Shown here: piece by piece, positions 1-64,000 of the stretch
How the letters are laid out: the number at the start of each line of letters is the position of its first letter
How positions within the stretch are numbered: the stretch's first letter is position 1
NCBI GenBank assembly: GCA_016206155.1
Contig: JACQSC010000010.1
Location: forward strand, 8,073 to 72,072
Direction: 5' to 3'
Origin: Candidatus Uhrbacteria bacterium
GTDB taxonomy: Bacteria; Patescibacteriota; Patescibacteriia; JACQRZ01
Length of the DNA: 64,000 bases
Notes under the pieces: generated by a model
The model's input: only the letters and a program-made list of their open reading frames with translations
What the model was told of the DNA's origin: nothing
Databases searched by the model: none
Made by a program: the position numbers and the translations under genes

Positions 1-1105
1 CTTCGCGGATACCGATACATTCAAGACGTCCCGGCATTCCCGTCCACGATGACAACGCGCGATCCATGGCGGGAACATCTGCGCCAACCATCATGCCAGT
101 GGTTAATGCCGCAAGGGCATTGTCTTGATTGTGCAGCCCCTGAAGCGATAGATTCGACATGTCATACACCGCAAGGCGCGATACGCCATCGTGCCACACA
201 GCAGTCTGCGTATGTGATGCCCGACTCCGTTCGATAGAACATCCGCGTTCGATCGTGGCGCCAGTGCGAGAATACCAATATAGCCGCTCAGAAGCAATGC
301 CTGCTGATAACAATCGATGGATAGGGTCATCGATGTTCAGCACGACCCCACCTTTATCGTCAGTAGGCTGAAATCGAAAAATATTTTTCTTTGCCTCAAT
401 ATACGCATCCATCGATGCGTAACGGTTAAGATGGTCTGGTTTGATGGTCGTCATCACTGCATACTGCGGACTTACTGCGTGAGCGCCAAGTACCTCGAGC
501 TGCCAACTGGAGAGTTCAAGAACAACGGGATCGGTACACCCATTTTGACGATCCTCAAGAACACGGTCAAGAATTGAAAAAAATGAAATGGCTCCTGACG
601 AGGTAGCGATACCACCGACAACCACCCGCGGAAATGTCTGCTTTAGCAGCACTCCAAGGAGCGACACCGTCGTCGTTTTTCCACGGGTACCCGTTACACC
701 GATCGTATTCACTCTCTGTGCAAGCGCAAAAAAAATGCTTGCATCATTATGGATCGGCACGGCGTGCGCGCGTGCCAGAGAAAGAAATGGGGAATCCCGC
801 GGAACGCCTGCGTTTTGAATAATGCAATCGGCGCGCAAGATGTCTTCATCCCGATGGCGCCCGAGAATATATTCAATCGATGCGCAGTGTTTCCCGGGAT
901 GAGCGAGACGATATTCGTTGCATAGTGTTGTCAAACGGACGAGAGATGGCTCGAGCTCTGCTCGACTCTTTATATCGGATACGATAACTTCCGCGCCCTG
1001 TCGGAAAAACCAGTAAGCGGCCGCCACTCCTCCGCCATGGAGGCCAAGTCCAAGGATAAGAATTTTTTTGCCGTAAAAATCGTGAGGAGAAGTGATAGGG
1101 TTCAT
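1..1105 (-). CDS. murD: UDP-N-acetylmuramoylalanine--D-glutamate ligase MurD (3' part runs off the window start)
   Basis: Minus-strand translation from the ATG at 1105 gives MNPITSPHDFYGKKILILGLGLHGGG (Rossmann GxGxxG), GVTGTRGKTTT and LQGLHNQDNALAA. Not in the ORF track because no stop codon lies inside the window. Confidence 0.85.
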   Translation of the reverse strand, partial: MNPITSPHDFYGKKILILGLGLHGGGVAAAYWFFRQGAEVIVSDIKSRAELEPSLVRLTTLCNEYRLAHPGKHCASIEYILGRHRDEDILRADCIIQNAGVPRDSPFLSLARAHAVPIHNDASIFFALAQRVNTIGVTGTRGKTTTVSLLGVLLKQTFPRVVVGGIATSSGAISFFSILDRVLEDRQNGCTDPVVLELSSWQLEVLGAHAVSPQYAVMTTIKPDHLNRYASMDAYIEAKKNIFRFQPTDDKGGVVLNIDDPIHRLLSAGIASERLYWYSRTGATIERGCSIERSRASHTQTAVWHDGVSRLAVYDMSNLSLQGLHNQDNALAALTTGMMVGADVPAMDRALSSWTGMPGRLECIGIRE

Positions 1106-1144
1106 AGTTTATAGTTTGTAGTTTGTAGTTCATGGTTCGTAGTT
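1106..1144 (-). repeat. Tandem heptamer leader (AACTACA/AACTACG units) directly 5' of the murD start codon
   Basis: Top strand tagtttgtagtttgtagttcatggttcgtagtt. Read on the minus strand this is (AACTACn)x5 ending at the ATG, with no SD. Confidence 0.7.
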
Positions 1145-1173
1145 ATTTTTTCTACAAACTCATTAACTACGAA

Positions 1174-2226
1174 CTAATACAGCCCCCTCTCTACCAGCAC
1201 AATACTGACTCCCACGACCGCCGTCACACCCGCGATAACCCAAAATCGCATGACAATCGTTGGCTCTTGCCAGCCCCGTGCCTCCAAGTGGTGATGAAAT
1301 GGCGTAGAAAGAAAGAGCTTGCGCCCAAAAAGTTTTCGTGAGCACTTTTGGATAATAACCGACCCCGTTTCCAGCAGGTACAGAAAACAGATCACGGGCA
1401 ATAACAGCGCGCTGTTGGTCAGCATTGCAACAATGCCAAGCGTTACCCCCAGCGACATGGATCCCGTATCACCCATAAAAAACTTTGCCGGGTAAATGTT
1501 GAACCAAAGAAAAGCAAGAAGCGCCCCGATAATCACTGCGCAGAATGTTGCGAGATCATACTTCCCTTGAGTGAAGGCAATCGCGCCAAACGATGCGAAT
1601 GCCGCAAGCAGCGTTCCGCCGGCAAGGCCGTCGAGACCATCGGCTTCATTGACGGAAAAAGCCGTTGCCACAATAACAATAATAAAAAAAGGAATATACC
1701 AAATACCGATCGTATAGTCTCCCAAGAAAGGCACGTGAAGCGTATCCCAGCCGAGTTTAAAATAAAACCACCACGCGCCAACGCACGCAATCAATGTATA
1801 CAAAAGGAAGCGATGGCGCATGCGCAACCCACTAAATGAACCGAGCCCCTTAATATTCAAAAGATCGTCAACAACCCCAACCAGCGCCGATGCGACGAGC
1901 GCGCCGAGGGGCAAAAGCACCTGAGACCGGCTGAGAAAATTCAATTGTTGAATGAGCGTATCTTCAAAGAGAAGTGCAAGATAGGCAAAAAACAATGCAA
2001 ATAATAGCGGCGTAATCCAAATGAGCACCCCTCCCATAGTTGGCGTTCCCTCTTTGCCTTTATGCAGCGCGGCATAAATCGGGGCAGCGGCATGATCGCG
2101 AATCCTTTTCACCAACTTATAACGAACAAGCAATCGATGTACAACGGGTGTCCACATCCACGCCCAGAGAAATGAAAGGATCGAAAGAAAGGTGATCTTG
2201 AAGATAATTATGTTGAGTGTCACCAC
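1174..2226 (-). CDS. mraY: Phospho-N-acetylmuramoyl-pentapeptide transferase MraY
   Basis: PTMGG, VDDL, NEADGLDGLA and HHH motifs; polytopic membrane protein; GTG start. Confidence 0.9.
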   Translation of the reverse strand: MVTLNIIIFKITFLSILSFLWAWMWTPVVHRLLVRYKLVKRIRDHAAAPIYAALHKGKEGTPTMGGVLIWITPLLFALFFAYLALLFEDTLIQQLNFLSRSQVLLPLGALVASALVGVVDDLLNIKGLGSFSGLRMRHRFLLYTLIACVGAWWFYFKLGWDTLHVPFLGDYTIGIWYIPFFIIVIVATAFSVNEADGLDGLAGGTLLAAFASFGAIAFTQGKYDLATFCAVIIGALLAFLWFNIYPAKFFMGDTGSMSLGVTLGIVAMLTNSALLLPVICFLYLLETGSVIIQKCSRKLFGRKLFLSTPFHHHLEARGWQEPTIVMRFWVIAGVTAVVGVSIVLVERGLY

Positions 2227-2237
2227 AGACCACGGAC

Positions 2238-2621
2238 CTATTGATTAATGCGATAGAGAAGAGTGAGGCTCATATAAAGAACCGCTGACGTTATCAGCGC
2301 GGCACAGGAAAGCGCGCGTGCGAGGGGTTTATGCGCGTGAATCATCCCGCGCGCAAGAGCGGTGTTGCATACAACGATAAATACGGCAAGCGCAGGAATA
2401 AGAAAAATTGACTCCCAGCGCGCGATGAAATCGGTCCCCACAATCATCTTATAATGCAGGGTGATATATTCCGTGTCGCTCGGGCGAAACGTGTCGAGAT
2501 TGATAATAAGAAAGAGCCACGAAAGAATAGACAGCCCTCCCGCCCCTGCGATAAAAAGAAAAAATGGGCGATCGCGGAAGAAAAATTTTGTATACAGTGC
2601 ATCGAGTGATGGATGAAGCAT
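2238..2621 (-). CDS. Hypothetical small membrane protein
   Basis: 127-aa ORF with 3-4 hydrophobic segments between mraY and rpmA. No recognisable motif. Confidence 0.4.
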   Translation of the reverse strand: MLHPSLDALYTKFFFRDRPFFLFIAGAGGLSILSWLFLIINLDTFRPSDTEYITLHYKMIVGTDFIARWESIFLIPALAVFIVVCNTALARGMIHAHKPLARALSCAALITSAVLYMSLTLLYRINQ

Positions 2622-2655
2622 AGATAAACAACAGTGTATCTCAATTACCCAAAAC

Positions 2656-2683
2656 TTGCAATTTTTTTTCAGTCCCCTATACT
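2656..2683 (+). promoter_or_regulatory. Sigma70-like promoter of rpmA (TTGCAA-16-TATACT)
   Basis: -35 TTGCAA, a 16-nt spacer and -10 TATACT. The 31-nt leader contains aaaccctaaac and has no SD before the ATG at 2715. Confidence 0.5.
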
Positions 2684-2714
2684 ATTCACTAAACATAAAC
2701 CCTAAACTCATTGT

Positions 2715-3026
2715 ATGGCACATAAGAAAGCTGGCGGCTCTACCTCTTGGGGCCGCGATTCCCATGGAAAACGCCTCGGAGTCAAACTTCCCGAAGGAGC
2801 ATTTGCCAATACTGGATCGATCATTATTCGACAACGTGGAACGAAATACGCCCCGGGAAAGAATGTACGGCGCGGCGGCGATGATACGCTCTATGCGGCT
2901 GGCAAGGGATTTGTCCATTTTACTCGCCGAGCATTACGCCGCTTTGACGGTACATTGAAGGCAAAAACCGTCGTCAATGTGCTTGAGGAAAAGTTAAAAG
3001 GTGGCGGCGTAAAAGCGCTTGCCTGA
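2715..3026 (+). CDS. rpmA: 50S ribosomal protein L27
   Basis: [24 protein letters not shown] is the canonical L27 N-terminus. Confidence 0.9.
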
Positions 3027-3033
3027 CCAATAA

Positions 3034-3064
3034 AAACATCCGCATGATAGCGGATGTTTTTTGT
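3034..3064 (+). terminator. Rho-independent terminator after rpmA
   Basis: Hairpin aacatccgc-atgata-gcggatgtt followed by tttttgtt. Confidence 0.7.
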
Positions 3065-4341
3065 TACTTCTTTAACTCATCAAATGCACGCTGCAGCTGA
3101 GGATCTCTTTTTTCTTTCAAGTCATCCTCGGTAATCTCTACAACGACATCTGGGGCAATACCATTGTCCTGGATTGTGCGCCCCTTAGGTGTCAGCCACT
3201 TTGCAATCGTCAGCTTTAACGCAGAACCGTCTTGTAAATTTTGAAAGTCCTGAACCGATCCCTTCCCAAAAGTCTGTTCACCAATAATTTTCGCCTTACC
3301 ATAATCTTGCAGTGCGCCTGCAACGATTTCTGATGCCGACGCGCTCCCCCCATTCACCAGCACGACTGTTGGAATGTTCTGGAGTCGAGGACGCGCCCTT
3401 CCTTTATACTCCTCACTTTTATTTCCGTCATATTGTTCGATAACGATTGTTTGCCCATCAACCCAGTATCCCCCAATCTCAACGGCAGCGTCCAAATATC
3501 CTCCGGGGTTATTGCGAAGATCAAGAATCAGCGAATGAATATTCTTCGAAAGAAGATCGTTGACGGCTTTGCGAAAATCAGGAGCCGTATCTTGCGAAAA
3601 ACTCACCAGACGAATATAGCCGACGGAGTCCTCCTTCACTTCCCACCGCACTGATTTGATGACAATTTTATCCCGTGTAATCATAACGTCGCGCTCTTTT
3701 TGTTCCCCGTCCCGATAAATGGTAATGGTCACGCTCGTGCCCCGCTTGCCGCGAATCTTTGTAACCGCCTCATCAATCGTCATGTTTGTCGTTGATTTCT
3801 TGTCGATGGCAAGAATCTTGTCCCCGCCCCGGAGTCCCGCTTTCTCCGCCGGCATATCGGGGAGCGGTGCAATAACGACAAGCTGATTTTTTTTCATACC
3901 GATCTCGGCGCCAATGCCATCAAAGCTCCCCGTAAGGCTCTCGTTAAATTCTTTTGCCGACTTGGGATCGAAAAAAACCGAATAAGGATCATTGAGCGCT
4001 GAAACGACTCCGGCAACTGCGCCGTAAAACAATTTCGTATCCGGGGTATCTTTCGTAATGTAATCGCCCTTGACCCGCTTCCATACATCCCAAAAAAGAT
4101 CAAAGTCAACATCCTTAGAAAGATAATCCGGAAGCGGTTTTTGTGCGTCAAGCACGCGTCCACCGGAAGCCGCCTGCGCGGTCGACCCCGAAGAAAAGGG
4201 CAATGTTACCTCTTTCCTTCCATAGAGATACCCGCCATAAAAGCTTCCTCCTATTACGGCGATTGCTACGTAAAAAAGAAAGTACTTACGCAGAATGTAC
4301 GCGGGCGTTATATGTTTTTTTTGAATCTGTGTCTCGTCCAT
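3064..4341 (-). CDS. ctpA: Carboxyl-terminal processing protease (S41 family, PDZ domain)
   Basis: LVNGGSASASEIVAGALQDYGKAKIIGEQTFGKGSVQ plus a PDZ-like region; N-terminal TM anchor. Confidence 0.85.
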   Translation of the reverse strand: MDETQIQKKHITPAYILRKYFLFYVAIAVIGGSFYGGYLYGRKEVTLPFSSGSTAQAASGGRVLDAQKPLPDYLSKDVDFDLFWDVWKRVKGDYITKDTPDTKLFYGAVAGVVSALNDPYSVFFDPKSAKEFNESLTGSFDGIGAEIGMKKNQLVVIAPLPDMPAEKAGLRGGDKILAIDKKSTTNMTIDEAVTKIRGKRGTSVTITIYRDGEQKERDVMITRDKIVIKSVRWEVKEDSVGYIRLVSFSQDTAPDFRKAVNDLLSKNIHSLILDLRNNPGGYLDAAVEIGGYWVDGQTIVIEQYDGNKSEEYKGRARPRLQNIPTVVLVNGGSASASEIVAGALQDYGKAKIIGEQTFGKGSVQDFQNLQDGSALKLTIAKWLTPKGRTIQDNGIAPDVVVEITEDDLKEKRDPQLQRAFDELKK

Positions 4342-4353
4342 AGTTTTTTAGCA

Positions 4354-5607
4354 TTACGCCTCTCTTCGAATGTCTGCGCCCAGCGCGCGAAGGCGTATGT
4401 CGATATCTTCATAGCCACGATCAATGATCTGCGCGTCGTGAATGACCGTTTGGCCTGAAGCGACCAACGCTGCGACGACAAGAGTAATGCCGGCGCGCAA
4501 ATTAAGGCTTTGTATCTCATGGCCATGAAGTGGCGTGGGACCGGTAATCAATGCCCGATGAGGATCGCACACCGTCGCATCCGCCCCCATATTCACCAGC
4601 TCCTGAATATAAGCAAACCGCCCGTCAAAAATAGTCTCATGGATCAATGTCGTTCCTTGCGCTTGGGTTGCAAGAACGCCAAATTGCGACTGAACATCGG
4701 TAGGAATACCGGGATAGGGACGTGTCTGTATCTTCATCGCCTTGAGTACACCGGTTGATTTCAGTGTAATAGAGTCCTTGTGTATGTCAAATCGAGCGCC
4801 GGCCGCCAGCAATGTCTCAAGTCCAACATCGAGATGATCGGGCCGAATACCGTCGACGACAATCGTGCTCTTTGTTGCAAGGCCCATGATTACGAACGTC
4901 ATCGCGTTGACGGGATCGGGAATGACGGTATGAGTTGTTCCGTGGAGTTTTTTTACTCCTTGAATGGTTATGGTGTTTGTCCCGCCGCCGCTGATTTTTG
5001 CGCCCATGCTGTTCAAAAAGTCACAGAGGTCCTGCACGTGCGGCTCGCATGCTGCATTCTTGAGAACCGTCGTACCCACCGTCAGAGTGGCTGTCATCAC
5101 AATATTTTCTGTCGCGGTAACCGATGGGGCAATGAGTACGATTGTCTTTGCTTCCAGACCACGATGCGAGAGTGTGTACATACCGCGCGAACGGGCAATC
5201 GTAACGCCCATGCGGCGAAACCCATGGAAATGATCGTCTAGAGGGCGGTTCCCCAGCGCGCACCCCCCCGGTTCTGAAATACGTACAGTACGAAACTGCG
5301 TAAGAAGCGGACCCGCAAAAAGCGCGGAGGCGCGAAAACTTCTCATCAGTTTTGGGTCGAGTTTCTTGAGTGAAGGTTTTCCATCCGATACGATGATCGT
5401 ATGTTCGCCATCCCAGCGCACCGTGCGACCAACGCTCAGCATGAGCTGCATCATAACCTCCACATCGCGGATGCGGGGGACGTTGTGAATGACGCATCGC
5501 CGGTCAGCAAGAAGTGTGGCGGCCAATATCGGCAACACGGCATTCTTTGATCCGGAAACATGAATAGTTCCGTGGAGTTTTTTTCCTCCATTGATGATAA
5601 ATTTCAT
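4354..5607 (-). CDS. murA: UDP-N-acetylglucosamine 1-carboxyvinyltransferase MurA
   Basis: MKFIINGGKKLHGTIHVSGSKNAVLPILAATLLA and full-length EPSP-synthase-fold similarity. Confidence 0.9.
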   Translation of the reverse strand: MKFIINGGKKLHGTIHVSGSKNAVLPILAATLLADRRCVIHNVPRIRDVEVMMQLMLSVGRTVRWDGEHTIIVSDGKPSLKKLDPKLMRSFRASALFAGPLLTQFRTVRISEPGGCALGNRPLDDHFHGFRRMGVTIARSRGMYTLSHRGLEAKTIVLIAPSVTATENIVMTATLTVGTTVLKNAACEPHVQDLCDFLNSMGAKISGGGTNTITIQGVKKLHGTTHTVIPDPVNAMTFVIMGLATKSTIVVDGIRPDHLDVGLETLLAAGARFDIHKDSITLKSTGVLKAMKIQTRPYPGIPTDVQSQFGVLATQAQGTTLIHETIFDGRFAYIQELVNMGADATVCDPHRALITGPTPLHGHEIQSLNLRAGITLVVAALVASGQTVIHDAQIIDRGYEDIDIRLRALGADIRREA

Positions 5608-5794
5608 ACCCTACGAATACAAATTTCTACGAATATTACGACTTACGCAGTTGAGTACAGTTCTAGGAGCGACTGAGGAGCGGAATAAGCTGTACTTTGA
5701 TGGTACAGTGTTGAGCGCCGGAAGTCGCGACAACGAAATGTGCCAACTGCGTAAGTCGTGGAATATACGAAGCATGTCTGCCATACTGTCCACA
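5608..5794 (-). promoter_or_regulatory. murA 5' region with heptamer-like repeats and a 15-bp long-range inverted repeat
   Basis: ctacgaatacaaatttctacgaatattacg lies next to the start codon. Inverted repeat cgacttacgcagttg (5638-5652) / caactgcgtaagtcg (5740-5754). Confidence 0.4.
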
Positions 5795-6655
5795 TTATTC
5801 TAGGATGGCATTAATAAGCTCCTCAAGCTCCTCGGGCGAGTAGTAATAGATGACAATTGACCCACCGGCACCATTACGCTTAATCTTAACCTTCGTGCCG
5901 AGCTTCTGACGCAATGCATCTTCTTGGGCGAGATGATGGGGATCCCCGCGCCGCTTGCGTCCGCTTGCGCCGCGCGCTACGGTCACCTGATGCTCGATAT
6001 CATCCTTCTTAACATTCCCCTCAAGAACCTGATAAAAAAATTCCAGCTGCTTGTCTTCCCCGGGAAGACCAAGAATCGCGCGAGCAACCGAAAAATGAAT
6101 CATCCCCTCACGAAGCGCGTCTTGAATAACAGCGGGAAGGTTTAAAAGACGAATCATGTTGGAAATGACCGGACGGCTTTTCCCGACGCGCCGCCCGATC
6201 TCATCGTGGCTCAAATTAAATTCCTCGTGCAGCCGCTTAAAAGCGATCCCTAATTCAATAGGATTGAGGTCGACGCGCTGAACGTTTTCAATAAGCGCAA
6301 CAGCAAGCCTTTCGTGGTCACCCGCTTCGCGGAGAACAACTGGCACTTTTTTGAGTCCCGCCATCTTTGAGGCGCGCAAACGCCGCTCACCGGCGATAAG
6401 CTGGTACCCATCCTTGCTCCGCGAGACAACAAGCGGTTGAATAACCCCATATTCGCGAATCGAATGGGCAAGCTCGGAGAGCTGTTCTTCGTTAAACTCA
6501 TGCCGCGGCTGATATTCGTTTGTTTGAATGACCTCTATCGGCAATTCGACAATAGCCTCGTCCGACGACGGAGGTCTTGTCTGAGATGGAGCGGCGTTTG
6601 CATTTTTGCGAGAGAGGAGCGCATCCAACCCTCGACCAAGCGAAGTCTTTTGCAT
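5795..6655 (-). CDS. parB: Chromosome partitioning protein ParB/Spo0J
   Basis: GRGLDALL, IQPLVVSRSKDGYQLIAGERRLRASKMAGLKKVPVV and an HTH. Confidence 0.9.
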   Translation of the reverse strand: MQKTSLGRGLDALLSRKNANAAPSQTRPPSSDEAIVELPIEVIQTNEYQPRHEFNEEQLSELAHSIREYGVIQPLVVSRSKDGYQLIAGERRLRASKMAGLKKVPVVLREAGDHERLAVALIENVQRVDLNPIELGIAFKRLHEEFNLSHDEIGRRVGKSRPVISNMIRLLNLPAVIQDALREGMIHFSVARAILGLPGEDKQLEFFYQVLEGNVKKDDIEHQVTVARGASGRKRRGDPHHLAQEDALRQKLGTKVKIKRNGAGGSIVIYYYSPEELEELINAILE

Positions 6656-6741
6656 ACCTGCACTGTTACATTGTTAAATGATTATATTGTTGTTTTAATT
6701 TCACCGAGTATGCTCTCATAACAATTGAACCATTTAGCAAT

Positions 6742-7521
6742 TTAACAATTTCGGCTGTCTCCCAGATACTCAAGGACCTCTTTTGCAAACCGTTCGTAGG
6801 CCTTTGCTCCGCGGCTCGACGCATCATAGTCGCCGATTGTTTTCCCGTGGCTTGGCGCTTCGGCAAGGCGCACGTTTCGAGGGATAACGGTGCGAAAAAT
6901 CTTTTCCGGAAAATGCCGATAGAGCTCCATGAGAACGCTTTCCGATAATTTGTAACGGCGATCATACATCGTGAGCACAACTCCCAAGATTGAAAGTTCT
7001 GGTTTGAGATTTTCTTTCACAAGCTGGACTGTTTCAAGCAACTGACCGATGCCTTCAAGCGCAAAATACTCTGCCTGCACCGGCACAAGCACATAATCTG
7101 ACGCAACGAGCGCGTTCAGCGTCAGCAGGCCAAGTGACGGCGGACAGTCAATGATGATATAGTCGTACAGCGAAACGAATCCTGAAAGGGCTTCTTTTAG
7201 CTGAAACTCTCGATCCTCGACAGACACCAGTTCGATACTTGCGCCAGCGAGCGCCATGCTCGCAGGAAGGATACGAAACGCATGGGGCGAAACCTCATGA
7301 ATTGCCTCGTGGGGATTTGAAATTCCGGAGAGTACCTCGTACACTCCTCGCTCAATCTCGCTTGGAACCAATCCACACCCTGAGGTTGCGTTTGCCTGCG
7401 GATCAAGATCAACCAAAAGGCATGATTTGCCGCCCTGGGCAATATATGCCGCAAGGTTCATGGCCGTCGTTGTCTTTCCAACGCCCCCCTTTTGGTTTAC
7501 GATTGCAATAACCTTTCCCAT
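6742..7521 (-). CDS. parA: Chromosome partitioning ATPase ParA/Soj
   Basis: MGKVIAIVNQKGGVGKTTTAMNLAA deviant Walker A. Confidence 0.9.
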   Translation of the reverse strand: MGKVIAIVNQKGGVGKTTTAMNLAAYIAQGGKSCLLVDLDPQANATSGCGLVPSEIERGVYEVLSGISNPHEAIHEVSPHAFRILPASMALAGASIELVSVEDREFQLKEALSGFVSLYDYIIIDCPPSLGLLTLNALVASDYVLVPVQAEYFALEGIGQLLETVQLVKENLKPELSILGVVLTMYDRRYKLSESVLMELYRHFPEKIFRTVIPRNVRLAEAPSHGKTIGDYDASSRGAKAYERFAKEVLEYLGDSRNC

Positions 7522-7640
7522 ATTCGTAAGAGGTCGGATCTCCCCCTATCTCCGGCAGTGCTGCGCTCGTTATAACTTCCGCGCATGGTTACTTCAGGGG
7601 GTCCGACCTCATCAATGATGTGAGTAGTATATCAACTTCG

Positions 7641-8717
7641 TCAATGAGAGGCAAGGTCAAATCCAATATACTGAGCTTCGGGTTCGAGACGCACGCCAAA
7701 TTTGCGGAGCGCGCGCTGTTGAATTTTTTCCGCAAGAGCAACGATATCGCTCGCCCGCGCGCCCCCGTAGTTAATAATGGCAAGGGCGTGCTTTGGAGAA
7801 ATGCCAACACTCCCCTCGCGATACCCTTTATGAAATCCGGACGCTTCCAAAAGACATGCCGCGGCAACTTTCACCTGCCCATCATTTTGAATCCAGAACC
7901 ATGGCGGCGCGCACACCCCGTCAGGATGGTCCATAAGCGCCTTCTCTATATAGGTGAATTGCTCCGGGGCGACAACGGGATTCTTGAAAAATGATCCCGC
8001 TGACTTATGCGCCTCATAGCCTTGAAGGATTACCATGCCCTTTCCCGCGCGAATTTCTAGGATAGCTTTCCGTATATCAACGATCGGCGCCTCAGCCTGA
8101 TCGCCAAATCGCGCCTGAAGATCGTGATATCTCAAAACAGCGCCGAGCAAAGATCTCTTAAGACGAAATGTCACGTTTGTTATAATCAACGACGCGCCAC
8201 TGGAATGCTTGAACATGCTATCGCGGTAGGAAAATTCACACGCGTGTCCGGGTAGCGTACGTATCTTGTTGTCGTTGCGATCAAATACCTCAAGGCGATC
8301 CACGAACGGACCAACACTCACACCGTACGCGCCGATATTTTGCACCGGCGCAGCGCCAACGCTCCCCGGAATTCCCGAAAGGCATTCAAGGCCGCTCAAC
8401 CCTTGCGCCACGCAATAGCCAACCAATCCATCCCACGACTCTCCGGCGCCGGCCCGAACAAGGATATCGTCTCCGTCGAAATATGTTTCGATCCCCTTCA
8501 TCTCCATTTTTATCACAAGGCCGGGAAATCCACTGTCGCTGACAACCACATTGCTCCCTCCGACGAGAATAAAGATCGGAACACCTTTTTCTTTAGCAAA
8601 ACCAACTGCTTCAAGCAGTTCGTTCTGATCTGTTACTGAAACAAAAAAACGCGCCGGCCCGCCGACATCCAGTGTGGTGAGTGGCGCAAGTGGCACATTT
8701 TCGCGAATGTCAATCAT
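7641..8717 (-). CDS. murB: UDP-N-acetylenolpyruvoylglucosamine reductase MurB
   Basis: FAD-binding LAPLTTLDVGGPARFF...VGGGSNVVV and the MurB C-terminal domain. The ORF track extends to 8933, but the ATG (MIDIRENV) at about 8717 overlaps the VKOR stop as ATGA. Confidence 0.8.
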   Translation of the reverse strand: MIDIRENVPLAPLTTLDVGGPARFFVSVTDQNELLEAVGFAKEKGVPIFILVGGSNVVVSDSGFPGLVIKMEMKGIETYFDGDDILVRAGAGESWDGLVGYCVAQGLSGLECLSGIPGSVGAAPVQNIGAYGVSVGPFVDRLEVFDRNDNKIRTLPGHACEFSYRDSMFKHSSGASLIITNVTFRLKRSLLGAVLRYHDLQARFGDQAEAPIVDIRKAILEIRAGKGMVILQGYEAHKSAGSFFKNPVVAPEQFTYIEKALMDHPDGVCAPPWFWIQNDGQVKVAAACLLEASGFHKGYREGSVGISPKHALAIINYGGARASDIVALAEKIQQRALRKFGVRLEPEAQYIGFDLASH

Positions 8718-9133
8718 GATATGGCGGGAAAGAATAATCGCAAGGCCACAAGAAATAGAAGAAATGAAATTGCGGCCGAGAGAAGACAATAAAAACAGTA
8801 TTTTTTTATAACGAATGCCTGCAGCGAAACGAGAAAGAGGGAAAACAGCACACCAATACCTGTCACCAGCGGCAGCAACCATACGATCGTTCCGTCCAGT
8901 GAGGATGCAAAAAGAACGATGAGCATGGCGCACCCCATCCCAATATAATACAAAAGACCAAGCACTTCATTGCGCACCCCAAAAATATGCGACCACGTAC
9001 TCTCGGTTACCACAGAACAATCGTTTCCAATAGGACAGATGAGCGGCTGCTTGCGTGTGTGCTTGTATGTCAAGTATCCCGCATCTGCTATGCCAAGCAC
9101 GGACAATACAAGAAAAAGTGTTTCAAATACCAT
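8714..9133 (-). CDS. Vitamin K epoxide reductase (VKOR) family membrane protein
   Basis: Loop cysteines CPIGNDC and TM CxxC (KYCFYCLL); four TM helices. Confidence 0.7.
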   Translation of the reverse strand: MVFETLFLVLSVLGIADAGYLTYKHTRKQPLICPIGNDCSVVTESTWSHIFGVRNEVLGLLYYIGMGCAMLIVLFASSLDGTIVWLLPLVTGIGVLFSLFLVSLQAFVIKKYCFYCLLSAAISFLLFLVALRLFFPAIS

Positions 9134-9158
9134 ACGGTGTCATCCTTGTTTTCCCCTG

Positions 9159-9524
9159 TCATCCAGCCGAAGTGCGGGATCGAGCCGTCATCGCCACCAT
9201 CGCAAGCGCTGCAAAAAGAATCGGCACATCGCGGAACAGTATGTCAAACGAAGAGATGTTAAAAAGAATGATGAAAAAAAGTGTCGCGGAAGAAAACGCC
9301 GCTGAATAGTACGCCGCCCGTCCCGACAAGAGCCACAGTGCAAGCCCTGTTTCATATACAGAAAAGATCATAAGCAACATATTTCGAGGAACAATGGCGT
9401 CAATCCAAGCGGGCATAAACCCAACCCATGAAAATGGATCTAAAAATGCCGCGATAGCCGCATAGAGGAATGCAACCGCAATGCCGGCACGCAGAAGAAA
9501 TGATATAAGCCGTTCGTTTTTCAT
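9159..9524 (-). CDS. DoxX-family membrane protein
   Basis: 121 aa, four hydrophobic helices, DoxX-like pattern. Confidence 0.5.
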   Translation of the reverse strand: MKNERLISFLLRAGIAVAFLYAAIAAFLDPFSWVGFMPAWIDAIVPRNMLLMIFSVYETGLALWLLSGRAAYYSAAFSSATLFFIILFNISSFDILFRDVPILFAALAMVAMTARSRTSAG

Positions 9525-9537
9525 ACTATCAATTATA

Positions 9538-9556
9538 TAGCAGAGGTGGGACTCCC
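9538..9556 (-). repeat. Direct repeat of the tRNA-Met 3' end (tatagcagaggtgggactc)
   Basis: A 19-bp copy of 9646-9664 lies 94 bp downstream of the tRNA, an att-like duplication. Confidence 0.6.
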
Positions 9557-9649
9557 CCTCGCATCCGACTCGGGGCCGGGGTCTGCGCGCTCTCGACCCT
9601 TCTCATCCCTCACGACAGTCCCCGACTGTCGCTCTTATCAGATTTTATA

Positions 9650-9723
9650 TAGCAGAGGTGGGACTCGAACCCACGACCTTGGCCTTATGAAGACCCTGCT
9701 CTAACCGGCTGAGCTACTCTGCC
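9650..9723 (-). tRNA. tRNA-Met (anticodon CAT), elongator-type
   Basis: Minus strand GGCAGAG-TA-GCTC...GAGC-A-GGGTC-TTCATAA-GGCCA...GTGGG-TTCGAGT-CCCAC-CTCTGCT-A, with a G1·U72 wobble. Confidence 0.8.
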
Positions 9724-9731
9724 GCATCTGC

Positions 9732-9926
9732 TTATCGCTTTTCAATCGGCGAAATTCCGAGATCCTTACAAATTTTCTTCCCAAGAAATGTGTCTATTTC
9801 ATTATGTCGTGGAACTGTACTCGCTCTTTTATACATAGGATTATAGAACACGCTATGATTCGATCCCTCCCGAATAAATACTATTCCGTGTTGCAATAAA
9901 TATTCAATGAGATCTTTTCTCTTCAT
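9732..9926 (-). CDS. hicA: Type II toxin HicA (mRNA interferase)
   Basis: MKRKDLIEYLLQHGIVFIREGSNHSVFYNP...TVPRHNEI matches the HicA/YcfA pattern. Confidence 0.75.
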   Translation of the reverse strand: MKRKDLIEYLLQHGIVFIREGSNHSVFYNPMYKRASTVPRHNEIDTFLGKKICKDLGISPIEKR

Positions 9927-9937
9927 CTTCGCTCTCG

Positions 9938-10162
9938 CTATCTTGAAGAAACCGTCATCGGTTCACGAACTACCCTTCCGATGATCTCTTTTTCAATAAC
10001 TGCTTTGTTTACTTCCAAAATAAGCAGAAGTGCTTCCCGTAAATTCTCTTTCACTTCCTTGCGTGTTCTTCCTTGAGTATTTACGCCGGGAATTTCTTCA
10101 ACCCAGCCGAGATACCATTTGCCGCGTTTTTTATATACGGCGGTGAAAATTTGTTTTTTCAT
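9938..10162 (-). CDS. hicB: Type II antitoxin HicB
   Basis: 74-aa HicB/UPF0150-like protein immediately upstream of hicA. Confidence 0.7.
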   Translation of the reverse strand: MKKQIFTAVYKKRGKWYLGWVEEIPGVNTQGRTRKEVKENLREALLLILEVNKAVIEKEIIGRVVREPMTVSSR

Positions 10163-10246
10163 AATAGTGACTCATTTTTATACCCTGATTATTACACACT
10201 GCTTCAAAACTGTCCAGAACAAAACAAGAAGCAGTTCTGTTGCTCT

Positions 10247-10277
10247 CCAGCAACAAAAAACTTCTCTTTCGAGAAGT
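10247..10277 (-). terminator. Intrinsic terminator downstream of tRNA-fMet
   Basis: Minus strand aacttctc-gaaa-gagaagtt followed by ttttgttg. Confidence 0.55.
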
Positions 10278-10282
10278 TCTTT

Positions 10283-10356
10283 GTTGCGGGGGCGGGATTT
10301 GAACCCGCGATCTCCTGGTTATGAGCCAGGCGAGATGCCGGACTTCTCCACCCCGC
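10283..10356 (-). tRNA. Initiator tRNA-fMet (anticodon CAT)
   Basis: Acceptor CGCGGGG/CCCCGCA with the C1xA72 mismatch typical of bacterial initiators. Anticodon loop CTCATAA. T-arm GCGGG-TTCAAAT-CCCGC. Confidence 0.8.
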
Positions 10357-10384
10357 GCAAGGAGGATACCACGGTTCCTTTATT

Positions 10385-10413
10385 TTGACAAATCACGATT
10401 TTTATGCTATAAT
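10385..10413 (+). promoter_or_regulatory. Perfect consensus TTGACA-17-TATAAT on the top strand (target unclear)
   Basis: ttgaca aatcacgatttttatgc tataat, with a second tataat 3 nt later. It points into the antisense of the antiporter gene. On the minus strand TTGTCA-17-TATCCT could drive tRNA-fMet. Confidence 0.35.
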
Positions 10414-10466
10414 TGCTATAATTAGCTCTGTTTTCGGGGATCTTCCGCGGAGATAACCTGTAACCC

Positions 10467-11471
10467 CTAGAAGGCATTGAACAATCGACCCACGAACAGA
10501 ACATAAAGGGCGAGGAAAAATCCCCCCTCCCAGAGATGCAGGCGACGAGAAATGCCTGAGATGATAAAAAGAAGCGTTGCCCCGGCCATGACCGGCACGC
10601 CTATTGCAAACGTTTGCGCGTCAACAGGAAGGGGTGAGAACAAGGCTGGCAATCCCACAACAACCAAGGCATTAAAAACATTTGATCCAAAGATGTTGCC
10701 AAGCGCCACCTCTGATTGCTTGCGCAACGCGGCGCGTGCCGACACCAAAAGCTCCGGCAATGACGTACCGACAGCGACTGCGGTGATCGCAATTATTCCC
10801 GGAGCGATATCAAGAAGCGCGGAGAGTGTAATAACCGATTCGATAAGGTACTTTGCGCCGATCGCAAGTCCGACAGCGCTGAGAAGCAAAACCAATAGAT
10901 CGACCGTGCGTATCTTTTGACGATTCTGAACAGGCGCTTCTTCGGTTGCAAGCGGCTGAGGCACTTTTCCCTTAAGGCGCATGATAACGCGCTCCATAAA
11001 GGTATCACTTCGCTCCTCCGTATGAAGAATGGAGTAGGCGAGATAGATGCCGTAGGTGAGAAGAAGAATGATCCCTTCTACAAAACTCACCCGCCCATCC
11101 CACACAACGACAAGAAGCAGTGACGTGCTTAACGCAAGCAGTGGCAAGTCGAGGTCAATGAGCTCCTTCGTAACAACCAGAACGCCGGCCACGATCGATG
11201 AGAAGCCAAGGATCAATAGAATGTTTGCGATATTGGACCCAACGGCATTTGCAACAACGACATCCGTCGCCCCCTGGAATACCGCCGAAAGGGACGAGAT
11301 CAGTTCCGGGAAGGATGTTCCAACCCCAACGATCAGTGCGCCGACAATAAATGGCGTGAGTCCCAGCGCAAGGCCAATCTTTTCAGCGCGTGTCAACAAA
11401 AGATCGGAGCTTTTGATCAAAAGCGCGAGAGAGATGCAAAAAATAACGATCCAAAAAATAAGTTGGGGCAT
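10467..11471 (-). CDS. Ca2+/Na+ antiporter (CaCA family, YrbG-like)
   Basis: Two alpha-repeats, GTSFPELISS / GTSLPELLVSA and GSNIANILLILG / GSNVFNALVVVG. The ORF track extends into tRNA-Leu; the start was reset to MPQLIFW. Confidence 0.8.
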   Translation of the reverse strand: MPQLIFWIVIFCISLALLIKSSDLLLTRAEKIGLALGLTPFIVGALIVGVGTSFPELISSLSAVFQGATDVVVANAVGSNIANILLILGFSSIVAGVLVVTKELIDLDLPLLALSTSLLLVVVWDGRVSFVEGIILLLTYGIYLAYSILHTEERSDTFMERVIMRLKGKVPQPLATEEAPVQNRQKIRTVDLLVLLLSAVGLAIGAKYLIESVITLSALLDIAPGIIAITAVAVGTSLPELLVSARAALRKQSEVALGNIFGSNVFNALVVVGLPALFSPLPVDAQTFAIGVPVMAGATLLFIISGISRRLHLWEGGFFLALYVLFVGRLFNAF

Positions 11472-11479
11472 ATATAATT

Positions 11480-11561
11480 TGCCGCGGGTGGGAATCGAAC
11501 CCACATGAGTTACCTCACACGATTTTGAGTCGTGCGCGTCTGCCAGTTCCGCCACCGCGGC
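11480..11561 (-). tRNA. tRNA-Leu (anticodon CAA)
   Basis: Long variable arm; anticodon stem-loop CACGA-CTCAAAA-TCGTG; T-arm GTGGG-TTCGATT-CCCAC. A TATACT -10 lies about 13 nt upstream. Confidence 0.8.
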
Positions 11562-11593
11562 GTACATGAAACCAGTATATCAAAACATCTTTG

Positions 11594-11623
11594 TTGGTCA
11601 ATTGATTGCTTGTGTGCTATACT
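11594..11623 (+). promoter_or_regulatory. Extended -10 promoter (TGcTATACT) for the SIMPL gene
   Basis: ttggtc, an 18-nt spacer, then tgcTATACT. The divergent tRNA-Leu promoter (agtata at 11574-11579) sits in the same intergenic region. Confidence 0.5.
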
Positions 11624-11664
11624 GACGTTATAAAAATTAATACTGGCTTCACAAAAAGCATACT

Positions 11665-12468
11665 ATGCCAAAACTCAACGTTCTGCAGTCTCGACAGCCA
11701 TGGTGGCGCGGGGAAGAAATACATATGCTCGCGGTGCTTGTTCTCTCCGCCCTCTTCTTTTACTTCGGGGCGCTTGCGATCCTCACCCTCAAAGAGGCCG
11801 ATCGCGTTGGAAAAGCGGAGGTTTTCCGTGACACGATCTCGATCAGTGGCAAGGGCGTTGTAACAGTAACGCCCGATACCGCCGTCCTGCTCGCGGGGCT
11901 TGAGACAACGGCGCCAACCGTTGCCGCCGCGCAAAAGGAAAATACCGAGAAGATGAATGCCTTTCTTGCCCGAGCGCGCGCGCTTGGCATTACTGACGCC
12001 GACCGAAAAATAACACGGTACAGCATCTACCCAACGTATGAATACCGGGAGGAGAACGACGAAGAAAAACAAGTGAAAGTTGGCGATACTGTTATGCAGG
12101 AAGTACAGCTCAAAGTCCGCGACCGCCAAAGCCTCGGATCGCTTATGGCTGCCCTTGGCGAATTCAGTCTGAATCAGGTCGGGTCGTTGTCATTCATCCT
12201 GGATGACGAAGAACTCGTAAAGAAGCAGGCTCTAGCAGAGGCGATCAGAGACGCGCGGCGCAAAGCAGAAATTATCGCAACAACGGCGGGAGTGAAGATG
12301 GGAGCAATCGTTTCCTTGTATGAAAACGAGAGCCCCTCATTCTATCCCGAACCTTTTACGGGAGGAGAAGCCATGATGGGGGCGGAAGATGCGGAGATGG
12401 TCCCCGAGCCGCAAGTCGGAACCCAGGACGTTACCGCAAGCGTCACCATCATGGTCGAGTTGAAGTAG
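11665..12468 (+). CDS. SIMPL / DUF541 (YggE-like) periplasmic protein
   Basis: DUF541-like fold pattern. The alternative start MLAVLVLSAL at 11725 gives a cleaner signal peptide. Confidence 0.7.
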   Translation: MPKLNVLQSRQPWWRGEEIHMLAVLVLSALFFYFGALAILTLKEADRVGKAEVFRDTISISGKGVVTVTPDTAVLLAGLETTAPTVAAAQKENTEKMNAFLARARALGITDADRKITRYSIYPTYEYREENDEEKQVKVGDTVMQEVQLKVRDRQSLGSLMAALGEFSLNQVGSLSFILDDEELVKKQALAEAIRDARRKAEIIATTAGVKMGAIVSLYENESPSFYPEPFTGGEAMMGAEDAEMVPEPQVGTQDVTASVTIMVELK

Positions 12469-12470
12469 TT

Positions 12471-14051
12471 ATGAAAAGGCCGCTGGTACTCATTGTCATG
12501 GATGGCTATGGGCTTTCCCCCATCCAAGAAAAAAATCCTGTCAGCGTGGCAAAAAAACCGGTGCTTGACAGTCTGATGCTCCATTATCCATTCGGCGCAT
12601 TGGACGCGTCAGGCATCGCCGTTGGATTGCCATGGGGCGAAGTTGGTAACTCCGAGGTCGGACATCTCAACCTTGGCGCGGGTCTTGTCCTGTATCAGAA
12701 CCTGCCCCGCATCAACATTTCGATTGAAAATGGAAGCCTCTTTAGCAATGACGCATTTGTAAAGGCCGCAGAACATGCAAGGAAAAATAACTCACGCGTG
12801 CATCTCATGGGTCTTGCGAGCAAGGGAGGCGTCCATGGCCATATCGAACATCTCAAAGCATTGTTGAAACTCTGCAAAGAGCAAAAAGTAAAAGAGGTTT
12901 TTGTGCACGCAATTACCGACGGTCGCGATGCCGCGCCTCAGGCGGCCGCCGATGAGCTCAAGGGTCTGCAAAAAGAGATGAAAAAGCTCCGCATCGGCAC
13001 CCTCGCCACACTCTGCGGACGATACTATGCGATGGATCGCAACAGCGCATGGGATCGCACGCAAAAATACTATGATCTCCTCACGAAAGGCGCAGGAGCG
13101 CAGGAGCGCGATCCTATCAAAGCTCTCCAAAAGGCATACGATGCAAAATCTGATGACGAGCTCCTTGACCCGGTTGTTCTGTGCGACCGAAAAGGCGCAC
13201 CCCTCGCAACGGTTCAAGACAATGACGCCGTTTTATTCTTTAACTTCCGCCCGGATCGCGCGCGGCAAATTACCAAAGCCTTTGTCCAGAAAAAATTCGA
13301 CGGCTTCCAGCGCACCGTACATCCCGCCAATCTCTTTTTTGCCACAATGACAGAATATGAGGCCGGACTTCCTAGCGCAGTTGCCTTCCCGCCGGAGAAC
13401 ATCAAACATCCGTTCGGTTGGATTGTCGCAAAGCATAAGCTAAAACAGCTTCGCATCGCCGAAACGGAAAAATACGCGCACGTCACCTATTTTTTCAATG
13501 GCGGCAGTGAGGAAATCTATGACGGTGAAGATCGTATTCTTGTTCCATCGCCAAAGGTGCGCACCTTTGATGAAAAGCCCGAGATGAGCGCGCGTGAAGT
13601 CACGGAAAAGTTGGTTGCGGAAATCAAAAAAAAGAAGTATGACTTTTGTCTTGTTAATTTTGCAAACCCCGATATGGTTGGACATACGGGCAATTTTGAC
13701 GCGACAGTCAAAGCGGTTGAAACAACAGACGCGTGCATTGGCGCCATAGTCGAGGCAAACAGAGCGGTCGGGGGCGTCACCGCAATTACCGCCGACCATG
13801 GCAATGCTGAGGGCGTTGTTGACTTTATTACCAAAAAAACCGAAAAAGAACACTCAACCACTGTTGTCCCCTTCTTCCTTGTCGACGAAGAACAACGCAA
13901 GGATAGAAGCGAGGAAGAAAAACAGCTCCTCAAAGTGCAGTACAATCCCATCGGTATCTTAGCTGACGTCGCGCCAACCCTTCTTGAGATCATCGATCTC
14001 AAACCTGAACCCGAAATGACCGGAAGAAGCCTTTTGCGCGATTTGATGTAG
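12471..14051 (+). CDS. gpmI: 2,3-bisphosphoglycerate-independent phosphoglycerate mutase
   Basis: MKRPLVLIVMDGYGLS and the iPGM metal-binding pattern over the full length. Confidence 0.9.
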   Translation: MKRPLVLIVMDGYGLSPIQEKNPVSVAKKPVLDSLMLHYPFGALDASGIAVGLPWGEVGNSEVGHLNLGAGLVLYQNLPRINISIENGSLFSNDAFVKAAEHARKNNSRVHLMGLASKGGVHGHIEHLKALLKLCKEQKVKEVFVHAITDGRDAAPQAAADELKGLQKEMKKLRIGTLATLCGRYYAMDRNSAWDRTQKYYDLLTKGAGAQERDPIKALQKAYDAKSDDELLDPVVLCDRKGAPLATVQDNDAVLFFNFRPDRARQITKAFVQKKFDGFQRTVHPANLFFATMTEYEAGLPSAVAFPPENIKHPFGWIVAKHKLKQLRIAETEKYAHVTYFFNGGSEEIYDGEDRILVPSPKVRTFDEKPEMSAREVTEKLVAEIKKKKYDFCLVNFANPDMVGHTGNFDATVKAVETTDACIGAIVEANRAVGGVTAITADHGNAEGVVDFITKKTEKEHSTTVVPFFLVDEEQRKDRSEEEKQLLKVQYNPIGILADVAPTLLEIIDLKPEPEMTGRSLLRDLM

Positions 14052-14180
14052 TTTTCCACTTGACACAAAATTGCGTATGTGCCATGATAACCGTGAAGTC
14101 AACCACGAGATTACGATCATGCGATCGTTTCGAACCCCAAGCAAGAAAATCCCGGCGCATTTAGTTCGGGGTTTTCTTTT

Positions 14181-14192
14181 TTGTGGTATACT
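14181..14192 (+). promoter_or_regulatory. Extended -10 (TGgTATACT) upstream of the tRNA-like gene
   Basis: ttgtggtatact lies about 8 nt before GGAGTCA. Confidence 0.45.
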
Positions 14193-14200
14193 GTGCCCGT

Positions 14201-14278
14201 GGAGTCATGGGGCCACCGCAAGGTGCGGATCTCGTGGTTGACGCTCGAGAATTGGGGGTTCGATTCCCCTTGGCTCCA
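14201..14278 (+). tRNA. tRNA-like gene with a canonical acceptor stem and T-arm but an aberrant D/anticodon region (type unresolved)
   Basis: GGAGTCA...TGGCTCC-A acceptor pairing and GGGGG-TTCGATT-CCCCT T-arm. The internal stem TCTCG/CGAGA encloses an 11-nt loop (TGGTTGACGCT). An alternative acceptor register GGGGCCA is possible. Confidence 0.4.
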
Positions 14279-14303
14279 CAACAAATAATCATAGGGGGTT
14301 CTT

Positions 14304-14999
14304 ATGAGCCATCGACCGCAATCTAAACTCAATCCAAAAAAATCCTATCTTCAGATTGCGCTGAACAGCACGCTTGATGATGCGCGGGCAATCATCAACA
14401 ATCTGCCGAAAAGCGACCGCATTCTCATCGAAGCTGGCACGCCGCTCATCAAGCAATATGGGGCTGTGGGAATCAGAACAATACGTGATGCCGCGCGCAA
14501 TCGATTCTTCGGCGTAGTTGCAAATCCCTATATTGTCGCAGACCTCAAAACAATGGATCGGGGCGAGACAGAAGTGATCATGGCAAAAAATGCGGGCGCG
14601 AGTGCCGCGGTCGCGCTTGGATGTGCTCCCGTTGAGACATTGAATGCCTTTATCGCCGCGTGTGACCGCCATGGAATCGACCCGATGATCGACATGATGA
14701 ATGTCGAGTTCCCTCTCGCTATCCTGCGCGCTTTAAAAAAAATTCCCCCCGTCGTGATCGTCCATCGTGGCGTTGACGAAGAGCGGTTCAACAAAGAAAA
14801 ACAAATCCCCCTGCACGAGATTCGCCGCATCAAGGGAAATTATAACATCATGATTTCAATCGCGGGGGGCGACACGATCCGCGAGGTGCAGCGTTCAATA
14901 TTCAATGACGTCGATATCGTTGTCGTTTGGAAATCGGTGTATCAAAAAACATCCGAAACGGTCACACTGATTGAAGAGTTTCTAAAGAATATTAAGTAG
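14304..14999 (+). CDS. OMP-decarboxylase-fold protein, probably 3-hexulose-6-phosphate synthase-like (HPS/KGPDC family)
   Basis: LQIALNSTLDDA...IEAGTPLIKQYG...ADLKTMDRG pattern; SD GGGGG about 7 nt upstream. Confidence 0.6.
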   Translation: MSHRPQSKLNPKKSYLQIALNSTLDDARAIINNLPKSDRILIEAGTPLIKQYGAVGIRTIRDAARNRFFGVVANPYIVADLKTMDRGETEVIMAKNAGASAAVALGCAPVETLNAFIAACDRHGIDPMIDMMNVEFPLAILRALKKIPPVVIVHRGVDEERFNKEKQIPLHEIRRIKGNYNIMISIAGGDTIREVQRSIFNDVDIVVVWKSVYQKTSETVTLIEEFLKNIK

Positions 15000-15005
15000 G
15001 GTCTA

Positions 15006-15056
15006 CCATCCCGGCCGGAGTTTATCCCAAGTACCCACGAGGGGCCGGGATGACAG
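15006..15056. repeat. Palindromic element A, full copy: CCATCCCGGCCGGAGTTTATCCCAAGTACCCACGAGGGGCCGGGATGACAG
   Basis: Terminal inverted repeat catcccggcc/ggccgggatg, between the convergent HPS-like and SPFH genes. About 90% identical to an inverted copy at 62742-62795. Confidence 0.75.
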
Positions 15057-15064
15057 TTTTCTCG

Positions 15065-15937
15065 TTATTTTGTCTTGCCTTTGAAAAATTCTGACATCGC
15101 CTTGACGCCCTCGAAGAACTCTACCGGAAGGGCAAAAATAACGGTCTTTGAGGGGTCGGGGTTGATTTTTTCAATCGTTTGCAGCGTGCGTATGGCAATG
15201 CCGCCCGGCGAAGAGGCAAGTACGGTCGCAGCCTGAGCAAGCTTCTCCGATGCGGTATATTCACCATCAGCTCGAATAATAACAGCGCGTCGCTCCCGCT
15301 CCGACTCAGCCTGTTTTGCCATAATCCGCTTCATGTCTGCGGGCAGTTCAATGTCCTGAATTTTGACATCCGTCACGTTAATCCCCCATGCTTTCGTCGC
15401 CTCGTCAACGATCTTTTTAATTTCTTGCGCAATTTGTTGACGATCAGAGAGGAGCGGGTCAAGCTCGATACCGCCAATCACATCGCGGAGCGCGGCTTGA
15501 GCGTATTGTGCAACCGCCACGGTATAGTTCTGAATATTAAGGATTGCTTTTTCCGCGGTTTCGACGTGGAAATAAACAACAGCATTGATGCCAACCGGCA
15601 CGTTGTCCTTGGTAATCACTTCCTGTTGGGGAATATCGATCGTTCGAATACGAAGGTCGACTTTAATAAGCCGCTGAAACCCGACCAGAATCCAGCGAAG
15701 CCCTGGTTCCTTGGTCGATGAATACTTCCCGAGCGTGAGCACCACCGCCCGTTCATATTGATCGATCACGCGCAACCCAACGAGAAGATAAAGCAGCACA
15801 ATGCCGGCACAAAGCAGAACAAAAAGAACAACGCCGCCGGGTCCGAGAGTAAAAAGATAGAATGACGCTATACCAACGACGACGATCAGCGATATCAATC
15901 CAGATATCGGATTTGATGATTGGCTCTCCATAGGCAT
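15065..15937 (-). CDS. SPFH/band-7 (stomatin/prohibitin-like) membrane protein
   Basis: N-terminal TMs followed by the IKVDLRIRTIDIPQQEVITKDNVPVGINAVVYFHV SPFH core. Confidence 0.8.
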   Translation of the reverse strand: MPMESQSSNPISGLISLIVVVGIASFYLFTLGPGGVVLFVLLCAGIVLLYLLVGLRVIDQYERAVVLTLGKYSSTKEPGLRWILVGFQRLIKVDLRIRTIDIPQQEVITKDNVPVGINAVVYFHVETAEKAILNIQNYTVAVAQYAQAALRDVIGGIELDPLLSDRQQIAQEIKKIVDEATKAWGINVTDVKIQDIELPADMKRIMAKQAESERERRAVIIRADGEYTASEKLAQAATVLASSPGGIAIRTLQTIEKINPDPSKTVIFALPVEFFEGVKAMSEFFKGKTK

Positions 15938-15949
15938 GGGAATTTATGA

Positions 15950-17224
15950 TTAAATCCTGAGAAGCGGCGCGAATGTTTTTGCGTCCTTATACGGCCCGAT
16001 AACCGCGAGGTTAATGTTCTTTGTGACAAAAAGCTCTGCCGCAACTCGTTGAATATCCTCGGCCGTAATCGCATATAGTTTCTTGAGCTTTTCATCCGGT
16101 GAAAGCAATTTTTTTGTAAAGTGTTCCTGGCCTACATACCATGATACCACATTTTCGGAGTCTTCCCAAGAAAGCGCAAGGCGGCCCTTGACGTTGTCTT
16201 TTGCGCGTTTGAGTTCTGCGGCGCCCACACCCTTATCCCTGACGCGTGTAAGTTCTGCGAGAATTGCCCTAAGCGCTTCGGGAGCGCGAGACTTCTCAAG
16301 ACCCGACTGGATATAAAAAATACCAGCATCCTGGAAGCTCTCGTGCCCCGCGCGAATGGAATAGCAAAGACCTCTGCGCTCACGGATGGCGATATGGAGC
16401 CGCGAGCTCATCGTCCCGCCAAGAATCGCTCCGAGCAATGCGGCTGTTTGCGCCCGCCGATCAGTATAGGCATACCCATGAAAGCCAAAATCAACCTGAA
16501 CCTGCTCTGTATCTTTATAATGAAGGTGGACACGGGGACCTTTGTGCGTCGGCCGTCGATACGGCTTATAGATATTTGCCCGTGCACCCCCCTCCCACGG
16601 CGTGCCAAAATAGTGAGCAACGCGTTCGCGCGCATGATCCACGTCGATATTTCCCGCTATGCCGACAATCAAGTTTTTGCCATGGTAATGGCTGTTGCGA
16701 AACCGCACTAAATCCTCGCGCGTGAGGGAGTGAATCACCTGGTCAGAACCGCCAATATCCCATCCAAGAGGTGAGGGGGAGAACATGAACTCCTCAAGCA
16801 GATCGTAAATATAAATGATTGGGTTGTCGCGATGCATGTGTTGCTCTTCACAGATCACTGATTTTTCTCGCTCAACCTCTTTTGCCTCAAACTTCGAATG
16901 ATAAAGCATGTCCGATACGATATCGAGAGCAAGATCAAGCTTGTCCGCGCTGATTTTCACCCAGTAGCCGGTCACTTCTTTTGAGGTAAAGGCGTTATAC
17001 AACGCGCCAACCGCGTCGAGCTCCTTTGACAGCGCAAGTGTCGAGGGACGACGCTTGGTGCCTTTAAACATCATGTGCTCAATGAAGTGGGAAATGCCGT
17101 TAATGCGCTTCTCCTCATAGCGCGAGCCAACGCCAAACCACACCTCGACAGTGACGCTTTTCGTGCTTGGCACGGGGGCGAGAATCACGCGGACGTTATT
17201 ATTCAATGTTGCCTTGTGAACCAT
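15950..17224 (-). CDS. M16-family zinc peptidase (insulinase-like)
   Basis: HFIEHMMFKGT inverted zincin HxxEH motif; two-domain M16 architecture. Confidence 0.85.
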   Translation of the reverse strand: MVHKATLNNNVRVILAPVPSTKSVTVEVWFGVGSRYEEKRINGISHFIEHMMFKGTKRRPSTLALSKELDAVGALYNAFTSKEVTGYWVKISADKLDLALDIVSDMLYHSKFEAKEVEREKSVICEEQHMHRDNPIIYIYDLLEEFMFSPSPLGWDIGGSDQVIHSLTREDLVRFRNSHYHGKNLIVGIAGNIDVDHARERVAHYFGTPWEGGARANIYKPYRRPTHKGPRVHLHYKDTEQVQVDFGFHGYAYTDRRAQTAALLGAILGGTMSSRLHIAIRERRGLCYSIRAGHESFQDAGIFYIQSGLEKSRAPEALRAILAELTRVRDKGVGAAELKRAKDNVKGRLALSWEDSENVVSWYVGQEHFTKKLLSPDEKLKKLYAITAEDIQRVAAELFVTKNINLAVIGPYKDAKTFAPLLRI

Positions 17225-17262
17225 ACACTTGAATCAGGAATTATGAATCAGGAATCATGGGG
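17225..17262 (-). repeat. Heptamer leader (ATTCCTG/ATTCATA units) 5' of the M16 peptidase start
   Basis: Top gaatcaggaattatgaatcaggaatcatgg. On the minus strand (ATTCCTG)(ATTCATA)(ATTCCTG)(ATTCAAG)TGT-ATG. Confidence 0.65.
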
Positions 17263-17308
17263 GGTTATTCCAATAATTCATGACTCCTTATTCCTTATTC
17301 GCCGTTGT

Positions 17309-18700
17309 TTACAAAGAATACTTTTCCTGAAGATATACAACAAGTTCCGGAATCGCAATGCGTTCCTGCTTCATTGAATCGCGATCACGCACAGTCACCG
17401 CATTATCCTCAAGTGATTCAAAGTCAATGGTCACGCAATACGGCGTTCCGATTTCATCTTGCCGGCGATAGCGCTTGCCGATGCTTTGCGTTTCATCATA
17501 ATCCGTCATCCAGCGAAAGGCAAGAAACGCATGTACCTCACGAGCCTTTGGAATGAGTGTTTCATTCTTTGACAAAGGCAATACTGCGACCTTGTATGGA
17601 GCGAGGCGGGGATGGAGCTTGAGAACAACGCGCGTTTCTGTTTTACCGCCCTCAGCAGTTGGCGCCTCTTCTTCACAATATGCGGCCAACAGAGTCATGA
17701 GCGTCAAGCGCGTCAAGCCGAATGTCGGCTCAATCACATGCGGAACGAACTTCTCGTCGCTCTCCGGATCGGTATACGTGAGGTTCTCGCCCGAATGTTT
17801 CATGTGATTAGACAGATCAAAGTCGGTGCGGTATGCAAGCCCAAACATCTCCTTCCACCCGAAGGGCGTGTTATACTCCAAATCGCATGTTCGCTTCGAA
17901 TAGTGGGAAAGCTCTTCTTTTGTGTGTTCGCGTACGCGCAAAGAATGTTGTGCAAAACCCATCTCGGCAACCCATGCCTTCTGTTCTGATAGCCAATAAT
18001 CAAAGTATCGCCCCCAATCCTGCTCGCGAATAAAATATTCGAATTCCATCAGATCAAACTCGAGCGTTCTGAAAATAAAGTTGCCGGGAGTAATTTCATT
18101 GCGAAACACTTTCCCGATTGATGCAATTCCAAAGGGGATGCGCTTGCGCGACGTATCGAGAACACTCTTAAAATTGACAAACATCGCTTGCGCAAGCTCT
18201 CCCCGAAGGTACACGGTGTTTTTTTCGCCTTCCACCGACCCCAATGACGTCTGGAAAAGAAGATTAAATTTTCTCGCGCCGGTGAATGCGTTTGTTGCGC
18301 CACAGGCGGGGCACTGTATCTCCTTCTCTGCAATAATCGCTGAAAGTTCTTCAACCGGCTTCCCGTCAACCTTCAGATCAGGAAACGCATCCTCGATGAG
18401 ATGATCGGCTCGGTGGCGGCTTTTGCACTTTTTACAATCAACTAATGCGTCATTAAACCCGGCGACGTGCCCTGATGCCTCCCATACTTTTGGGTTCATC
18501 ATAATTGCCGCATCAATGCCAACCATATCCAGGCGCCCTTGAACAAAACGCTTCCACCACCAGTCGCGGATATTATTCTTTAATTCGGTCCCGAGCGGCC
18601 CGTAATCCCACGAATTTGCCAGTCCGCCATATATTTCAGAGCCCTGAAAGATAAATCCGCGGCGCTTGCACAAACTAACCACTGTTTCCATTGTTACCAT
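17309..18700 (-). CDS. glyQS: Glycine--tRNA ligase (dimeric alpha2 type)
   Basis: RRGFIFQGSEIYGGLANSWDYGPLG and class-II motifs of the glyQS type. Confidence 0.9.
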   Translation of the reverse strand: MVTMETVVSLCKRRGFIFQGSEIYGGLANSWDYGPLGTELKNNIRDWWWKRFVQGRLDMVGIDAAIMMNPKVWEASGHVAGFNDALVDCKKCKSRHRADHLIEDAFPDLKVDGKPVEELSAIIAEKEIQCPACGATNAFTGARKFNLLFQTSLGSVEGEKNTVYLRGELAQAMFVNFKSVLDTSRKRIPFGIASIGKVFRNEITPGNFIFRTLEFDLMEFEYFIREQDWGRYFDYWLSEQKAWVAEMGFAQHSLRVREHTKEELSHYSKRTCDLEYNTPFGWKEMFGLAYRTDFDLSNHMKHSGENLTYTDPESDEKFVPHVIEPTFGLTRLTLMTLLAAYCEEEAPTAEGGKTETRVVLKLHPRLAPYKVAVLPLSKNETLIPKAREVHAFLAFRWMTDYDETQSIGKRYRRQDEIGTPYCVTIDFESLEDNAVTVRDRDSMKQERIAIPELVVYLQEKYSL

Positions 18701-18701
18701 A

Positions 18702-19784
18702 TTAATAAAATATTCCTTTTACCAATGATTCAAACACTTCCTGATTGCGCGCAACTTCGCGCGCGTGCTCCAGTGAGATGACACGACTCCGCACGAGATT
18801 GACAAGTTCGTGATCAAAGCTTACCATCCCCTCTTGCCGAGATTGGGCGATCACGCCATCGAGCTGCGTGAGTTTGTCGGAAAGAATAAATGCGCGTACC
18901 GACGGCGTATTCACCAGCACCTCATGAACCGGAACAAGCCCTCCGCCGATTTTTGGAAGGAGATATTGGATAACCGTCCCGCGCAGTACATCGGCAAGCA
19001 GTTCCTTGATATAGACTTGTTCATGTGGAAGAAACGAGGAAAGAAGCTTTTCAAGCGCTTTTTCTGATGAACTGACATCAAGCACAGTGATGACAAGAAG
19101 TCCCGCGTTGGCGAGTTCAAGCGCTCGTCGAATGACCGCGGGCGTCGGCAGGTCGCTGATGAAGAGAATGTCAACATCTTCTCTCTCAATCGATACAAGC
19201 CCATCTTCAAAACTGTTCACGTCCTTCCCGACTTCCCGCTGATTGACGATGCTGCTCGCACCAACAAGGTTGTATTCAATGGGTTCTTCAAGTGTCAAAA
19301 TATGCTCGGTGCGCTGCTGGTTAATATGCTCAAGCAAGGTCATCGCAAGCGTAGTGCGCCCGGATCCATAATGGCCGCCAACAATAAGCAGGCCATTCTT
19401 TACGGTGGTAAATCGTTCGATAGCCTTTGGAACACCGAGCGAGCGTACCGTGCCGACATCAAGGCGCAACAAGCGCAAGCTGACAGTAAGATACCCTTCT
19501 TGATAAAAAATATGGATTTTTGTCCGTATTTTTTCGTCGAACACCATTGTGAAAACAAGATCACGATTCTTCTCCAACCGTTCCCTCTGCGGCTGATCAA
19601 TAATAGAATCGACAATCCGTTCCAGTCGAATTGCGGTCATAAGCTCTTCATCTTCGACGGGAATGAGCATGCCATCGACCCGAATCATGGGCGGAGAGCC
19701 GATCGTCAAGTGCAGATCGGTTGCTTCTCGCTTGGCGGCTGTAACCAACAGTTTTCGAAATGCAAGTGTTTCTACGGTGTCCAT
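18702..19784 (-). CDS. pilT: PilT-like type IV pilus retraction ATPase with a non-canonical Walker A (Arg in place of Lys)
   Basis: PilT/GspE-fold similarity, but the Walker A reads GGHYGSGRTT (canonical GPTGSGKST). The track ORF starts with GTG at 19832 inside a repeat; the ATG (MDTVETL) is at 19784. Confidence 0.75.
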   Translation of the reverse strand: MDTVETLAFRKLLVTAAKREATDLHLTIGSPPMIRVDGMLIPVEDEELMTAIRLERIVDSIIDQPQRERLEKNRDLVFTMVFDEKIRTKIHIFYQEGYLTVSLRLLRLDVGTVRSLGVPKAIERFTTVKNGLLIVGGHYGSGRTTLAMTLLEHINQQRTEHILTLEEPIEYNLVGASSIVNQREVGKDVNSFEDGLVSIEREDVDILFISDLPTPAVIRRALELANAGLLVITVLDVSSSEKALEKLLSSFLPHEQVYIKELLADVLRGTVIQYLLPKIGGGLVPVHEVLVNTPSVRAFILSDKLTQLDGVIAQSRQEGMVSFDHELVNLVRSRVISLEHAREVARNQEVFESLVKGIFY

Positions 19785-19832
19785 GGATATGCAGGGGTTA
19801 GGGTATAGGGTATAGGGTATAGGATAGAGCAC
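19785..19832 (-). repeat. Telomere-like heptamer array; coding-strand (CCCTATA)x3-CCCTAACCCC directly 5' of the pilT ATG
   Basis: Top gggttagggtatagggtatagggtatagga. Four or more GGG tracts on the template strand. Confidence 0.7.
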
Positions 19833-19870
19833 ATCCGGTCAATGGCTAAACCGGTTTATCCATTGAATAG

Positions 19871-22324
19871 TCATGAACGAATAGCTGCGCTAAATTTTTT
19901 CGCAAGCGCATCAACGACTGATGCGTGCGCGCGATCCGCCTCTTCTGACGTGAGCGTTCTGTCGCGAGCCTGATACGTGATGTGGAACGAGAGGCATTTT
20001 TTATTTTTTCCCACTTTTTTTTCATCGCGAAAGATGGCACGCGGTTCAAAGACGCTGATAAGGGGGTGTGCGCACGCAAGCGCGCGCGCAATAGCGTCAT
20101 ACGAATGCCGCTCGTCGATCACAAACGTTACGTTGCGAAAACTCGCGGGAAATTCACTGGGTTGGACATAGCGAAGAACATCGCGAGACTGTTTGGCAAG
20201 GAGCGACAGATCAATTTCGCACGCAACTGTCGGTTCATCAATACCGAGTTGTGTTCGTGTCGCTCTCGCAATTTCCCCAATTGCGCCGACCCCTACGCCG
20301 TTCACCATAATCACGGCAGAACGGTTGGGGTAAAAGAGCGACAAAGACGACACCTTTCCGAGCTGTGCATTCCAACCAAGAAACGAAAGGGTTGCTTTCA
20401 TGGCATCGGTACAAAAGGCAAATCTCTTGGCATCATCTCGCGATCCGAAAACAAACGCCCAAAGGAGCGGTTGATGAGGAACGACCGGGCTGTGATCAGA
20501 CGGAATGCTCGGATATGATGATTCTTTCAAAAAAACGCGATTGATTTCAAAATAGGCGTGGCGTTTCTCCTTTTGCTGATTTCTTTCAAGAACTTCCAAA
20601 AGGTTGGGGATAAGCGACCGGCACAACAACGGCCGCTCTTCGGATAAGGGATTTGCAAGTTTCACGTAATCGTCAACGGAGTGTCCGACAGCGCGTACCG
20701 TCTGAGGTCTGGAAAACGCATACGTATATGTTTCGTGAAACGCAAAACGTAACGAAAGATGATGCCGTATGTCACGGCACACCGCGCGCAGTGTATCAGG
20801 ATGCGAAACCGAAAGCGCCACCCGCGGCAGAGCAGAGGGAACGGTCTCATATCCGGCAAGACGAAGAATTTCCTCAAGAATATCCTCGGGCAGCATCACA
20901 TCCTTTCTTCGAAACGACGGCACATCAACGGCTATACTCTGTCTCCCTGCGCGAACGCCAAAACCCAAGCGTTTCAAGAGTGTCACCATCCTCCCCAAGG
21001 GAAACGCGATACCAAGCCGTCTCTCAATATACTCACGGGTAAGCACGATGGGTCTTGATTGTGGCCGCGGACGGAAGACATCGCGCACCGCGCTTGACAC
21101 GCGGCTTTGGGGAAATATTTTCGCGCATAACTGCAAACAGCGTGCCATGGCAAGGCGCGGAAGCTCGGGGTCAAGATCTTTCTCAAATCTGCGCGAACTC
21201 TCCGACACCAAACCAAGTTTTGTTGCGGTGCGGCGAATAGACGCGGGCGCAAAATGCGCAGCCTCAAAAACGACTGTTGTTGTGCTCTCTGTCACACCGC
21301 TTGTCAGTCCCCCCATTACGCCCGCAATCGCGATCGGGCCGCTCTGATTTGCCACAATCAATGAATCGGATGAAAGCACATACTCGCCCCCGTCCAGTGC
21401 GCGGATAGATTCTCCTTCCTGCGCGCGACGCACAATGATATGGGCGTTTTCCTTCTCTGCAATGGCGTCAAAATCAAATGCGTGCATTGGCTGCCCATAC
21501 TCAAGCATCACGTAATTAGTAATATCCACAAGCGCGCTGATCGGCCGAACACCGGCAGCGGAAAGCCGTTCTTGCATCCATCCGGGAGATGACATATATG
21601 AGACTCCGTCTACCGCAAGACCAATATACCGAGAACACAGATCGGCATCGGATACCGTAACGGTGAGCGAACGTCCGGTGCCACCAGGCAATGCCGGCAT
21701 CTTCTTGTCATGAAACGGCGCAGCGAATAGCGCGGCGCATTCACGCGCCATTCCGCGATGTCCCCACAGATCAGAACGATGGGAGAGAGATTTATTATCA
21801 ATCTCAAACACGGTGTGCGCGGGCAGTGCTTTTTCAAGAGACGTTCCAGCGGGCGCAGCAAGAGCCGAGAGATCAAGAATCTCGTGCTCCGCGCATGAAG
21901 GGAATACATCGGCAAGACTAATTTCTGCGCTGGCACAAATCATACCGTCACTTTCTACCCCCCGGATTGCCGTCTTTTCGAGGAGAATCGGATCACCCTG
22001 CCCGTGCCATCGCACCCGAGCGCCGGGGAGCGCAACGGCGACCTTCATACCAACTGCAAGATTGCTTCCACCGCAAATAATTGACAGCGGCTTTTTTTTG
22101 TTTCCGCAATGTACGTGCGCGATACGCAACCGATCCGCATTCGGATGCGGTTCAATCGTAAGAATTTCTCCAACGACAATATCGTGCCAATCCTGTAAGC
22201 CGCCACCCGACCGCACGCCTTCAACCTCAACAGTGGAAAGCGACAACCGACGCGCAATTTCCTCATCGGTCGCGGTTTTCGGCAACGAAACAAATTCTAG
22301 CAACCAATCCTTAACGAGAAGCAT
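19871..22324 (-). CDS. pheT: Phenylalanine--tRNA ligase beta subunit
   Basis: 817 aa with the tRNA-binding, B3/4, B5 and catalytic-like domains in PheT order. Confidence 0.9.
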   Translation of the reverse strand: MLLVKDWLLEFVSLPKTATDEEIARRLSLSTVEVEGVRSGGGLQDWHDIVVGEILTIEPHPNADRLRIAHVHCGNKKKPLSIICGGSNLAVGMKVAVALPGARVRWHGQGDPILLEKTAIRGVESDGMICASAEISLADVFPSCAEHEILDLSALAAPAGTSLEKALPAHTVFEIDNKSLSHRSDLWGHRGMARECAALFAAPFHDKKMPALPGGTGRSLTVTVSDADLCSRYIGLAVDGVSYMSSPGWMQERLSAAGVRPISALVDITNYVMLEYGQPMHAFDFDAIAEKENAHIIVRRAQEGESIRALDGGEYVLSSDSLIVANQSGPIAIAGVMGGLTSGVTESTTTVVFEAAHFAPASIRRTATKLGLVSESSRRFEKDLDPELPRLAMARCLQLCAKIFPQSRVSSAVRDVFRPRPQSRPIVLTREYIERRLGIAFPLGRMVTLLKRLGFGVRAGRQSIAVDVPSFRRKDVMLPEDILEEILRLAGYETVPSALPRVALSVSHPDTLRAVCRDIRHHLSLRFAFHETYTYAFSRPQTVRAVGHSVDDYVKLANPLSEERPLLCRSLIPNLLEVLERNQQKEKRHAYFEINRVFLKESSYPSIPSDHSPVVPHQPLLWAFVFGSRDDAKRFAFCTDAMKATLSFLGWNAQLGKVSSLSLFYPNRSAVIMVNGVGVGAIGEIARATRTQLGIDEPTVACEIDLSLLAKQSRDVLRYVQPSEFPASFRNVTFVIDERHSYDAIARALACAHPLISVFEPRAIFRDEKKVGKNKKCLSFHITYQARDRTLTSEEADRAHASVVDALAKKFSAAIRS

Positions 22325-22338
22325 AGTTCTATCAACAA

Positions 22339-23175
22339 TTATTCAATGAGAACATTATACGGGGTTTCTTTTGTTTTTTCTAGTTTTGAAGAAAGAAGGA
22401 CAAATGTCTCTGATGATGGCTCATATTCAAACACCTCTTCAATACGAGGATGGTCGCATGCCATACATTCATCACCATACTGTTCTCCGCGTACAATAAT
22501 TTCCGGGATGTGATTTCCATTTTGGTCAGAATAAATAAAATCCGCCCGGAGATAATTGCGCTCGAATGCTTGAACTAAGTGAAGCGCGCCTGCATCATAT
22601 CGAAACAGGTATGCCTGAACATCCTGCCTTCCGCCGGTTGAATAAACAATAATCTCTGGAATTGCATCGCTGGTCACGTCAATGGCTGTCGGCGGACCAC
22701 CGCTATATTGGCGATCAATCTTTTGTTGAGTGTGTTTCAGTGTTGACCCCTCCTGATCAATAATCATGATCGTAAGATATTCATGACCCAACGGATCGTC
22801 AAAGATCAAAACCAACTCATTGACTCCATCATTATCAAAATCAGCGGAAATAGAATTGGCCGTGCCGGATTCAAAAAACATACAGACATATACTGTCTGA
22901 TTATTCCCTTTAAGCACGTTGCCGTTCCAAAAATCGTCGGCACGCATTTTCTTCTTCTGCTCAACGATATCGTTGGCATTGATGCGTATCGTAAGGCTAT
23001 CCTTTTTCAGAAATGACCGGCGGGCAACCGTATTCTGCCACCAGCTTTTTGCTGATGCCGTAATTTCGATGAGATAGATGCCGCTTCGTTCTATGGCAAT
23101 GCTTTCTGAAAAATCGTCGGACAGAAAGGCGTTATGAATTTTTTGAAGTATTTTTTTCATTGCAGTATTTGACAT
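22339..23175 (-). CDS. Hypothetical protein with FG-GAP-like repeats. Its N-terminal domain is paralogous to the SLT protein at 40003-41829.
   Basis: Shared SAKSWWQNT...KKDSLTI...DFWNGNVLKG block. DxDNDG / PEIIV FG-GAP-like repeats. Confidence 0.5.
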   Translation of the reverse strand: MSNTAMKKILQKIHNAFLSDDFSESIAIERSGIYLIEITASAKSWWQNTVARRSFLKKDSLTIRINANDIVEQKKKMRADDFWNGNVLKGNNQTVYVCMFFESGTANSISADFDNDGVNELVLIFDDPLGHEYLTIMIIDQEGSTLKHTQQKIDRQYSGGPPTAIDVTSDAIPEIIVYSTGGRQDVQAYLFRYDAGALHLVQAFERNYLRADFIYSDQNGNHIPEIIVRGEQYGDECMACDHPRIEEVFEYEPSSETFVLLSSKLEKTKETPYNVLIE

Positions 23176-24314
23176 TTCATCTCAATAACATCTCGGCAAT
23201 TTTTAAGAAACGCCTCAAGGGGAATCACGTGAATATCCTGATCCCAAAACTCACGATCGCCGCCATAGATCAGTGTAGTGCGCGCTGTTGGATAGTTGCG
23301 ACGAAACGCGCGGAGTCCCCTAAACATATCCGAAGACAACCGTGCGCTTCGCTTCACTTCAAATGCCTGAATTCCGCGCTCTCCATAAAGAACAACATCG
23401 ACCTCTTGCCCGGTTGCAGTACGCCAAAAATAAAAACGAAATCCCCAACGAAGATAATGATTTAATGCTTTGAGCTCCTGAACGACGAGCGTTTCAAGAA
23501 CGGCGCCATCAATTTCTTCAACGCTATCAAGTGGACCACGAGGACGAATTGCACGGTACACCCCTGCGTCAAAAAAATAAAATTTTGGGTGTGATACAAC
23601 ATTCCGTTGTGCTCGTTTAGTAAAGACCGGGATCCGTTCTGCAATCAGCAAATCTTCGAGGATTGAGAAATAATGTTCAACAACCTTTCTGTTCACCGCG
23701 CATTCGCGTGAAACCTCAGATATGTTCAGCAGAGACCCTTGAGAAAAACTTGCCTCCTCCAAAAAACGCGTAAATGCTCCAAGATTTCTGGTAAGCCCTT
23801 CCTGCTGCACCTCCTCCCTAAGATATGTCGCCACATACGACTCCAAATACTGCCTTGCGTCGGGCTTCTGAATAACCGAGGGCAGCGTGCCAAAATTGAG
23901 CGCGTGAATAAAAGAAAAATCTTTGCCAAGCTCATGCGCAGTAAGGGGATACATGGTAAACGTGAGAGCTCTTCCGGCAAGTAAATTTACGTCCTTTGCT
24001 TTCAGCTTTCTTGTGCTTGAGCCGGTAAGTGCAAACACCAAACCGCGTGACTCTATGAGTCTATGAACCTCGTGAAGAAGCGCGGGAACACGCTGAACTT
24101 CATCTAGGATAACAATGCCTTTCTGATCCGTCGGAATCATGGAGGCAAGACGGTTTGGGCGAGCCAAAAAGTTGGTATAGATTTCCGAATCAAGAAGATC
24201 AAAATAAAGCGCGCCTGGAAACTGTGTTTTGAGCCATGTCGTCTTTCCCGTTCCTCGAGGCCCGAAAAGGAAGAAGCTTTTCCGCTCTTGAATTTTTAGT
24301 AATCTGGTATACAT
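23157..24314 (-). CDS. AAA+ ATPase (AAA_14 plus DUF4143 type)
   Basis: FLFGPRGTGKTT Walker A and DEVQ Walker B. Confidence 0.75.
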   Translation of the reverse strand: MYTRLLKIQERKSFFLFGPRGTGKTTWLKTQFPGALYFDLLDSEIYTNFLARPNRLASMIPTDQKGIVILDEVQRVPALLHEVHRLIESRGLVFALTGSSTRKLKAKDVNLLAGRALTFTMYPLTAHELGKDFSFIHALNFGTLPSVIQKPDARQYLESYVATYLREEVQQEGLTRNLGAFTRFLEEASFSQGSLLNISEVSRECAVNRKVVEHYFSILEDLLIAERIPVFTKRAQRNVVSHPKFYFFDAGVYRAIRPRGPLDSVEEIDGAVLETLVVQELKALNHYLRWGFRFYFWRTATGQEVDVVLYGERGIQAFEVKRSARLSSDMFRGLRAFRRNYPTARTTLIYGGDREFWDQDIHVIPLEAFLKNCRDVIEMKCQILQ

Positions 24315-24355
24315 AACTCCATTTTATATTAAAATTTGGAGTTGTCAATACCTTT

Positions 24356-25375
24356 TTAAAATTGCTTGAGAAAGTCGCTGTCTCCGCTATGAAAAAGGCG
24401 GACATCGGTTATGCCGTATTTGAGCATCGCGAGACGTGTGAGGCCAAAGCCAAAGGCAAATCCGGACCAGCGGCGCGCGTTAATGTCGGCTGCGCGCAAT
24501 ACGTTGGGGTGAATAAGACCGGCGCCGAACACTTCCAGAAATCCGGTCTGCTTGCATACGCGGCATCCCTTCCCCTCGCAGAGCATGCAGGTTACTTCCC
24601 CGCTCACGCCTGGCTCAACAAATGGATAATATTTGGGACGCAGCCGCATTCGTACCATTTCGCCAAACAACTGGTGCGCGACGGCCTCGAGCACGCCCTT
24701 GAGATGCGCAAACGATACGTCGGCATCAACGAGAAAACCTTCAAGCTGATGAAAGGTGTGTTCATGGCGCGCATCCGTCGCTTCATTCCGAAAACATCTG
24801 CCCGGAACAATTGCGGCAAGCGGTGCGCCGTACTGGCGTAACGCACGCACTTGCATCGGCGATGTATGGGTGCGCATAAGCAGGGCAGGCGCGTCTTTGA
24901 TATAAAAAGTGTCCTGCATATCTCGCGCCGGGTGATCTGCCGGATGATTGAGCGCTTCAAAGTTATAAAAATCATTTTCAAGCTCGGGCCCATCAAGAAC
25001 GCGAAACCCCATGGCGGAAAAACATTCTTCAAGCTCTTCGGAAATCTGCGTGACTGGATGCAGACTTCCCGTTGCGGGAATGGGAAGCAGCGGCTCCGAC
25101 AGATCAAACGGTTCGCTCCCTTCTTCCAGTCCGCCCACTATTGCGCGTCGCTCCTCAATCTGTTGCGTGAGTCGCGTTTTTAACGTATTTGCCTGCGCCC
25201 CGAATGTACGCCGCTCATGTTCCGGCTTGTCTTTCAATGACTTGAGCACCGTCGTGAGCAATCCTTGTTTCCTTCCAAAAAGCGAGAGCTCGACCTCGGC
25301 AAGCTCCTTGACTGTTTTCGCTTTTTTAATTGCGCGCTCCTCCCTATCCTGAATATCTTTTAATTCCGTGTTCAT
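24356..25375 (-). CDS. pheS: Phenylalanine--tRNA ligase alpha subunit
   Basis: FRNEATDARHEHTFHQLEGF class-II motif 2; SD AGGAGG upstream. Confidence 0.9.
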   Translation of the reverse strand: MNTELKDIQDREERAIKKAKTVKELAEVELSLFGRKQGLLTTVLKSLKDKPEHERRTFGAQANTLKTRLTQQIEERRAIVGGLEEGSEPFDLSEPLLPIPATGSLHPVTQISEELEECFSAMGFRVLDGPELENDFYNFEALNHPADHPARDMQDTFYIKDAPALLMRTHTSPMQVRALRQYGAPLAAIVPGRCFRNEATDARHEHTFHQLEGFLVDADVSFAHLKGVLEAVAHQLFGEMVRMRLRPKYYPFVEPGVSGEVTCMLCEGKGCRVCKQTGFLEVFGAGLIHPNVLRAADINARRWSGFAFGFGLTRLAMLKYGITDVRLFHSGDSDFLKQF

Positions 25376-25422
25376 TTTCGATTTTCTATTTCCTCCTATG
25401 TGTGAATGGTCAGTGAATTTAT

Positions 25423-27156
25423 TTACTCGCGAGTAACTCTCAGAAGTTCTTCCAGGCTTGTCTCACCGCGCAATGCTTTGACAATAACATCCTGTTTCAT
25501 TGATAAAAGTTTTTGCCGCGCGCGTTCCTTTTCAAGAACCTCGATATTTACCTTTGTATTAAGAATATTCTGGAGCTCGTCGCTCATAGAAATGGCCTCC
25601 ACAACAACCGTGCGCCCTTTGTACCCCAAATTGTCACACTCATCACAGCCGGCAGGGCGATAAAATGTTGATTTCCCACCGGCAGACACGAGCGTTTTGA
25701 TGAGCTGGGAATCTGGAAGTGATGCAATCTCGCCATCCACCTCTGCTTTTAAATAATCAGGTATCTCCGCGGGAACCTTGCAGTGTTGGCAGAGTTTGCG
25801 CACAAGGCGCTGTGCCGTAATGGTGTTGAGCGCGGCGCCGATCAAAAATGGCTCAACATGCATGTCGACAAGGCGCGGAATCACGCCAAGCGCGTCTTTT
25901 GCGTGAATCGTCGAGAGCATAAAGTGCCCCGTCAACGCCGTGTGAATAGCAAGCTCAGCCGTTTCCCGGTCTCGAATCTCACCCACCATAACAATATTCG
26001 GATCTTGGCGCAAGATGGCGCGCAATCCTGATGCGAAGGTCAAGCCGACATCGGTATTAATCTGAACTTGATTGAGACCCGGCGTTGCATATTCTATAGG
26101 ATCCTCAAGCGTGGTGATATTGACCGAATCGTTGTTGAGCGCGGTAAGCATTGAGTAAAGCGTAGTCGATTTTCCCGAACCGGTCGGACCTGAAATAAGA
26201 AGTACGCCCGTGGGTCGCTCGATAATCTTCTTGAGAACGGTAAGCGTGTTGCCCCAAAACCCCAGATCTTCAAGAGTAATCACTTTTGTCGTTGTCGGCA
26301 AAATGCGCATGACAACCTTTTCTTGCGCCATCATGGGGAGTGTCGAAACGCGAAGATTAATCTCCTCTTCATACACTTCAGTGTGTATGCGCCCATCTTG
26401 AGGAACGCGCGTTTCGTCGATCTTAAGGTTTGCAAGAACTTTCAAGCGGGCAACCAGCGCGGAATGCAGGTGTCCCGGAAGGGTGAGATACACGCGTAAA
26501 ACTCCATCGACACGAAAACGAACACGCGACTCTTTCTCTGATGGTTCAATATGAATGTCGGATGCCCCCGCGCTCACTGCCTCCTCCACAACAAGTGTCA
26601 CAATTTTTGCCACCGGCGCCTTGCGGATTGTTTCGCTGATGCTTACCCGCTTTTTGCGCTTCTCGCGGAGCTCTTCGCCTTTTTTCTGCTCAATTTGCTC
26701 AACCGCCTCGGTTACCTCTTTTTGAAATGCGGTGTAATTTTTGAGCGCGGCACGGTACCCGGTGGGGGTGGCAATATATTTTTCAAGATCATATCCCTCC
26801 TGCTTTGCCCAAAATTCGAGCGCCTCAAGCGCACGAAAATCCCCGGGGTTGGTAAGCGCAACTTTGACGGTATGATCCTGTTTGGCAAACACCACCATCT
26901 CATAGTTCTCCGCGGCGCTTTGCGGCAAAATAAGCAAAACATCCTGGGGAATCTCTGTGCGCACAAGGTCGACATACGGCAAGCCATACAATTCGCCCTT
27001 AAGCTTGACAATACCCTCCTCAGAGATAATGCCACTGGCGATAAGATGGCTTTCGAAATCTCTCTTTTCCTTTGCGGCATCGGCTTCAAGTCCAGCCACC
27101 GCATCAGGGGCAAGAATATTTGTATCAATCAGTTTTTTTATAAGCCGCGGATCCAT
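25423..27156 (-). CDS. pilB: Type IV pilus assembly ATPase PilB (GspE family)
   Basis: N-terminal GSPII_E_N domain, ISGPTGSGKSTTLYSML Walker A, tetracysteine CQHC...CDEC. Confidence 0.9.
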   Translation of the reverse strand: MDPRLIKKLIDTNILAPDAVAGLEADAAKEKRDFESHLIASGIISEEGIVKLKGELYGLPYVDLVRTEIPQDVLLILPQSAAENYEMVVFAKQDHTVKVALTNPGDFRALEALEFWAKQEGYDLEKYIATPTGYRAALKNYTAFQKEVTEAVEQIEQKKGEELREKRKKRVSISETIRKAPVAKIVTLVVEEAVSAGASDIHIEPSEKESRVRFRVDGVLRVYLTLPGHLHSALVARLKVLANLKIDETRVPQDGRIHTEVYEEEINLRVSTLPMMAQEKVVMRILPTTTKVITLEDLGFWGNTLTVLKKIIERPTGVLLISGPTGSGKSTTLYSMLTALNNDSVNITTLEDPIEYATPGLNQVQINTDVGLTFASGLRAILRQDPNIVMVGEIRDRETAELAIHTALTGHFMLSTIHAKDALGVIPRLVDMHVEPFLIGAALNTITAQRLVRKLCQHCKVPAEIPDYLKAEVDGEIASLPDSQLIKTLVSAGGKSTFYRPAGCDECDNLGYKGRTVVVEAISMSDELQNILNTKVNIEVLEKERARQKLLSMKQDVIVKALRGETSLEELLRVTRE

Positions 27157-27158
27157 AC

Positions 27159-27467
27159 CTATTCAGTCAATTGTGCTGGCGGACTAAATGGCTGCTTATT
27201 GCCCTTGACCCCGACTTCAAGCGGACTTTGAAGAGAATTCTTCAAACGCTTGAGAAGAGCGTGTTCGTAGACGACTCTTTTCCAGTCAACGAGCTTGATT
27301 TGGAGCTGGCGCTTTGTGCCAAGTTCAACAACCGATTCTACGCCACGAGGGGCGAATCGTGTGTAGTAATAGTATCCACCCCCGCCCAGCACAACAATCG
27401 CAAAGACAACCAATAGCGTTGTTTGTCGAGAGGGGCCTTTCTTTTTTTTCTGAATCATGTCAGCCAT
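27159..27467 (-). CDS. Small membrane-anchored protein in the pil operon (PilP-like?)
   Basis: MADMIQKKKKGPSRQTTLLVVFAIVVLGG TM. Operonic position between pilO and pilB. The track ORF is longer and overlaps pilO. Confidence 0.4.
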   Translation of the reverse strand: MADMIQKKKKGPSRQTTLLVVFAIVVLGGGGYYYYTRFAPRGVESVVELGTKRQLQIKLVDWKRVVYEHALLKRLKNSLQSPLEVGVKGNKQPFSPPAQLTE

Positions 27468-27474
27468 ATCGTTG

Positions 27475-28047
27475 TTATTCTGCAAAATAATAGGTAGAAA
27501 CAGCAAAGCTCACCGATTCGCCAATCGGATCATAGGCAAGCGACTCGATTGTCGTCAAGCGCATATTGTTTTCCAGTACCGCGATAAGTGTTTTCAGTGT
27601 TTCGTAGTTGACATTGACAAACCGCAGCGCGATTCTAACTTGTCTGATTTTACCTTGAGTATTGTCAACATCGTTGTCCGTTGGCGTAATGTCAATGACT
27701 TGCAATCCTACGCCTATATCCTGCGCAATCTTTTCAAAGAGCGCGTACAGCGTCGGCGTGTCCTTGCGGGAAGGAAGCACAAGCGCAGCGGGATCCTGCG
27801 CGTTTTCCGATGCCGCCTTAACAACGCCGGCAAGATCCTTTAAAACGTTTCTGTATTCGGTCCGGCTTAAAAGAAGCTGCTTGATTGCCGTCGAATTCTC
27901 GGTTCCCCCTGGTAAATACTTCTGTAGTTCCGGCTGGATAACATAATAAAAAAATGAACCGAATACAGCAGCAAAAATCAACACGATAAGAAAGGGAACA
28001 ATCGCATCGAACATTTTTACCGGGGATTGTTGAATTCGTGCCGCCAT
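27475..28047 (-). CDS. pilO: Type IV pilus assembly protein PilO-like
   Basis: N-terminal TM, coiled coil and PilO-like C-terminal domain; operonic context. Confidence 0.55.
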   Translation of the reverse strand: MAARIQQSPVKMFDAIVPFLIVLIFAAVFGSFFYYVIQPELQKYLPGGTENSTAIKQLLLSRTEYRNVLKDLAGVVKAASENAQDPAALVLPSRKDTPTLYALFEKIAQDIGVGLQVIDITPTDNDVDNTQGKIRQVRIALRFVNVNYETLKTLIAVLENNMRLTTIESLAYDPIGESVSFAVSTYYFAE

Positions 28048-28056
28048 ACTGAATAG

Positions 28057-28737
28057 TTATTGCTGTGAAAAGTCCAGTTTTAAGATTTCAGGGTTCAGGG
28101 TAAGGACAACACTAAACCGCACGCCAATAATCGAGCCCAGCTGGTCGAGTGACGAGCTAATGCCGGAGAACTGTACGCTTTTAAGAAACTTTTCCGACTG
28201 CTCGAAGGCAAGAAGCTGGCGCCCCAGTGTTGTATAGTTTCCGGCCCCCGCGCTTAAAAGAACGTCACCGTTGCGAGAGAATGAAAGAGTGTCGTATGAA
28301 ACCTCGGGAAGCGTGTTCTCTTCCAGTTTTTGAAAAAACGGCAAAAATGTTGTCTGCCCGTCAAGAAGCGCCTTGATTGAGGTAAGCTTATTCTGAAAGC
28401 CGAGCAATTTTTTGTTATCCTTCTCAAGGAGCGCGATATCCGCCTCTATCCGATTGAGGTCCTGACGCAGAATAGCGACGCGGCCGGACTCCTGCGTACC
28501 GTACAGGAGTACCACCCCATAGACGAGAAGAGAGAGAATCAATGCCAAAAGAAAACTCAAAAATAGCTGAATGCCGTTCTTCCTGATGATTGCCCTTTCC
28601 ACCTCACTTTTCGCCTCGGACGTAATAAGATTGACGCCGACCGCACGCTTCTTTTCTTTGCCAAATGAAAACAGCTTCCGCTTTTTCACGGGCGTTTCTT
28701 TCTTTTTTCCTGTTTCGAGAAAATTGAGGTCTGGCAT
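28057..28737 (-). CDS. pilN: Type IV pilus assembly protein PilN-like
   Basis: Short cytoplasmic N-terminus, TM and coiled coil (LRQDLNRIEADIALLEKDNKKLL); lies after pilM. Confidence 0.6.
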   Translation of the reverse strand: MPDLNFLETGKKKETPVKKRKLFSFGKEKKRAVGVNLITSEAKSEVERAIIRKNGIQLFLSFLLALILSLLVYGVVLLYGTQESGRVAILRQDLNRIEADIALLEKDNKKLLGFQNKLTSIKALLDGQTTFLPFFQKLEENTLPEVSYDTLSFSRNGDVLLSAGAGNYTTLGRQLLAFEQSEKFLKSVQFSGISSSLDQLGSIIGVRFSVVLTLNPEILKLDFSQQ

Positions 28738-28779
28738 GGGGAAAGAAATCTTTCAACGTATTGCTAACAGTATATCATA

Positions 28780-29898
28780 TTACTCTCGAATGGCGAGCCC
28801 GATTGCGACTGAAAACTTTGGGCCTATAGTTTCCAGTACGGCTTTAAGATCGGCGGGGTATTGGATATACGACCATGGATCGCCGATAAACACCCGCGCA
28901 TCAAGCGCGGACACAAAGTACTCCGCGATACCTGGCATCAATGCCGACCCCCCTGTCAGGATAATCTTTTCAATAGTGCCGCTTGCCTTTCCCGACGGAG
29001 TAAGGGAATGGCTCTTATACAGATCGAGCGTATAACGGACTTCGTGCACAATGGGCTCGAGAGCGGAACGGATAACATCGGGAATGCCGCCCGTGCCACT
29101 GGTATCTTGGCTTCCGGTGCGAATGCCGATATCCCGTTTCAGCTGTTCCGCGCGCTTTTCATTAATATGAAGACTGTTCACAATCGCCCGCGTGATACTC
29201 GACCCGCCTTGTTCCAGGCTTCGACCAAAAAAAGGAATACCGTTCTCCATGATAATGATATCGGTAACCGCCGATCCTATTTCCACGATCATGATCTCGC
29301 CGGGCTGGCTGCCGATAATAGACCGGGAAAGCGCAAACATTTCCGTTTCAAGTCCGGCGAGTTCAAGGCCGCTCAGTCCAAAAATCTCCGTATATTTCTC
29401 AACGGTTTCTTTTGCCGCGCCAGTAATCAGAATCTTGAGCTGAGGCTCTTCTTCCTCTGATGCGCTCTTTTTCCCAAACGGAAGCTTTAATCCTTTTTCG
29501 CCTTTTGCGGGCGCGTTCAGGATGCGATAATCAAGAACGATCTCGTCAAGTGGCAGTGGAATAATCTTTTTTGCCTCCCAGTGCACCGCGGAATCAAGTT
29601 CTTCGCCGGATAATTGGGGAAGGCTTATAAGGGATGTGAAGACCGCGTACGTTGGAAGCGCGGCAATGGCGCGTTTTGAACGGCATCGCGAGCGCTCGAC
29701 AACCGAACGGATGGCTTGACTCGTCAGCTTTGCGTCCTCGCGGCCGAGATTACGCAAATCGCGATGAAAATCCTCGACAAATCCATAGGTAAGCAGCGCG
29801 TGCCCCTCTTTTTTTCGATCGACTTCGATCACCTTGATGCTCGAGGTTCCGATATCGATACCGAGGATGGATGTTTCTTTTTTTTCAAATAATGGCAT
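28780..29898 (-). CDS. pilM: Type IV pilus assembly protein PilM (actin-like ATPase)
   Basis: ILGIDIGTSSIKVIEV phosphate-1 motif. The ATG start (MPLFEKKE) is at about 29898; the track gives a TTG start at 29916 inside the heptamer leader. Confidence 0.85.
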   Translation of the reverse strand: MPLFEKKETSILGIDIGTSSIKVIEVDRKKEGHALLTYGFVEDFHRDLRNLGREDAKLTSQAIRSVVERSRCRSKRAIAALPTYAVFTSLISLPQLSGEELDSAVHWEAKKIIPLPLDEIVLDYRILNAPAKGEKGLKLPFGKKSASEEEEPQLKILITGAAKETVEKYTEIFGLSGLELAGLETEMFALSRSIIGSQPGEIMIVEIGSAVTDIIIMENGIPFFGRSLEQGGSSITRAIVNSLHINEKRAEQLKRDIGIRTGSQDTSGTGGIPDVIRSALEPIVHEVRYTLDLYKSHSLTPSGKASGTIEKIILTGGSALMPGIAEYFVSALDARVFIGDPWSYIQYPADLKAVLETIGPKFSVAIGLAIRE

Positions 29899-29937
29899 AA
29901 CAATTTCAACTTTCAACTTTCAGATTAAAGTATAGCA
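29899..29937 (-). promoter_or_regulatory. pilM promoter (TGcTATACT) and heptamer leader (GAAAGTT)x2-GAAATTG
   Basis: Top caatttcaactttcaactttcagattaaagtatagca. No SD. Confidence 0.6.
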
Positions 29938-29943
29938 CTCTTT

Positions 29944-32427
29944 TCACCAAAGAGGTAGTGATCGCGCGAATTCCGCAATGCCGGGAGATGGATTGACGAG
30001 CGCGCGACCGGTGTTGACAATGGTCTCCGATCCACGATTGACACCGCGGTACACGCGCTGAAGAAGCATTTTCTTTGCAACCACGACACCGCGGATCTCA
30101 AGAGGAAGATCGTAATAGAGTTCATTTAAAACCGCCTCTCCAATCTTTTTCTTCTCATTTCCGACGGCGTCGTACTGCTGTCGGCCTTGATCATCAAGGT
30201 CTGACACCTCGGTCGTTGTCCAATATTTTATTTTCAAATTGGGACATTCGCCACCACTCGCATTCGCACCGCCCCTTCCCTCTCCGGTTGCAAAAATATT
30301 TTCAACAAAAAACGATCCGGACACAACCGTAAATTGTTGATTCTCAAAAATCTTATTCACTGCCGCAGTTTCTGTTGGATTCTCGGGAACCAAAACCTTT
30401 TTTCCATTCTCTAAAACTAAGTTTCCAGCTGCGTCTTTTTTATATTCTAGCTTCATATTATATTCATAGTCGGGCGTTCCGGTTCCCATACCCTCTTTGG
30501 AATCAATATGCCCAGGGATACATTTATCGATAACAACATTCCCGCCCGCGCGCCACTCATCGTCGAGAATACCCTCAATCGGTGATTCACCGTGCAGTGC
30601 GGGAGTATCTCTATTCAGCACCACCCACGAGAGCGAAGCAAGTTGGTGAAAATTGGTCAGTCCCAATGCTGATGCTTGCTGATACTCAATCGGCCGCTTA
30701 ATGGTAAGATTACCCCTCACCACAATCGTTCCCGCACCGCTTCCCGTAATGCCGTTCAATAGTTCCCGCCTGCCCCTATTGTCGTTTGCGCCAATCTCAA
30801 GATCTCCATCGTGATAATAGATAGTGTTGTTCAAAATAATTGGATCGTATATTGACTGGCCAAAAACATCGCTTTCACTTTGAATAATTTTCACGTTATT
30901 CCCATACGCGTTCTTAAGCGCCGGACCGGCCTGCTGAGGCGGGTCGGTCGGCTTTGGAAATAACGCATCCCCATTCAATGATCCCAGCGATCCCCGCTTA
31001 ATCGCCGAGCGGTTCACGCGTTGTGACGCGGTGGGAGGGCGAAGATCAAAAATCTCTTGGCTAGTCTCTTGACTGGTGATTGGTGGTTTCTTTCTCTTTT
31101 GTTCAAAAATATCAGCAAGTGGAGGACATCCGCTGCGTACGGCAAGGCGCGGATCGTCGCAGGCCCCCTCCCATGTATCAACACTGCCCTGTTTATCCCC
31201 ATACCGCCCGGTCACAAGAAGATAGTCGGTATTAAACTCACCCGGTGGCGGATTCACTCCGGAAAAACCTTTTCTGCTAAAAAGATTGCCGCCAATGCCT
31301 TTAACCCACACCCCAAGGTATGCGGTATTCCACCGGCTCCGTTTTGAATTCTGGTCGTAGTTCACCTCCGTACATGAAGGGCCGTCGCACCACGTTTTAT
31401 TATCCCATTCCCGCGTATCATAGAGTGTGCTTCCGCTAAAAGAAATCCACTCAACGAACGGATTCCACGCCCATCCATAAAATTCCTTTTTGCGCGGATC
31501 ATAGGCTACGCGGTAAGAACATGCCATCTTGTTGGCACTGAATACGGCATCATTAGAGCAGTTTAACTTATCCAATAGCGGCCACGTTCCAAAATGACCT
31601 GGCTGAATACCAGTAATGTTCCACTTGTCATCTCTCTTCTCTTTCGGCACATTATCGCCAAAAATTCTTCCGCTCAAGCGCGTCCAACCATTATCCCCGA
31701 GGCCACGAATCTTCATCCATCCCTTCAGTGGATAGATGCAGTATGCTGGAATTTTCCCACTATCTGATTCCTTCGACTTACGCATCTCTTCATATTTCTC
31801 TTTATTGTCCATCATCTCACACGGCTTGTACACCGGCTCTCTGTTCCCACCGCTTCCTCTGTAGTGAGGCTCATAAATGCCGTCTTCGATGCCGTCTTCA
31901 TTGCGATCAACAACCTCATGGCACATCGGCTCACGATTGTCAAAGTCAAGTCTTGCAAATGAATCATTTCGCCCACGAGGAAGTCCATCGTTCCCATCAA
32001 GAAATGTTCGAAGGTCAAGTGTGTCATAGCTATCCTTCAGCGGAGGCCCTTCGCACGTCTCTCCCCAACAGATGAGTCCGTGCTCGGGATCTTCCATAAT
32101 ATTGTCCGGCCACTGGGGACGCGACCAGCCGTAAATCTCATTTCCAACAGATGCGTCAGTGCCGCCTATCTTCTCAGCCTTTTTATACACGCCGTACGGT
32201 TTATTATCCCCGCCGGTAAATCTATTATAAATCCACTGGGTGTAATAATTCCATGCGTTGCCGCCAATACTGGCCTTACGGTTTTTCAGCGTCGCGTATT
32301 CAGGACAATTATCAACATAGGATCCGCCGGTCACCGCCTCGTCGGCGCGGAGACTTGAGCTGTGCGCAAAAAAAAGAAAAAGAAGGACCGCCGCTATGAT
32401 TGAAACACTTTTGACGTTCATATACAT
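29944..32427 (-). CDS. Large secreted hypothetical protein (Trp/Cys-rich), immediately upstream of the pil operon
   Basis: Signal peptide MYMNVKSVSIIAAVLLFLFFAHSSSLRA; 827 aa. No recognisable catalytic motif. The promoter tatatact sits next to the start. Confidence 0.6.
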   Translation of the reverse strand: MYMNVKSVSIIAAVLLFLFFAHSSSLRADEAVTGGSYVDNCPEYATLKNRKASIGGNAWNYYTQWIYNRFTGGDNKPYGVYKKAEKIGGTDASVGNEIYGWSRPQWPDNIMEDPEHGLICWGETCEGPPLKDSYDTLDLRTFLDGNDGLPRGRNDSFARLDFDNREPMCHEVVDRNEDGIEDGIYEPHYRGSGGNREPVYKPCEMMDNKEKYEEMRKSKESDSGKIPAYCIYPLKGWMKIRGLGDNGWTRLSGRIFGDNVPKEKRDDKWNITGIQPGHFGTWPLLDKLNCSNDAVFSANKMACSYRVAYDPRKKEFYGWAWNPFVEWISFSGSTLYDTREWDNKTWCDGPSCTEVNYDQNSKRSRWNTAYLGVWVKGIGGNLFSRKGFSGVNPPPGEFNTDYLLVTGRYGDKQGSVDTWEGACDDPRLAVRSGCPPLADIFEQKRKKPPITSQETSQEIFDLRPPTASQRVNRSAIKRGSLGSLNGDALFPKPTDPPQQAGPALKNAYGNNVKIIQSESDVFGQSIYDPIILNNTIYYHDGDLEIGANDNRGRRELLNGITGSGAGTIVVRGNLTIKRPIEYQQASALGLTNFHQLASLSWVVLNRDTPALHGESPIEGILDDEWRAGGNVVIDKCIPGHIDSKEGMGTGTPDYEYNMKLEYKKDAAGNLVLENGKKVLVPENPTETAAVNKIFENQQFTVVSGSFFVENIFATGEGRGGANASGGECPNLKIKYWTTTEVSDLDDQGRQQYDAVGNEKKKIGEAVLNELYYDLPLEIRGVVVAKKMLLQRVYRGVNRGSETIVNTGRALVNPSPGIAEFARSLPLW

Positions 32428-32504
32428 ATAGTATATAATACTGTTAAAGATTTCACTATACCCTAACCACTATAACCTATACCCTGTCTCGTATGCCCCG
32501 CACT

Positions 32505-32638
32505 TAACTCCGATTGCTGCTATTAATCATCCGTCCTATGATATACACTACACACCGTTTATTCATCATCACCTCGATTTCCTCTGCTGTCGTGTCGCAG
32601 CATGAGGATGATCGGAGTTAAGTGCGGGGTATGGAATC
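32505..32638 (+). promoter_or_regulatory. 19-bp perfect inverted repeat (ccccgcacttaactccgat / atcggagttaagtgcgggg) spanning the clp 5' region
   Basis: The arms are 96 nt apart and the right arm ends 1 nt before the ATG of MESFLKRC. An upstream CCCTAACC/CCTATACCCT motif lies at 32470-32495. Confidence 0.5.
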
Positions 32639-34943
32639 ATTTTTAAAACGCTGTACCGAGCCACTGTTGCGCGTTTTCGCAAACGCCGCTCAAGCAGCCG
32701 CCTCGGAGGGAAAAGAGACGATTGAGCCGTCCCATCTTTTTTTTGGACTCACAAACCAGGATCAACGGATGGAAAAGCCACGCGCGCGAAAACGCAATAC
32801 GCGCGTTAATCCCACAAGCGCCTCTCCCGTATCGGTTGCCTCACTTTCGCTCTCCCCGTTAAGCGCGCATCTTCTCGCTGACGCCGTACGGTTGGCCGAG
32901 AACTACTCGCACGACGCGGTCGGACCCGAGCATCTTTTTATAAGCCTTCTCCATCATCCGGACCCAGGTATCCGAGAGATTCTAAAAAACCACAACGTAG
33001 ACTCCGGCGCGATCAAACGCCAGCTTGTCGGCATCGTCAATCACACCTCAAGGCTCCTCGACCTCCTTGAAATGTTGGAGCGTGAAGGACAGCGATCCCC
33101 AGACAACACAGCTCAGGATCCGGCGGCGCTTCCCGGCCATCATCATCATGGAAAAAATCCTTCGGCGCTTGAATTTTTCACAACCGAGCTCACGCAGGAG
33201 TACGTTGCTGCGTCAATCGACCCTTTGATCGGTCGGGAAAAAGAGATTGAACGGCTCATGCATATCCTTGCGCGAAGGACGAAGAACAATCCGGTATTGG
33301 TTGGTCCGCCGGGGGTCGGAAAAACCGCGATTGTCGAAGGCCTTGCGAAGCGCATTGTGGAAGGGAATGTCCCCGCATATTTGAAAGACACGCGGCTGTT
33401 TTCGTTGAATCTTACGACACTGCTCGCGGGAGCGGGAATGCGCGGCGAACTTGAATTCCGCCTCTCCGCGCTGATCGCCGACGTTCATAAAATGGAGCGC
33501 GCTATCCTGTTTATCGACGAATTGCACAACATCGTTGGAGCGGGCGGCATGCACGGCTCCATGGATGCCGGCGAAATCCTAAAACCGGAACTTGCGCGAG
33601 GAACACTCCATTGTATCGGCGCGACTACTCAGGAAGAGTACAAACGATGGATTGAGGACGATCCGGCGCTTGAGCGTCGATTTCAGCCCATCGCTGTCGC
33701 AGCGCCGACCAAGGACGAGACAAAACAAATTCTCCTGGGACTGACGGAACGCTATGAACAGTTTCACGGCGTCACCATTCCGCCCGCCGCCCTTGATGCT
33801 TGCATTAATCTTGCGGATCGCTACATCACCGAAAAATACTTTCCCGACAAAGCCATTGACGTCATTGACGAAGCGGCGGCAAAAATAAAGGTGGAAGAAC
33901 AACAAGACCGCGTCATTACGTCGCAGGTTATAACCGATATTATCTCGAACATGACCGGTATTCCGCGCGCCCTGCTTGCGTATGAAGACTCTTCACGCAC
34001 GCTCGCGCTTGAAGAGTCGCTCAAAAAACATGTGATCGGACAGGACGCGGCAATCAACACCGTCGCACGCGCGATCATGCGCGCCTCATCGGGCCTTACG
34101 CAACAAGGACGCCCACGCGCATCCTTTCTTTTTTTGGGTCCCAGCGGCGTGGGGAAAACAGAGCTTGCGCGCCAGCTTGCGCGCCAACTCTTCGGCGAGG
34201 GCGCGCTCCTCAAGTTTGACATGTCGGAATTTTCCGAAAGCCATACCATCGCGCGACTCCTCGGATCGCCCAGCGGATATATCGGATACAAGGAGGGTGG
34301 ACGGCTGACCGAAAGCGTCCGGCACAAACCCCATTCAATCGTACTCTTTGACGAAGCGGAAAAGGCGCATCCGCGCGTCTTGAATGTGTTATTGCAGATC
34401 CTTGACGAAGGACGACTGACCGATATGGCGGGACGCGAAGTTGATTTTTCTAACACGATTATTATCCTGACCTCAAATATTGGCGCGGCGCATTGGACAA
34501 CAAATGGCGGAACGCTTGGATTCGAGTCTGAAACGACGGTCGGCGCCGTTAACCAAGAGCGCGTCCTTGCCGATGTTCGGCAGTGGCTCTCTCCCGAACT
34601 CCTCAATCGCATTAACCATACCATCACCTTTCATCCTCTGCTGACGGGTCACCTTCGCGCTATTGCAAACCTCTGCCTGGACGAACTTGCGTCGCGGGTT
34701 GTTCCTCACCACATTACACTCCAATGGCAAAAAACGCTTCCCGACGCAATTATGGCGCACAATACAGCCGCGAACAAAGGCGCGCGGTTTATTCGACATA
34801 CGATTGAGGAAACCGTCGAGGACGCGCTTGCGCAGGTGCTCTTGCGCCGCACGTCCGAGGAGCCGATCACGCTTTCGCTCGAATACAAAGATCGCGCATT
34901 CAGATGCCGGACCATACACAACCGCTATGCCAAAAGGCGTTGA
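32622..34943 (+). CDS. ATP-dependent Clp ATPase/chaperone (ClpC/ClpA-like, two AAA+ modules)
   Basis: Duplicated Clp_N, VLVGPPGVGKTA and FLFLGPSGVGKTE Walker A motifs, a short inter-domain linker (no long ClpB M-domain), and a low-complexity insertion in the N-domain. GTG start; the ATG (MESF) is 9 nt downstream. Confidence 0.85.
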   Translation: MRGMESFLKRCTEPLLRVFANAAQAAASEGKETIEPSHLFFGLTNQDQRMEKPRARKRNTRVNPTSASPVSVASLSLSPLSAHLLADAVRLAENYSHDAVGPEHLFISLLHHPDPGIREILKNHNVDSGAIKRQLVGIVNHTSRLLDLLEMLEREGQRSPDNTAQDPAALPGHHHHGKNPSALEFFTTELTQEYVAASIDPLIGREKEIERLMHILARRTKNNPVLVGPPGVGKTAIVEGLAKRIVEGNVPAYLKDTRLFSLNLTTLLAGAGMRGELEFRLSALIADVHKMERAILFIDELHNIVGAGGMHGSMDAGEILKPELARGTLHCIGATTQEEYKRWIEDDPALERRFQPIAVAAPTKDETKQILLGLTERYEQFHGVTIPPAALDACINLADRYITEKYFPDKAIDVIDEAAAKIKVEEQQDRVITSQVITDIISNMTGIPRALLAYEDSSRTLALEESLKKHVIGQDAAINTVARAIMRASSGLTQQGRPRASFLFLGPSGVGKTELARQLARQLFGEGALLKFDMSEFSESHTIARLLGSPSGYIGYKEGGRLTESVRHKPHSIVLFDEAEKAHPRVLNVLLQILDEGRLTDMAGREVDFSNTIIILTSNIGAAHWTTNGGTLGFESETTVGAVNQERVLADVRQWLSPELLNRINHTITFHPLLTGHLRAIANLCLDELASRVVPHHITLQWQKTLPDAIMAHNTAANKGARFIRHTIEETVEDALAQVLLRRTSEEPITLSLEYKDRAFRCRTIHNRYAKRR

Positions 34944-35559
34944 CGAGAGCTTCCTGGCGCAAGTTGCTCCTGCCGTTGACACCGACGAAGAACAACAAGC
35001 GCAGGAGCGTGGTGGAGGTGAACAGCACGGCGCTCTTGTTCGCGCAATCTTCGCGCAACGGCTCGGGCAAAACAAGCGCGAGGAACAAAAACTGACCAAG
35101 GAGCTCGAACACTGGAAAGAGGAACTCGCGGCACAAGAACGAAAAAAAGGAACGTGTATGATACTCCTCATTGTTGCTATGGGCGATGATGTTATAGACG
35201 TTCTCGGCGCTCTTGTCAGCTTTGGCCTCTTAAGCTCAGTCACCTTTCCAATACCAGGCATTATCCGCATGATGGTTGCAATCCATGAACGGGAGCCGCG
35301 TCCAGATCGTCTTTTACGTACAGTCGCCGCAATGGCAATTGAAGCGATACCATTGCTCAATCTTCTTCCAACGACAACGATCAATCTGATCATTGACCTT
35401 ATCGAGGCGTCCTGGGATGGGGATCAAGCGAAAAATAAAGTTGAAGATCTTGAGAAAAAAATAAAGACATTGAAGCAAACAACTGGTGCGCAGACCAGAA
35501 ACGCCATGCAAATCATGCGCGGGATGTCCCAATCTGCCATGTCCCGCCGCGCGGCATAG
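34927..35559 (+). CDS. Hypothetical membrane/coiled-coil protein
   Basis: Start reset to MPKGVDESF; the upstream part of the track ORF overlaps clp out of frame. One TM plus coiled coil. Confidence 0.4.
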   Translation: MPKGVDESFLAQVAPAVDTDEEQQAQERGGGEQHGALVRAIFAQRLGQNKREEQKLTKELEHWKEELAAQERKKGTCMILLIVAMGDDVIDVLGALVSFGLLSSVTFPIPGIIRMMVAIHEREPRPDRLLRTVAAMAIEAIPLLNLLPTTTINLIIDLIEASWDGDQAKNKVEDLEKKIKTLKQTTGAQTRNAMQIMRGMSQSAMSRRAA

Positions 35560-35612
35560 AAATGGTGTCTGGCTCAGTTTTGTGAAGCAAATCTGTGCCT
35601 GACACCATTTCA
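35560..35612. repeat. Palindromic element B copy (GAAATGGTGTCtgg...CCtGACACCATTTC); likely terminator
   Basis: gaaatggtgtc / gacaccatttc 11-bp arms with a 27-nt loop immediately after a stop codon. Confidence 0.6.
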
Positions 35613-35636
35613 TTCACTAACCAAGTGTGCTATACT
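35608..35636 (+). promoter_or_regulatory. Extended -10 promoter (TGcTATACT) for the TolB-like gene
   Basis: tttcat-17-tgctatact, followed by the (CCCCTAA)x5 leader. Confidence 0.5.
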
Positions 35637-35648
35637 GCCTTCTAGAGG

Positions 35649-35690
35649 CCTAACCCCTAACCCCTAACCCCTAACCCCTAACCCCTATTC
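35649..35690 (+). repeat. (CCCCTAA)x5 telomere-like heptamer array in the 5' leader
   Basis: taacccctaacccctaacccctaacccctaacccctattccc ends 8 nt before the ATG at 35699. Confidence 0.8.
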
Positions 35691-35698
35691 CCTGGAAC

Positions 35699-36913
35699 AT
35701 GAAACGAATTCTACTTATTATCGGCTTTGTCGCAATAGTTATTCTGCTCGTTGTGCTGATTTGGTACTTTTTCTTCCGCCCGCTCCCCCCTCGTGAGGAG
35801 GTCACACTGGAGGAACCTGTCACCAAGCTGCCAATCCCTGGAGAATATATTCCGCCCGAAGGTCCGGGTGTCTTGACATCACCCACAACCGCTGAGGAGC
35901 AATTACCCGAAACCGCCATGGAAGCGCAGGGAGGACCGGTGCAAACCGCTGAGCTGGACTCAGGCAACAATATCGGCTCCCGGATCGCACCCGATGGATC
36001 GAGTGTCGTAACCTTCGACTCGTACGCCGGAACGTTTTACCGCATCACACCTGACGGGATGGCTGAAAAACTAACCGATCAGACATTTGCGGGCGCAACG
36101 AACGTCACCTTGTCGCCAAACAACGAACGGGCGGTTATTGAATTTCTAGACGACTCAAAAATTCTCTATGATTTTAGCCGCAAACAGCAAGTCGCAACAC
36201 TTCCCAAGCATTGGGAAGCGTTCGATTTCTCTCCTGACGGCGGAAATATCGTTTTCAAAAGTATTGCCACAAACCCGGATAACAATTGGTTCGCCATCGC
36301 AAACGCCGACGGATCCGATGGTCAAGAGCTTGAACTCATGGGAAAGAAGATTAATCAGTTTACTCCACTCTGGTCCCCATCTGATCAAATTGTCGGCTTT
36401 TATGAGGAGGGCGTTGACGCGGATCGCAAACAGCTCTATTTCATCGGAAAGTACGGCGAGAATTTTCAGGCGATTACGGTCGAGGGAAGGGGCATCAAGG
36501 CACAGTGGTCTCCTTTGGGCACCCAGCTCTTGTATAGCGCGTACTCGGCGAAATCTGGCTTCCGACCCGAGGTATGGATTGTCGATGCGCTTGGCGACAC
36601 AATCGGCGAGAATCGCCGCAAGCTTGATATACAAACATGGGCTGATAAATGCGGCTTTGCCGGAAATGAGACACTCTACTGTTCGGTTCCAAAAATCATA
36701 CCTGAAGGCGGCGGGCTCCTGCCTGTCGTTGCCGAGGAAAAGAGCGGCGGCGAGGTGATTTATAAAATTGATCTGACAACAGGCGAAAGGCAAAAGGTCG
36801 CCGAACCGCGAAGCGATCTGATCGCGCAAAACCTCCAGGTATCTAAAGATCAAACATATCTTTTCTTCACGAACAAATACTCGGGGAAATTGTATAGTAT
36901 ACAATTGCAATAG
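35699..36913 (+). CDS. TolB-like periplasmic beta-propeller (PD40 repeat) protein
   Basis: N-terminal TM and repeated SPDG/FSPDG PD40-type blades. Confidence 0.6.
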   Translation: MKRILLIIGFVAIVILLVVLIWYFFFRPLPPREEVTLEEPVTKLPIPGEYIPPEGPGVLTSPTTAEEQLPETAMEAQGGPVQTAELDSGNNIGSRIAPDGSSVVTFDSYAGTFYRITPDGMAEKLTDQTFAGATNVTLSPNNERAVIEFLDDSKILYDFSRKQQVATLPKHWEAFDFSPDGGNIVFKSIATNPDNNWFAIANADGSDGQELELMGKKINQFTPLWSPSDQIVGFYEEGVDADRKQLYFIGKYGENFQAITVEGRGIKAQWSPLGTQLLYSAYSAKSGFRPEVWIVDALGDTIGENRRKLDIQTWADKCGFAGNETLYCSVPKIIPEGGGLLPVVAEEKSGGEVIYKIDLTTGERQKVAEPRSDLIAQNLQVSKDQTYLFFTNKYSGKLYSIQLQ

Positions 36914-36992
36914 TACCTCCTTGACTGATACGTCTGTCATCCCGCCGGTGAAGCATGCCACGGACACCGATCCGGGGAACTGGATCCAGCCT

Positions 36993-38216
36993 ATGCGTGA
37001 TAAAACTTTCTTTTACTGGGTTTTGGCTTTCGCGGGAATGACAATGCTTCTTGTGTTTTTAGTTTCGCCGAACATGGTAGCCGCCGCCTCTGTCGGCTCC
37101 CCAAGCGTGTCTGGGGGCAGCGGTGTTATTCCTGAATTTTTTTTTCAAATCCCAATCGGGGGGCTGCGGTCAGTGATTGTCTGTGAAACCGGAAGCGACG
37201 GTAAACTGGCATGTCCCGGCATTGCAAAGTATGTCCAAGTCGTCTATCGCTTCCTGGTTGGGTTTGCTGCCGTGCTTGCGGTCCTTGCGCTCACCTGGGG
37301 CGGCGTGCGTTGGCTCATGTCGGGAGGGGACAGTAGCGCCATCCAGGAAGCAAAAAAAATCATGGGCAATGCCCTTATCGGCCTCCTTCTTGCGCTGGGG
37401 TCGTACGCGCTGCTTTTTACGCTTGGCAAACAATTTGTTGAGTATAAACCGATTAGCATACGGCGTATACAACTCATAATTCTCAACATTACGCCGACAA
37501 CGATATCGGCTGGCGGAACAAGCGCCACATACGATGTCAACAGGTTTGCCGCGTATGGGTTCCCTCCCCCAAATACAGAGCCGGATAAAAGCGGGAAAAA
37601 AATGGAAGGAGAGGCTTTGCGACGGTGGAACAAGTACAAGGATTTGGCAATGAAGGCATCAGTGGCAACGAGGACCGATATAGGATTTATCGGCATGTGG
37701 CCATTACTCGAAAATAGTTTTGATACATTTATGGATAACTGCGCCGACACTGACCACAATCCCAACACTCCCTGTGCATCGTGGGGTAGCAATTGGCAGG
37801 TCGGACTTGGAATTCATCCTGGAAATATGCCGTGGGCGTATGAAGACGGAGTTAGTGCAATGTATGGCAATACAAATGATGCTACTGTCCAGAACATTGG
37901 CCAGAGTGTTCTTGATACCGCAAAAGCCGCGGGAAGGCCACTCACGCTCGTCAGCGATCCGTTCCCAACAATCTCACTCAATAGCACGATCGATGCGGCA
38001 AAAAACGGCGATCAAAACGCTCGGCTTCTTATTGCAACACTTTCAAAAGATCCTGCTCTTGGTCTTTATCTTGTTGGCGCCCACTTTGGCTCAAAAGACG
38101 TTGGCAAAGAGCCAAAGAGTGAAATGGCGACAAGAATGAACAATTGGCCGCCTGCGGGTGCGTATACCCCCCAACGGATCAGTAATCTCATCAAGTCGAT
38201 CTATGACGCGAAATAG
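36993..38216 (+). CDS. VirB2/TrbC-like pilin-domain protein with a ~250-aa C-terminal extension (paralog 1)
   Basis: IAKYVQVVYRFLVGFAAVLAVLALTWGGVRWLMSGGDSSAIQEAKKIMGNALIGLLLALGSYALLF two-helix pilin core. The start was reset to MRDKTFFYW; the upstream part of the track ORF is encoded by a degenerate element A copy. Confidence 0.6.
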   Translation: MRDKTFFYWVLAFAGMTMLLVFLVSPNMVAAASVGSPSVSGGSGVIPEFFFQIPIGGLRSVIVCETGSDGKLACPGIAKYVQVVYRFLVGFAAVLAVLALTWGGVRWLMSGGDSSAIQEAKKIMGNALIGLLLALGSYALLFTLGKQFVEYKPISIRRIQLIILNITPTTISAGGTSATYDVNRFAAYGFPPPNTEPDKSGKKMEGEALRRWNKYKDLAMKASVATRTDIGFIGMWPLLENSFDTFMDNCADTDHNPNTPCASWGSNWQVGLGIHPGNMPWAYEDGVSAMYGNTNDATVQNIGQSVLDTAKAAGRPLTLVSDPFPTISLNSTIDAAKNGDQNARLLIATLSKDPALGLYLVGAHFGSKDVGKEPKSEMATRMNNWPPAGAYTPQRISNLIKSIYDAK

Positions 38217-39150
38217 GAAAAGGGTTGTATTGGCCACGGTTGGAATACTCGGGACAATCATAACGGCATATATTGGCACGTCTGTATTTGCGGCAGGCGC
38301 CAGTTTTCCATTGCAAATCCCAATTTCCGGCGAGGGTTCTATTGAGGTATGTGTCGGCAAAAAATGCGCCGGCATCGCAAAATACATTACCCTCATCTAT
38401 CGCGTTCTTATCGGTTTTGCCGCCGTTCTCGCGGTCCTCGCCATGACCTGGGGCGGCGTGCAGTGGCTTATTTCCCGCGGCGAAAGTGGCAAAATACAAG
38501 AAGCGCGGAAAATAATTGGCAACGCCCTTGTTGGCCTCCTCATTGCCCTCCTCTCATACGCCGGCCTTTGGGCAATCAATCCGTCATTCGTCCAATTTGG
38601 CCCCCTCACCATCGCCGCTATCAATAAAATAGATCTGGATATTGAGGCGGACGTTTCGAGCCATGCCGCTCTCGCGGGGCGATTTGCGCTTGGGGCAGGT
38701 GTTTCTGTGTCCGGATTTACCAATGTTAAGTTCGATCCCGACACAAAAAAAGATGTAGAAACGTCGGGTGTCATTACGCAACTCCTAGCCGATCTTCTAA
38801 GTGACATTGATAAAGCTGGCTATGCAGTGACCTTTTCCGCGATTGTAAGCGGTCATGGTCCAGGCAACACCTTCCATAATCCGGCTGGACGCGCCGCCGA
38901 TATTACTGGCGACCGGGCAACGCTTACTCGTCTTGCCGACTATTTGGGAACACGGCCGAATGTCAATGAGCTCTTCTACGCGTATAACACGGATCGAACA
39001 TTTAATGACTGTAATAAACAAGGTTCGGACTGGCTTAAAAATACTACGTACAAAAGGAAAGACGGAACCATAACAAATCTCTACGAAGCGCACAAAGACC
39101 ACCTCCACGTTGCGGTTGGCTGCGGAAGCGGCGCATTTCCCAAAAAATGA
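38203..39150 (+). CDS. VirB2/TrbC-like pilin domain fused to an LAS-type (peptidase M15-like) peptidoglycan hydrolase domain (paralog 2)
   Basis: Pilin core IAKYITLIYRVLIGFAAVLAVLAMTWGGVQWL. The C-terminus has SGHGPGNTFHNPAGRAADI (H..D) and HKDHLHVAV (HxH) Zn-binding signatures. Confidence 0.6.
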   Translation: MTRNRKRVVLATVGILGTIITAYIGTSVFAAGASFPLQIPISGEGSIEVCVGKKCAGIAKYITLIYRVLIGFAAVLAVLAMTWGGVQWLISRGESGKIQEARKIIGNALVGLLIALLSYAGLWAINPSFVQFGPLTIAAINKIDLDIEADVSSHAALAGRFALGAGVSVSGFTNVKFDPDTKKDVETSGVITQLLADLLSDIDKAGYAVTFSAIVSGHGPGNTFHNPAGRAADITGDRATLTRLADYLGTRPNVNELFYAYNTDRTFNDCNKQGSDWLKNTTYKRKDGTITNLYEAHKDHLHVAVGCGSGAFPKK

Positions 39151-39263
39151 AAAACGTATCCAGCCCAATTAAGGATTCTTGCGACGGAACAAAAAGCTTT
39201 GTGCCGTAGTAAAAAAATAGCATGGCAGCGCATGGGCGAGCCGGTGGTTTGGGTTTTAACACT

Positions 39264-39698
39264 ATGAAGAAAGCTCTCTTGTTCGTTTTTGCTCTCTCTC
39301 TATTTATCGCTACAACGTTCCTGTCTCCCGCTTCTGCAGGTGATGTTTCAGTTCAGCTTGAGATCCCTATTCCCGATATCGGTCAGTCACTTCCCGTCTG
39401 CACGACGAGGGAAACGAATCGTGCATGCGCCGGCATTGAGGAATACTTGTCCGCTATCTATCGCTGGCTTATTGGAATCACGGCAGTTCTTGCGGTGGTC
39501 GCGCTCACTTGGGGCGGAGTTCGCTGGTTGACATCGTCAGGAGACAAGGGTGTAATTCAAGATGCAAAAAAAGTCATAATCAATGCCGTTATCGGTATTC
39601 TTGTCGCGCTTAGCTCCTACTCACTTCTATGGGCAATTAACCCCAATCTCGCGCAGTTTGAGCCACTGAGAATAACACAATACGACCAAAAGCGCTGA
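39264..39698 (+). CDS. VirB2/TrbC-like pilin (short paralog 3)
   Basis: Signal peptide MKKALLFVFALSLFIA and the core IEEYLSAIYRWLIGITAVLAVVALTWGGVRWLTSSGDKGVIQDAKKVIINAVIGILVALSSYSLLW. Confidence 0.6.
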   Translation: MKKALLFVFALSLFIATTFLSPASAGDVSVQLEIPIPDIGQSLPVCTTRETNRACAGIEEYLSAIYRWLIGITAVLAVVALTWGGVRWLTSSGDKGVIQDAKKVIINAVIGILVALSSYSLLWAINPNLAQFEPLRITQYDQKR

Positions 39699-39701
39699 TT
39701 T

Positions 39702-39790
39702 CAGAAATGGTGCAGAAATGGCAGAAATGGTGTCACAGAAATGGGAAATGGTGGTAATGGGAAATGGTGGGAAATGGTGTCAGGTCTGGT
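39702..39790. repeat. Tandem cluster of element-B half-sites (CAGAAATGG / GGAAATGGTG repeats)
   Basis: cagaaatggtgcagaaatggcagaaatggtgtcacagaaatgggaaatggtggtaatgggaaatggtgggaaatggtgtcagg. Confidence 0.7.
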
Positions 39791-39809
39791 TTTCTATAGC
39801 CCACGAAGT

Positions 39810-39935
39810 AATAATGGGGTCAGAATATAATGGGGTCAGGAGCCATTAATTTAATGGCTCCTGACCCCATTATTCTGACCCCATTATTCCCCATTATTCC
39901 CATTATTACTCCTGACCCCATTATTCATTCACTTG
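39810..39935. repeat. Large near-perfect palindrome (~40-bp arms) plus CTGACCCCATTATT-type repeats between convergent genes
   Basis: aataatggggtcagaatataatggggtcaggagccattaa | ttaatggctcctgaccccattattctgaccccattatt, then cccattatt repeats. Likely a bidirectional terminator. Confidence 0.7.
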
Positions 39936-39937
39936 AC

Positions 39938-39984
39938 CAAAAAATCAATGCCTCTTTCTGCCACCATCTGCTAAAATTGTGATG
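39938..39984 (+). repeat. Degenerate duplicate of the radA 5' end (ccaaaaaatcaATGcctctttctgccaccatctgctaaaattgtgatg)
   Basis: About 81% identical to 41908-41955, which contains the radA ATG. The copy is interrupted by a stop after 9 codons. Confidence 0.65.
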
Positions 39985-40002
39985 AAATAGGCGGGAGGGA
40001 TG

Positions 40003-41829
40003 TCATGGTACCGGCATGAAATCAGAGAGCTTCAAAGGCTTTTTCGTATTGATGGATGGACAGCACTGTGGATCATCGGGAGCATGAATCACGGCCTCAA
40101 CTTCTACGACGCCATCCTCGACGGAAATATCTCTGACAACATCTCTATCATTGAACACATAATCGCCTGCATGCCGATACGTGCCGTCGACCATGGAAAG
40201 CATTGCTGCAAGATGAATGTAATATCCAGTGCCGCCATAATTCGCGCCAAGGACAGCGACCCCGTCTTGAATGCCATCATTATTAAGGTCGCCAAGAGCA
40301 CCATTCTCATAGCGGACATAATAAGGACCGTCATACGTATCATATGAATTTATTCTCTCGCGCTCGTCAGGAGTGAGCGCTGAATGAAATGAATGAAATC
40401 CATTGATGAGTTGTATCGGCTTATGATCAATAGTATAGAGTGCATTTTTCAGTGTTGACATCATGGCCTGTGAATTATCGCTGTTTGCGATATTCGCAAA
40501 AGACATGCCATATGCTCCCAATGCTCCACTTGTAAGAATACCCATGACCAAAAAGAAGAGTAACAATTTCCACCCATTCTGGTCAATCCCTTTGCGGTAA
40601 ACTTTCATAACAGCATCTCTGTATTGCGTATCGCCATTCTTATGATACGCCTCAACCGCTTCATCCCACGTTTTCCAATTGCGCTGATTATTCTTTACAT
40701 ATTGAGCCTTGTGAAATAACCATCGTACACCCCAGTGGATGCTATCTTTCGGCTCTTTTATTTCAATGGGTTGATCGAATGCCATGACAACGGATTTCCC
40801 CTGTTGATCATTCCATTCATTTTCCACAAATCCTTTTTCTGATTTCAGTACATGAATCGCGGGATTCCTAACATCACCAACCTGCATGATGTCGGGAAAA
40901 GGAGGATAATTCACTGCGTTTGCCCCATATCCAAGACGTGATTCTTGATAGGCTATTGCCTTAACAAGCGAGGGGTCAAGCGGCTCGGGCACCGGATTCT
41001 TTTTCTTTAAAAAATGCTCATTCCAGTAATGAACGACCTCTCCAATGATCGTATCATAGGCGTTATAATCCTGATTCGCCGGTCCCGGTCTATATGCATG
41101 AGGAGTGGCGAATGCGCCATTTACCACACATGTTATTTCTCGAATAAAGGGGGTGCCGTCCCCGTCAATATCAAATCGCCGCGGCTGCTGGCCGTCAGTA
41201 AATGAGCGGGTGAATGTTTTTGAGGAGCCTTTGAGTGTTTTTCCGCACAAATACCAATCACGATGAGCGCCCTTGTCGTTATTTCTTTCCGTGGCTCCAT
41301 CGATACGAAGACGAATATCGTCGTCATCGAAGCGCTTCTCTGCGTGCGCCGTCATAGTAAAAGAAGAAACACTAATCGTGTCTTTAACAACAAGCACCAG
41401 CCACGGAATACGATCACGATCGGGGGAACTCATTGATGGTATCGTCAGCTTTCCATCATCAATGTCATACAGTGCTAGCGATCCAACGGTTGGCGTTCCG
41501 TGCACAATCAATGAAAGCGAATGACTGCCTTTCGCAAGGGATACAAGAACGAAAAGAGTCAGCTCGTGTCCCTTTAATACATTCCCATTCCAAAAATCTC
41601 CCGCTAATAACCGTTGCTTTTTAGCGGATGGAACAATCTCGGCACCGTCAACGTGAATAGTAAGGCTGTCCTTTTTTGGCAACGAACGTCCGGTACGGGT
41701 ATTTTGCCACCAGCTTTTTGCGGACGCTTGCACAACAACACAATAGATGCCGTCGCGATCTATGATGAATTCCCGGTTGTATATGCTGGTAAATTCCTTG
41801 TTAAAGATCGTTTTACTTATCTGTTTCAT
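40003..41829 (-). CDS. Membrane protein with an SLT-like lytic transglycosylase domain (VirB1-like) and an N-terminal domain paralogous to the 22339-23175 protein
   Basis: AIAYQESRLGY...DIMQVGD...AVEAYHKNG (ES / GLMQ / AYNAG-like SLT motifs). TM LLLFFLVMGILTSGALGAYG. The track ORF extends antisense across radA; the start was reset to MKQISKTIF. Confidence 0.6.
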   Translation of the reverse strand: MKQISKTIFNKEFTSIYNREFIIDRDGIYCVVVQASAKSWWQNTRTGRSLPKKDSLTIHVDGAEIVPSAKKQRLLAGDFWNGNVLKGHELTLFVLVSLAKGSHSLSLIVHGTPTVGSLALYDIDDGKLTIPSMSSPDRDRIPWLVLVVKDTISVSSFTMTAHAEKRFDDDDIRLRIDGATERNNDKGAHRDWYLCGKTLKGSSKTFTRSFTDGQQPRRFDIDGDGTPFIREITCVVNGAFATPHAYRPGPANQDYNAYDTIIGEVVHYWNEHFLKKKNPVPEPLDPSLVKAIAYQESRLGYGANAVNYPPFPDIMQVGDVRNPAIHVLKSEKGFVENEWNDQQGKSVVMAFDQPIEIKEPKDSIHWGVRWLFHKAQYVKNNQRNWKTWDEAVEAYHKNGDTQYRDAVMKVYRKGIDQNGWKLLLFFLVMGILTSGALGAYGMSFANIANSDNSQAMMSTLKNALYTIDHKPIQLINGFHSFHSALTPDERERINSYDTYDGPYYVRYENGALGDLNNDGIQDGVAVLGANYGGTGYYIHLAAMLSMVDGTYRHAGDYVFNDRDVVRDISVEDGVVEVEAVIHAPDDPQCCPSINTKKPLKLSDFMPVP

Positions 41830-41880
41830 ACGTATGATCGATATGACCACAACGCCGATTGTAAAAATTTTGGTACCGCC

Positions 41881-41896
41881 ATATACTATTAGTATA
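41881..41896. promoter_or_regulatory. Palindromic bidirectional -10 element TATACTAtTAGTATA between the divergent SLT-protein gene and radA
   Basis: The perfect palindrome gives TATACT on both strands at a suitable distance from both start codons. Confidence 0.5.
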
Positions 41897-41918
41897 CCAT
41901 ATTTTAAGCAAAAAATCA

Positions 41919-43343
41919 ATGGCTCTTTCTGTCTATATCTGCTCGAATTGCGATGCGCAAAGCCCGAAATGGGCAGGGCGGTGCTTGGAGTGCGGATCGT
42001 GGGGAACGCTTGCGCAAGGAATCGCAGATGAAAAAACCAGCGGAAAAAAATCAACCGCAGGCATAGCGCCAGCAGACGCAATTCCCTTCTCGCAGATTTC
42101 AAACGAACATGTCCCGCGCCGCTCCACCGGCATTGCCGAAGTTGATCAAGTTTTGGGTGGCGGTATCGTTCCGGGAAGTTTGATTTTACTTGGCGGAGAG
42201 CCGGGGATTGGGAAGAGTACGATTTTAGGACAGCTTGCGTGCTCAATTTCACAACAAAAAAACTCCGTCATCTATTGCTCTGGGGAGGAGTCGGCCCAGC
42301 AAGTCAAAATGCGGTTTGACAGGATCAAAGCACTGGATCCCGGCCTGCGCCGGGATGACAAAGGGAGCGGGGCTGACACCCTCCTCTTCATCGGTGAAAC
42401 CAACTGCGAAAAAATCTGCGGTGCGCTTCGTCATCATAAACCGACGCTCGCAATCGTTGACTCCATACAAACTATCGCCTCTTCCGATATTCCTTCAGAA
42501 GCGGGAAGTATCGCGCAAGTACGCGCATGCACAGTCAAACTCCTTGAAGTCGCAAAGCAGGAAAACATCCCAATCATTATTACCGGCCATGTCACAAAAG
42601 AAGGCGGTGTTGCCGGTCCCAAAACTCTTGAACATCTTGTTGACACAGTCCTCTATCTTGAGGGGGATGCAAGCCAGTATTTTCGCCTATTGAAAACAGT
42701 AAAAAATCGCTTTGGCTCGACAAATGAGATTGGCGTCTTTGAAATGACTGGCGCAGGGTTAGTTGAAGTAAAAAATCCGTCAGAGCTTTTTCTCTCGTCA
42801 GAAAACGAACACGCGGCAGGCACTGCAACGACTGCGGTTGTAGAAGGATCGCGCGCGTTTCTCGTTCCCATTCAGGCGCTGACGAGCAAGACATATTTCG
42901 GCTACCCCCAACGAAAAAGCATCGGCATAGACGCCAATCGCCTCGGACTTCTTGTCGCGGTGCTTTCAAAACGTCTTGGGGTTAATCTTGGCGATCAGGA
43001 TATTCATGTCAACGTTGTCGGAGGCCTCAGAATATCCGAGCCTGCCGCAGACCTCGCGGTATGCGCAAGTATTCTCTCCTCGTACAAAGGGAAAATGGTG
43101 TCAGGTACCATTTTTGAAGAAATGGAACCAGACACCATTTTACCAGACACCATTTTGCCGACTATTTTCTTTGGCGAGGTTGGCCTCACAGGAGAAGTGC
43201 GTCCCGTAAGTCACACTGAGAAGCGACTCAAGGAAGCGGAGAAGCTCGGCTTCAAGACTGCGTATATTCCGAAGCAGTCAAAAAAAATCTCAACAAGCAT
43301 TCAGCTTGTTGAGATTAAAAACGTCCGCGAGTTGGAAATTTAA
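41919..43343 (+). CDS. radA: DNA repair protein RadA/Sms (carries two in-frame palindromic-element insertions)
   Basis: CxxC zinc ribbon, GEPGIGKST Walker A, KNRFG motif, Lon-like C-terminal domain. Extra segments ALDPGLRRDDKGSG and KMVSGTIFEEMEPDTILPDTILP. Confidence 0.9.
   Translation: MALSVYICSNCDAQSPKWAGRCLECGSWGTLAQGIADEKTSGKKSTAGIAPADAIPFSQISNEHVPRRSTGIAEVDQVLGGGIVPGSLILLGGEPGIGKSTILGQLACSISQQKNSVIYCSGEESAQQVKMRFDRIKALDPGLRRDDKGSGADTLLFIGETNCEKICGALRHHKPTLAIVDSIQTIASSDIPSEAGSIAQVRACTVKLLEVAKQENIPIIITGHVTKEGGVAGPKTLEHLVDTVLYLEGDASQYFRLLKTVKNRFGSTNEIGVFEMTGAGLVEVKNPSELFLSSENEHAAGTATTAVVEGSRAFLVPIQALTSKTYFGYPQRKSIGIDANRLGLLVAVLSKRLGVNLGDQDIHVNVVGGLRISEPAADLAVCASILSSYKGKMVSGTIFEEMEPDTILPDTILPTIFFGEVGLTGEVRPVSHTEKRLKEAEKLGFKTAYIPKQSKKISTSIQLVEIKNVRELEI
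42335..42366. repeat. Element A mini-hairpin inside radA (GGATCCCGGCC-tgc-GCCGGGATGACAAAG), in frame, encoding DPGLRRDDK
   Basis: 11-bp inverted repeat with a 3-nt loop inside the coding sequence. The same peptide and sequence recur in the 911-aa gene at about 58771-58812. Confidence 0.75.
43092..43160. repeat. Element B inside radA, in frame (aaatggtgtcaggtaccattt...ccagacaccatttt x2)
   Basis: Encodes KMVSGTIFEEMEPDTILPDTILP; contains the GAAATGGTGTC/GACACCATTT palindrome. Confidence 0.75.
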
Positions 43344-43363
43344 TTTTGAAGAAGGCCAAAGTA

Positions 43364-45505
43364 TTACTTCCTCAACAGCCCGCCCCACTCAACAAGCGTA
43401 AAGCCATTGCGAGGGATGCTGCTGAGAGCCTGAGGCCGCATCACAACGGGCTTATCAAGCCCATCGAAGTCCAAGAATATGCGAATCACTGTGTCTGGCT
43501 TTGGCGTTACGGAAAGCGGCGCAAGCGCGTTCATCTCGCGCGTGCCAAGCCAACTCAAGCGCGTGTACGGTGTCGTTGGCATCTTTGACAGCCAGAATTC
43601 CAAGAAATCGGCAGCTTCTTTTTCATTAAGCCCAAGCTGTGCAAGGTGTTCTCGCAACGTGCCTTCAAGCTGATCTTTTGCAACGACGAATCCTCGTGTG
43701 ATGGTCGGATACTGCTTTCCGGTCCCCTCCCAGAACAGCGATGAGTATGTCCCGCTCGCATGCTGCAACGTTCCATCGGGATACGCGCGAACCTGCCAGC
43801 CATTTCCGTACGCCGGCTCAGAGATGCGGATCTCCGCATCAACCGCCACCGATACATCTGTTGGCGTTGTCGGATAGAGGTAGATGACGGGCTTGCCGCA
43901 TTCGACGGCAGGACCGTACGTTGTGTTATTGTATACGACATAGCGATTGAGCGCGTCTTTCACCATAATCACGGGCCGCTTTGCCAGAAACTGTTCATAG
44001 CTTAACTTCTTGCTTTCCCCGTCTGCATAATATGCGCCGCCCGACATCTCGTACAGCGCCCGCTCAACGGAATTGGCTCCTGCCTTAAACGCGTATACGG
44101 TTTTGTTCCCTGCTCCGGTGCCAATCTTAGTGATGTTAGAAATCGAAGCATCACCAAGCACTGGCGTGAACGATCCGCCACCACACCCACCGGTTGCAAG
44201 TTCCTCATACCCGTCGGTATTTTTTATGCCATTATTCCACTTAATGCTGGGAACGCCATCATCACCCCCGAGCTCATTCTTGGTATAATCGTAAGAATAT
44301 TCAATGCCATTGGGCGCCTTTAAGACAAACGTCTGCACGCGCAATGGTTCGATTGATCCTGGCCCATCAACGGAATACAGCGTGCCGTTTGCCGTACTTG
44401 CAACCTGCGTACGCGTTGTCTTAAATTCAGGTTCTGCGTAGCGAGAATCGCCGCGGTTCAATGTAACTCCTTTATACGCAATCGTATCAGGCGCTTTAAT
44501 GGATGGATAGAAGGTCGTGGTGTTAATCCTCACGTTCCGGTCAACGACACCGCCAAACACCTTTCCGGTATCCTTATCATACACCTCGGAGTTGCGGGCA
44601 ATAAATTCATAGTTCCCGCCTGCATCCAAAAAGTACGCGTGGTAATCCTCGAACGAAGGTCCGTCCGGAGGAATCGCTGCAAGCAAAACATCGCGTCCGT
44701 TATCGCTGCCTGTTTTGTAATAGGTGACCTCCTCCCCGTTTGTTTGCAGGAAGAGGTGTGGCGGATTAGATAGTTTTTGTGGCGTGGAAAGCCATGTTAC
44801 TCCTGACTCCGGCGTTTGTGGAGCAGAAAATATTTGACCAGATGTTGAAAAATAGGGCGCATATGCTTGCGGGATGTTGCTGATATCTCGATTGGTAATG
44901 CCAAGCCCGAGTTCGCGCATGATGTTAAACGCATCCGACGGTCGGCCGAGAAAATAGCGCCTGCTATCTACTGGATTGACATACCATGCCTCACCGTTTC
45001 GTTGAGTCTGAAGCAAAATTTTCCCATGAAGGCGCCGAGTAAGGCTCGTATCTATTGGTAAAGCTCCCGATCCAAGCGGATCAAGATTTTCTTGAAGCTC
45101 AACGTCATCGCGATATCCGTCATAATCCGTGTCAGCGGCCTGTGGATTCATGCCAAGAGTTTCCTCCAGATTGTTTGGAACACCATCCATGTCAGAATCA
45201 TTAAAACGACCGCCACCCATGGTATCGCGTGCGACGCCAACAGGAATTTTGCGCAAATCCGAATTTGAAATGCCAAGACCCAAGCTGTTCATGAGCTCAA
45301 ACGCGTCAGATGGCCGACCCATATATATGCGGCTTCCGGTGTCGGGCCTGATATACCACGCTTCGCCAAGACTCTCAACCTGAAGAACGATTCTTCCCTT
45401 GAGACGATCGGTCAATGTCGCGGCACTTGCCGACAACACAAACGCGCCAAGAACAACCGCTCCGAGGGTTATCAGTCCCGTTCCTAACAAAAGACGATTT
45501 TTCAT
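43364..45505 (-). CDS. Secreted protein with 2 copies of a novel ~55-aa repeat, TSP3-like Asp-rich Ca-binding repeats and a large C-terminal domain of unknown function
   Basis: Signal peptide. Repeats LKGRIVLQVESLGEAWYIRPDTGSRIYMGRPSDAFELMNSLGLGISNSDLRKIP and LHGKILLQTQRNGEAWYVNPVDSRRYFLGRPSDAFNIMRELGLGITNRDISNIP. DSDMDGVPN...DTDYDGYRDD. Confidence 0.7.
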   Translation of the reverse strand: MKNRLLLGTGLITLGAVVLGAFVLSASAATLTDRLKGRIVLQVESLGEAWYIRPDTGSRIYMGRPSDAFELMNSLGLGISNSDLRKIPVGVARDTMGGGRFNDSDMDGVPNNLEETLGMNPQAADTDYDGYRDDVELQENLDPLGSGALPIDTSLTRRLHGKILLQTQRNGEAWYVNPVDSRRYFLGRPSDAFNIMRELGLGITNRDISNIPQAYAPYFSTSGQIFSAPQTPESGVTWLSTPQKLSNPPHLFLQTNGEEVTYYKTGSDNGRDVLLAAIPPDGPSFEDYHAYFLDAGGNYEFIARNSEVYDKDTGKVFGGVVDRNVRINTTTFYPSIKAPDTIAYKGVTLNRGDSRYAEPEFKTTRTQVASTANGTLYSVDGPGSIEPLRVQTFVLKAPNGIEYSYDYTKNELGGDDGVPSIKWNNGIKNTDGYEELATGGCGGGSFTPVLGDASISNITKIGTGAGNKTVYAFKAGANSVERALYEMSGGAYYADGESKKLSYEQFLAKRPVIMVKDALNRYVVYNNTTYGPAVECGKPVIYLYPTTPTDVSVAVDAEIRISEPAYGNGWQVRAYPDGTLQHASGTYSSLFWEGTGKQYPTITRGFVVAKDQLEGTLREHLAQLGLNEKEAADFLEFWLSKMPTTPYTRLSWLGTREMNALAPLSVTPKPDTVIRIFLDFDGLDKPVVMRPQALSSIPRNGFTLVEWGGLLRK

Positions 45506-45565
45506 AATTCTTAATTCTTAATTCTTAATTCTTAATTCTTAATTCTTAATTCTATTAGTATAGCA
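45506..45565 (-). promoter_or_regulatory. Promoter (TGcTATACT) and (AGAATTA)x7 heptamer leader ending at the ATG
   Basis: Top ttcttaattcttaattcttaattcttaattcttaattcttaattctattagtatagca. No SD. Confidence 0.7.
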
Positions 45566-45567
45566 CA

Positions 45568-47349
45568 CTATTGGGATGCGGGAAAGTAGAAAACTGTCCC
45601 GAACGGCGTGTCCTGCCGATATGCCGCTATCGCGGAGGTTATTGTATCAATAATTTTCTTCTTGGAATCACCCTTCAGTAGGCGAGGCTTGGCACGCACG
45701 GATTCGTGCCCAAGCACCATGAGCGATAATCCCTTGTCGGTAAATTCGCCGGCGGCAATCAGGCCTTGCTGAGTTTCCTTTGAAAATGTTTGATCAAAGA
45801 CAAAATTACCAAGAGAGTAGACAATGGGCTTTTCTTTATACACGCCAATATCTTGAACAACATGCGGGTGTGCGCCAATAACGGCGTCAGCGCCAGCGTC
45901 AATCCACTGCTTTGCGAGCTGTTCTTGCTCTGGTGAGTGTTTCGGTTGATATTCGACACCCCAATGGGGAAACACAATGACTCGACTCGTGTCATCTTTC
46001 TTTAATTCCCGAATGGCGTCAATGACCGGCTGTTGTTTGGGATGCGACAGCACATTCACGCCGATAACAGTAAGCCGTAATCCCTGTCCTTGAAATGTGC
46101 AGACAGTCTGCTGGCTCACTTCTCGCGGATCGCCGATCGGACAGATGCTCTGTTTGCGCAGAAGTGTGCGGGTTGTCTCAAGGCCGTTTGCACCCTGATT
46201 TAAGGTATGATTGTTTGCCAAACTTACTGCTCGAAGCTTGAGAAAGCGGAGCGCGGACATACTTTGAGGAGGGAAATTAAATGACAAATTGTTTGGTTTT
46301 GGATTTGATCGCAGGATAGCAGCACTGATGGGCCCCTCCAGATTTGCTACCGGCGCATCAACGCCCCAGAAAACACGATTGCCAAAATCAGAAAAAAGTT
46401 TACGAAAAGAATCCTTCTCATACCAATAGCCGACAGCACGCCCAAGCATGATATCACCGGCAAACGCAAACGAAACCGACGGCTCCGGCACGACCGGCTC
46501 GCCCTCTTCGTACCAACCGAATACATGAGACGTACTCTCGGCGTCAGGATTACCAATAATAACACCGCTGTTAGTGTGATCAAATACGACAAAACGTTTC
46601 GTGTCGTGCCTATTCGCCCACGTTGCAAGAAATGACAGAACCGCGGGCGCGTCAACCTCCGCTTTTTGCATCAGCAATGAGCTGTCGCGATTCACAAGCG
46701 CGCGCAATGTCAACCGATCGTGAAGATCGGCAAGCGCAGCGGGTTGATAATGGGAAAAATCAACCGAGGCGACAACAAAACACGCGGGGCAGCGCCCATT
46801 GAGCGCATCAGCAAGCGCCGTAACTTCTTCTTGCGATGTTTCCATCTTGACGATGATTGGAACAATGCGCGCGTCCGGAAATGTTTGCTTTATATCACGA
46901 ACAATAAGGTAAATGCTGTGCTCGCCGTTGAAACTTCCTGGTTCATCGCGAACCGTTTTGTTGCTTGCAAGTGCGTCAATGACGCCGCCATCGGCCTCAA
47001 GCATGCCAACACTGGTGTTCCACGAGCGACGTGTTGTCTGAATGTTGGCAATCCCACGCTCAAAATGATTGGGGCCGATAAGGATGATTGTCTCCGGCTT
47101 CTCTACCTCGGCAAACCGCTCCCCAACAACCCGAAACATCTCCGTGCGCCGCTGTCCAACTATTTCATGATGCGGTACAACCAGAGCAGAAATACGCGAC
47201 GCAAAAGATGGCTGCACCGCCGTAGCGCGACTGGATTCGACTTGCGCTGGTGACGGCGGGACCCCAACATCAACGACTAACCCACCAGCAACACCCGCCG
47301 GTATCACGGTGCAGAGAAACACCATCTTCAGGACGGAGTGTATACGCAT
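45568..47349 (-). CDS. Secreted fusion protein: N-terminal Memo/AmmeMemoRadiSam-B-like domain plus C-terminal CapA (PGA-synthesis metallophosphatase) domain
   Basis: VPHH...GPNH...SVDFSHY (Memo-like), then GDIMLGR...ANNH...GAHPHV...GNFVFDQTF (CapA). Confidence 0.7.
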   Translation of the reverse strand: MRIHSVLKMVFLCTVIPAGVAGGLVVDVGVPPSPAQVESSRATAVQPSFASRISALVVPHHEIVGQRRTEMFRVVGERFAEVEKPETIILIGPNHFERGIANIQTTRRSWNTSVGMLEADGGVIDALASNKTVRDEPGSFNGEHSIYLIVRDIKQTFPDARIVPIIVKMETSQEEVTALADALNGRCPACFVVASVDFSHYQPAALADLHDRLTLRALVNRDSSLLMQKAEVDAPAVLSFLATWANRHDTKRFVVFDHTNSGVIIGNPDAESTSHVFGWYEEGEPVVPEPSVSFAFAGDIMLGRAVGYWYEKDSFRKLFSDFGNRVFWGVDAPVANLEGPISAAILRSNPKPNNLSFNFPPQSMSALRFLKLRAVSLANNHTLNQGANGLETTRTLLRKQSICPIGDPREVSQQTVCTFQGQGLRLTVIGVNVLSHPKQQPVIDAIRELKKDDTSRVIVFPHWGVEYQPKHSPEQEQLAKQWIDAGADAVIGAHPHVVQDIGVYKEKPIVYSLGNFVFDQTFSKETQQGLIAAGEFTDKGLSLMVLGHESVRAKPRLLKGDSKKKIIDTITSAIAAYRQDTPFGTVFYFPASQ

Positions 47350-47369
47350 AGAGAAGGACGTATCCTGTT

Positions 47370-49238
47370 TTACGGATTGCGGATAATGCCCATGAACAGC
47401 GGTTCGCCTGTCTGATTATCGCGAATCGCAAAGAAGAATGGCCTGTTTACCTCCATATAAAATGTCTTTTTCACCGGTCCGACTGATGTGATTCCCACGC
47501 CGCCGACACCCGTTACCGCGGCGGCTTCGGTTCCTTCTTCATTGACGTCAACGTATGTTTTATGCTTGACTTCACTTATTTTAAGACTCCTGCCAATGCC
47601 GGTGAAATCGGCGCTATTTTCAAATGCAATGCCCATACCAAGTTTTGTCAGCAACGGTATCAATCTCTTCTCATATTCCATTTTGAACTTTGGAAGCAAG
47701 AGCGTACCCTCTGTTTCTTTGTATTGTTTCATCCAGCCGGTCCAGGTATCGGCATTCAGCGACTGCACAAAGGCATCGAGATTTTTTGGCAAAAACACAA
47801 CCATGCTCAATCGTTTGTTTTTTCCATACGGCAGTTGCACGCTTTGAAAATCCTCGGTTTCAAAATACGGCATGTCGTCTCGACGCATCATAAGCGGGTG
47901 TTTTTTTGAGGCGCCGCTGGCGGACGTAAATGCCCTCTCTTCTGTTAATTGCTTGTTAAATTCAGTAGTCCAGCTCCCCTTAAAATACACCGCGTTGATA
48001 AGATACATTACCATGTCATCCGGGATCGGTGGAGATACTATGCTCGATATTTTCCCTTTTGTATTTTTGTTCACCCACGCATTGATTGTGTTCGCCGCAT
48101 TCGAGTTTGAAAAATCAAGCGTTGAAATCTCGGCGTTAAAATAGTGTTTGACAACGTCAAGAAATTCCCTCCGAAACTCAATACCCTTCTTCGCCCAAAC
48201 GGAATTGGCAACTGATAATTCAACTTTTTGATCGGGATTTTTAAGAGCGTCAATGAGTTCGCGGCTCTTGCTGTTAATGGTATTGATATCAAAGCCTCGA
48301 AATGATAATGCGTTTTGCATCGCGTTATATGTTCCTCCCTTCGCGCCGTTATACACCATTGACAAAGCCAGCGCGATGCTTGATGGCGAAATAAATATGT
48401 TGTCTTGCTCCTCTTTGGCAAGAAATTTCAACGTCTCTATGCCAAATGCTGTGTGAGCATCTGTAATGTTTGCAACGATGGGCGCTTGAGTGATCGGCGT
48501 CGTTTGACTGTCAGCGCCAATGGAGGCAAGGTCTGCGTTTGATATCCCGAGACCAAGCGCGCGCATCACGGAAAAAGCATCTGCTGGACGGCCGAGGAAA
48601 TAACGTTTTTCGCTTTTTGGATCAACATACCACGCCCCTCCCTTCTGCTCGACCTGAATAAGGATCCTGCCGGCCATCTTTTTTGTAAACGCTTGATCAA
48701 TAGGCATCTTGCCCTGACCAAAGGGATCATAACTGTTCAAAATCTCGGTAATATCGTCATACCCGTCCCTGTCACTGTCTTCTGTCAGCTTCATCCCGAC
48801 AAGCTTCTCGAGTACCTGTTCATAGCATGTTGCGTAGGAATCTGGCGAGCCACTGTCGAGAAGCGCGTTTGTACAGGGTTCCAGCTGTTTCATGATCGAA
48901 TTGTAAACCTGCTCGCTGGTTGCATCCGTCGTCATAAGGGTGACAAGTTCGGGCGTAAGGATACCGATTGGAATTTTGCGAATATCCGCGTTTGTAATAC
49001 CAACACCCCGTTCGCGCATCACCAGAAATGCGTCTGCGGGCCGGCCGAGATTTGCGCGAGTGCCGGTATCCGGACGCACATACCACGCCTCTCCTTTGCT
49101 TTCAACTTGAAGAAGAATTCTTCCTTTGAGTTTTTCGGACAAGCTCAAAGCGCCATTGGCGATGGACACAACACCTCCAAGCGCAAGAATCATGCCAAGG
49201 CTTATCCCAGCGATCGCAAAAGTCGGCATCTTTTTCAT
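47370..49238 (-). CDS. Secreted fusion protein: 3 copies of the novel ~55-aa repeat, a TSP3-like segment and a C-terminal serpin domain
   Basis: Repeats LKGRILLQVESKGEAWYVRPDTGTRANLGRPADAFLVMRERGVGITNADIRKIP etc. Serpin core ISPSSIALALSMVYNGAKGGT...INAVYFKGSW...FYMEVNRPFFFAIRD...PLFMGIIRNP. Confidence 0.8.
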   Translation of the reverse strand: MKKMPTFAIAGISLGMILALGGVVSIANGALSLSEKLKGRILLQVESKGEAWYVRPDTGTRANLGRPADAFLVMRERGVGITNADIRKIPIGILTPELVTLMTTDATSEQVYNSIMKQLEPCTNALLDSGSPDSYATCYEQVLEKLVGMKLTEDSDRDGYDDITEILNSYDPFGQGKMPIDQAFTKKMAGRILIQVEQKGGAWYVDPKSEKRYFLGRPADAFSVMRALGLGISNADLASIGADSQTTPITQAPIVANITDAHTAFGIETLKFLAKEEQDNIFISPSSIALALSMVYNGAKGGTYNAMQNALSFRGFDINTINSKSRELIDALKNPDQKVELSVANSVWAKKGIEFRREFLDVVKHYFNAEISTLDFSNSNAANTINAWVNKNTKGKISSIVSPPIPDDMVMYLINAVYFKGSWTTEFNKQLTEERAFTSASGASKKHPLMMRRDDMPYFETEDFQSVQLPYGKNKRLSMVVFLPKNLDAFVQSLNADTWTGWMKQYKETEGTLLLPKFKMEYEKRLIPLLTKLGMGIAFENSADFTGIGRSLKISEVKHKTYVDVNEEGTEAAAVTGVGGVGITSVGPVKKTFYMEVNRPFFFAIRDNQTGEPLFMGIIRNP

Positions 49239-49270
49239 ATGATTTCTGTAAATTTGAAACTATATACCCA

Positions 49271-49292
49271 TAGAGGCCTCTATAGTATACCA
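49271..49292 (-). promoter_or_regulatory. Extended -10 (TGgTATACT) and palindromic leader (atagaggcctctat) for the serpin-fusion gene
   Basis: Top tagaggcctctatagtatacca, about 45 nt upstream of the ATG at 49238. Confidence 0.5.
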
Positions 49293-49297
49293 CACCG

Positions 49298-51421
49298 CTA
49301 CTCGATATGCACGGTATCCTGGAATGTGGCGATTCGGTTTTTAAGTTCCGGGTGATCATTGAGCTTGGAATGATATGCCGCTGCATATTCTCGCGCTTTT
49401 ATAATCAACTCGATATCGGTAAGCGTCGCGATTTTCAAGCGCGGCATTCCTGATTGGCGCAGTCCCAAGATATCACCTTCTCCGCGCAATGCTAAATCTT
49501 TCTCTGCCAGCGCAAAGCCGTCATGTGACGATACAACGGCTTTGAGACGGCTGATTTCTTCTTTGTCCTCGTCGGTTGGTGCAAGAAAGCAGTACGACTG
49601 ATGGTCTGCCCGCCCGACTCGCCCGCGCAATTGATGCAAGCTCGCAAGCCCGAACCGCTCCGCGCCCTCGATGAAGACGATCGTCGCATTTGGCACATCG
49701 ATGCCAACCTCGACAACTGACGTTGTAACTAATATATCAATCTCATGGTCTCGAAATGCGGCCATCACCCGTTCTTTCTCCGCGGTTTTTATTCGGCCAT
49801 GGAGCATTTCGACTCTTTCGTGTCGAAACGGTCCATCGATTAATTTTTTATACTCTTCCTTTACCGACCGCACACCCAATATATCAGATTGATCAATGAT
49901 CGGACAGACAATAAATGCCTGGCGCCCTCGCCTCACGTGTTTTCGGATAAAATCGTATGTCCACGCGCGATAGGACTGCGGCACAATTTTTGTGATAATT
50001 TTTTTTCGCCCCTTTGGCAATGCGCGAATCGTGGAAATATCAAGGTCACCATACACCGTGAGCGCCAAGCTCCTCGGAATTGGCGTTGCCGTCATTGACA
50101 GGACGTGCGCAGTGATTGGCGCACTGTTTTTTTCTCTCAAGGCTTTCCGTTGATTGACGCCAAAGCGATGCTGCTCGTCTACAATCACAAACGCGAGGTT
50201 CTTGAATGAAATTTTTTCTTGAATCAACGCATGTGTCCCGATAACGATATCAACACCTCCATTTGCTATCGTATCTCGTAACTCGTAATCCTTGATTCTT
50301 AATTCTTGATTCTTAATTCTTAATTCGTGATGCTGTGCTGTGAAAAGCGCAATGCGAACATCAAAATCCGCAAACACCTTTTTTAATGTAGTGAAATGCT
50401 GCCGTGCAAGCACCTCCGTCGGCGCCATGAACGCGCACTGGTATCCTGCGTGCACAACGTTAAGCATTGCGAGGATAGCAACGATTGTCTTACCGGATCC
50501 GACATCACCCTGAAGAAGGCGATTCATTGGCGTCGCTTTCTGGATATCACAGAGAATCTCCCATGCAACGGTCTTCTGCTCTTTTGTCAACGTAAACGGA
50601 AGCGCCGCAATGAGCCGCTTCGTTATTTTTTGATCAAACGGTATGGCACATGAAGTCTGGGCGGCTAGCGATTCCTTGAGATTCTTGCAATAAAGTTGAA
50701 GTAAAAAAAGCTCCTCAAACTTAAAGCGCTGTTCGGCGATACAATATTCCTCCTGTTTTTCCGGAAAATGAATTGATAAAAGAGCGGTCGAAAGATCGGG
50801 ATATCGCTCGTGCGCGCGGATATCATCTGGAAGCCACTCTTTGACAAAGGGAAGACATCGATCAAGCGCCGTACGCATGAGGAGGCGAAATTGCTTTTGC
50901 GCAACGTTTGCGGGAAACGAATAGACGGGCACGAGCCGCGCCGTGTGAAGCGATGGAAATACGGTGTCAGGTATCCTGACCCCGTTTTCTGCGCCTGACC
51001 CCGTTTTCTCATATACGGGACTCACCATCTGGAGATCATAATAATGATCGCTCGTTTTTCCCGAAAGACTCAACCAGTCCCCGACTTGCAGGTTTTTTGT
51101 AAGAAAAGGTTGATTGAACCATACGATCTTGATGCTCCCGCTTGCGTCCGAAACCAATGCTTCGGTGACGATCATCCGCGAACGTCGAGAGCGGCGATTG
51201 GCGATCATATCGATCCGCCCCCGAATTGTTGCTGTTATCTGGGTGCGCAGGTCTGCGATTGGAAGCACGAGGGAAAAATCGTCAAATCGTCGCGGAAAAT
51301 AAAAAATGAGATCCTCGCAGGTCTCAATACCAAGTGGCTTTAGTTTTTTTTCCAATGCCTTTCCTGTTCGGCCTAAGCTCGCGAGAGGTTGCGCAAGAGG
51401 ATTCATAAGTTGATTCACCAT
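49298..51421 (-). CDS. recG: ATP-dependent DNA helicase RecG (carries in-frame repeat insertions)
   Basis: Wedge domain, GDVGSGKT Walker A, DEQHRFG and the TRG-like C-terminus. Insertions HELRIKNQELRIKDYELRD and KTGSGAENGVRIPDTV. Confidence 0.9.
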   Translation of the reverse strand: MVNQLMNPLAQPLASLGRTGKALEKKLKPLGIETCEDLIFYFPRRFDDFSLVLPIADLRTQITATIRGRIDMIANRRSRRSRMIVTEALVSDASGSIKIVWFNQPFLTKNLQVGDWLSLSGKTSDHYYDLQMVSPVYEKTGSGAENGVRIPDTVFPSLHTARLVPVYSFPANVAQKQFRLLMRTALDRCLPFVKEWLPDDIRAHERYPDLSTALLSIHFPEKQEEYCIAEQRFKFEELFLLQLYCKNLKESLAAQTSCAIPFDQKITKRLIAALPFTLTKEQKTVAWEILCDIQKATPMNRLLQGDVGSGKTIVAILAMLNVVHAGYQCAFMAPTEVLARQHFTTLKKVFADFDVRIALFTAQHHELRIKNQELRIKDYELRDTIANGGVDIVIGTHALIQEKISFKNLAFVIVDEQHRFGVNQRKALREKNSAPITAHVLSMTATPIPRSLALTVYGDLDISTIRALPKGRKKIITKIVPQSYRAWTYDFIRKHVRRGRQAFIVCPIIDQSDILGVRSVKEEYKKLIDGPFRHERVEMLHGRIKTAEKERVMAAFRDHEIDILVTTSVVEVGIDVPNATIVFIEGAERFGLASLHQLRGRVGRADHQSYCFLAPTDEDKEEISRLKAVVSSHDGFALAEKDLALRGEGDILGLRQSGMPRLKIATLTDIELIIKAREYAAAYHSKLNDHPELKNRIATFQDTVHIE
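50281..50330. repeat. Heptamer array (cgtaatc/cttgatt/cttaatt units) inside recG, in frame, encoding ELRIKNQELRIKDYELRD
   Basis: Top actcgtaatccttgattcttaattcttgattcttaattcttaattcgtga. Confidence 0.75.
50961..51012. repeat. Element C (CCTGACCCCGTTTTCT x2 with a GGTGTCAGG palindrome arm) inside recG, in frame
   Basis: ggtgtcaggtatcctgaccccgttttctgcgcctgaccccgttttctc encodes KTGSGAENGVRIPDTV. Confidence 0.7.
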
Positions 51422-51425
51422 TCAT

Positions 51426-51497
51426 TGCACTCGCGAGGAATCGAACCTCGATTACGGGATCCGCAATCCCGTGTCCTATCCGTTGAACGACGAGTGC
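51426..51497 (-). tRNA. tRNA-Arg with a GCG anticodon
   Basis: GCACTCG-TC-GTTC...GGAC-A-CGGGA-TTGCGGA-TCCCG-TAAT-CGAGG-TTCGATT-CCTCG-CGAGTGC-A. The anticodon stem is perfect, and loop positions 34-36 read GCG. Confidence 0.7.
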
Positions 51498-51603
51498 GCA
51501 AAGAAAGGTGGTGGGACAAGCCTCGATTGCTTGATCCCGTGTCTCGGATTCATTCCGTTGCATGTCCGCCTCTGGCTGAAACGACGGATTCACGAATACG
51601 CAA

Positions 51604-52086
51604 CTAGAGGCGGAGTGTACGCATCAGCCAGTCCCACATCGGTTCATACTGATGGTCGGCATCTTCGTCCAAAAATTCCATCAGGAATAGTTTAATAGAT
51701 TCGGGCTCAATGTCAATTAGGGGCAGGGGAAGAATATTCCGAAGCCCGCGGGCTTCATGCACATAGAGTACGCGCGCGCCGTCCCCACGCTCAATAATCG
51801 AGAATGATGCAAGGTCGTTAAATGAATACTGCTTGTTGCCCACGCGAATGCCTGTTGGGGCTATCTCACAGGTAACATCCGCCGGACTCTGGAATTGCCG
51901 CGCAAAAATAATCAATACCACCAGCACGACGATGACGGTAAAGAGAAAATTGTTCGTCGCGAAACTATACAGCACCGCCAACGCAACAACGACGCCGGCA
52001 ATGACATACCACCACACGCCGCGCGCATGCTGGTCGAATTCTTTGAATGTCCATGTGAACCCTGTTTGCTCTGGCATAAACGTCAT
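51604..52086 (-). CDS. Hypothetical membrane protein
   Basis: Two N-terminal TMs followed by a soluble domain; no motif recognised. Confidence 0.5.
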   Translation of the reverse strand: MTFMPEQTGFTWTFKEFDQHARGVWWYVIAGVVVALAVLYSFATNNFLFTVIVVLVVLIIFARQFQSPADVTCEIAPTGIRVGNKQYSFNDLASFSIIERGDGARVLYVHEARGLRNILPLPLIDIEPESIKLFLMEFLDEDADHQYEPMWDWLMRTLRL

Positions 52087-52174
52087 ACTACGGAGTATAG
52101 CAAATTATGCAATTGGTGTAAATAATTGACGGGTGACCTTTATTCCGATAGACTATTTTCATCATACATTAACT

Positions 52175-52262
52175 GGAGAGGTGCCGGAGCGGCCTAACGG
52201 AATGCACTGCTAATGCATTGACCTCGCAAGGGGTCCGAGGGTTCGAATCCCTCCCTCTCCGA
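52175..52262 (+). tRNA. tRNA-Ser (anticodon GCT)
   Basis: GGAGAGG acceptor, anticodon stem-loop ATGCA-CTGCTAA-TGCAT, long variable arm, T-arm GAGGG-TTCGAAT-CCCTC. Confidence 0.85.
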
Positions 52263-52277
52263 ATTTGAATATTTTCT

Positions 52278-52661
52278 ATGAAAAGCAAAAAACTGCTTCC
52301 CTTGACACTCGTTGGCATTGCTGTCATCGCCGTTATTGGTATGATCGCTGCTGCGTCCAACAAACCGGCGCCCCTTGACGAATTTGCCTCATGTCTCAAA
52401 GACAAGGGGGCGACATTCTACGGGGCCTTTTGGTGTCCGCACTGTCAGACTCAAAAAAAACTTTTTGGCAAATCGGCGAACAAACTACCCTATGTTGAAT
52501 GCTCGCTGTCAAACGGCAAAGGACAGACCAAAAACTGCACTGACAAAAAAATTGAAGGGTACCCAACATGGGAATTTGGCGATGGATCGCGTGAATCCGG
52601 CGAACTCTCGCTTGGGCGCCTTGCAGAGAAAACCAATTGCGCACTTCCAAGCGCTCAGTAA
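52278..52661 (+). CDS. Membrane-anchored thioredoxin-like thiol:disulfide oxidoreductase
   Basis: N-terminal TM and WCPHCQ active site. Confidence 0.7.
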   Translation: MKSKKLLPLTLVGIAVIAVIGMIAAASNKPAPLDEFASCLKDKGATFYGAFWCPHCQTQKKLFGKSANKLPYVECSLSNGKGQTKNCTDKKIEGYPTWEFGDGSRESGELSLGRLAEKTNCALPSAQ

Positions 52662-52664
52662 ATC

Positions 52665-53348
52665 TTACCCGTGCGCAAAGGTCAGCGCGCGTACGTCGCG
52701 CGCTCCTGCATTGCGCAGCGTTCGTGCCGCTTCATTCAACGTTGAACCACTGGTAAAAACATCATCGAAAAGAAGGACGCTGACATCAAGAACGTCCTCA
52801 CTTTTTTTGCAGGCAAACGCCCCCTCAACATTGCGAAGGCGTTCGTCACGCGCAAGCTCCGCCTGCGCATGAGTTGCGCGCGTGCGGATGAGGATATCGT
52901 CACGATACTGCAAGCATGCGCCTCGCGCGAACTCTCTCGCAAACAGCGCCGCTTGATTGAATCCTCGTTCACGCATGCGACTTGCGTGAAGCGGAATTGG
53001 CACAACGACAGAGTTCCACTCACCGCCGTACACATGCCATGCATCGCGAAGAAGCGCCGCCAAAATCGGAATACAAAGAGATACGGAGCCGAACTTGATT
53101 GTATGAACGATGCGGCGAACATGCTCGTCCCAGGCAACCGCCGCAATCACCTGCGAAAGCGCATAGCGCTCTCGACACCACAAACACAAAAATCCTCGAA
53201 CTGAGGATTTTTTACAAAACGGACAGCGGTCGTTTGTGTGTTGCTTCAACGACCCCAAACACTCAGCGCACACCCACGATCCTTCATTTCCGCAACCGAC
53301 GCACGTCGGCGGAAAGAGGAAATCTAGCATCGTTTCAATAATGTTCAT
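52665..53348 (-). CDS. comFC: Competence protein ComFC (double zinc ribbon plus phosphoribosyltransferase domain)
   Basis: CVGCG...CAEC...CPFC zinc ribbons and a C-terminal PRTase motif LLFDDVFTSGSTL. Confidence 0.8.
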   Translation of the reverse strand: MNIIETMLDFLFPPTCVGCGNEGSWVCAECLGSLKQHTNDRCPFCKKSSVRGFLCLWCRERYALSQVIAAVAWDEHVRRIVHTIKFGSVSLCIPILAALLRDAWHVYGGEWNSVVVPIPLHASRMRERGFNQAALFAREFARGACLQYRDDILIRTRATHAQAELARDERLRNVEGAFACKKSEDVLDVSVLLFDDVFTSGSTLNEAARTLRNAGARDVRALTFAHG

Positions 53349-53360
53349 CCCGCACCAAGC

Positions 53361-53975
53361 TCACTGCCAGTAGGCGCTGTCCACCACCCACGCCCCATCA
53401 TCTTTCACAAGCTTTACAACCACGTCTTGATTGTATATGCGCGCGTTGACCGTGCTGCCAATAAGCTCCTTGCGCTGCGTTGCGACAAGAATCTCAGCGC
53501 GTCCCTGCTCGGGCTTATAATCCTTCATGGTGTACGAGAGCGCCTTGGTCGTCACACCGCGATACAACTCCTGAAAGGGTTTGTTTACTTGTTCAGCTAT
53601 TTGCTTTTGCGCCCAGTTTCTCATGGACGAGCCCATAAACGGCAACAAGTCTGAGAGATTTTCAAAATTTCCTTGGTTTGAGTAGCTCCCAAATCGCTCG
53701 ACAAACGGCAGCGCCAGAGAGACGATCTCCTCGCCCGGTTCTGCCGGAGGTGGCGATGAGAGGGGCGCTTGCACAGCACCCTTTCCGACGGATGAAGATG
53801 GCGATGCCTGCCCGGAGCTATTCGATCCTTGATTTCCCTGTTCCTCAACCTGCGTGACAAGTGGTTGCTCTTTTTTTGCGCGGACATATCGCACAACAGC
53901 AATTGCCGAGAATAGAATCATGAGTCCCACCACGGAGAGAATCGCGATCAGAACAATTTTTACGCGTAATGTCAT
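53361..53975 (-). CDS. Membrane-anchored hypothetical protein (NTF2-like C-terminal domain, possibly VirB8-like)
   Basis: N-terminal TM, Ser/Pro-rich linker, C-terminal ...ILVATQRKELIGSTVNARIYNQDVVVKLVKDDGAWVVDSAYW. Confidence 0.45.
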   Translation of the reverse strand: MTLRVKIVLIAILSVVGLMILFSAIAVVRYVRAKKEQPLVTQVEEQGNQGSNSSGQASPSSSVGKGAVQAPLSSPPPAEPGEEIVSLALPFVERFGSYSNQGNFENLSDLLPFMGSSMRNWAQKQIAEQVNKPFQELYRGVTTKALSYTMKDYKPEQGRAEILVATQRKELIGSTVNARIYNQDVVVKLVKDDGAWVVDSAYWQ

Positions 53976-54012
53976 GGATTAGGGCTTAGGGTTTAGGGTT
54001 TAGGGTTTAGGA
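53976..54012 (-). repeat. Telomere-like heptamer array; coding strand (CCTAAAC)x3-CCCTAAGCCCTAATCC directly 5' of the ATG
   Basis: Top gattagggcttagggtttagggtttagggtttagg (a TTTAGGG-type repeat on the template strand). Confidence 0.75.
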
Positions 54013-54021
54013 ATATCCTAG

Positions 54022-55896
54022 CTAGGCTTGGTGTTTCTTTTCAAGCTCGAACTCTTTCTTCGCCGCTTCGATCTCAAGTAATTGGCGCGGATCGGTCGTA
54101 ATCAGCTGATCCTCCGAGTAGGACGCAATCACTTTAATCGCAACGTGTTTGGTTCCCGCGAAAAAAATGCCCTCTCCCGGACCTCCTTCTAATAATAGAT
54201 ACTTCTCACCCTCTGTCAACAAGAATGTCTTCTGTACAACATCGATGGCCGCGGGCGATTGCTTGAGCAGGAGCTGAAGAGCGGAGTTCGTGAGAATCGC
54301 GCGTCCATATTCCGATGTCAAAAAGTCGTTCACGTCCTGCGTGATGGTGGATACCCCGAGATAGTACTTGCGGGCGCGCTTGACCAGCGCGAAGATAAAG
54401 CGCGCGGAGTCCTCGTGCTGCATCAGCCACCATGCCTCATCAATGACCAATATGCGACGCTTCACCTCCGAACGCACGACATTCCAGATGTAATTGACGA
54501 CCGTATAAATCGCAATGGGTCGAAGCTCGTCCTCAAGATCACGCACCGAAAAAACAACCAATTGATTTCGCGTCTCCACGTTTGTCTGATGGTTGAGGAG
54601 CCCTGCAAACGTCCCTTCGGTGTATTTCCGCAGTTTATTCGAAAGCCCTGCTCCTCCTTCCATACCCTCGAGAATATCCTGGAGGTCGGAAAGCGTCGGG
54701 GGCTGGATGCCTGCGGAGAGGTCGGCTTGCGGAGTAATATCTCGCTTGGCATATGCCTCAAGCAAGGCGCGATCCATGATGGAATCCTCCTCTTGCGTAA
54801 ACTCTCCAAGCATCAGGCGCGTGAGCCCTTTGAGCGTAATAACAGCGCTGCGAATAATATCGGCAACCGACGCTTGTTCCCCTACTGCCCGCGGCAGATC
54901 AAAGGGATTGATGCGGCTGGTTGAGGAAAGTGAGATGTTAATATAGGTGCCACCGACGGCATCGGAAAGGTGCTTGTACTCCCGCTCCGGATCAATAACC
55001 AGCACATCAGTCCCCATCATCATGGAGCGTAGAATTTCTAACTTAACGGCGAACGACTTACCGGCGCCGCTCGTTGCGAACACGGTGAGGTTCGCATTCT
55101 GGAGGCTGAACCGATCAAAGAGAATCAAGCTGTTGTTATGCCGATTAATCCCGTAGAGAATCCCATTGTCAGATGTGAGATCAGATGAGATAAATGGAAA
55201 GGCCGCCGCGGCCGGCGAGGTGTTCATGTTAAATGGAATAGCAAGCTCATCGTTGCAAAGCGGCAGGGTTGAATTGTATCCCTGCTCCGCTTGATACAGC
55301 ACGCGTTTGGTAAAAATCAGCTTCGATCCATAGAGTGATTCGATGTCCTCCGTCATCTTGTCGAGTTGCTCAAGCGTATCGGCATAGAGTGTTGTGTAAA
55401 CACCGATGGAAAAAAAGTGCTCAATGCCTTGCGTCAGGTCATCGCGCAATTGCTCCATATCGCGCAGCGCCGTCTCCGCTTGCGGATCGCGGGGCTTGCC
55501 GCGCTCCTGCCCGGAAGAAATCTCCGCCTCAACGCGCCCCACTTTATCGCGCAATTGTTTTAAAACAATGGGCGTCGGCAAAGGTGCAAAAAAGAGCCCG
55601 ACATCAAAAGACGCAGCATAGTTGATAATCGGAGAAAACCATCCGACATTGATATATCGCGGATAGCCGACGACAAAAAGCGTTCTGCAATACTTCGACC
55701 CAACACGGACATAGTTGGGCTGCACCTCAAACGCGGACGGGGCAATCAGATCCTTGACCGCGACCAAACCGCGCCGATACGCTAATTCCTCTTCAAGAAC
55801 GGCTTTTTGCGCCGCTTCTTTCTGCGCAGTTGGTGTGATGGGCTTTTTTTCGTGCTCCTCCTTTTTAGCTTTAATGGGTTTAAATGGCATAAACAT
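54022..55896 (-). CDS. VirB4/TrbE-like type IV secretion ATPase
   Basis: FATSGAGKSF Walker A, ILVIDEAWWL Walker B, VirB4 C-terminal domain architecture. Confidence 0.85.
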   Translation of the reverse strand: MFMPFKPIKAKKEEHEKKPITPTAQKEAAQKAVLEEELAYRRGLVAVKDLIAPSAFEVQPNYVRVGSKYCRTLFVVGYPRYINVGWFSPIINYAASFDVGLFFAPLPTPIVLKQLRDKVGRVEAEISSGQERGKPRDPQAETALRDMEQLRDDLTQGIEHFFSIGVYTTLYADTLEQLDKMTEDIESLYGSKLIFTKRVLYQAEQGYNSTLPLCNDELAIPFNMNTSPAAAAFPFISSDLTSDNGILYGINRHNNSLILFDRFSLQNANLTVFATSGAGKSFAVKLEILRSMMMGTDVLVIDPEREYKHLSDAVGGTYINISLSSTSRINPFDLPRAVGEQASVADIIRSAVITLKGLTRLMLGEFTQEEDSIMDRALLEAYAKRDITPQADLSAGIQPPTLSDLQDILEGMEGGAGLSNKLRKYTEGTFAGLLNHQTNVETRNQLVVFSVRDLEDELRPIAIYTVVNYIWNVVRSEVKRRILVIDEAWWLMQHEDSARFIFALVKRARKYYLGVSTITQDVNDFLTSEYGRAILTNSALQLLLKQSPAAIDVVQKTFLLTEGEKYLLLEGGPGEGIFFAGTKHVAIKVIASYSEDQLITTDPRQLLEIEAAKKEFELEKKHQA

Positions 55897-55903
55897 GATG
55901 TCA

Positions 55904-56061
55904 TTCGTAACTCGTAATCCGTAATCCGTAATTATTTTTGATTTTCGATTGAACTAATAAGCCCGTTAATAAGCTGCATAACCTCTTTTGATTATTCTCC
56001 AAGTTCTTTGCACTGTTCCTTGTACAAGTTACGAGTTACGGATTACGGATTACGAGTTACG
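55904..56061. repeat. Inverted pair of heptamer arrays (CGTAACT/CGTAATC units, ~28 bp each) flanking a 93-bp spacer
   Basis: Left cgtaactcgtaatccgtaatccgtaatt (55904-55935). Right ttacgagttacggattacggattacgagttacg (56029-56061). 27 of 28 positions are complementary. The left array is the VirB4 leader; the right array encodes the C-terminus and stop of the upstream gene. Confidence 0.75.
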
Positions 56062-56768
56062 TTCTCTTCGTTTTCCACCTGCAGCTTGCCAACCTCCGCC
56101 ATCCGCTGATTGGCTGCCGTCAGTGGGTTATAGGTGGTGTAGAGCAGTTCAATAAGGCTCTGCGTGTCAAGACGCGCGGCGTTCAGCGACATGCTCAAGA
56201 GCCCGGATATGACAGCATCAACGCGCTGATCCAGAATATGTTTTCGCTTTAAAAATGCTTCACGGCGCAGGGTGATCTCTCCAACGGCAGTAAACACGTT
56301 TGTCAGTTGACGGAAAAACCCGCGACGCGTATCGGTCGTCGGGTCATACGGTATGACGACATAAAACTTCTTATCCATAATATCGCCCAGTTGCACAAGC
56401 TCGCCGACGAATTGGCGGTAGTCCGCCATCTGCATCTTGAGCAGATCGTTCGTTTGCTGCGCCTCAAGCTCCTGCAAATGCGCAAGGTAGTGCGAGATAT
56501 CGTACTTGCGCGATTGAATGACGATCTGAAGCGGGTAGTCAATGGAGTTGAGAAACTGCTGATACGTCTGGATCGTCGCGTTCTGCTCGTCCTCCGACTT
56601 GAGAAAAAAGTTGACCGAGGATACGAGCAACGCTGCGCGCAACGTCCCGTCCTTCATAACGATCGTGTCATTTTTAATCTCCGCAACCTGAAGGTGCTTC
56701 TGCGTCGAGGCCGTTCCCTTCCCTGCTTTTGGGTTTGGTTCGGAGGTTTGTTTTTTCTTTTTTCCCAC
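56043..56768 (-). CDS. Hypothetical protein, possibly a stand-alone VirB4 N-terminal-domain-like component; the C-terminus ...ENVTRNP is encoded by heptamer repeats
   Basis: GTG start. Weak resemblance to the VirB4/TraC N-domain (LRAALLVSSVNFFLKSEDEQ...LQIVIQSRKYD). Position between the VirB3-like and VirB4 genes. Confidence 0.45.
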   Translation of the reverse strand: MGKKKKQTSEPNPKAGKGTASTQKHLQVAEIKNDTIVMKDGTLRAALLVSSVNFFLKSEDEQNATIQTYQQFLNSIDYPLQIVIQSRKYDISHYLAHLQELEAQQTNDLLKMQMADYRQFVGELVQLGDIMDKKFYVVIPYDPTTDTRRGFFRQLTNVFTAVGEITLRREAFLKRKHILDQRVDAVISGLLSMSLNAARLDTQSLIELLYTTYNPLTAANQRMAEVGKLQVENEENVTRNP

Positions 56769-56770
56769 AG

Positions 56771-56797
56771 ATTACGAGTTACGAGTTACGAGTTACG
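56771..56797. repeat. Heptamer array (TTACGAG)x3 that overlaps the stop of the 56779 gene and forms the leader of the 56043 gene
   Basis: attacgagttacgagttacgagttacg. On the minus strand it reads ...GAC GTA ACT CGT AAC TCG TAA (DVTRNS-stop). Confidence 0.75.
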
Positions 56798-57222
56798 TCC
56801 TGACGATACGCCCCGCCGGTGTCGACAATGAGGGCAAGGTCGCTGAGACGATGGCTGCCGACAAGCGCGCGCGGCCGCTCAGGGGGCAATGGAGCCTCCC
56901 GCTCTTCTTTCGTTTCTTTTGCGTGGCGCACATGGCGCGCCTCTTTTTTCCAAACCCGCAAAGAAGGCCGACTTGCGGTACGTATAATATTGAGGAGAAA
57001 AAAGTGAAACGGCTGGCCGTTGACGCGATAGAACGCGAGCGTTGCCGCGACCCCGCCGATAATAATCGCCATTATGACAAAGAGCGTCAAGTCGGATGTC
57101 TTGTACGCCACGTAAATCATCCCAGCGGCAACCAGGAGTATGACAAACTGCCGCGCCGTTATAGGCCCCAAGATGCGGTCTTCATTCTCAATGAATTGCG
57201 GAACGGTTATTTGATCCATCAC
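56779..57222 (-). CDS. VirB3/PrgI-like small membrane protein
   Basis: ILGPITARQFVILLVAAGMIYVAY followed by a second TM. Ends ...QDVTRNS inside the heptamer repeats. An ATG alternative start lies at 57219. Confidence 0.5.
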   Translation of the reverse strand: MMDQITVPQFIENEDRILGPITARQFVILLVAAGMIYVAYKTSDLTLFVIMAIIIGGVAATLAFYRVNGQPFHFFLLNIIRTASRPSLRVWKKEARHVRHAKETKEEREAPLPPERPRALVGSHRLSDLALIVDTGGAYRQDVTRNS

Positions 57223-57225
57223 TGC

Positions 57226-57264
57226 GAGAATTAAGAATGACGAATTAAGAATTACGAATGATTG
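57226..57264. repeat. Heptamer array (AGAATTA/CGAATTA-type) that forms the leader of the 56779 gene and encodes the IRNS-stop tail of the 57245 gene
   Basis: gagaattaagaatgacgaattaagaattacgaatgattg. On the minus strand it reads ATT CGT AAT TCT TAA. Confidence 0.7.
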
Positions 57265-57640
57265 ATTTTGTGCCCCTGATCAGACCATTGATAATTTTAC
57301 TTACCACTATGGTAAGATCAGCGATTTTCTTAAAGGTGCTTCTCTCGACATAGCCTATATCCCTTGCTATCAACAATTGATTCTGAATTTCCGTAAGCGA
57401 CCCAAGGGCCATTGAGTAAAACTGCGCCTTCTCTTTATAGGAATTTCTGCTGAAGCCTTCAGCAATATTTGACGTTATGGAAACAGCTGCCCTACGCAAT
57501 TGATTTGTTAAACCGAACTGTTCATCTTTTGGAAACGTTGTTGTAATTTTGTATATCTCTAAAACGAGAGCGTGCCCTTCTTGCCAGGCCTTGAGATCTG
57601 TAAATGATTGTATCTTGCTTCTGCTTAATTCTTGATTCAT
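57245..57640 (-). CDS. Four-helix-bundle protein (23S rRNA IVS protein / Avd-like family)
   Basis: LKAWQEGHALVLEIYKITTTFPKDEQFGLTNQLRRAAVSITSNIAEG is characteristic of the TIGR02436-type family. Confidence 0.7.
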   Translation of the reverse strand: MNQELSRSKIQSFTDLKAWQEGHALVLEIYKITTTFPKDEQFGLTNQLRRAAVSITSNIAEGFSRNSYKEKAQFYSMALGSLTEIQNQLLIARDIGYVERSTFKKIADLTIVVSKIINGLIRGTKSIIRNS

Positions 57641-57672
57641 AATTCTTAATTCTTCATTGCAGACAGTATACC
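57641..57672 (-). promoter_or_regulatory. Promoter (gGTATACT) and AGAATTA heptamer leader of the four-helix-bundle gene
   Basis: Minus strand TATACTGTCTGCAATGAAGAATTAAGAATT-ATG. Confidence 0.6.
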
Positions 57673-57695
57673 ATTATTCTGAAGGCATCACAACG

Positions 57696-60431
57696 CTAGT
57701 GCCGTAACTTCTCGTTCACATCAAGGAGCGCGTCGAATTCTTCTGGTGTAAGATACTCTTTCCCTGCGCTTTTCCTCTCTTCAATAAGTTTCGTCATGTC
57801 CTGTCCAAAATTCTGTTGGCCAATCTCAAGATAGAGCTGGTAGGCAGGGCTCTCCTTCCATGCGTTTATCGCCTCGGCTTTTTTGCTCAGGGATTCTTTT
57901 CCCAGCGCGTTAATTTTTTCCAAAATTTTCTGTGTCGCCGCATCAGGATCCTGTGAAATGCGGCGGAGGTCCTTGATGGTCAATGCGCGCAGTTCATCAA
58001 TGGGTCCGACAAGGCGCACCGGCGCTTTCACGTCCGGTATTGGTTTTTTGTCCGCGCCAACGGCAGTTTTTGCCACCGCTCCTCCGCCAGATTCTGAAGC
58101 TTTTGCCGTAACCACAATGGGAATATCCTTTGCATCTTCAAGATGTTCGGGCACCTTCACCGGCTCGGAAATGGTGTCTGGCTCGGAAATGGTGTCTGGT
58201 TTCATTTCTCCGGAAATGATACCTGACACCATTTCCGGAGCTAACTCAGGAGTTTCCTCAGGAGTTTTTTCTGGAACAACAGGCGTCTCTTCTTTCTTTT
58301 TTCCGTTCGCCTTTTTCTCGACTTTCTCAACAATAGTCGGCACCCCTCCCACTTCCTTAATAACCATCTTCGGAGGAGTGGGGTCTGGCTCTGACCCCGT
58401 TCCCACATACTCCCCACTCCTTCCTTCAGCAACAGCTTGTGCCGCTCGTGCCGCCTCCTGCAAGAGCTTCTCAGCATCCTCTGAGGACAAACCAGTGCCG
58501 CCTTCAGCGGTTGGCGCGCACAATCGATCTTTTGTGTCTATCGCATTGCGGATGTTGCGCAGCAGCGTCACGATAATTTTCTTCACCCGCTCTCGATTGT
58601 CGTCAGTAAGGATTGCACCCGCCTTGTTAGTCACCGCATCGGCAACCGCCATAAAATCAATTCCCGTTCCCACTGCCTGATTCTTAATTCGTAATTCTTG
58701 ATTCTGCATTGTCGGCGCCTCAACAATAGTAATCGTCGGTGTCGGTACCGCTGGGGTCTGGCTTAATCCTGCTTTGTCATCCCGAACCTCCTCTTTGTCA
58801 TCCCGGCGAAGGCCGGGATCCATTTGTCCCTGACCCCGTTCTGCGCTTTCAACGACCGTCTCCTCTTCCTGTGAAAGAGCGTCAGACATTATTTTCATAA
58901 CTCTCTCGCGTGTGTTCTCCTCTTCTTCTGAGAGTTGAAACGGTATGACCATCCAATCTATACGTGGCAATTCCAATAAACTGTTTGGAAACCCTTTGAG
59001 AACGAGATAAGTATCCAAGAGTTTGCGCAGCGCCTCGCGATCGCGCTCAACGAGTTTTGGCGCGGCGGCGCTTTGTGTCAGATATTTCGCAAGCGTGAGA
59101 GACGATCCCTCGCCTTTGGAAAATCCCAAAAAGTCCTTGATCCAGTTGCCAACCGTCGGATCTGCCCCGTTCACCTGCTCTGTTCCAATCTTCTGCTCGT
59201 TTTTATACATCGCATTAAGGAGCTCCTGCGCATACCCCTCGATCTCGTTGAGAAGTTGCAAAATCGTCGTGTTCAATGCGGGAAGAATAGAGTCATTCCC
59301 ATACAGATGGAATACAAGCGTGGTTTGGAAAAGATGCGCCATGTCATGCCTCTCTTTTTCAACATCCTTTATGGTATAGCTCTCGTATATCTTTTGGGCA
59401 ACATCAATGAATATCTTCTGCGCCGCTATATTCAATCGGCTTCCTTGAACGTCCTTGTCGGGGTTGCCGCCAAGCGATCGATACAATTCCCGCTGATCGC
59501 CAAAATGATAGGGGAACAGAAGAACGACATTCAGAAAAATCTCACGAGCGCAAAGCTGATCTCTTTCATCCTTAAATGCACAAATGCTGTCGATTTCAGC
59601 CGCAAGATTCTCAACAGGAAGTTCTTTGGTCCACACATTGAGAATGGTCTCATTAATACGGCCAACCTGTTCATCAGAGAGCTGAAACGCTTCCTTTAAC
59701 TGGCTAAGAAAGATGTCGTAGTCGGCTGTGAGATTTACTTCTTGGATATAGTCAGGGATTGAGAAAAGTTTTTTGGCGTCAGGAGAAAACGCAATCTTTG
59801 CGGCAAACTTTTTCACCGCTTCCTGGCCATGATCTCTGAGGTCAAGCGCAATCGCGTGACAAGCATCTTTCATCGCGTCAATCCCTTCGCGTGCGCGGCG
59901 TAACATGACATGGGGTGTGGCTATGTCTGTAACGTGCTCACGAACTGCGGCAAAAATATCTTCATTATGAATGCTTGTTGCGGGAATAGAGAGAAGAATA
60001 TCAGCCGCAAAGTCCGGATTCTTGCACGCATCGGCAATGAGCGCAGTTGTTGCCGCGCGCCGTAATGGATCAGAAAGCGCCCACGTTCCGTCATCGGCGA
60101 GCGCGAGAAAGCGCCCGGTCAAACCATGCGCGCGGCCGAGCATGCGAACCGCACACACAAAGCCATTCGTATAGTTGTTTGGTTCACGCTCTGCGAATCG
60201 AATTCCTGCTTCGAGCTGGGGCAAAAGCGCTTCCATCTGCACCTTTAGTGCATCACGAACATCCGGCTTTATAAACACAAGCCTGTCAAACGCAAGTAGC
60301 GCCTTTGCACTATCGTTTTGCCCGACCAAATATAAGGCGCCAACCAACACCCAACTCACATCCTTGACGGTAATGTTGTCGAGGTTGAATATCCCCTGTT
60401 CTATAAATTGTGCGAGCTGTTCTGAAGTCAT
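57696..60431 (-). CDS. Large hypothetical protein (911 aa) in the T4SS-like cluster; carries elements A and B, an ELRIKNQ heptamer insertion and a Pro/Glu/Lys-rich low-complexity region
   Basis: No catalytic motif recognised. In-frame segments QMDPGLRRDDKEEVRDDKAGL, MVSGIISGEMKPDTISEPDTISEP and MQNQELRIKNQ. Confidence 0.6.
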   Translation of the reverse strand: MTSEQLAQFIEQGIFNLDNITVKDVSWVLVGALYLVGQNDSAKALLAFDRLVFIKPDVRDALKVQMEALLPQLEAGIRFAEREPNNYTNGFVCAVRMLGRAHGLTGRFLALADDGTWALSDPLRRAATTALIADACKNPDFAADILLSIPATSIHNEDIFAAVREHVTDIATPHVMLRRAREGIDAMKDACHAIALDLRDHGQEAVKKFAAKIAFSPDAKKLFSIPDYIQEVNLTADYDIFLSQLKEAFQLSDEQVGRINETILNVWTKELPVENLAAEIDSICAFKDERDQLCAREIFLNVVLLFPYHFGDQRELYRSLGGNPDKDVQGSRLNIAAQKIFIDVAQKIYESYTIKDVEKERHDMAHLFQTTLVFHLYGNDSILPALNTTILQLLNEIEGYAQELLNAMYKNEQKIGTEQVNGADPTVGNWIKDFLGFSKGEGSSLTLAKYLTQSAAAPKLVERDREALRKLLDTYLVLKGFPNSLLELPRIDWMVIPFQLSEEEENTRERVMKIMSDALSQEEETVVESAERGQGQMDPGLRRDDKEEVRDDKAGLSQTPAVPTPTITIVEAPTMQNQELRIKNQAVGTGIDFMAVADAVTNKAGAILTDDNRERVKKIIVTLLRNIRNAIDTKDRLCAPTAEGGTGLSSEDAEKLLQEAARAAQAVAEGRSGEYVGTGSEPDPTPPKMVIKEVGGVPTIVEKVEKKANGKKKEETPVVPEKTPEETPELAPEMVSGIISGEMKPDTISEPDTISEPVKVPEHLEDAKDIPIVVTAKASESGGGAVAKTAVGADKKPIPDVKAPVRLVGPIDELRALTIKDLRRISQDPDAATQKILEKINALGKESLSKKAEAINAWKESPAYQLYLEIGQQNFGQDMTKLIEERKSAGKEYLTPEEFDALLDVNEKLRH
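58163..58238. repeat. Element B inside the 911-aa gene (ggctcggaaatggtgtctgg x2 ... cctgacaccatttccgg), in frame
   Basis: Encodes MVSGIISGEMKPDTISEPDTISEP. Followed by the tandem ctcaggagttt x2. Confidence 0.7.
58771..58835. repeat. Element A derivative inside the 911-aa gene (ctttgtcatcccg x2 ... gccgggatcc, plus ctgaccccgtt), in frame
   Basis: tttgtcatcccgaacctcctctttgtcatcccggcgaaggccgggatccatttgtccctgaccccgtt. Confidence 0.7.
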
Positions 60432-60461
60432 ACTAGTAAAGCACCATCTCTCTTAAGGATT

Positions 60462-62672
60462 TCACGTGCGGTTTTGATCGCGAATCGCATCAATAAGTCT
60501 CTGAAAATCTGCAGCGGTTGGCGGCGGTCCCGCCGCCCCTGGCGGTGGTGGTGGGCCCCAGCGCGCGATCTCAACCTGATGCGCATTGATCATTGATGCA
60601 AATCGTCCAAATTGAGCAACGAGCTCGTCAGGAGCATACCCGTTAACTAGATCTTGCGACATGGCAACCTTTGCCGCCGCACGTTCAATATCTGAGTAGC
60701 CTGGTGCTGTACCGTTTGCAACTGAATTTCGTAGCTCGGGGGTAAGTCGTTGCATCTCTCTAATCAATCTTCCCATGGTGCTGTCAAGGGCATCTGCGGC
60801 AGCAAGTGTTTGTGACTCACCGCTCCTTTGAATATCGGTCACAACACCGGGACCGTAAATGACTCCAATTCCTGCGCTTGCAAGGGCGCCATGCCCAGCT
60901 GCTGCCACACCGGATGCTCCGGCCATTCCCGGCATACCCGCCATGCCTTCCATACCCCACATGCCAACTTGACTAGCAAGCCATGCCTTCCCCATTTCCA
61001 TTGTAATCTTTGGCATTGCCGTTAGGACACTATCACGTACATTTCTTGCCTCAAGATTCTCCGCTTCGTTAATATTTCTATATGCAGCAGCGCGCTCTTG
61101 CGTCGCTAGCATGCGCAAACCCGGAGCAGCAACTGGGTCATTCCGTGCCAGCGCATCTAAACGCTCTGCTTCACGCATACTAATTGCTGCCTCGGTGCGC
61201 AAGTTTGGTGCCCGCTCTGCGGCATCTTGCTTTCTAGCGGCTAAACGATCCTGATGTCCCTTGCCCCATCCAAGTACACCCCCTGACACATTGCCAAAAA
61301 ACCGATCTGCCGCCGAGGATGCTCTGCCAAGTTGCTCGTGTATTGCGCGTACGGGAGCAATTCGATCGAAAGCCTCCCTCCCCAATCGTCGCGCTGTTTG
61401 TCCGGGCAACTTTTTGGCAATACCCGCAACTTGTGCCAGACGCGCAGCGCGACGCTGTGTTCTTTGCTCCCGCTCCTGTCGTCGAATTTTCGCATATGCG
61501 CCCAACGTCTCTCGCGCTCGGCGAAACGGACTGAACGGTCCGCGTTTACCCGCCATCCAGTCCTTGGCAAACGATGCGGCACCACCGGCAATACTCCCGC
61601 CAACCGATGACAGCTGCTGCGCCGCCATGAGCGATCCAAGCAACATGACTATGCCAAGGATGTAGCTTGCAGTGCCTCCCAGAGTGCCAATAATGGAACT
61701 GCCGAGGCTTCCGAATTGTTTATCTCCAGACCACTCCGGTTTATTGGCTAAATCAAGCCCCAATTCACTTGCAATATAAATAGTTGACCCATCGGTAGTA
61801 CCCTCCATCTGTGTTGCGACAACTGTAAGCGAGAGCCAAAGAAAGAACGCCATCACCGGTCCAAGCAACAAATAGCTGACAAATTGCTCCTGCCATTTTG
61901 AAAAATATCCGCGGTCATTGGGAAGCGACATCAAAAAGAACGCCGCCGGGGAAAGGATAATGAGAAACCACAATGCGACGATACGAATAACAAGCATCAC
62001 AACCATTATCACAACGACAATAAAGGCAACAACAACATAAAAAAATGCTAAGAGCATGCCGGTCGCGGCCATCGTTCCACTAACAGGGTCATTGCTCCCT
62101 CCGACATGTTTGAGGAGCCCATGAAGACCAATGAGCACGGCAAAGTTGCCTCCGCCGGCAGACGAGATCGCACCCATGAACGTCATCATCACCACCTGTG
62201 CCGCGTCAATGGCAATGCCGCAGATTGTTTTTGAAAAATTGACGAGGATAGCGGCGGCAAGAAACTTCGGTAATGTTTGAGAATAGTGGTACTGCTGCTG
62301 CTGAAGAATGGTGCCAATAGCAATGGCAAGCAGAACCAAGACAAAGAACATGTTGACAAAATCGCGGACAACAACCCAGCCGGTGGTAACGGCTGTTGAT
62401 GCCAAAAACTGATTGTAGTTGCCAACCGCAAGGAGCACCCAGATAAAATTCAAGAGCATCCACCCAATCGTCTGAACAAGCCAACCAACCAATCCGCCAA
62501 CAATTTTTGTAAGCGATGCGGTGGTAAAATCTCCAATGTTGTCAAGGATCCCTGCCGCCTGTATGCTATTCCCAAAAACAAAAACCCCTGTGCCGATAAA
62601 AAATAAAACAAGGGCTGCGGCTGTTATGGTGCCTAACCTTTTCTTTTTGATGCTACTAAAAAACTGCCTCAT
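60462..62672 (-). CDS. TrbL/VirB6-like polytopic membrane protein with a long hydrophilic C-terminal tail
   Basis: More than 8 TM helices in the N-terminal 330 aa (TrbL/VirB6-like topology), then a Gly/Ala-rich linker and a charged C-terminal region. Confidence 0.65.
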   Translation of the reverse strand: MRQFFSSIKKKRLGTITAAALVLFFIGTGVFVFGNSIQAAGILDNIGDFTTASLTKIVGGLVGWLVQTIGWMLLNFIWVLLAVGNYNQFLASTAVTTGWVVVRDFVNMFFVLVLLAIAIGTILQQQQYHYSQTLPKFLAAAILVNFSKTICGIAIDAAQVVMMTFMGAISSAGGGNFAVLIGLHGLLKHVGGSNDPVSGTMAATGMLLAFFYVVVAFIVVVIMVVMLVIRIVALWFLIILSPAAFFLMSLPNDRGYFSKWQEQFVSYLLLGPVMAFFLWLSLTVVATQMEGTTDGSTIYIASELGLDLANKPEWSGDKQFGSLGSSIIGTLGGTASYILGIVMLLGSLMAAQQLSSVGGSIAGGAASFAKDWMAGKRGPFSPFRRARETLGAYAKIRRQEREQRTQRRAARLAQVAGIAKKLPGQTARRLGREAFDRIAPVRAIHEQLGRASSAADRFFGNVSGGVLGWGKGHQDRLAARKQDAAERAPNLRTEAAISMREAERLDALARNDPVAAPGLRMLATQERAAAYRNINEAENLEARNVRDSVLTAMPKITMEMGKAWLASQVGMWGMEGMAGMPGMAGASGVAAAGHGALASAGIGVIYGPGVVTDIQRSGESQTLAAADALDSTMGRLIREMQRLTPELRNSVANGTAPGYSDIERAAAKVAMSQDLVNGYAPDELVAQFGRFASMINAHQVEIARWGPPPPPGAAGPPPTAADFQRLIDAIRDQNRT

Positions 62673-62741
62673 GAAACGCGACCATGAGTGATAGCTCTAG
62701 TATACCATGCGCAAGAAAGAAAAACAGTGGACGACTAAGAA

Positions 62742-62795
62742 TTGTCATCCCGGTCCCTCGGGGGTACTCGGGATAAACTCCGGCCGGGATCCAGG
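62742..62795. repeat. Palindromic element A, second full copy (inverted orientation relative to 15006-15056)
   Basis: ttgtcatcccggtccctcgggggtactcgggataaactccggccgggatccagg. Its reverse complement is about 90% identical to the copy at 15006-15056. Confidence 0.75.
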
Positions 62796-62801
62796 CCAAA
62801 A

Positions 62802-64000
62802 TTAAACTCCTTTGCTCCGTAATGCGGCGTCCGAAACTATGTGTTTATCGATAAAACGCTTTCTCAATTCTGTCTGCTTCGCAGAATCAGAAGCGAGATT
62901 TTTTAATCGCTCAACAGCTATGCGCTCCATAAAATCAACAAAGCGGGGGTGCACAAGGTCGGCATCTTTAATAATACGATACTGCCAATACGCGTCTTTT
63001 CCTCGTTCTTTCAATAATTCGGCGCGAAATGTGATAAAATCATCATCATGTCCTTGCTCAAAAAGACTTATGAGCCGCTGCAGCTGTTTCTTCTTCGTGT
63101 CCTCATTTGAAATCGTATCGTCCAACTCATCCTTGCTTAGACGTCGATAGGGAGCAAAGAGCGCCTCCCGCTCCGAAGGTCCATATTTATCGGCAAGAGA
63201 TTTGATGTTTTTCTTTAATTCCTCAATCGTTTTATCAAGTTCTGCGAGTTTGTCCTCCGCCTTTTTTATGAGCCTGTCGCTCTTCATGTCCTTCAGTTCT
63301 TTCTCCATCACTTCCTGCTGTTTGCCCGCCGCATCAAGTTCTTTTTGCAATGTAGATATGGTAGCGGGTATGGTGACAAGAATTTCCATTTTTTTCTCAG
63401 CATCCGGATGTCCCGGCGTATCTGGCAGCGCGGAAAATGGCTCAAGAACACGATTTTTTACAAAGGCGTCAAATTGAGCGATTCCGTCTTGCCACTCGGG
63501 AAGCGTGCTCCCCCCTTCGAGCATGGCTCTCATTGCACCAATGGTCTGCTCCTTTACTCGCGAATTGTTAACAGCCTCGGCATAGTTTGAAAACGGTACT
63601 TTAGTATCAGAAAAAACACGGGCGAGCCGCTCTAATGAACTGTCATCGTCAACGGTCTGACTCGCCGCGCGTTCAAGCGTACGTTCTGCAAGATGCATTG
63701 GAACGTTTCGCGCTTCGATAACACCCAGTTCCAACGCCTCGAGAGTCCTCGGCTCAACACCATCATCAAACTGCCTATTAAGAAGTTCTAGTACTTCGCG
63801 CTGTACGCCAGAATGTGCAAGCCTATCAGGTTGCACCGGCATATCTTTCTTTGTAAGGCCATTCAGGAGATTGGTGTGTTCAAACATCTCGACAAATTTC
63901 CTCTGATTTCTATCCGCATCCAGATCGCTCGGGTCGAGCATGTCACGCACCCGCCCCAACAATTGTCCGCGTAAAAATGTCAGTGTCGCCTCGCGCCGCG
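62802..64000 (-). CDS. Hypothetical coiled-coil protein (5' end beyond the window)
   Basis: The reading frame stays open past 64000 (...RREATLTFLRGQLLGRVRDM...). Coiled-coil stretch LQKELDAAGKQQEVMEKELKDMKSDRLIKKAEDKLAELDKTIEELKKNIKSL. Confidence 0.5.
   Translation of the reverse strand, partial: RREATLTFLRGQLLGRVRDMLDPSDLDADRNQRKFVEMFEHTNLLNGLTKKDMPVQPDRLAHSGVQREVLELLNRQFDDGVEPRTLEALELGVIEARNVPMHLAERTLERAASQTVDDDSSLERLARVFSDTKVPFSNYAEAVNNSRVKEQTIGAMRAMLEGGSTLPEWQDGIAQFDAFVKNRVLEPFSALPDTPGHPDAEKKMEILVTIPATISTLQKELDAAGKQQEVMEKELKDMKSDRLIKKAEDKLAELDKTIEELKKNIKSLADKYGPSEREALFAPYRRLSKDELDDTISNEDTKKKQLQRLISLFEQGHDDDFITFRAELLKERGKDAYWQYRIIKDADLVHPRFVDFMERIAVERLKNLASDSAKQTELRKRFIDKHIVSDAALRSKGV

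Follow-up and report, generated by a model that had tools for sequence, protein, structure and literature searches.

Tandem repeats with a unit of seven nucleotides are known from several groups of bacteria, including the cyanobacteria, where they go by the name of STRR. Rehm et al. (2015, PMC4692102) described G4-forming GGGNATC and GGGGA(C/T)T repeats in Xanthomonas and Nostoc, and MacGregor (2015, PMC4679880) described TAACTGA direct repeats before start codons in marine Beggiatoaceae. The hmw1A and hmw2A genes of H. influenzae carry a transcribed (ATCTTTC)n repeat in the 5' UTR, and their expression has been linked experimentally to its copy number (PMC12721329). Long simple sequence repeats (LSSR) of prokaryotes (Mrazek 2007) and the cyanobacterial heptamers are both cited in PMC4692102 and PMC4679880. 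A further related system is the intervening sequence (IVS) with an S23p ORF in the 23S rRNA of Coxiella and Leptospira (PMC4990558). Heptamer LSSRs have not previously been described for Patescibacteria in the literature that we searched, which likewise held no relevant report of repeats or heptamers for Saccharibacteria, CPR or Parcubacteria.

Here we analyze arrays of 7-nt units in a 64-kb stretch of DNA from a Candidatus Uhrbacteria bacterium (the window, i.e., the whole stretch analyzed), three of which resemble eukaryotic telomere repeats. The first, detected by TRF and a G4 scan on the + strand at 35649..35693, consists of 5.6 leader copies of CCCCTAA and one degenerate copy. Its perfect part (35649-35687, period 7, 100% match to CCTAACC, which is the same unit in another register) leaves 11 nt to the ATG at 35699 (5 nt when the degenerate copy is included), and the complement, (TTAGGGG)n, is the top G4Hunter region in the window (-2.56, 35645-35699). 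The second, (CCCTAAA)x3-CCCTAAG-CCCTAAT at 53976..54014 on the - strand (read on that strand as cctaaaccctaaaccctaaaccctaagccctaatcc), fills the 46 nt that separate VirB4-C from the 204-aa gene downstream (53361..53975, - strand), which is syntenic in a conserved type IV secretion-like cluster and whose ATG at 53975 the array abuts. The third, (CCCTATA)x3-CCCTAACCCC at 19793..19829 on the - strand (read as cctataccctataccctataccctaacccct), precedes a PilT-family gene, with 8 nt between array and ATG (19784). The G4 motif of the latter two arrays is on the + strand, which is the template. An earlier reading of this DNA from its letters only (the sequence-only reading) had reported all three: the array with TTTAGGG on the complement is real, with 3+2 copies, and so is the (CCCTATA)x3 array that it had placed near 19785-19832, whereas the 35649 array, real with its 5.6 perfect copies, had been mistaken for the Tetrahymena type. 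The telomere unit is TTGGGG in Tetrahymena, TTTAGGG in plants and TTAGGG in vertebrates; a canonical unit is presumably matched only by the 53976 array (TTTAGGG), the 35649 unit being TTAGGG with one additional G.

A search of both strands of the 64 kb for (G3+N1-7)x4 motifs returned three, at 19794-19817, 35668-35692 and 53982-54005, i.e., in these three arrays only, compared to 0.55 expected in Markov-1 random sequences matched to the window. The three arrays consist of three different units, with no single enriched family. In each, at 0-11 nt from the ATG, the adjacent gene has the G-rich strand for its template; the strand bias (3/3 on the template strand in the window) is not significant, since at n=3 our own arithmetic gives p ~0.25 two-sided. 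Two further sites had been named as related motifs. At 2699-2710 the rpmA leader contains one copy of aaaccctaaact, which makes up no array and has no G4 motif; the 32470-32495 site belongs to a degenerate stretch (32455-32495), likewise without a G4 motif. Seen from the - strand ATG at 32427, this stretch is 28-70 nt upstream and its G-rich strand is on the sense side of that gene; from the + strand start it is >125 nt upstream, before a likely -10 element at 32539-32547 (identified by eye). The generalization that in every case the template is the G-rich strand within about 10 nt of the ATG therefore fails: it describes the 35649, 53976 and 19793 arrays but neither the 2699 nor the 32455 site.

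We rejected the interpretation as telomeric arrays, the sites being internal and 37-48 nt long with genes on both flanks and with junctions that recur in independent samples. An assembly chimera or eukaryotic contamination was ruled out because both flanks of the arrays are reproduced in independent samples. The likeness to eukaryotic telomeres consists in the TTTAGGG unit of the 53976 array, the TTAGGG-like unit at 35649 and the G4 potential, whereas these arrays have 4-6 copies and are internal, beside promoters and start codons. Rfam and tRNA scans of the window returned five tRNAs only and no match at the arrays.

The G4-capable arrays are three of about 20 heptamer arrays in the window. 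Exact period-7 arrays with at least two copies number 13 compared to 1.07 expected, and degenerate ones with at least three copies 14 compared to 0.1; other periods in the degenerate scan are at baseline (5 and 8-11) or slightly raised (period 6, 6 vs 1.6). Eleven of the 14 period-7 arrays are non-coding, though non-coding DNA makes up 10.4% of the window (p=4e-9), and 10 of the 14 are no more than 45 nt upstream of a start, though these upstream zones cover 3.4% of it (p=2e-12). Most units (AATTAAG, CGTAAYY, TGATTCM, GTTGAAA, AACTAYA) have no G4 capability yet occupy the same position; only 8 of the window's 13 array leaders are richer in C than in G on the mRNA strand, and identical unit families are found in both orientations relative to genes. 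Head-to-tail 7-nt units, an excess of period 7 and a bias toward non-coding DNA are traits of heptanucleotide SSRs of the LSSR/STRR kind, and we are inclined to regard the telomere-like arrays as ordinary members of such a genome-wide class.

The following arrays without G4 capability, each on the - strand, illustrate this class. The (AATTAAG)x7.6 leader array at 45500..45555 runs into the ATG at 45505 of a gene whose product is not on record. An (AACTACA/AACTATA) array (1100..1133) abuts the ATG of a gene that, judged from its translated N-terminus, is likely murD. Further leader arrays are (GTTGAAA)x3 at 29901..29926, (TGATTCM)x4 at 17230..17259 before the ATG at 17224 of an M16-type peptidase, and (CGTAACT)x3.7 at 56770..56799 before the VirB4-N start. 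The (ATTACGG/GTTACGA) array at 55905..55934, before the VirB4-C ATG, and the (CGTAAYY) array at 56027..56061 are the 3' and 5' arms of an inverted pair. Within coding sequence, RecG contains in-frame heptamer arrays (50267..50331, HELRIKNQELRIKDYELRD) in which CAA stands where a perfect array would give TAA, and a 911-aa low-complexity protein contains the in-frame array NQELRIKNQ (58685..58705). Two possible functions were considered for the class and rejected: 1) stops in all frames, an idea suggested by the fact that 7 mod 3 = 1, so that a unit bearing TAA stops every frame (three-frame stops are found in 31/64 sense vs 36/64 antisense arrays) and 2) an alternative site for the ribosome or a factor, in the form of a conserved C-rich motif, ACCCTAACCCCT (few matches outside arrays). 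The fetched Patescibacteria relatives contain CCCTAACCCC four times (L009, L031, L056, L073), which by our own estimate is about the chance number.

Extended -10 elements of the form TGnTATAnT at 35628, 45557, 29929 (29929-29937) and 57665 precede arrays, and an extended -10 search with TGNTATANT found 24 matches compared to 3.8 expected. The element TGCTATACT at 35628..35636 on the + strand lies 12 nt before the 35649 array, which consequently makes up nearly the whole predicted 5' UTR; the 45500 array begins directly after another copy of TGCTATACT (45557-45565). As judged from the consensus -10 element, the 35649 array probably lies between promoter and start codon, within the transcribed leader. 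The 35628 promoter was missed by a sigma-70 consensus scan, which demands a -35 element, but was found by the extended -10 search. Upstream of this promoter is a hairpin with 24-nt arms, GAAATGGTGTC...GACACCATTTC (35559..35611), a member of a repeated palindromic element family. Downstream of the array, the 404-aa gene (35699..36913, + strand) encodes a hydrophobic N-terminal segment and weakly matches a TolB-like beta-propeller; next on the same strand are genes at 36921-38216, 38158-39150 and 39222-39698 (the last with a T4SS_pilin Pfam in L001). No inverted partner was found within +/-1.5 kb of the three telomere-like arrays.

The leaders that carry arrays have little predicted structure. 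Mean MFE from -40 to +20 is -3.06 kcal/mol at the 13 array-bearing starts, compared to -8.37 at 26 other starts (p=1.8e-4) and -11.65 kcal/mol in random windows (p=3.6e-7), while relative to mononucleotide shuffles z is only +0.69, so that the effect is mostly one of composition; the low structure may reflect where repeats are tolerated instead of having been selected as a function. The array is predicted to be unpaired in the RNA 35643-35730. The G content of leaders is 16% compared to 26% overall, and Shine-Dalgarno (SD) motifs (GGAG/GAGG/AGGA) are present at 3 of 39 starts compared to 10.8% of random windows. By these motif counts at 39 starts, this Uhrbacteria-like genome shows no Shine-Dalgarno use; in Parcubacteria the anti-SD motif was detected in only 48%, and it is absent in a subgroup (PMC9297842).

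Comparison with relatives and samples reveals turnover of the arrays. The L085 ortholog (66% identity) keeps the TGTGCTATACT promoter, including a -10 element of the 35628 type, and has a single aacccctag (AACCCCTAG) in a leader from which the array is absent; likewise, L009 has one taccctaacccct at the junction orthologous to 53976. The 35649 array has two copies in SRR12113422 vs at least four in other samples and 5.6 in the window. No copy-number alleles of the 53976 and 19793 arrays were found in five and three independent samples, respectively, where the sequences are identical. At the orthologous VirB4 start, the closest relatives have no array, and L014, L021, L058, L062 and L068 have arrays of differing units. 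Across 80 related Patescibacteria loci, exact period-7 repeats of at least two copies number 155, the highest count among periods 4-12; relatives and window together contain 169 period-7 arrays, 64 of them start-adjacent by automated call. When the strand rule is extended beyond the G4 arrays it does not hold as a lineage-wide rule: by automated and crude start calls, arrays of the relatives have C>G on the sense strand in 25 cases and G>C in 30. One apparent G-rich leader array on the sense strand, at 7557-7584 of L046, was discarded because it turned out to be within an ORF; the 1.35 Mb of related loci otherwise yielded no array-type G4 motif beside a start.

A side finding concerns S23p/four-helix-bundle genes. 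One such cassette (57245..57640, - strand; TIGR02436, E 3.4e-36; PDB 2GSC, XCC0516, E 3.7e-21) is located between protein-coding genes of a T4SS-like operon, not in 23S rRNA, and none of the syntenic relatives compared has it at this junction. On the - strand its 5' flank is a (GAATTAA) array (57626..57658) that overlaps the cassette start codon and follows the -10 element at 57665-57673, and its 3' flank is an (ATTCKTA/ATTCTTA) array (57223..57262) that is also the leader of the gene 56779-57222. The 57223 and 57626 flanks are 89% complementary over 28 nt, and the MFE fold and the centroid fold both contain the closing stem. Most of the 12 cassettes found in Patescibacteria loci have inverted flanks, 8 with exact matches of 12-29 nt and 3 more by eye. 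Inverted heptamer arrays also surround S23p cassettes in cyanobacteria, Bacteroidota and Azospirillum. The arrays at 55905-55934 and 56036-56061 form a perfect 26-bp inverted pair, and their 104-nt spacer, which ends ...QLINGLISSIENQK*, is a probable S23p/four-helix-bundle gene relic; L014 has an intact S23p cassette at the junction of the 56027-56061 array.

On balance, we favor the explanation that the arrays are slippage-born heptamer repeats kept as G-poor, unstructured leaders, and that their G4 capability is incidental. A single-copy seed in a leader would be expanded in place by replication slippage, and the resulting arrays would expand and contract on a strain-to-species time scale. 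Their persistence would be confined almost entirely to the short stretch, a few tens of bases, that separates an extended -10 element (or an upstream stop codon) from the start codon; inside coding sequence a 7-nt unit would cause a frameshift. In an organism that makes no use of SD pairing, a direct repeat that is poor in G and not self-complementary would provide a nearly structure-free initiation region, which may be tolerated or mildly favored, and a change in copy number would alter leader length and perhaps tune expression. Why the unit should measure 7 nt may be answered by a published hypothesis (Mrazek 2007), taken here as presented in the papers that cite it. C-rich units on the mRNA strand (CCCCTAA, CCCTAAA, CCCTATA) necessarily place at least four G-tracts on the template strand, and since the template G-tracts follow from the units, both G4 capability and telomere resemblance would be by-products rather than a selected property. 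Against slippage-born leaders speaks the invariance of the 53976 and 19793 arrays across 3-5 samples, with no sign of rapid switching, and against by-products the shared strand polarity of all three G-rich arrays, for which the model accounts only by a general avoidance of G in leaders.

The role that the sequence-only reading had suggested is that the arrays regulate through G4 or are bound by a specific factor. Stated more fully, a G4 in the template, or an i-motif in the C-rich non-template strand, would modulate initiation or early elongation of the three transcription units or recruit a G4-binding protein. The three motifs compared to 0.55 expected, all on the template at about +5 to +50 of the predicted transcripts, fit this proposal, as does the identical antisense pattern at <50 bp, with a preference for four units, of the GGGNATC/GGGGAYT repeats that form G4 in vitro (PMC4692102). 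Nevertheless, it is quite improbable: only 3 of about 20 arrays have G4 capability and arrays without it occupy the same positions, orthologous leaders (L085, L009) do without arrays, the strand bias at n=3 is not significant, the 1.35 Mb of related loci yielded no further start-adjacent case once that of L046 proved intra-ORF, and Rehm et al. found no regulatory role for their heptamers (PMC4692102). The template-strand capability and the position in a predicted transcribed leader stand, but not G4-based regulation as an explanation of the arrays, though a template-strand G4 may still act locally on transcription of these three genes, and the unconserved units and the gain and loss of arrays argue against a conserved G4 element as well as against a sequence-specific factor, the units differing at orthologous sites. 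By analogy with hmw1A, the arrays might instead be contingency or tuning loci, in which heptamer copy number sets the expression of surface, pilus or secretion genes and length variation is selected. Consistent with this are the 35649 array between promoter and ATG with its 2-copy allele in one sample vs at least 4 to 5.6 copies elsewhere, the many array genes related to envelope, pilus or T4SS (PilT, VirB4), the hydrophobic N-termini of the 35699, 45505 and 53975 products, and the (ATCTTTC)n precedent (PMC12721329). We consider such tuning unlikely, given that neither the 53976 array (5 independent samples) nor the 19793 array (3 independent samples) varies, that arrays also precede the housekeeping genes rpmA, murD and the M16 peptidase and occur in frame within RecG, and that solitary arrays have no complementary partner for a hairpin of the hmw type.

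It is also conceivable, if doubtful, that the arrays are neutral debris of a lineage-specific slippage bias, 7-nt duplications persisting where harmless with no benefit to translation or regulation. Their scattered occurrence among relatives and their absence from the closest loci, the unconstrained unit sequence, the largely compositional structure effect and three-frame stops no commoner in sense (31/64) than in antisense (36/64) arrays would all be expected of debris; however, 10 of 11 non-coding arrays fall in the start-proximal third of non-coding DNA (p ~1e-4, own binomial arithmetic), array leaders have significantly less structure than the rest of the leaders in this genome, and arrays recur independently at the same junctions across lineages. 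A different origin would tie all arrays, the solitary ones included, to S23p (IVS-type) cassettes as their targets, footprints or binding sites. Most of the 12 Patescibacteria cassettes are flanked by inverted heptamer-type arrays of a sequence that differs per cassette, the same flanking is seen in Calothrix, Nostoc, Riemerella, Stanieria and Azospirillum, tandem GACAGAT heptamers precede the S23p ATG of the Coxiella IVS (PMC4990558), and loci with a cassette have, elsewhere in the locus, 3.9 vs 0.93 arrays per 10 kb (p=4.8e-5), a correlation uncorrected for phylogeny and AT content. Yet the telomere-like arrays and the 45500 array have neither an inverted partner nor a nearby cassette, and L085 points to in-place expansion from a seed, which makes this origin rather unlikely. 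We give similarly little weight to its widest form, in which heptamer arrays and S23p genes are one widespread system whose cassettes, selfish or regulatory, form an RNase III-type stem; there, the S23p protein or the spread of the element would generate or recognize 7-nt arrays, and solitary leader arrays, cyanobacterial STRRs and the Xanthomonas and Nostoc G4 heptamers would be its targets or footprints.

Comparison with the described systems shows partial correspondence to each. The three G4-capable arrays share with the Xanthomonas and Nostoc repeats the 7-nt unit with a tract of 3-4 Gs, the presence of at least four tracts (about four or more units), the intergenic location <50 bp upstream of a gene and the antisense orientation of the G-rich strand, and also the variation of sequence, and at 35649 of copy number, among close relatives and the association with genes of all functional classes. 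In those genomes, however, one unit dominates genome-wide and G4 folding was demonstrated in vitro, whereas here three units occur among heptamers that are not G-rich, in another phylum, and the G4 potential is predicted. Like TAACTGA in Beggiatoaceae, the heptamers stand a few nt 5' of starts in place of a recognizable ribosome-binding site, also before ribosomal-protein genes and with no RNA structure predicted; that single conserved unit suggests a binding protein, while the present units vary by gene and ortholog. With hmw1A/hmw2A the arrays have in common a heptamer repeat in a 5' UTR (a predicted one here) and, at 35649, a variable copy number, but the hmw repeat forms an RNase III hairpin by pairing with a G-rich partner, while the solitary arrays are without a partner; the inverted pairs 55906/56036 and 57227/57626 come closer to that design. 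The excess of period 7 over other periods, the intergenic location and the several unit families per genome correspond to LSSR/STRR, as far as these are described in the citing papers; the present arrays differ in being tightly start-proximal, in a genome without SD use. Finally, the cassettes resemble the 23S IVS in having an S23p ORF within terminal inverted repeats (a stem of ~28 bp) with tandem heptamers before the ATG and a variable copy number, and differ in their location between protein-coding operon genes rather than in rRNA and in that the RNase III stem is a prediction.

The striking signal of a bacterial telomere or G4 would then be a subset of ordinary heptamer repeats, which advises caution against over-reading G4 motifs. 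In Patescibacteria without SD pairing, whole 5' UTRs may be rapidly evolving heptamer arrays, and such leaders would offer natural material for studying how these ribosomes find start codons and whether expression is tuned by repeat length. If general, the bracketing of S23p genes by inverted heptamers would link two long-unexplained features, namely the heptamer families and the function of S23p, and make both experimentally approachable.

The sequence-only reading described telomere-like, G4-capable arrays ahead of start codons, and both the sequence and a pattern search show that these are real at three sites. The array at 35649-35687 (+ strand) is exact (period 7, 5.6 copies, 100% match); on the - strand, (CCCTAAA)3-CCCTAAG-CCCTAAT at 53976-54014 adjoins the ATG at 53975, and (CCCTATA)3-CCCTAACCCC at 19793-19829 lies 8 nt from the ATG of a PilT-family gene at 19784. 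A regular expression for four tracts of at least three G with loops of 1-7 nt, applied to both strands of the window, matches exactly these three arrays (0.55 expected). G4Hunter scores of at least 1.5 mark 11 regions compared with 6.7 expected, the strongest being 35645-35699 (-2.56). The claim that the template is G-rich in every case holds at all three arrays but fails at 32455-32495, where the nearer gene has the G-rich strand on its sense side; this supposedly related motif is also degenerate, not G4-capable and distant from both starts. At 2699-2710 the motif occurs just once, in the leader of rpmA. TTAGGGG had been called Tetrahymena-type, but the Tetrahymena unit is TTGGGG; of the array units, TTTAGGG is the only one identical to a canonical telomere unit.

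Period-7 arrays form a broader class here, and the telomere-like ones make up only part of it. TRF reports many such arrays with unrelated units in the window (in the sense of the neighboring gene, AACTAYA, TGATTCM, CCCTATA, GTTGAAA, CCCCTAA, AATTAAG, CCCTAAA, ATTACGG, CGTAACT and ATTCKTA). Exact period-7 repeats of at least two copies number 13 (1.07 expected), and degenerate arrays of at least three copies number 14 (0.1 expected); periods 5 and 8-11 stay at baseline, with a slight excess for period 6 (6 vs 1.6 expected). Non-coding DNA, 10.4% of the window, holds 11 of the 14 arrays (p=4e-9), and 10 of the 14 fall in the 45 nt upstream of starts, which together account for 3.4% of the window (p=2e-12).

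All three window motifs have the proposed polarity, with a G-rich template near an ATG. Among 64 automatically assigned arrays of related Patescibacteria loci, 25 are C>G in the sense direction and 30 are G>C (sense composition A 0.41, T 0.36, C 0.13, G 0.10). Sense-strand C exceeds G in 8 of 13 array leaders in the window. Two unit families occur in both gene orientations: CGTAAYY at 56770 and 56027 with its complement at 55905, and AATTAAG at 45500 and 57633 with its complement at 57223. A search of the related loci for further array-type G4 motifs adjoining a start gave none; the one candidate, in locus L046, lies inside an ORF. From these strand, unit-family and related-locus tests it follows that the arrays share period 7, A/T-richness or G-poverty, and proximity to starts, and neither G-tracts nor a specific sequence. 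The observation stands for three sites, and its interpretation as G4 elements or targets of a specific factor is only partly supported.

The window is bacterial DNA of ~50% G+C; it encodes five tRNAs, and 38 of its 49 long ORFs lie on the - strand. The top relatives of the VirB4-like ATPase at 54022-55896 (75-77% identity) come from MAGs labelled Candidatus Uhrbacteria or Patescibacteria, which also keep the gene order g60462, g57696, g56779, VirB4-N, VirB4-C, g53361, g52665, ... RecG; judged by these relatives and the shared order, the host is a Parcubacteria-type CPR bacterium. The ATPase is divided into an N-terminal ORF of ~230 aa (56043-56768) and a C-terminal ORF of ~620 aa (54022-55896), a split common to the related Patescibacteria loci (L005-L084).

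Starts in the window carry no Shine-Dalgarno (SD) signal: SD-like tetramers (GGAG/GAGG/AGGA) are found at 3 of 39 curated starts compared with 10.8% of random windows, and the G content of leaders is 16% vs 26%. An anti-SD motif was detected in only 48% of Parcubacteria and is absent from one subgroup (PMC9297842). The extended -10 consensus TGnTATAnT has 24 matches in the window (3.8 expected), and those at 35628, 45557, 29929 and 57665 are placed 2-13 nt upstream of an array, which would therefore make up nearly the whole 5' UTR there. Mean MFE of the -40..+20 region is -3.06 kcal/mol at array-bearing starts, -8.37 at other starts (p=1.8e-4) and -11.65 in random windows (p=3.6e-7); this low structure is largely a composition effect (z=+0.69 vs shuffles). 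In the predicted fold of the 35643-35730 RNA the entire array is unpaired. Separately, TATACT lies 2 nt ahead of the first ATG in the gene at 32427, a possibly leaderless gene that would start at the second ATG.

Arrays within coding sequence are 21-nt/7-aa periodic inserts. RecG carries the in-frame array HELRIKNQELRIKDYELRD at 50267-50331, with CAA in place of the TAA codon of a perfect array, and its orthologs in two related loci (L009, L014) have similar array-derived peptides, ESGIRNQ and FIIRNS, in the linker; a 911-aa protein reads NQELRIKNQ at 58685-58705. The window also contains a palindromic family built on AAATGGTGTC / GACACCATTT (35559-35611, 39725-39781, 43093-43155, 58169-58234), present in 10 exact copies; allowing one mismatch raises this to 14 matches (4.5 expected). 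The element forms intergenic hairpins; at 58162-58199 it is in frame within the 911-aa protein and read as PDTISEPDTISE.

The 80 related loci (1.28 Mb) contain 155 exact period-7 repeats of at least two copies, more than for any other period from 4 to 12 (period 6 is next, with 122). These repeats are patchily distributed, from zero in the closest relatives to as many as 14 per 10 kb elsewhere. The orthologous VirB4 start has AATTAGN, ATTCGCA, AATTCCT or TTTGTAG arrays depending on lineage, and in others no array. An ortholog of the 404-aa gene (L085, 66% identity) keeps the TGTGCTATACT promoter, and its leader, aacccctagaatctaactcctccccct, holds no array, just a single seed copy; in L009 the counterpart of the 53976 junction has one taccctaacccct only. 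Same-species short-read contigs end at the 35649 array, so repeats of this kind fragment k=31 assemblies and can be expected to be under-represented in them. Of four such contigs (Logan), three (L002-L004) start within this array, L004 with a Nextera adapter remnant, TAAGAGACAG, and L001 starts 12 nt upstream of it. A contig from SRR12113422 joins both flanks of the array by just two copies, and the imperfect, shorter arrays at 53976 and 19793 show no variation among 5 and 3 independent samples, respectively. Variation in the longest perfect array, stability of the interrupted ones and turnover of all of them between species are the dynamics expected of slippage-prone repeats.

A side observation concerns the S23p gene, which encodes a 23S rRNA IVS-type four-helix-bundle protein. 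The window copy (57245-57640, - strand; TIGR02436 E 3e-36, PDB 2GSC E 4e-21) lies in a cassette that with its flanks spans 57223-57668 (- strand). The gene is missing at that junction in the syntenic relatives compared, and homologous cassettes in other lineages (L014 9547-9918, L058 3126-3473, L062 3744-4133, L018 813-1196, L017 7552-7845; further ones in L027, L068 and L006) occupy other junctions of the same conserved operon. By this placement, S23p genes appear to behave as inserted cassettes. Inverted heptamer-type arrays bracket most of the 12 cassettes in Patescibacteria loci (8 by exact matches of 12-29 nt, and 3 more by eye), with sequences that differ from cassette to cassette; in the predicted RNA of the window cassette, the two flanks (28 nt, 89% complementary) pair as the closing stem. 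Between VirB4-N and VirB4-C, two arrays (55906-55931 / 56036-56061) form a perfect 26-bp inverted pair with a predicted RNA stem of -56.8 kcal/mol (z=-6). The 104-nt spacer between them, which ends ...QLINGLISSIENQK*, resembles the S23p 3' end and is probably a relic of the gene; in L014 this junction holds an intact cassette. Bracketing extends to plasmids of Calothrix, Nostoc, Riemerella, Stanieria and Azospirillum (loci L104-L111), the plasmid-borne homologs being mostly from Nostoc, Calothrix, other cyanobacteria and Riemerella. Strict period-7 arrays, usually inverted pairs, lie within ~100 nt of the gene in 7 of 8 plasmid loci inspected (units include GGGTGTA in Calothrix and AAGGTTC in Riemerella); in the eighth, from Azospirillum, the inverted pair (GACAGAG/GACGGAT) is degenerate and was missed by the strict detector. 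This architecture echoes the S23p-encoding Coxiella 23S IVS, whose ends pair in a 28-bp stem that RNase III cuts, with two to three GACAGAT heptamers ahead of the S23p ATG (PMC4990558).

We somewhat favor the explanation that the arrays are born by slippage, kept out of coding DNA, and tolerated or mildly favored in leaders as unstructured sequence, with G4 capability incidental. A seed in a leader would expand by slippage; coding sequence would exclude arrays, since 7-nt steps break a triplet frame, except for in-frame 21-nt-periodic inserts in tolerant loops. Leaders would tolerate or mildly favor them because the initiation region is kept unstructured in a host without SD pairing, and a C-rich unit on the mRNA strand would confer G4 capability automatically.

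The rival explanations follow in order of weight. That the arrays are purely neutral debris is unlikely. Copy-number tuning of the hmw1A kind, which is compatible with the other readings, and a link of the arrays to S23p cassettes each seem a little less probable still. Cassette-bearing loci do have four times as many arrays elsewhere in the locus (p=4.8e-5, a statistic that ignores phylogeny), but no inverted partner or cassette was found near the three telomere-like arrays, and for this reason the S23p link is a lead and not their explanation. Regulation by template-strand G4 is the least probable.

The window arrays belong to an already known kind, the bacterial heptamer repeats. The nearest published match to the pattern first noted is the GGGNATC and GGGGAYT heptamers of Xanthomonas and Nostoc, which form G4 in vitro with four units preferred and lie on the antisense strand up to 50 bp upstream of ORFs; the study could identify no regulatory role for them (PMC4692102). 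TAACTGA repeats of Beggiatoaceae directly precede start codons that have no ribosome-binding sites (PMC4679880), and the (ATCTTTC)n 5' UTR repeat of hmw1A is a case worked out by experiment (PMC12721329). The window arrays differ from these in their many units, phylum and SD-less context, and our literature search for similar repeats in Saccharibacteria, CPR or Parcubacteria found none reported. Their interest lies chiefly in the SD-less leader context and the association with S23p.

Follow-up and report, generated by a model that had tools for sequence, protein, structure and literature searches.

A tandem array of T4SS pilin-like genes in a Uhrbacteria-like genome, with a predicted LAS-fold zinc peptidase domain on one paralog

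Tandem arrays of VirB2-like pilins are known in Patescibacteria (PMC12102498, PMC10633639, and PMC12857230), with 441 such arrays reported by Quinonero-Coronel et al. in 2025 (PMC12102498). According to the available sections of these papers, VirB1 is missing in most genomes with VirB2-like pilins (PMC12102498, PMC10633639, and PMC12857230), and Ca. Southlakia epibionticum ML1 cannot grow epibiotically without its type IV secretion system (T4SS) and its pilin array (PMC10633639). Here, we address a three-gene array from an ultrasmall groundwater-type CPR/Patescibacteria bacterium, found in a 64-kb stretch of DNA that we analyzed as a whole (the window), and ask what pilin-like proteins might do when two of the three carry long C-terminal extensions.

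The array consists of three adjacent genes on the plus strand (Table 1), whose longest open reading frames span positions 36921-38216, 38158-39150, and 39222-39698. The probable true starts of all three lie inside these frames rather than at their ends. For paralog 1, whose longest frame opens with TTG 36921, the start options are ATG 36993 (407 amino acids) and ATG 37038 (392 amino acids), the latter being used in the database homologue P0005. Paralog 2 probably starts at ATG 38203, giving an overlap of 14 nucleotides with the paralog 1 stop, and its database homologue P0001 begins at TTG 38230; paralog 3 probably starts at ATG 39264. The cores of the three proteins are homologous. With paralog 3 as the reference, BLASTP gave 44% identity for paralog 1 (E = 5e-35) and 54% identity for paralog 2 (E = 6e-38), and the common core aligns over ∼110 to 145 amino acids with 47 invariant columns in the three-paralog alignment, among them a Cys pair, a QIPI motif, and an NPxLVxFxP junction. 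A preliminary description of this DNA had recognized three consecutive genes with a common core of ∼70 amino acids; the three homologous frames are where it had placed them, but their core is longer. It had also given paralog 1 a ∼250-amino-acid extension of its own and called paralog 3 pilin-only, and both statements were confirmed, with paralog 3 ending ∼10 amino acids past the core.

The core comprises a hydrophobic, signal-like segment at the N terminus, a conserved pair of Cys residues, and two transmembrane (TM) helices with a short K/R-rich loop between them (SGGDSSAIQEAKK, SRGESGKIQEARK, and SSGDKGVIQDAKK in the paralogs), in agreement with the three hydrophobic segments of each paralog in Kyte-Doolittle profiles. 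Given that a Sec-type signal followed by two TM helices and a basic loop predicts an N-out/C-out topology for each paralog, the C-terminal extensions are expected to lie outside the membrane.

Table 1. Positions of the array and of neighboring features in the 64-kb window
Feature	Position	Strand	Description or evidence
TolB-like beta-propeller protein, membrane-anchored	35699..36913	+	TolB propeller E 1e-7, partial
Paralog 1	36993..38216	+	Signal peptide, pilin-like core, and ∼250-aa C-terminal extension
Paralog 1 extension	37428-38213	+	∼250 aa
Paralog 2	38203..39150	+	Signal peptide (MTRNRKR-VVLATVGILGTIITAYIGTSVFA), pilin-like core, and predicted LAS-fold zinc peptidase domain
Predicted LAS-fold (VldE/M15-like) metallopeptidase domain of paralog 2	38596..39147	+	Conserved H/D/H, profiles, AF2, Foldseek
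Putative Zn ligands, paralog 2	H240 38875-38877; D248 38899-38901; H317 39106-39108	+	Invariant columns
Putative catalytic His, paralog 2	H315 39100-39102	+	VldE-type motif
Paralog 3	39264..39698	+	Pilin-only, 144 aa; canonical Sec signal peptide MKKALLFVFALSLFIATTFLSPASA/GD
Stable hairpin of dispersed repeat units	39810..39888		dG -63.9 kcal/mol, z -13.2
608-aa gene with SLT-like motifs	40003..41829	-	QES, MQV, AYHKNG; convergent to paralog 3
VirB4-type T4SS ATPase	54022..55896	-	P-loop_TraG E 1.3e-26, AAA_10, DUF87
PrgI/VirB3-like small membrane protein	56779-57222	-	Assigned by eye
VirB6-like polytopic protein	60462-62672	-	Assigned by eye

We assigned proteins to the T4SS_pilin family (PF18895), which covers VirB2-like pilins of Patescibacteria and monoderms, if their HMM score exceeded the gathering threshold of 26.6 bits. 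Paralog 3 passes this threshold (36.2 bits, E = 6.5e-9) and also matches the Mbov_0395 pilin-like model (E = 2e-5). Paralogs 1 (24.0 bits, E = 4.2e-5) and 2 (17.4 bits) score below it, yet by their alignment they are unambiguous paralogs of paralog 3, and the orthologues P0004, P0006, and P0007 of paralogs 1 and 2 have a precomputed PF18895 assignment. All three share the layout of the family, i.e., a signal peptide and, after it, a pair of hydrophobic helices with a short basic loop in between, and paralog 3 alone has the size of a pilin (∼100 to 180 amino acids), paralogs 1 (392 to 407 amino acids) and 2 (306 to 315 amino acids) being fusions. In searches with the classical TrbC/VirB2 model (PF04956; cutoff, 27.9 bits), the best score was again that of paralog 3 (18.4 bits, E = 0.0026), with 10.7 bits for paralog 1, which suggests a remote resemblance only. 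The VirB2/TrbC-like cores claimed earlier are hence borne out by HMMs for PF18895, through paralog 3, but PF04956 matches weakly and below its cutoff. Apart from paralog 3, no plain VirB2-like pilin was detected within the window, and no pilin-core genes were found there beyond the three-gene array.

The machinery associated with the array is a T4SS, leaving the DNA-uptake reading of the preliminary description unsupported. A VirB4 gene lies 14 kb or ∼10 genes from the array, inside the ±20 coding sequences used as the neighborhood for T4SS context in PMC12102498, and is the core of a minus-strand T4SS cluster (positions 53361-62672) in which VirB4 is the one assignment based on searches. The array itself is located outside this cluster, adjoining housekeeping genes (Clp ATPase and RadA) with type IV pilus genes near. 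Such a position, like the PF18895 scores of paralogs 1 and 2 below the cutoff, would be compatible with housekeeping autolysins that remodel the wall of their own cell as it grows and divides, without any tie to a T4SS or filament, and whose two-TM hairpin is a mere membrane anchor homologous to pilins; the nearest characterized enzyme, VldE (see below), is indeed a septal stress-response hydrolase (PMC11667670). We consider this unlikely: the conservation of the core, with its Cys pair, QIPI, NPxLVxFxP, and 47 invariant columns, exceeds the needs of a generic anchor, a pilin-only paralog is part of the same array, and the fast turnover of array content described below is unusual for such enzymes.

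The C-terminal extension of paralog 2 (∼180 amino acids) differs from that of paralog 1. The H..D and HxH zinc-ligand spacing noticed earlier in this protein is real and corresponds to the motifs FHNPAGRAADI (H240 and D248) and HKDHLHV (H312-x-D314-H315-x-H317), with residues counted from the open reading frame start at 38158. H240, D248, and H317 are the sole invariant columns among 18 divergent LAS-family sequences. Two family profiles matched VldE (9flh) with E values of 4.9e-4 and 5e-4 and with both zinc motifs aligned, a borderline but reproducible match, and LdcB/DacB ranked below it (E = 0.03 to 0.06). Only these deeper family profiles reached VldE, since PDB sequence searches with the single LAS sequence or a four-sequence profile gave no match. 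We modeled the domain with AF2 (pLDDT 81.3) and compared the model to the PDB with Foldseek, where the top 15 matches were all LAS folds, comprising MepA (probability, 0.97 to 0.98), VldE (probability, 0.98; TM score of 0.66 on target length), and hedgehog, and the rest was noise. The viral library BFVD returned domains in actinophage tape-measure proteins and M15A peptidases. A full-length model of paralog 2, based on a five-sequence alignment, reached a pLDDT of 43 and was set aside. Among Pfam models, including VanY and M15, the domain had no match even at an E value of 10, and scans of NCBIfam and PHROGs gave nothing useful, while divergent members of the LAS family weakly matched Peptidase_M15_3, M15_4, and Extensin-like_C. 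Profiles and model together point to a LAS-fold zinc peptidase domain of the VldE/M15-like type, with VldE as the nearest characterized relative and with a predicted activity in cutting peptidoglycan stem peptides or cross-links.

VldE (Spr1875) of Streptococcus pneumoniae (PDB 9flh-9flm) has been shown by experiment to be a LAS-fold L,D-endopeptidase, with the Zn ligands H301/D308/H375 and the extended motif H370-x-D372-H373-x-H375 (PMC11667670). Its C-terminal domain shares with paralog 2 the H/D/H zinc triad and the HxDHxH motif (H-K-D-H-L-H in paralog 2), but their identity is ∼17 to 20%, the first motif is Hx6D in VldE and Hx7D in paralog 2, and it is an N-terminal LysM domain, not a pilin-like membrane hairpin, that targets VldE. 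The fold and the logic of the zinc motifs are common to the LAS superfamily (MepA of M74; VanX, VanY, LdcB, and phage M15A/C of M15; and the hedgehog N-terminal domain), although paralog 2 has no Pfam match to any of these families. Where a LAS peptidase of VanY or lysostaphin fold had been proposed, the H/D/H residues, the VldE profiles, and AF2/Foldseek thus uphold the LAS fold but neither of the two types. Canonical VanY (PF02557) was rejected for want of a Pfam match and of an SxHxxGxAxD motif, with HxH instead of ExWH at the end, and lysostaphin-type M23 was rejected given that HxxxD, a Pfam match, and any M23 protein among the fold matches were absent.

Not every member of the LAS family keeps the whole motif: P0020, P0021, and P0027 (3 of the 18) have lost the HxD and, in the HxH that follows it, the first His. 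Together with the Hx7D spacing of paralog 2, in place of the Hx6D of its divergent family members, this could indicate a noncatalytic domain that grips peptidoglycan instead of cutting it, comparable to some hedgehog-type or degenerate LAS proteins. For paralog 2, such a pseudoenzyme appears quite improbable, as neither the window protein nor its close relatives have lost any of the four histidines and two aspartates of the VldE-type motif, and the zinc triad is invariant across the 18 sequences. The subfamily is small, accounting for no more than 15 representative clusters in a set of 1.84 billion proteins, and no relatives of the domain appeared in scans of genome-contig and metagenome-contig collections. 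Except for P0026 and P0029, all relatives of the domain match the pilin core at an E value of 0.1 or better. Comparison of the LAS profile by hhalign with single VanY-type or LAS-motif fusions (the latter from locus L009) was not significant.

The extension of paralog 1 has only 11 relatives among 5.8 billion proteins, and an alignment-based search returned the same 11 proteins. Profile searches with it gave no Pfam or PDB match, the window sequence had no match in PHROGs or phage records, and hhalign gave no significant match to the 3D or the SLT fusions (probabilities of 5% and 0.2%, respectively). A lysozyme-like identity, considered for its GMWxxxE, WQVG, and MYG motifs, is therefore unsupported.

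To what extent this arrangement is a peculiarity of one genome can be judged from 40 related loci, which contained 44 pilin-core proteins with at least 20 different C-terminal extensions. PF18895 was matched by 42 of the 44 pilin-core fusion proteins, and the extensions include SLT (2.9e-18), VanY (1.8e-12; true VanY fusions at loci L011 and L026), Amidase_2, NlpC/P60, a 3D domain above the Pfam cutoff, and, on some fusions, adhesin-like Big_5/TIG domains. Pilin-only arrays of small proteins (110 to 180 amino acids) were also recovered. One branch of T4SS pilin-like proteins is systematically fused to nearly every class of cell wall hydrolase, with each type of peptidoglycan bond covered, and we found no description of such a fusion in the searchable literature. 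The notion that peptidoglycan is remodeled by an envelope structure, already voiced in the preliminary description, gains strength in its general form from the SLT, 3D, VanY, Amidase_2, and NlpC/P60 fusions of the relatives.

Close relatives differ in the content of their arrays at a single site of the chromosome, between Clp ATPase and RadA, which holds three array genes in the window, six in L001, and two plus AbiE in L003. After the paralog-1-type gene, the window and L009 have a LAS domain in the next slot, and L001 and L003 a Cys-His domain. The assignment of this Cys-His extension (L001:11167, L001:12205, and L003:11196) to NlpC/P60 is a motif-level lead, for which neither the L003 protein nor the profile gave PDB support. 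This exchange of domains in one slot, the variable array content, and the attachment of at least 20 unrelated families of extensions to a single conserved core across 40 loci could be taken for a lytic arsenal directed at the host, in which the core would deliver or display variable C-terminal enzymes, on or through a T4SS pilus, so that they break through the peptidoglycan of the epibiont's host, much like the N termini of polymorphic toxins, evolved VgrG, or phage tape measures. The adhesin-like domains, the phage tape-measure lytic domains that are structural analogues of the LAS model, and the requirement for the T4SS and pilin array in epibiotic growth of S. epibionticum (PMC10633639) point the same way. 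We nevertheless regard a dedicated arsenal as rather unlikely, since equal diversity could result from adaptation to the chemistry of the own wall, immunity-like genes were not recognized, and both the formation of a pilus and its contact with a host are hypothetical in a lineage with no known host.

The gene immediately preceding the array, both in the window and in relatives, encodes a TolB-like protein that may be functionally linked to it. Downstream, between the convergent paralog 3 and a 608-amino-acid gene, a very stable hairpin is probably a bidirectional terminator or a repeat element. A promoter and terminator scan for operon signals gave chance-level results only. The 608-amino-acid gene, described earlier as a neighboring SLT transglycosylase, does adjoin the array and has motifs (QES, MQV, and AYHKNG) that resemble the ES, GLMQ, and AYNxG of SLT, but it scores 15.9 bits against SLT (PF01464; E = 0.0097; cutoff, 21.3 bits), has no PDB sequence match, and is missing from this position in relatives.

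We think it likely that the locus is a tandem array of T4SS VirB2-like pilins, of Uhrbacteria-like type, whose core serves as a conserved N-terminal module for anchoring or displaying wall hydrolases that cut either the own wall, in replacement of VirB1, or that of a host. Paralog 3 is the plain pilin, paralog 2 carries a predicted extracytoplasmic LAS domain, and paralog 1 carries a second predicted extracytoplasmic domain; the enzyme-bearing paralogs would be placed at the T4SS assembly site or coassembled with paralog 3 as minor subunits. The pilin-anchored enzymes would then cut peptidoglycan locally, either opening the own wall for passage of the apparatus, where the usually missing VirB1 would act, or cutting the host cell wall at the contact site.

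The locus resembles the known patescibacterial VirB2-like arrays in its tandem, divergent paralogs with signal peptide and two-helix hairpin and in its CPR genome with a monoderm-type T4SS (VirB4, VirB6-like, and PrgI-like), and paralog 3 is an ordinary member. Described arrays, however, consist of small pilin-only proteins, whereas the distinct subfamily found here adds a conserved N-terminal Cys-pair segment in the core and enzymatic extensions of 130 to 370 amino acids; the available sections of the published descriptions do not mention enzymatic extensions on arrayed pilins (PMC12102498, PMC10633639, and PMC12857230). The role envisaged here, that of opening the wall locally for a T4SS, is shared with VirB1, PrgK, TraG(pIP501), and CD419, but VirB1-type proteins are separate accessory proteins not fused to a pilin, with SLT and CHAP rather than LAS as catalytic domains. 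Monoderm T4SS hydrolases join a glycosidase and a peptidase, which the fusion arrays would do collectively (SLT or 3D with LAS, NlpC/P60, or amidase). The principle of a trans-envelope machine subunit carrying its own wall hydrolase is also known from FlgJ (rod cap-muramidase), VgrG3, evolved VgrG/PAAR, and tape-measure proteins, although the scaffolds and secretion machines of FlgJ, VgrG/PAAR, and phage tape measures are unrelated to the pilin array. A more speculative scenario, in our view doubtful, is a modular "armed pilus," in which the core polymerizes or docks at the T4SS and exchangeable wall-degrading heads (LAS, VanY, SLT, 3D, amidase, and NlpC/P60) drill the host wall, with rapid cassette exchange like that of polymorphic toxins.

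To our knowledge, Southlakia, whose epibiotic life depends on T4SS pilin arrays, is the only genetically tractable Patescibacterium. The locus described here suggests a directly testable function for such arrays, namely, local wall cutting by a pilin-anchored enzyme, and it defines a LAS-peptidase subfamily that Pfam models miss in the window protein. In its light, one may also ask if PF18895 proteins assemble into filaments at all or act mainly as display anchors. Pilin-hydrolase fusions could account for the lack of VirB1 that is reported for most such genomes, and, if exchangeable heads do drill the host wall, they would both explain the missing VirB1 and provide a concrete mechanism by which CPR epibionts breach their hosts.

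In this window, the preliminary description had placed three consecutive open reading frames (ORFs) for VirB2/TrbC-like pilin paralogs, and all three are present there (see the table). Their likeness is far beyond chance: aligning all three leaves 47 columns invariant across the part they share, and in BLASTP against paralog 3, the core of paralog 1 gives an E value of 5e-35 (44% identity) and that of paralog 2 gives 6e-38 (54% identity). Database homologues and signal-peptide logic indicate that the likely starts are internal to the longest ORFs. A common core is thus confirmed, but the module is longer than the ~70 amino acids proposed. From N to C terminus, it comprises a hydrophobic, signal-like segment, a conserved two-cysteine segment (QIPI...C...C-GI), transmembrane (TM) helix 1 (YRxLxGxAAVLAVxAxTWGGVxWL), TM helix 2 after a short loop rich in K/R, and a conserved junction (NPxLVxFxP). 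The topology predicted from sequence is signal peptide, helix 1, basic loop, and helix 2; since the positive-inside rule would make the K/R loop cytoplasmic, the C terminus and any extension are predicted to be extracytoplasmic.

Coordinates of the array, its surroundings, and features of related loci (prefixed L)
Feature	Position	Strand	Remarks
Large ORF, 827 aa	29944-32427	-	syntenic beside PilM in relatives
Small membrane protein	34663-35559		upstream of array
TolB-like beta-propeller protein, membrane-anchored	35699-36913	+	directly upstream of array
Paralog 1, longest ORF	36921-38216	+
Paralog 1, predicted start	ATG 36993 (MRDK...) or ATG 37038	+
Paralog 2, longest ORF	38158-39150	+
Paralog 2, predicted start	ATG 38203 (MTRNRKRVVLATVG...)	+	14-nt overlap with paralog 1 stop
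Paralog 3, longest ORF	39222-39698	+
Paralog 3, predicted start	ATG 39264 (MKKALLF...SPASA/GD)	+
Near-perfect 37-bp hairpin of repeat units	39810-39888		dG -63.9 kcal/mol, z -13
SLT-like gene, 608 aa	40003-41829	-	SLT E 0.0097, 15.9 bits, under Pfam threshold
Large ORF, 713 aa	43364-45505	-
Memo + PGA_cap fusion protein	45568-47349	-	adjoins serpin
Serpin, 622 aa	47370-49238	-	Serpin E 2.8e-112; ~260-aa N-terminal extension
Monoderm-type T4SS cluster	53361-62672	-	only VirB4 search-assigned, other members by eye
Possible VirB8-like protein, 204 aa	53361-53975	-	by eye
VirB4-type ATPase	54022-55896	-	P-loop_TraG E 1.3e-26
PrgI/VirB3-like membrane protein, 147 aa	56779-57222	-	by eye
911-aa protein, low-complexity acidic repeats	57696-60431	-	in T4SS cluster
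VirB6-like polytopic protein, 736 aa	60462-62672	-	by eye
241-aa protein of T4SS cluster	within 53361-62672	-
CCTGAC[AC]CCATT repeat sites	35561-35609, 39773-39922, 43094-43154, 50975-51005, 58170-58233, 58829-58840
Cys-His pilin-core fusions	L001:11167-12189, L001:12205-13329, L003:11196-12224, L008:2891-4054
AbiEii/DUF6922 toxin-antitoxin-like pair	L003:12333-13330		between array and RadA
1,540-aa protein	L024:5944-10566		pilin core near N terminus, ~1,400 aa beyond

Paralog 3 matches the Pfam family PF18895 ("T4SS_pilin") at 36.2 bits, above the cutoff of 26.6, and paralogs 1 and 2 score under it (24.0 and 17.4 bits). The match to classical TrbC/VirB2 (PF04956) is weak (18.4 bits, E 0.0026), and an NCBIfam scan of the cores gave a sub-threshold match to a Mycoplasma ICE pilin-like family. 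Together, these matches place the cores in the monoderm/Patescibacterial VirB2-like family, which makes them no more than remote relatives of classical VirB2.

Judged by sequence profiles and a predicted structure, the extension of paralog 2 is a LAS-fold zinc peptidase domain. Pfam (even at E 10) and a single-sequence PDB search returned nothing for it, and the domain is rare: a search of 5.8 billion clustered proteins yielded four relatives, and one of 1.84 billion proteins yielded 15 representative clusters. All but two of these relatives (P0026 and P0029) match the PF18895 core at E ≤0.1, several of these matches falling under Pfam's cutoff. The sole invariant columns of the domain alignment (n = 18 sequences) are H240, D248, and H317 (numbered from 38158), which accompany the motifs FHNPAGRAADI (Hx7D) and HKDHLHV in paralog 2; the canonical LAS/M15 motif, SxHxxGxAxD...HxxHxH, appears in divergent family members, which also give weak matches to the LAS-clan Pfams Peptidase_M15_3, M15_4, and Extensin-like_C. 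Two different family profiles matched the solved C-terminal domain of Streptococcus pneumoniae VldE (E 4.9e-4 and 5e-4) with both zinc motifs aligned, ahead of LdcB/DacB LD-carboxypeptidases and one VanY-type enzyme. Experiments have established VldE as a LAS-fold L,D-endopeptidase with zinc ligands H301, D308, and H375 and an extended motif, H370-x-D372-H373-x-H375 (PMC11667670), whose pattern equals the HKDHLH of paralog 2. A domain-only AlphaFold model (pLDDT 81.3, pTM 0.75, from the 18-sequence alignment) retrieved only LAS folds among the 15 PDB entries that Foldseek ranked highest, namely MepA, VldE, and hedgehog N-terminal domains (probability up to 0.98, E from 4e-3), all lower-ranked matches having E >1. 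In a viral structure library, the best matches were domains inside actinophage tape-measure proteins (E 6.5e-4, probability 1.0) and M15A peptidases. By invariant residues, profiles, and predicted and viral structures, the LAS call proposed earlier is correct at the superfamily level, but neither of the folds it named holds: a VanY-like identity is ruled out by the lack of an ExWH motif and of a PF02557 match, and a lysostaphin-like one by the lack of an HxxxD motif.

The paralog 1 extension is confined to 11 proteins, with no match in Pfam, PDB sequences, PHROGs, or phage records and no detectable kinship to the 3D and SLT fusions described below. The adjoining gene described as an SLT transglycosylase has the motifs QES, MQV, and AYHKNG, but its Pfam score is sub-threshold and it is missing at this position in related loci, making it weak evidence.

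Fusions of this kind recur. Metagenomes were searched with the core, and a core HMM was then run over all retrieved loci, yielding two classes: short pilin-only arrays of five to eight genes (proteins of 110 to 180 aa), as already in the literature, and a distinct subfamily of 300- to 540-aa proteins with the full core plus an extension. The 44 unique extension-bearing proteins, 42 of them with PF18895 in a Pfam scan, have extensions that form no fewer than 20 unrelated clusters. Their domains include 3D (5 of 44; best E 2.2e-5), SLT (2; 2.9e-18), VanY (2; 1.8e-12), and, in one protein each, Amidase_2 (2.3e-11), NlpC/P60 (9.5e-7), Peptidase_C39-like (1.8e-14), and the Ig-like Big_5 (8.5e-34) and TIG (6.6e-13). 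3D fusions immediately adjoin distant LAS fusions in two loci (L006 and L007), and one LAS-domain relative (P0024) also contains Amidase_2. The 1,540-aa protein is probably the source of the Big_5 and TIG matches; a pilin core bearing so giant and adhesin-like a protein points to display as a general function. Purely housekeeping autolysins are a less likely reading of the hydrolases, because the core is conserved and one paralog of the array is a pilin alone.

In relatives, the chromosomal slot is kept (PilM, unknown gene, Clp ATPase, small membrane protein, TolB-like propeller, array, RadA), but the gene content of the array differs: L001 has six core-bearing genes, and L003 has two plus an AbiE module. 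In L009, as in the window, a LAS-motif gene comes after a paralog-1-type gene. L001 and L003 carry a Cys-His domain where the window has its LAS gene. The Cys-His extensions share an invariant Cys, in C-LGW, along with two His, in HIGIYYNG and YHQ, and resemble NlpC/P60 or CHAP papain-like amidases; Pfam and PDB gave no support. Such cassette-like diversity and fast turnover, together with the adhesin-like fusions and, by analogy, the tape-measure matches, fit a live alternative, a host-directed arsenal in which the displayed enzymes would act on the host. The propeller and the small membrane protein lie directly upstream in the window, L001, and L003 alike and may share a functional unit with the array. 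The AbiEii/DUF6922 pair of the Uhrbacteria metagenome-assembled genome (MAG) L003 occupies the place of the 608-aa gene, and the array-RadA interval looks like an insertion hot spot.

The window is chromosomal, with genes for a MurA-like protein, MurB, PheT, Clp ATPase, RadA, RecG, and the type IV pilus proteins PilB and PilM. A syntenic locus is present in a groundwater Uhrbacteria MAG (Patescibacteria/Parcubacteria group), and one relative of paralog 1 is annotated Candidatus Uhrbacteria. Since the core HMM found no further pilin-core gene within the 64 kb, paralog 3 is the only plain pilin candidate for the T4SS 14 kb away. The serpin and Memo/PGA_cap genes are also syntenic in L003. For the 827-, 713-, and 911-aa ORFs, Pfam gave no match at E ≤1e-3. 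The short repeat CCTGAC[AC]CCATT is dispersed, with 17 occurrences (0.5 expected), in intergenic spacers and in-frame within RadA (yielding ...EPDTILPDTILP...), RecG, and the 911-aa ORF (PDTISEPDTISEP). Like the Rickettsia RPEs, it seems to be a small palindromic repeat element that tolerates being inserted within genes. The hairpin of repeat units, between the convergent paralog 3 and 608-aa genes, is probably a bidirectional terminator.

Beyond the homology, domain architecture, predicted topology, fold assignment, and recurrent fusions documented above, we propose that the pilin core would anchor or display wall hydrolases on the membrane's outer face, at or near a T4SS. Because a domain of 20 to 28 kDa per subunit is hard to fit in a compact VirB2 filament, minor-subunit, tip, or base locations appear more plausible, judging by the VirB2 and F-pilus architectures in the literature. 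Alongside the host-directed role, the array hydrolases might take the role of VirB1, in keeping with its reported absence from most Patescibacteria having VirB2-like pilins (PMC12102498); both roles are live. Pilin arrays and CPR T4SS are already known (PMC12102498, PMC10633639, and PMC12857230). Full-text literature searches and the passages retrieved from these papers contained no description of pilin-hydrolase fusions, an absence that is not proof, and domain databases may already show such architectures. Through these fusions, the enigmatic pilins of CPR bacteria gain a biochemical function that can be tested.

Follow-up and report, generated by a model that had tools for sequence, protein, structure and literature searches.

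The genome of Candidatus Uhrbacteria very probably carries REP-type dispersed palindromic repeats of two families, A and B/C, which would be translated wherever they lie inside genes. In the window (the whole 64-kb stretch of host DNA analysed, to which all copy counts refer), small hairpin repeats occur in frame within radA, recG and a 911-aa gene. The original prediction had placed them there, and all of the sequences it cited were found at the positions it gave. It also held that the repeats are both intergenic and coding, and matching nucleotide repeats do recur between genes and in other genes. The three families it named reduce to two, with B and C as variants of one. The repeats are present in a lineage-specific manner, the same protein loops are re-used by different elements, and copies have been duplicated within a genome and reversed in place.

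Candidatus Uhrbacteria is a groundwater bacterium of the candidate phyla radiation (CPR/Patescibacteria).

Element A

By its sequence, element A is a CGTC-tagged REP of family 1, with every defining sequence feature of the published definition. In the 27-nt unit, a TGTC tag is followed by an AT-first stem of 8 bp that closes a 4-nt loop, and then by a CCA tail. The stem strands are ATCCCGGC and GCCGGGAT, with complementary A-T at positions 1 and 2, and the loop is GCAG or GAAG. A survey of ~140 kb of Uhrbacteria DNA yielded 13 perfect hairpins whose stem is GC-rich and begins with AT. TGTC or CGTC stands beside 9 of the 13, both genic copies of the window included, and CCAG or CCAT follows 7 of these 9 tagged units; the full tag-stem-loop-stem-tail signature was counted in 9/13. 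The 11-mer of the element is weak when taken alone (5 matches vs 1.1 expected). The 64 kb contain two full genic copies, two long intergenic copies and several half or decayed ones, and further copies lie in the related sequences L001, L122 and L124. The copies of the window outside the 911-aa gene are:

42334-42360, minus strand: element A in radA, reading TGTC, ATCCCGGC, GCAG, GCCGGGAT, CCA on the minus strand and encoding DPGLRRDDK.
15004-15056, minus strand: long intergenic A between convergent genes, with TGTC, a ATCCCGGCC stem and a 26-nt interior.
62740-62795, plus strand: second long intergenic A, lying between the stop of the upstream gene and a promoter-like TGGTATACT.
36935-37043, plus strand: decayed A unit in the leader (36935-36990), then half of an A unit, TTCGCGGGAATGACA, peptide AFAGMT, within the N-terminal part of a T4SS-pilin-like gene.

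On the plus strand, the radA copy reads CTGG-ATCCCGGC-CTGC-GCCGGGAT-GACA (42333-42360). The termini first attributed to element A, GTCATCCCGGCC...GGCCGGGATGAC, describe the long intergenic form but not the genic copies, which are 27-nt units. The half unit of the pilin-like gene (AFAGMT, 37024-37043) had been overlooked. Type IV pilus and ComF-like genes are found near elements in the window.

The B/C family

On sequence grounds, elements B and C are variants of a single second family. Its unit is an imperfect palindrome of ~50 nt around GG(T/G)GTCAGG arms, frequently with partial tandem duplication of an arm. With up to two mismatches allowed, CCTGACACCATTT has 17 matches in the window, against 1.3 expected, and none of 100 shuffles reached 17; a regular expression for the B/C arm gives 22 matches, vs 3.5 in shuffles. 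This corresponds to ~0.34 arms per kb (22 arms in 64 kb), nearly all of them paired, in ~6 clusters. The hairpins tested have fold z-scores of -6.9 to -12. When examined for CGTC-REP features, B/C units show 22-bp imperfect stems, flanking A-runs and T-runs and a TGTC lying within the stem, which places them outside that class. The principal copies are:

43092-43156, unstranded: the radA copy of element B, encoding MVSGTIFEEMEPDTILPDTIL; its imperfect palindrome spans 50 nt (43092-43141) and is followed by the right arm repeated in tandem over 15 nt; RNA fold of the unit -29.9 kcal/mol, z = -6.9.
50955-51010, minus strand: element C in recG, in a loop of the wedge domain, with the left arm (AAAACGGGGTCAGG) present twice and the right arm (CCTGACACCGT) once, encoding KTGSGAENGVRIPDTVF.
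58162-58240, unstranded: copy of element B within the 911-aa gene, built left-right-right like that of radA, with an 18-nt right-arm duplication; fold -38.7 kcal/mol, z = -7.6.
35559-35611, unstranded: intergenic B hairpin, beginning at the stop codon of an upstream small ORF and ahead of a promoter-like GTGTGCTATACT; fold -31.4 kcal/mol, z = -7.4.
39699-39930, unstranded: intergenic cluster between convergent genes, formed by a ladder of incomplete B left arms and, after it, a nested C palindrome (perfect arms of 23 bp) that has partial tandem right arms; fold -63.9 kcal/mol, z = -12.

Intergenic copies lie at gene 3′ ends, where they begin at stop codons or stand between convergent genes. 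A simple terminator consensus scan called neither the B/C nor the A hairpins, whose T-runs extend over no more than 3-4 nt.

The inserts of radA

The radA gene of the window is complete:

41919-43343, plus strand: radA, an intact CDS of 474 aa with two elements inside.

Its product is a 100% match to a Candidatus Uhrbacteria protein named RadA and aligns with the solved RadA 5LKM at E = 1e-114. Relative to this S. pneumoniae structure, it has 11 additional residues from element A and a further 17, and the insert-encoded peptides include DPGLRRDDK and MVSGTIFEEMEPDT. These extra segments are missing from nearly all of the 116 CPR orthologues aligned. Element A is missing in L002, L124 and most of the 116, and element B takes the place of an ancestral PLEKG loop. 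As had been proposed, alignment with orthologues identifies the extra segments of both RadA and RecG as lineage-specific; several replace a short ancestral loop and are not clean insertions.

The same loops have been used more than once. Three loops of RadA are filled by differing element types across L001, L002, L122, L123 and L125, and the loop after Walker A bears inserts of at least 6 aa in 19 of the 116 CPR orthologues. Several of these post-Walker-A peptides are what we take to be typical REP translations. The 50-nt B unit in radA of the window is the exact reverse complement of that in the L001 orthologue (11162-11211), between flanks that are 73% and 86% identical, so the element has changed orientation in place. 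Its paralogue in the 911-aa gene of the window is only ~80% alike. This combination fits an old conserved insert as well as recent mobility. Moreover, ancestral RadA site 2 (AAACCCCTTGAAAAAGGGGTC) was already a small arm-like hairpin, so part of the element may have grown in place.

The conserved motifs of RadA and RecG are intact. The inserts lie between such motifs, as had been expected, and in an AlphaFold2 model those of radA are predicted as coil of low confidence, with pLDDT below 50 at element B. The model, built from 24 sequences, is poor (mean pLDDT 64), and only its secondary structure and insert confidence were used.

recG and the 911-aa gene

Two further genes carry elements, together with segments made of heptamer repeats, in which the window is rich:

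49298-51421, minus strand: recG, an intact CDS of 707 aa (E = 5e-140 to RecG 1GM5).
50269-50331, minus strand: tandem heptamer repeats of the AAGAATT and CGTAACT types that encode HELRIKNQELRIKDYELR in the reading frame of recG.
57696-60431, minus strand: 911-aa ORF without a Pfam match, with several elements in its central region.
58753-58840, unstranded: nested composite of the 911-aa gene, in which a full A unit (58796-58822) and a half A unit (58772-58789) lie between two C arms, the left one at 58829-58840 and the right one at 58753-58761.
58380-58401, unstranded: mini hairpin of C type within the 911-aa gene, GGGGTC-AGAGCCA-GACCCC.
58678-58705, minus strand: heptamer repeat segment in the 911-aa gene, encoding QNQELRIKNQ.

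Both RecG and the 911-aa protein have extra segments that close orthologues are without. At the position of element C in recG, L001 has a different 55-nt C-type element, and L002, L124 and L125 are empty. One identical 55-nt copy is found in both radA and recG of L001, which represents a recent duplication within that genome. The heptamer repeats of recG are common to L001 and replace a different ancestral segment.

The 911-aa gene has one orthologue, L211, at 65% identity. At the B site (58162-58240), L211 has a different C-type sequence. Where the window has the mini hairpin, L211 carries a full B-type element beside the same EPDPTPP. The heptamer segment is missing from L211, as is the whole composite block, whose full A unit runs from TGTC to CCA on the plus strand. 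The in-frame heptamer segments of recG (50269-50331) and of the 911-aa gene (58678-58705), with their ELRIKNQ peptides, had not been noticed previously.

Origin and spread of the elements

Turnover is seen in the re-occupation of loops, the identical 55-nt pair of L001, the reverse-complemented B unit of radA and the A unit nested between C arms. A Pfam scan of ~40 window ORFs revealed no gene for a transposase or integrase and none resembling RAYT, and no target-site duplications are visible at the filled and empty sites compared.

We propose that the usual position of a copy is directly 3′ of a gene, where it would form a very stable hairpin at the end of the transcript, and that new copies arise repeatedly. 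Copies that land within genes would survive only if the net change in length is a multiple of three, if the reading frame through the unit is free of stop codons and if the site is a loop tolerant of extra residues. By inspection of the sequences, 5 of the 6 frames through the unit are stop-free in both families. Translation of the surviving genic copies would add residues, probably disordered, to loops of RadA, RecG and the 911-aa protein. Copying might proceed through a hairpin- or single-strand-directed process, which is the mechanism favoured here. For A, this could involve a trans-acting HUH-type transposase at the TGTC tag; for B/C, template switching at A-rich, hairpin-prone sites may be responsible.

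A different reading is that the elements never moved between loci and grew locally from small hairpins by slippage or template switching, through quasi-palindrome extension and arm duplication. The ancestral site 2 of RadA is indeed a 7-bp hairpin whose GAAAAAGGGGTC resembles the arm GAAAATGGGGTC. Ladders of incomplete arm copies at 39699-39930, the doubling of the right arm in both radA and the 911-aa gene, and events that are replacements instead of clean insertions all agree with such growth. As a general account it is nevertheless unlikely: an identical 55-nt element lies in two unrelated genes of L001, both families also occupy intergenic sites and unrelated genes, and local growth would not repeatedly make the conserved tag and tail of A.

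It is less likely still, and distinctly improbable, that the arms are a selected sequence signal, serving as sites of DNA uptake, protein binding or RNA processing, with coding copies tolerated or favoured in genome-maintenance genes. The DUS of Neisseria and the USS of Haemophilus are reportedly biased to genes of this kind, and at terminators they are often arranged as inverted pairs. In the window, both repair genes carry elements, the type IV pilus and ComF-like genes are close by, and the B unit of radA is conserved at 50/50 nt, loop and mismatches included, between flanks differing by 14-27%. Single arms are nearly absent, however: the 22 arms of this one 64-kb window are nearly all paired in hairpins, in ~6 clusters. 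Densities of DUS and USS are roughly one per kb, and ~0.34 arms per kb falls below this. B/C arms are absent from 27 kb of the close relatives L124, L125 and L122, and orientation flips without loss of the element.

Assembly chimeras, or host genes decaying as pseudogenes on their way to loss, are scarcely credible: although the genome is metagenome-assembled and misassembly classically arises at repeats and palindromes, an artefact is rejected because independent assemblies from other samples share the insert sites (L001 from GCA_016209345.1; Logan contigs L122, L123 and L211), and every host ORF is intact and keeps its conserved catalytic motifs.

Relation to known repeats

Repeats dispersed between and within genes, as the two Uhrbacteria families very probably are, have been described elsewhere. 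REPs of 20-40 bp lie inside genes, many of them replication and repair genes, as single units or as dimers that encode 20-30 aa (Di Nocera, De Gregorio & Rocco 2013, PMC3733652). CGTC REPs were found in five phyla, mostly in Alphaproteobacteria, and their family 1 was equated with Neisseria dRS3 and Rickettsia conorii RPE-6 (PMC3733652). Element A shares with family 1 the TGTC tag, the AT-first 8-bp stem, the 4-nt loop and the CCA tail. Like the members of that family, it also has copies within ORFs, DNA-repair genes included, and its two long intergenic copies lie 3′ of ORFs. A dedicated transposase is not known for the class, nor was one found among the window ORFs scanned. The elements described here differ in their CPR host, in long forms with a 26-nt interior, in the nesting of A between the arms of another family and in the re-occupation of the same protein loops in sister lineages.

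Because A belongs to CGTC family 1, which has been equated with RPE-6, the likeness to Rickettsia RPE that was first suggested is closer than supposed. The elements had been set apart from RPE as much smaller and as sitting in core repair genes. Units do measure 27-70 nt and do lie in radA and recG, but as a novelty this fails, for it was described in 2013 (PMC3733652). Most of the novelty first claimed is therefore taken by that work on intragenic REPs, and the new points are the lineage of the host, the repeated filling of the same loops and the flips. The literature searched contains no intragenic palindromic repeats or MITEs in CPR and nothing on the arm sequences, and a 2025 REP survey leaves Patescibacteria unmentioned.

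GTAG REPs and REPINs, which are associated with RAYT tyrosine transposases, are likewise short hairpins, often in inverted pairs, 3′ of genes and occasionally intragenic. Membership in this group is rejected because the GTAG tag is absent beside every A, B and C unit. RPE-1 palindromes of Rickettsia are reportedly inserted in frame in conserved genes at fold-compatible sites and translated. RPE-1 units are about 100-150 bp long and specific to Rickettsia. In-frame insertion is thus shared, but at 27-70 nt the units here are shorter and, the CGTC class excepted, their sequences are unrelated.

In Nostoc, SDR elements of ~21-27 nt are said to insert into hairpins among tandem heptamers (STRR). 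Tiny hairpin units, nested insertion and heptamer arrays recur here, a likeness by anatomy only: phylum and sequences are different, and here many copies are within core genes and putatively translated. MITEs such as Correia/NEMIS and ERIC are also non-autonomous, have inverted ends and sometimes lie within ORFs. The present units are far below typical MITE size, and no IS was found in the window that could be their parent. A MITE reading is rejected because no target-site duplications are seen at the filled and empty sites compared.

Similar palindromes in other phyla

There is a small chance that B/C belongs to a widespread unnamed class of long perfect palindromes with the terminus (A)AATGG(G/T)GTCAGG, present in many bacterial phyla. 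A general B/C hairpin pattern, searched in one genome per species, matches at least 118 loci. The matches listed include Burkholderiales, Myxococcales, Bacilli, Clostridia, Omnitrophota, Planctomycetota and Nomurabacteria, and none from Uhrbacteria. Several of the genomes listed have multiple matches, for example the Myxococcales MAG CAZKRI01 with six loci and Massilia sp. Root418 with three. Stems of at least 18 bp make up 59% of the matches listed, vs 18% for a control palindrome with two bases swapped (85 matches); this comparison is only qualitative, since the control was searched in metagenome contigs and the real pattern in another database. A strict B-subfamily hairpin pattern has 0 matches in metagenome contigs. 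In viral contigs, the real pattern has 1 match and a shuffled-arm control 0, too few for comparison. All-against-all BLAST of the ORFs neighbouring the 118 hairpins listed revealed no recurrent transposase, only generic families. If such a class exists, bacteria at large would share a mechanism that copies or recognises this terminus, and the in-place flips and re-occupied loops described above would be traces of it.

Implications

These elements extend intragenic REPs to the CPR, a group with tiny genomes that are presumed streamlined. In CPR proteins, peptides like DPGLRRDDK, MVSG..PDTI and ELRIKNQ would be repeat-derived and not domain features. They lengthen orthologues and can mislead alignments, domain calls and phylogenies. 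The elements also provide a natural map of tolerant loops, with three in RadA and one in the wedge domain of RecG. Two more DNA-repair genes are added to the published, unexplained bias of intragenic REPs toward replication and repair. Finally, the clade offers close relatives in which sites of one gene are empty, filled, flipped or differently filled, and these are material for the question of how REPs without a known transposase spread.

Host genes and genic copies of the repeats

The window has a G+C content of 49.6%. A Candidatus Uhrbacteria protein named RadA matches the window's RadA with 100% identity; the lineage lies within the candidate phyla radiation (CPR, Patescibacteria). All repeat sequences quoted in the original prediction were found where it had placed them, and the three host reading frames are intact.

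41919-43343, + strand: radA, 474 aa, with genic copies of elements A and B
49298-51421, - strand: recG, 707 aa, with element C and a heptamer stretch
57696-60431, - strand: 911-aa ORF without a Pfam match, with B, a mini-C, an A and a half-A both enclosed by two C arms, and a heptamer stretch

A half A (peptide AFAGMT) is also present in a pilin-like gene.

The proposal that these copies form lineage-specific extra segments is supported for all three proteins. Compared with the solved S. pneumoniae RadA (5LKM), window RadA has 11 more residues at site 1 (DPGLRRDDK...) and 17 more at site 2 (MVSG...PDTILP), with all conserved motifs aligned, and both segments are missing in almost all orthologues in alignments of 24 close orthologues and of 116. 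The AlphaFold2 model of RadA is poor overall (mean pLDDT 64) and places both inserts as coil (pLDDT < 50) between regular elements. In the wedge-domain loop of RecG, element C adds 12 residues relative to the related contigs L002, L124 and L125. The A block, heptamer segment and B element of the window are all missing from the sole orthologue found for the 911-aa protein (65% identity), which bears different repeat-type inserts in these positions or next to them (LVSGTISEEIEPDT, SEAQQSRGIS, RGRTGSDPTP and ARDDKGNVRDD). Elsewhere, a MurB-like ORF of 430 aa (7641-8933) has a MurB_C match of 137 residues against a 99-position profile, a length that suggests another lineage-specific insert.

Element A and the CGTC-tagged REPs

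CGTC-tagged REPs are defined by a CGTC tag (often TGTC), stems of 8-9 bp that begin with A-T pairs, loops of 4-5 nt and a CCA tail; their family 1 has been equated with Neisseria dRS3 and Rickettsia RPE-6 (Di Nocera et al. 2013, PMC3733652). From the tag onward, element A reads TGTC, ATCCCGGC, GCAG or GAAG, GCCGGGAT, CCA, a unit of 27 nt or nine codons. Perfect GC-rich hairpins with an AT-first stem were sought in ~140 kb of Uhrbacteria DNA with flanks left unconstrained. The tag was present in 9 of 13 and the CCA tail in 7 of those 9, so that element A has every sequence feature of family 1. The family is also dispersed in many copies, mostly 3′ of ORFs; the 64-kb window holds two full genic copies of A and two long intergenic forms. 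Long intergenic forms at 15004-15056 and 62740-62795 keep the same stem around a 26-nt interior. On the related contig L124, two opposite-orientation CGTC-type units form a dimer (6805-6879) within the first ~40 codons of a 354-aa ORF, and more single units lie in intergenic spacers.

Elements B and C

The B/C arm CCTGACACCATTT, with at most 2 mismatches, has 17 matches in the window against 1.3 expected, a count reached in 0 of 100 shuffles; a regular expression for the arm gives 22 matches against 3.5 in shuffles. The arm is clearly non-random in the window. The original prediction separated B from C, which differ mainly by T or G in GG(T/G)GTCAGG and whose arms pair with each other in recG. 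Here they count as a single family, whose imperfect ~50-nt palindromes have A- and T-runs at their flanks. Neither the GTAG nor the CGTC definition of REPs fits them. Tandem duplication of arms is frequent: the order is left-right-right in both radA and the 911-aa gene, recG has left-left-right, and partial arms form ladders at 39699-39930. The predicted RNA folds of B reach -29.9 kcal/mol in radA (z = -6.9) and -38.7 kcal/mol in the 911-aa gene (z = -7.6), and intergenic copies have z = -7.4 and -12.

Evidence for turnover in RadA loops

When seven related radA genes are aligned by codon, three loops (one following the Walker-A helix, plus sites 1 and 2) are empty or differently filled by lineage. 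The occupants are CGTC-type units in either orientation, B/C-type hairpins and a GGGAACAGCCACC-type palindrome. Post-Walker-A inserts of at least 6 aa occur in 19 of 116 aligned CPR RadA orthologues; we take the peptides of several to be typical REP translations. In the related contig L001, a 55-nt C-type element is identical base for base in radA and recG. At the same radA site, the 50-nt B units of the window and L001 are exact reverse complements of each other, with flanking 90-nt stretches 73% and 86% identical. By our estimate, 50 unchanged bases at ~20% divergence have a probability near 1e-5. The peptides encoded by the two orientations differ, which places the constraint or recency at the nucleotide level. 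The site-1 A units of window and L001 are likewise in opposite orientations, with a common GCAG loop.

Intergenic copies and neighboring repeats

Intergenic copies of A and B/C are positioned at gene 3′ ends.

35559-35611: starts on the TAG stop codon of the preceding ORF, with promoter-like GTGTGCTATACT after it
39699-39930 and 15004-15056: between convergent genes
62740-62795: after a stop codon, ahead of a promoter-like sequence

This placement suggests that they may act at the ends of transcripts. The intergenic A and B/C hairpins were not called in a simple scan for terminators, because their T-runs are short. The 12-mer GTGTGCTATACT (extended -10-like, TGnTATACT) lies upstream of genes at 11612-11623, 35626-35637 and 45557-45568 and probably marks the organism's promoter type.

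At least 12 tandem heptamer arrays directly precede start codons, located after a promoter-like TATACT and before the ATG:

1100-1144, 17230-17300, 19795-19823, 29904-29922, 35649-35687, 45501-45553
53979-54011, 55913-55932, 56023-56061, 56772-56797, 57228-57261, 57624-57658

Their units include AATTAAG, CCTAACC, TTAGGGT, TTACGAG and GGGTATA, and the same units recur, in frame, inside recG and the 911-aa ORF. They occupy the expected Shine-Dalgarno place, most are G-poor on the mRNA, and they resemble cyanobacterial STRR heptamers.

The last ~20 codons of radA hold a 12-13-bp perfect hairpin (43286-43316). Read on the minus strand it runs into TTTTTT, which makes it a probable terminator for the convergent 713-aa gene. 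Relatives have kept it (L001 11341-11371, L002 4077-4107, L122 1827-1857), with paired changes in both arms in L122 (AATTTCGACGAG / CTCGTCGAAATT). The 21-nt sequence TATATAGCAGAGGTGGGACTC occurs twice as a direct repeat, at 9539-9559 and 9646-9666 (~107 nt apart). It takes in the 3′ terminus of tRNA-Met (9650-9723, minus strand) and resembles an attachment-site scar left by integration.

Palindromes in other phyla

The B/C-end hairpin pattern has at least 118 loci in many phyla of a species-genome collection, with chance matches estimated by us at about 70-100. Among the matches listed, most are long perfect palindromes, several genomes have multiple copies, and no recurrent transposase was found nearby. 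Long perfect palindromes ending (A)AATGG(G/T)GTCAGG occur in many phyla among these matches, with lineage-specific inner stems (GGTTACTTTGCAC in Burkholderiales, GGTCCAATTT in a Myxococcales MAG, GGGTTAGTT in Massilia). A control palindrome with two bases swapped, searched in a different database (a metagenome collection), gave 85 matches, mostly short terminator-like hairpins. Total stems of at least 18 bp made up 59% of the real-pattern matches listed versus 18% of the control, across these differing databases. The cross-phylum palindromes are a lead and not a result. The control scan repeatedly matched a conserved 39-41-nt element (e.g. ATGGTGCTAGGCGCACCGTCGAAAGTCAGCCTAGCACCAT) flanked by ATAAAA and GCAACC on many unrelated metagenome contigs (L126, L128, L132, L137, L141, L147, L150, L157, L158, L160, L162), apparently a piece of some conserved structured RNA or repeat.

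Origin and precedents

No target-site duplications are visible, and several events replaced a short ancestral loop with no clean addition. Ancestral RadA site 2 (AAACCCCTTGAAAAAGGGGTC) is already a small, arm-like hairpin, so local growth or hairpin-targeted copying may contribute. Pfam scans of ~40 window ORFs returned housekeeping, type IV pilus, ComF-like and TraG-like genes and no transposase; CGTC REPs are viewed as having no dedicated transposase (Di Nocera et al. 2013, PMC3733652).

Novelty had been placed in the small size and the repair-gene location of the elements, both of which are already published. Di Nocera et al. (2013, PMC3733652) described REPs of 20-40 bp lying wholly inside ORFs, over half of them forming dimers or groups that encode 20-30 aa. 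Many were in uvrA, uvrB, uvrD, recBCD, dnaE and ligase genes, and in recB two Xanthomonas species had unlike REPs in nearly the same position. No such elements in CPR bacteria were found in the literature searched, including a 2025 REP survey.

We conclude that A and B/C are REP-type repeats. Their genic copies are those that selection has spared, because they keep the frame, lack stop codons and sit in tolerant loops, and they are probably translated as part of the host protein. Copying would proceed by a single-strand or hairpin-directed process. What is new within this known kind of element is the lineage that hosts it, family B/C, the recurrent filling of the same RadA loops, the exact flip of the radA B unit and the nesting of A inside C.
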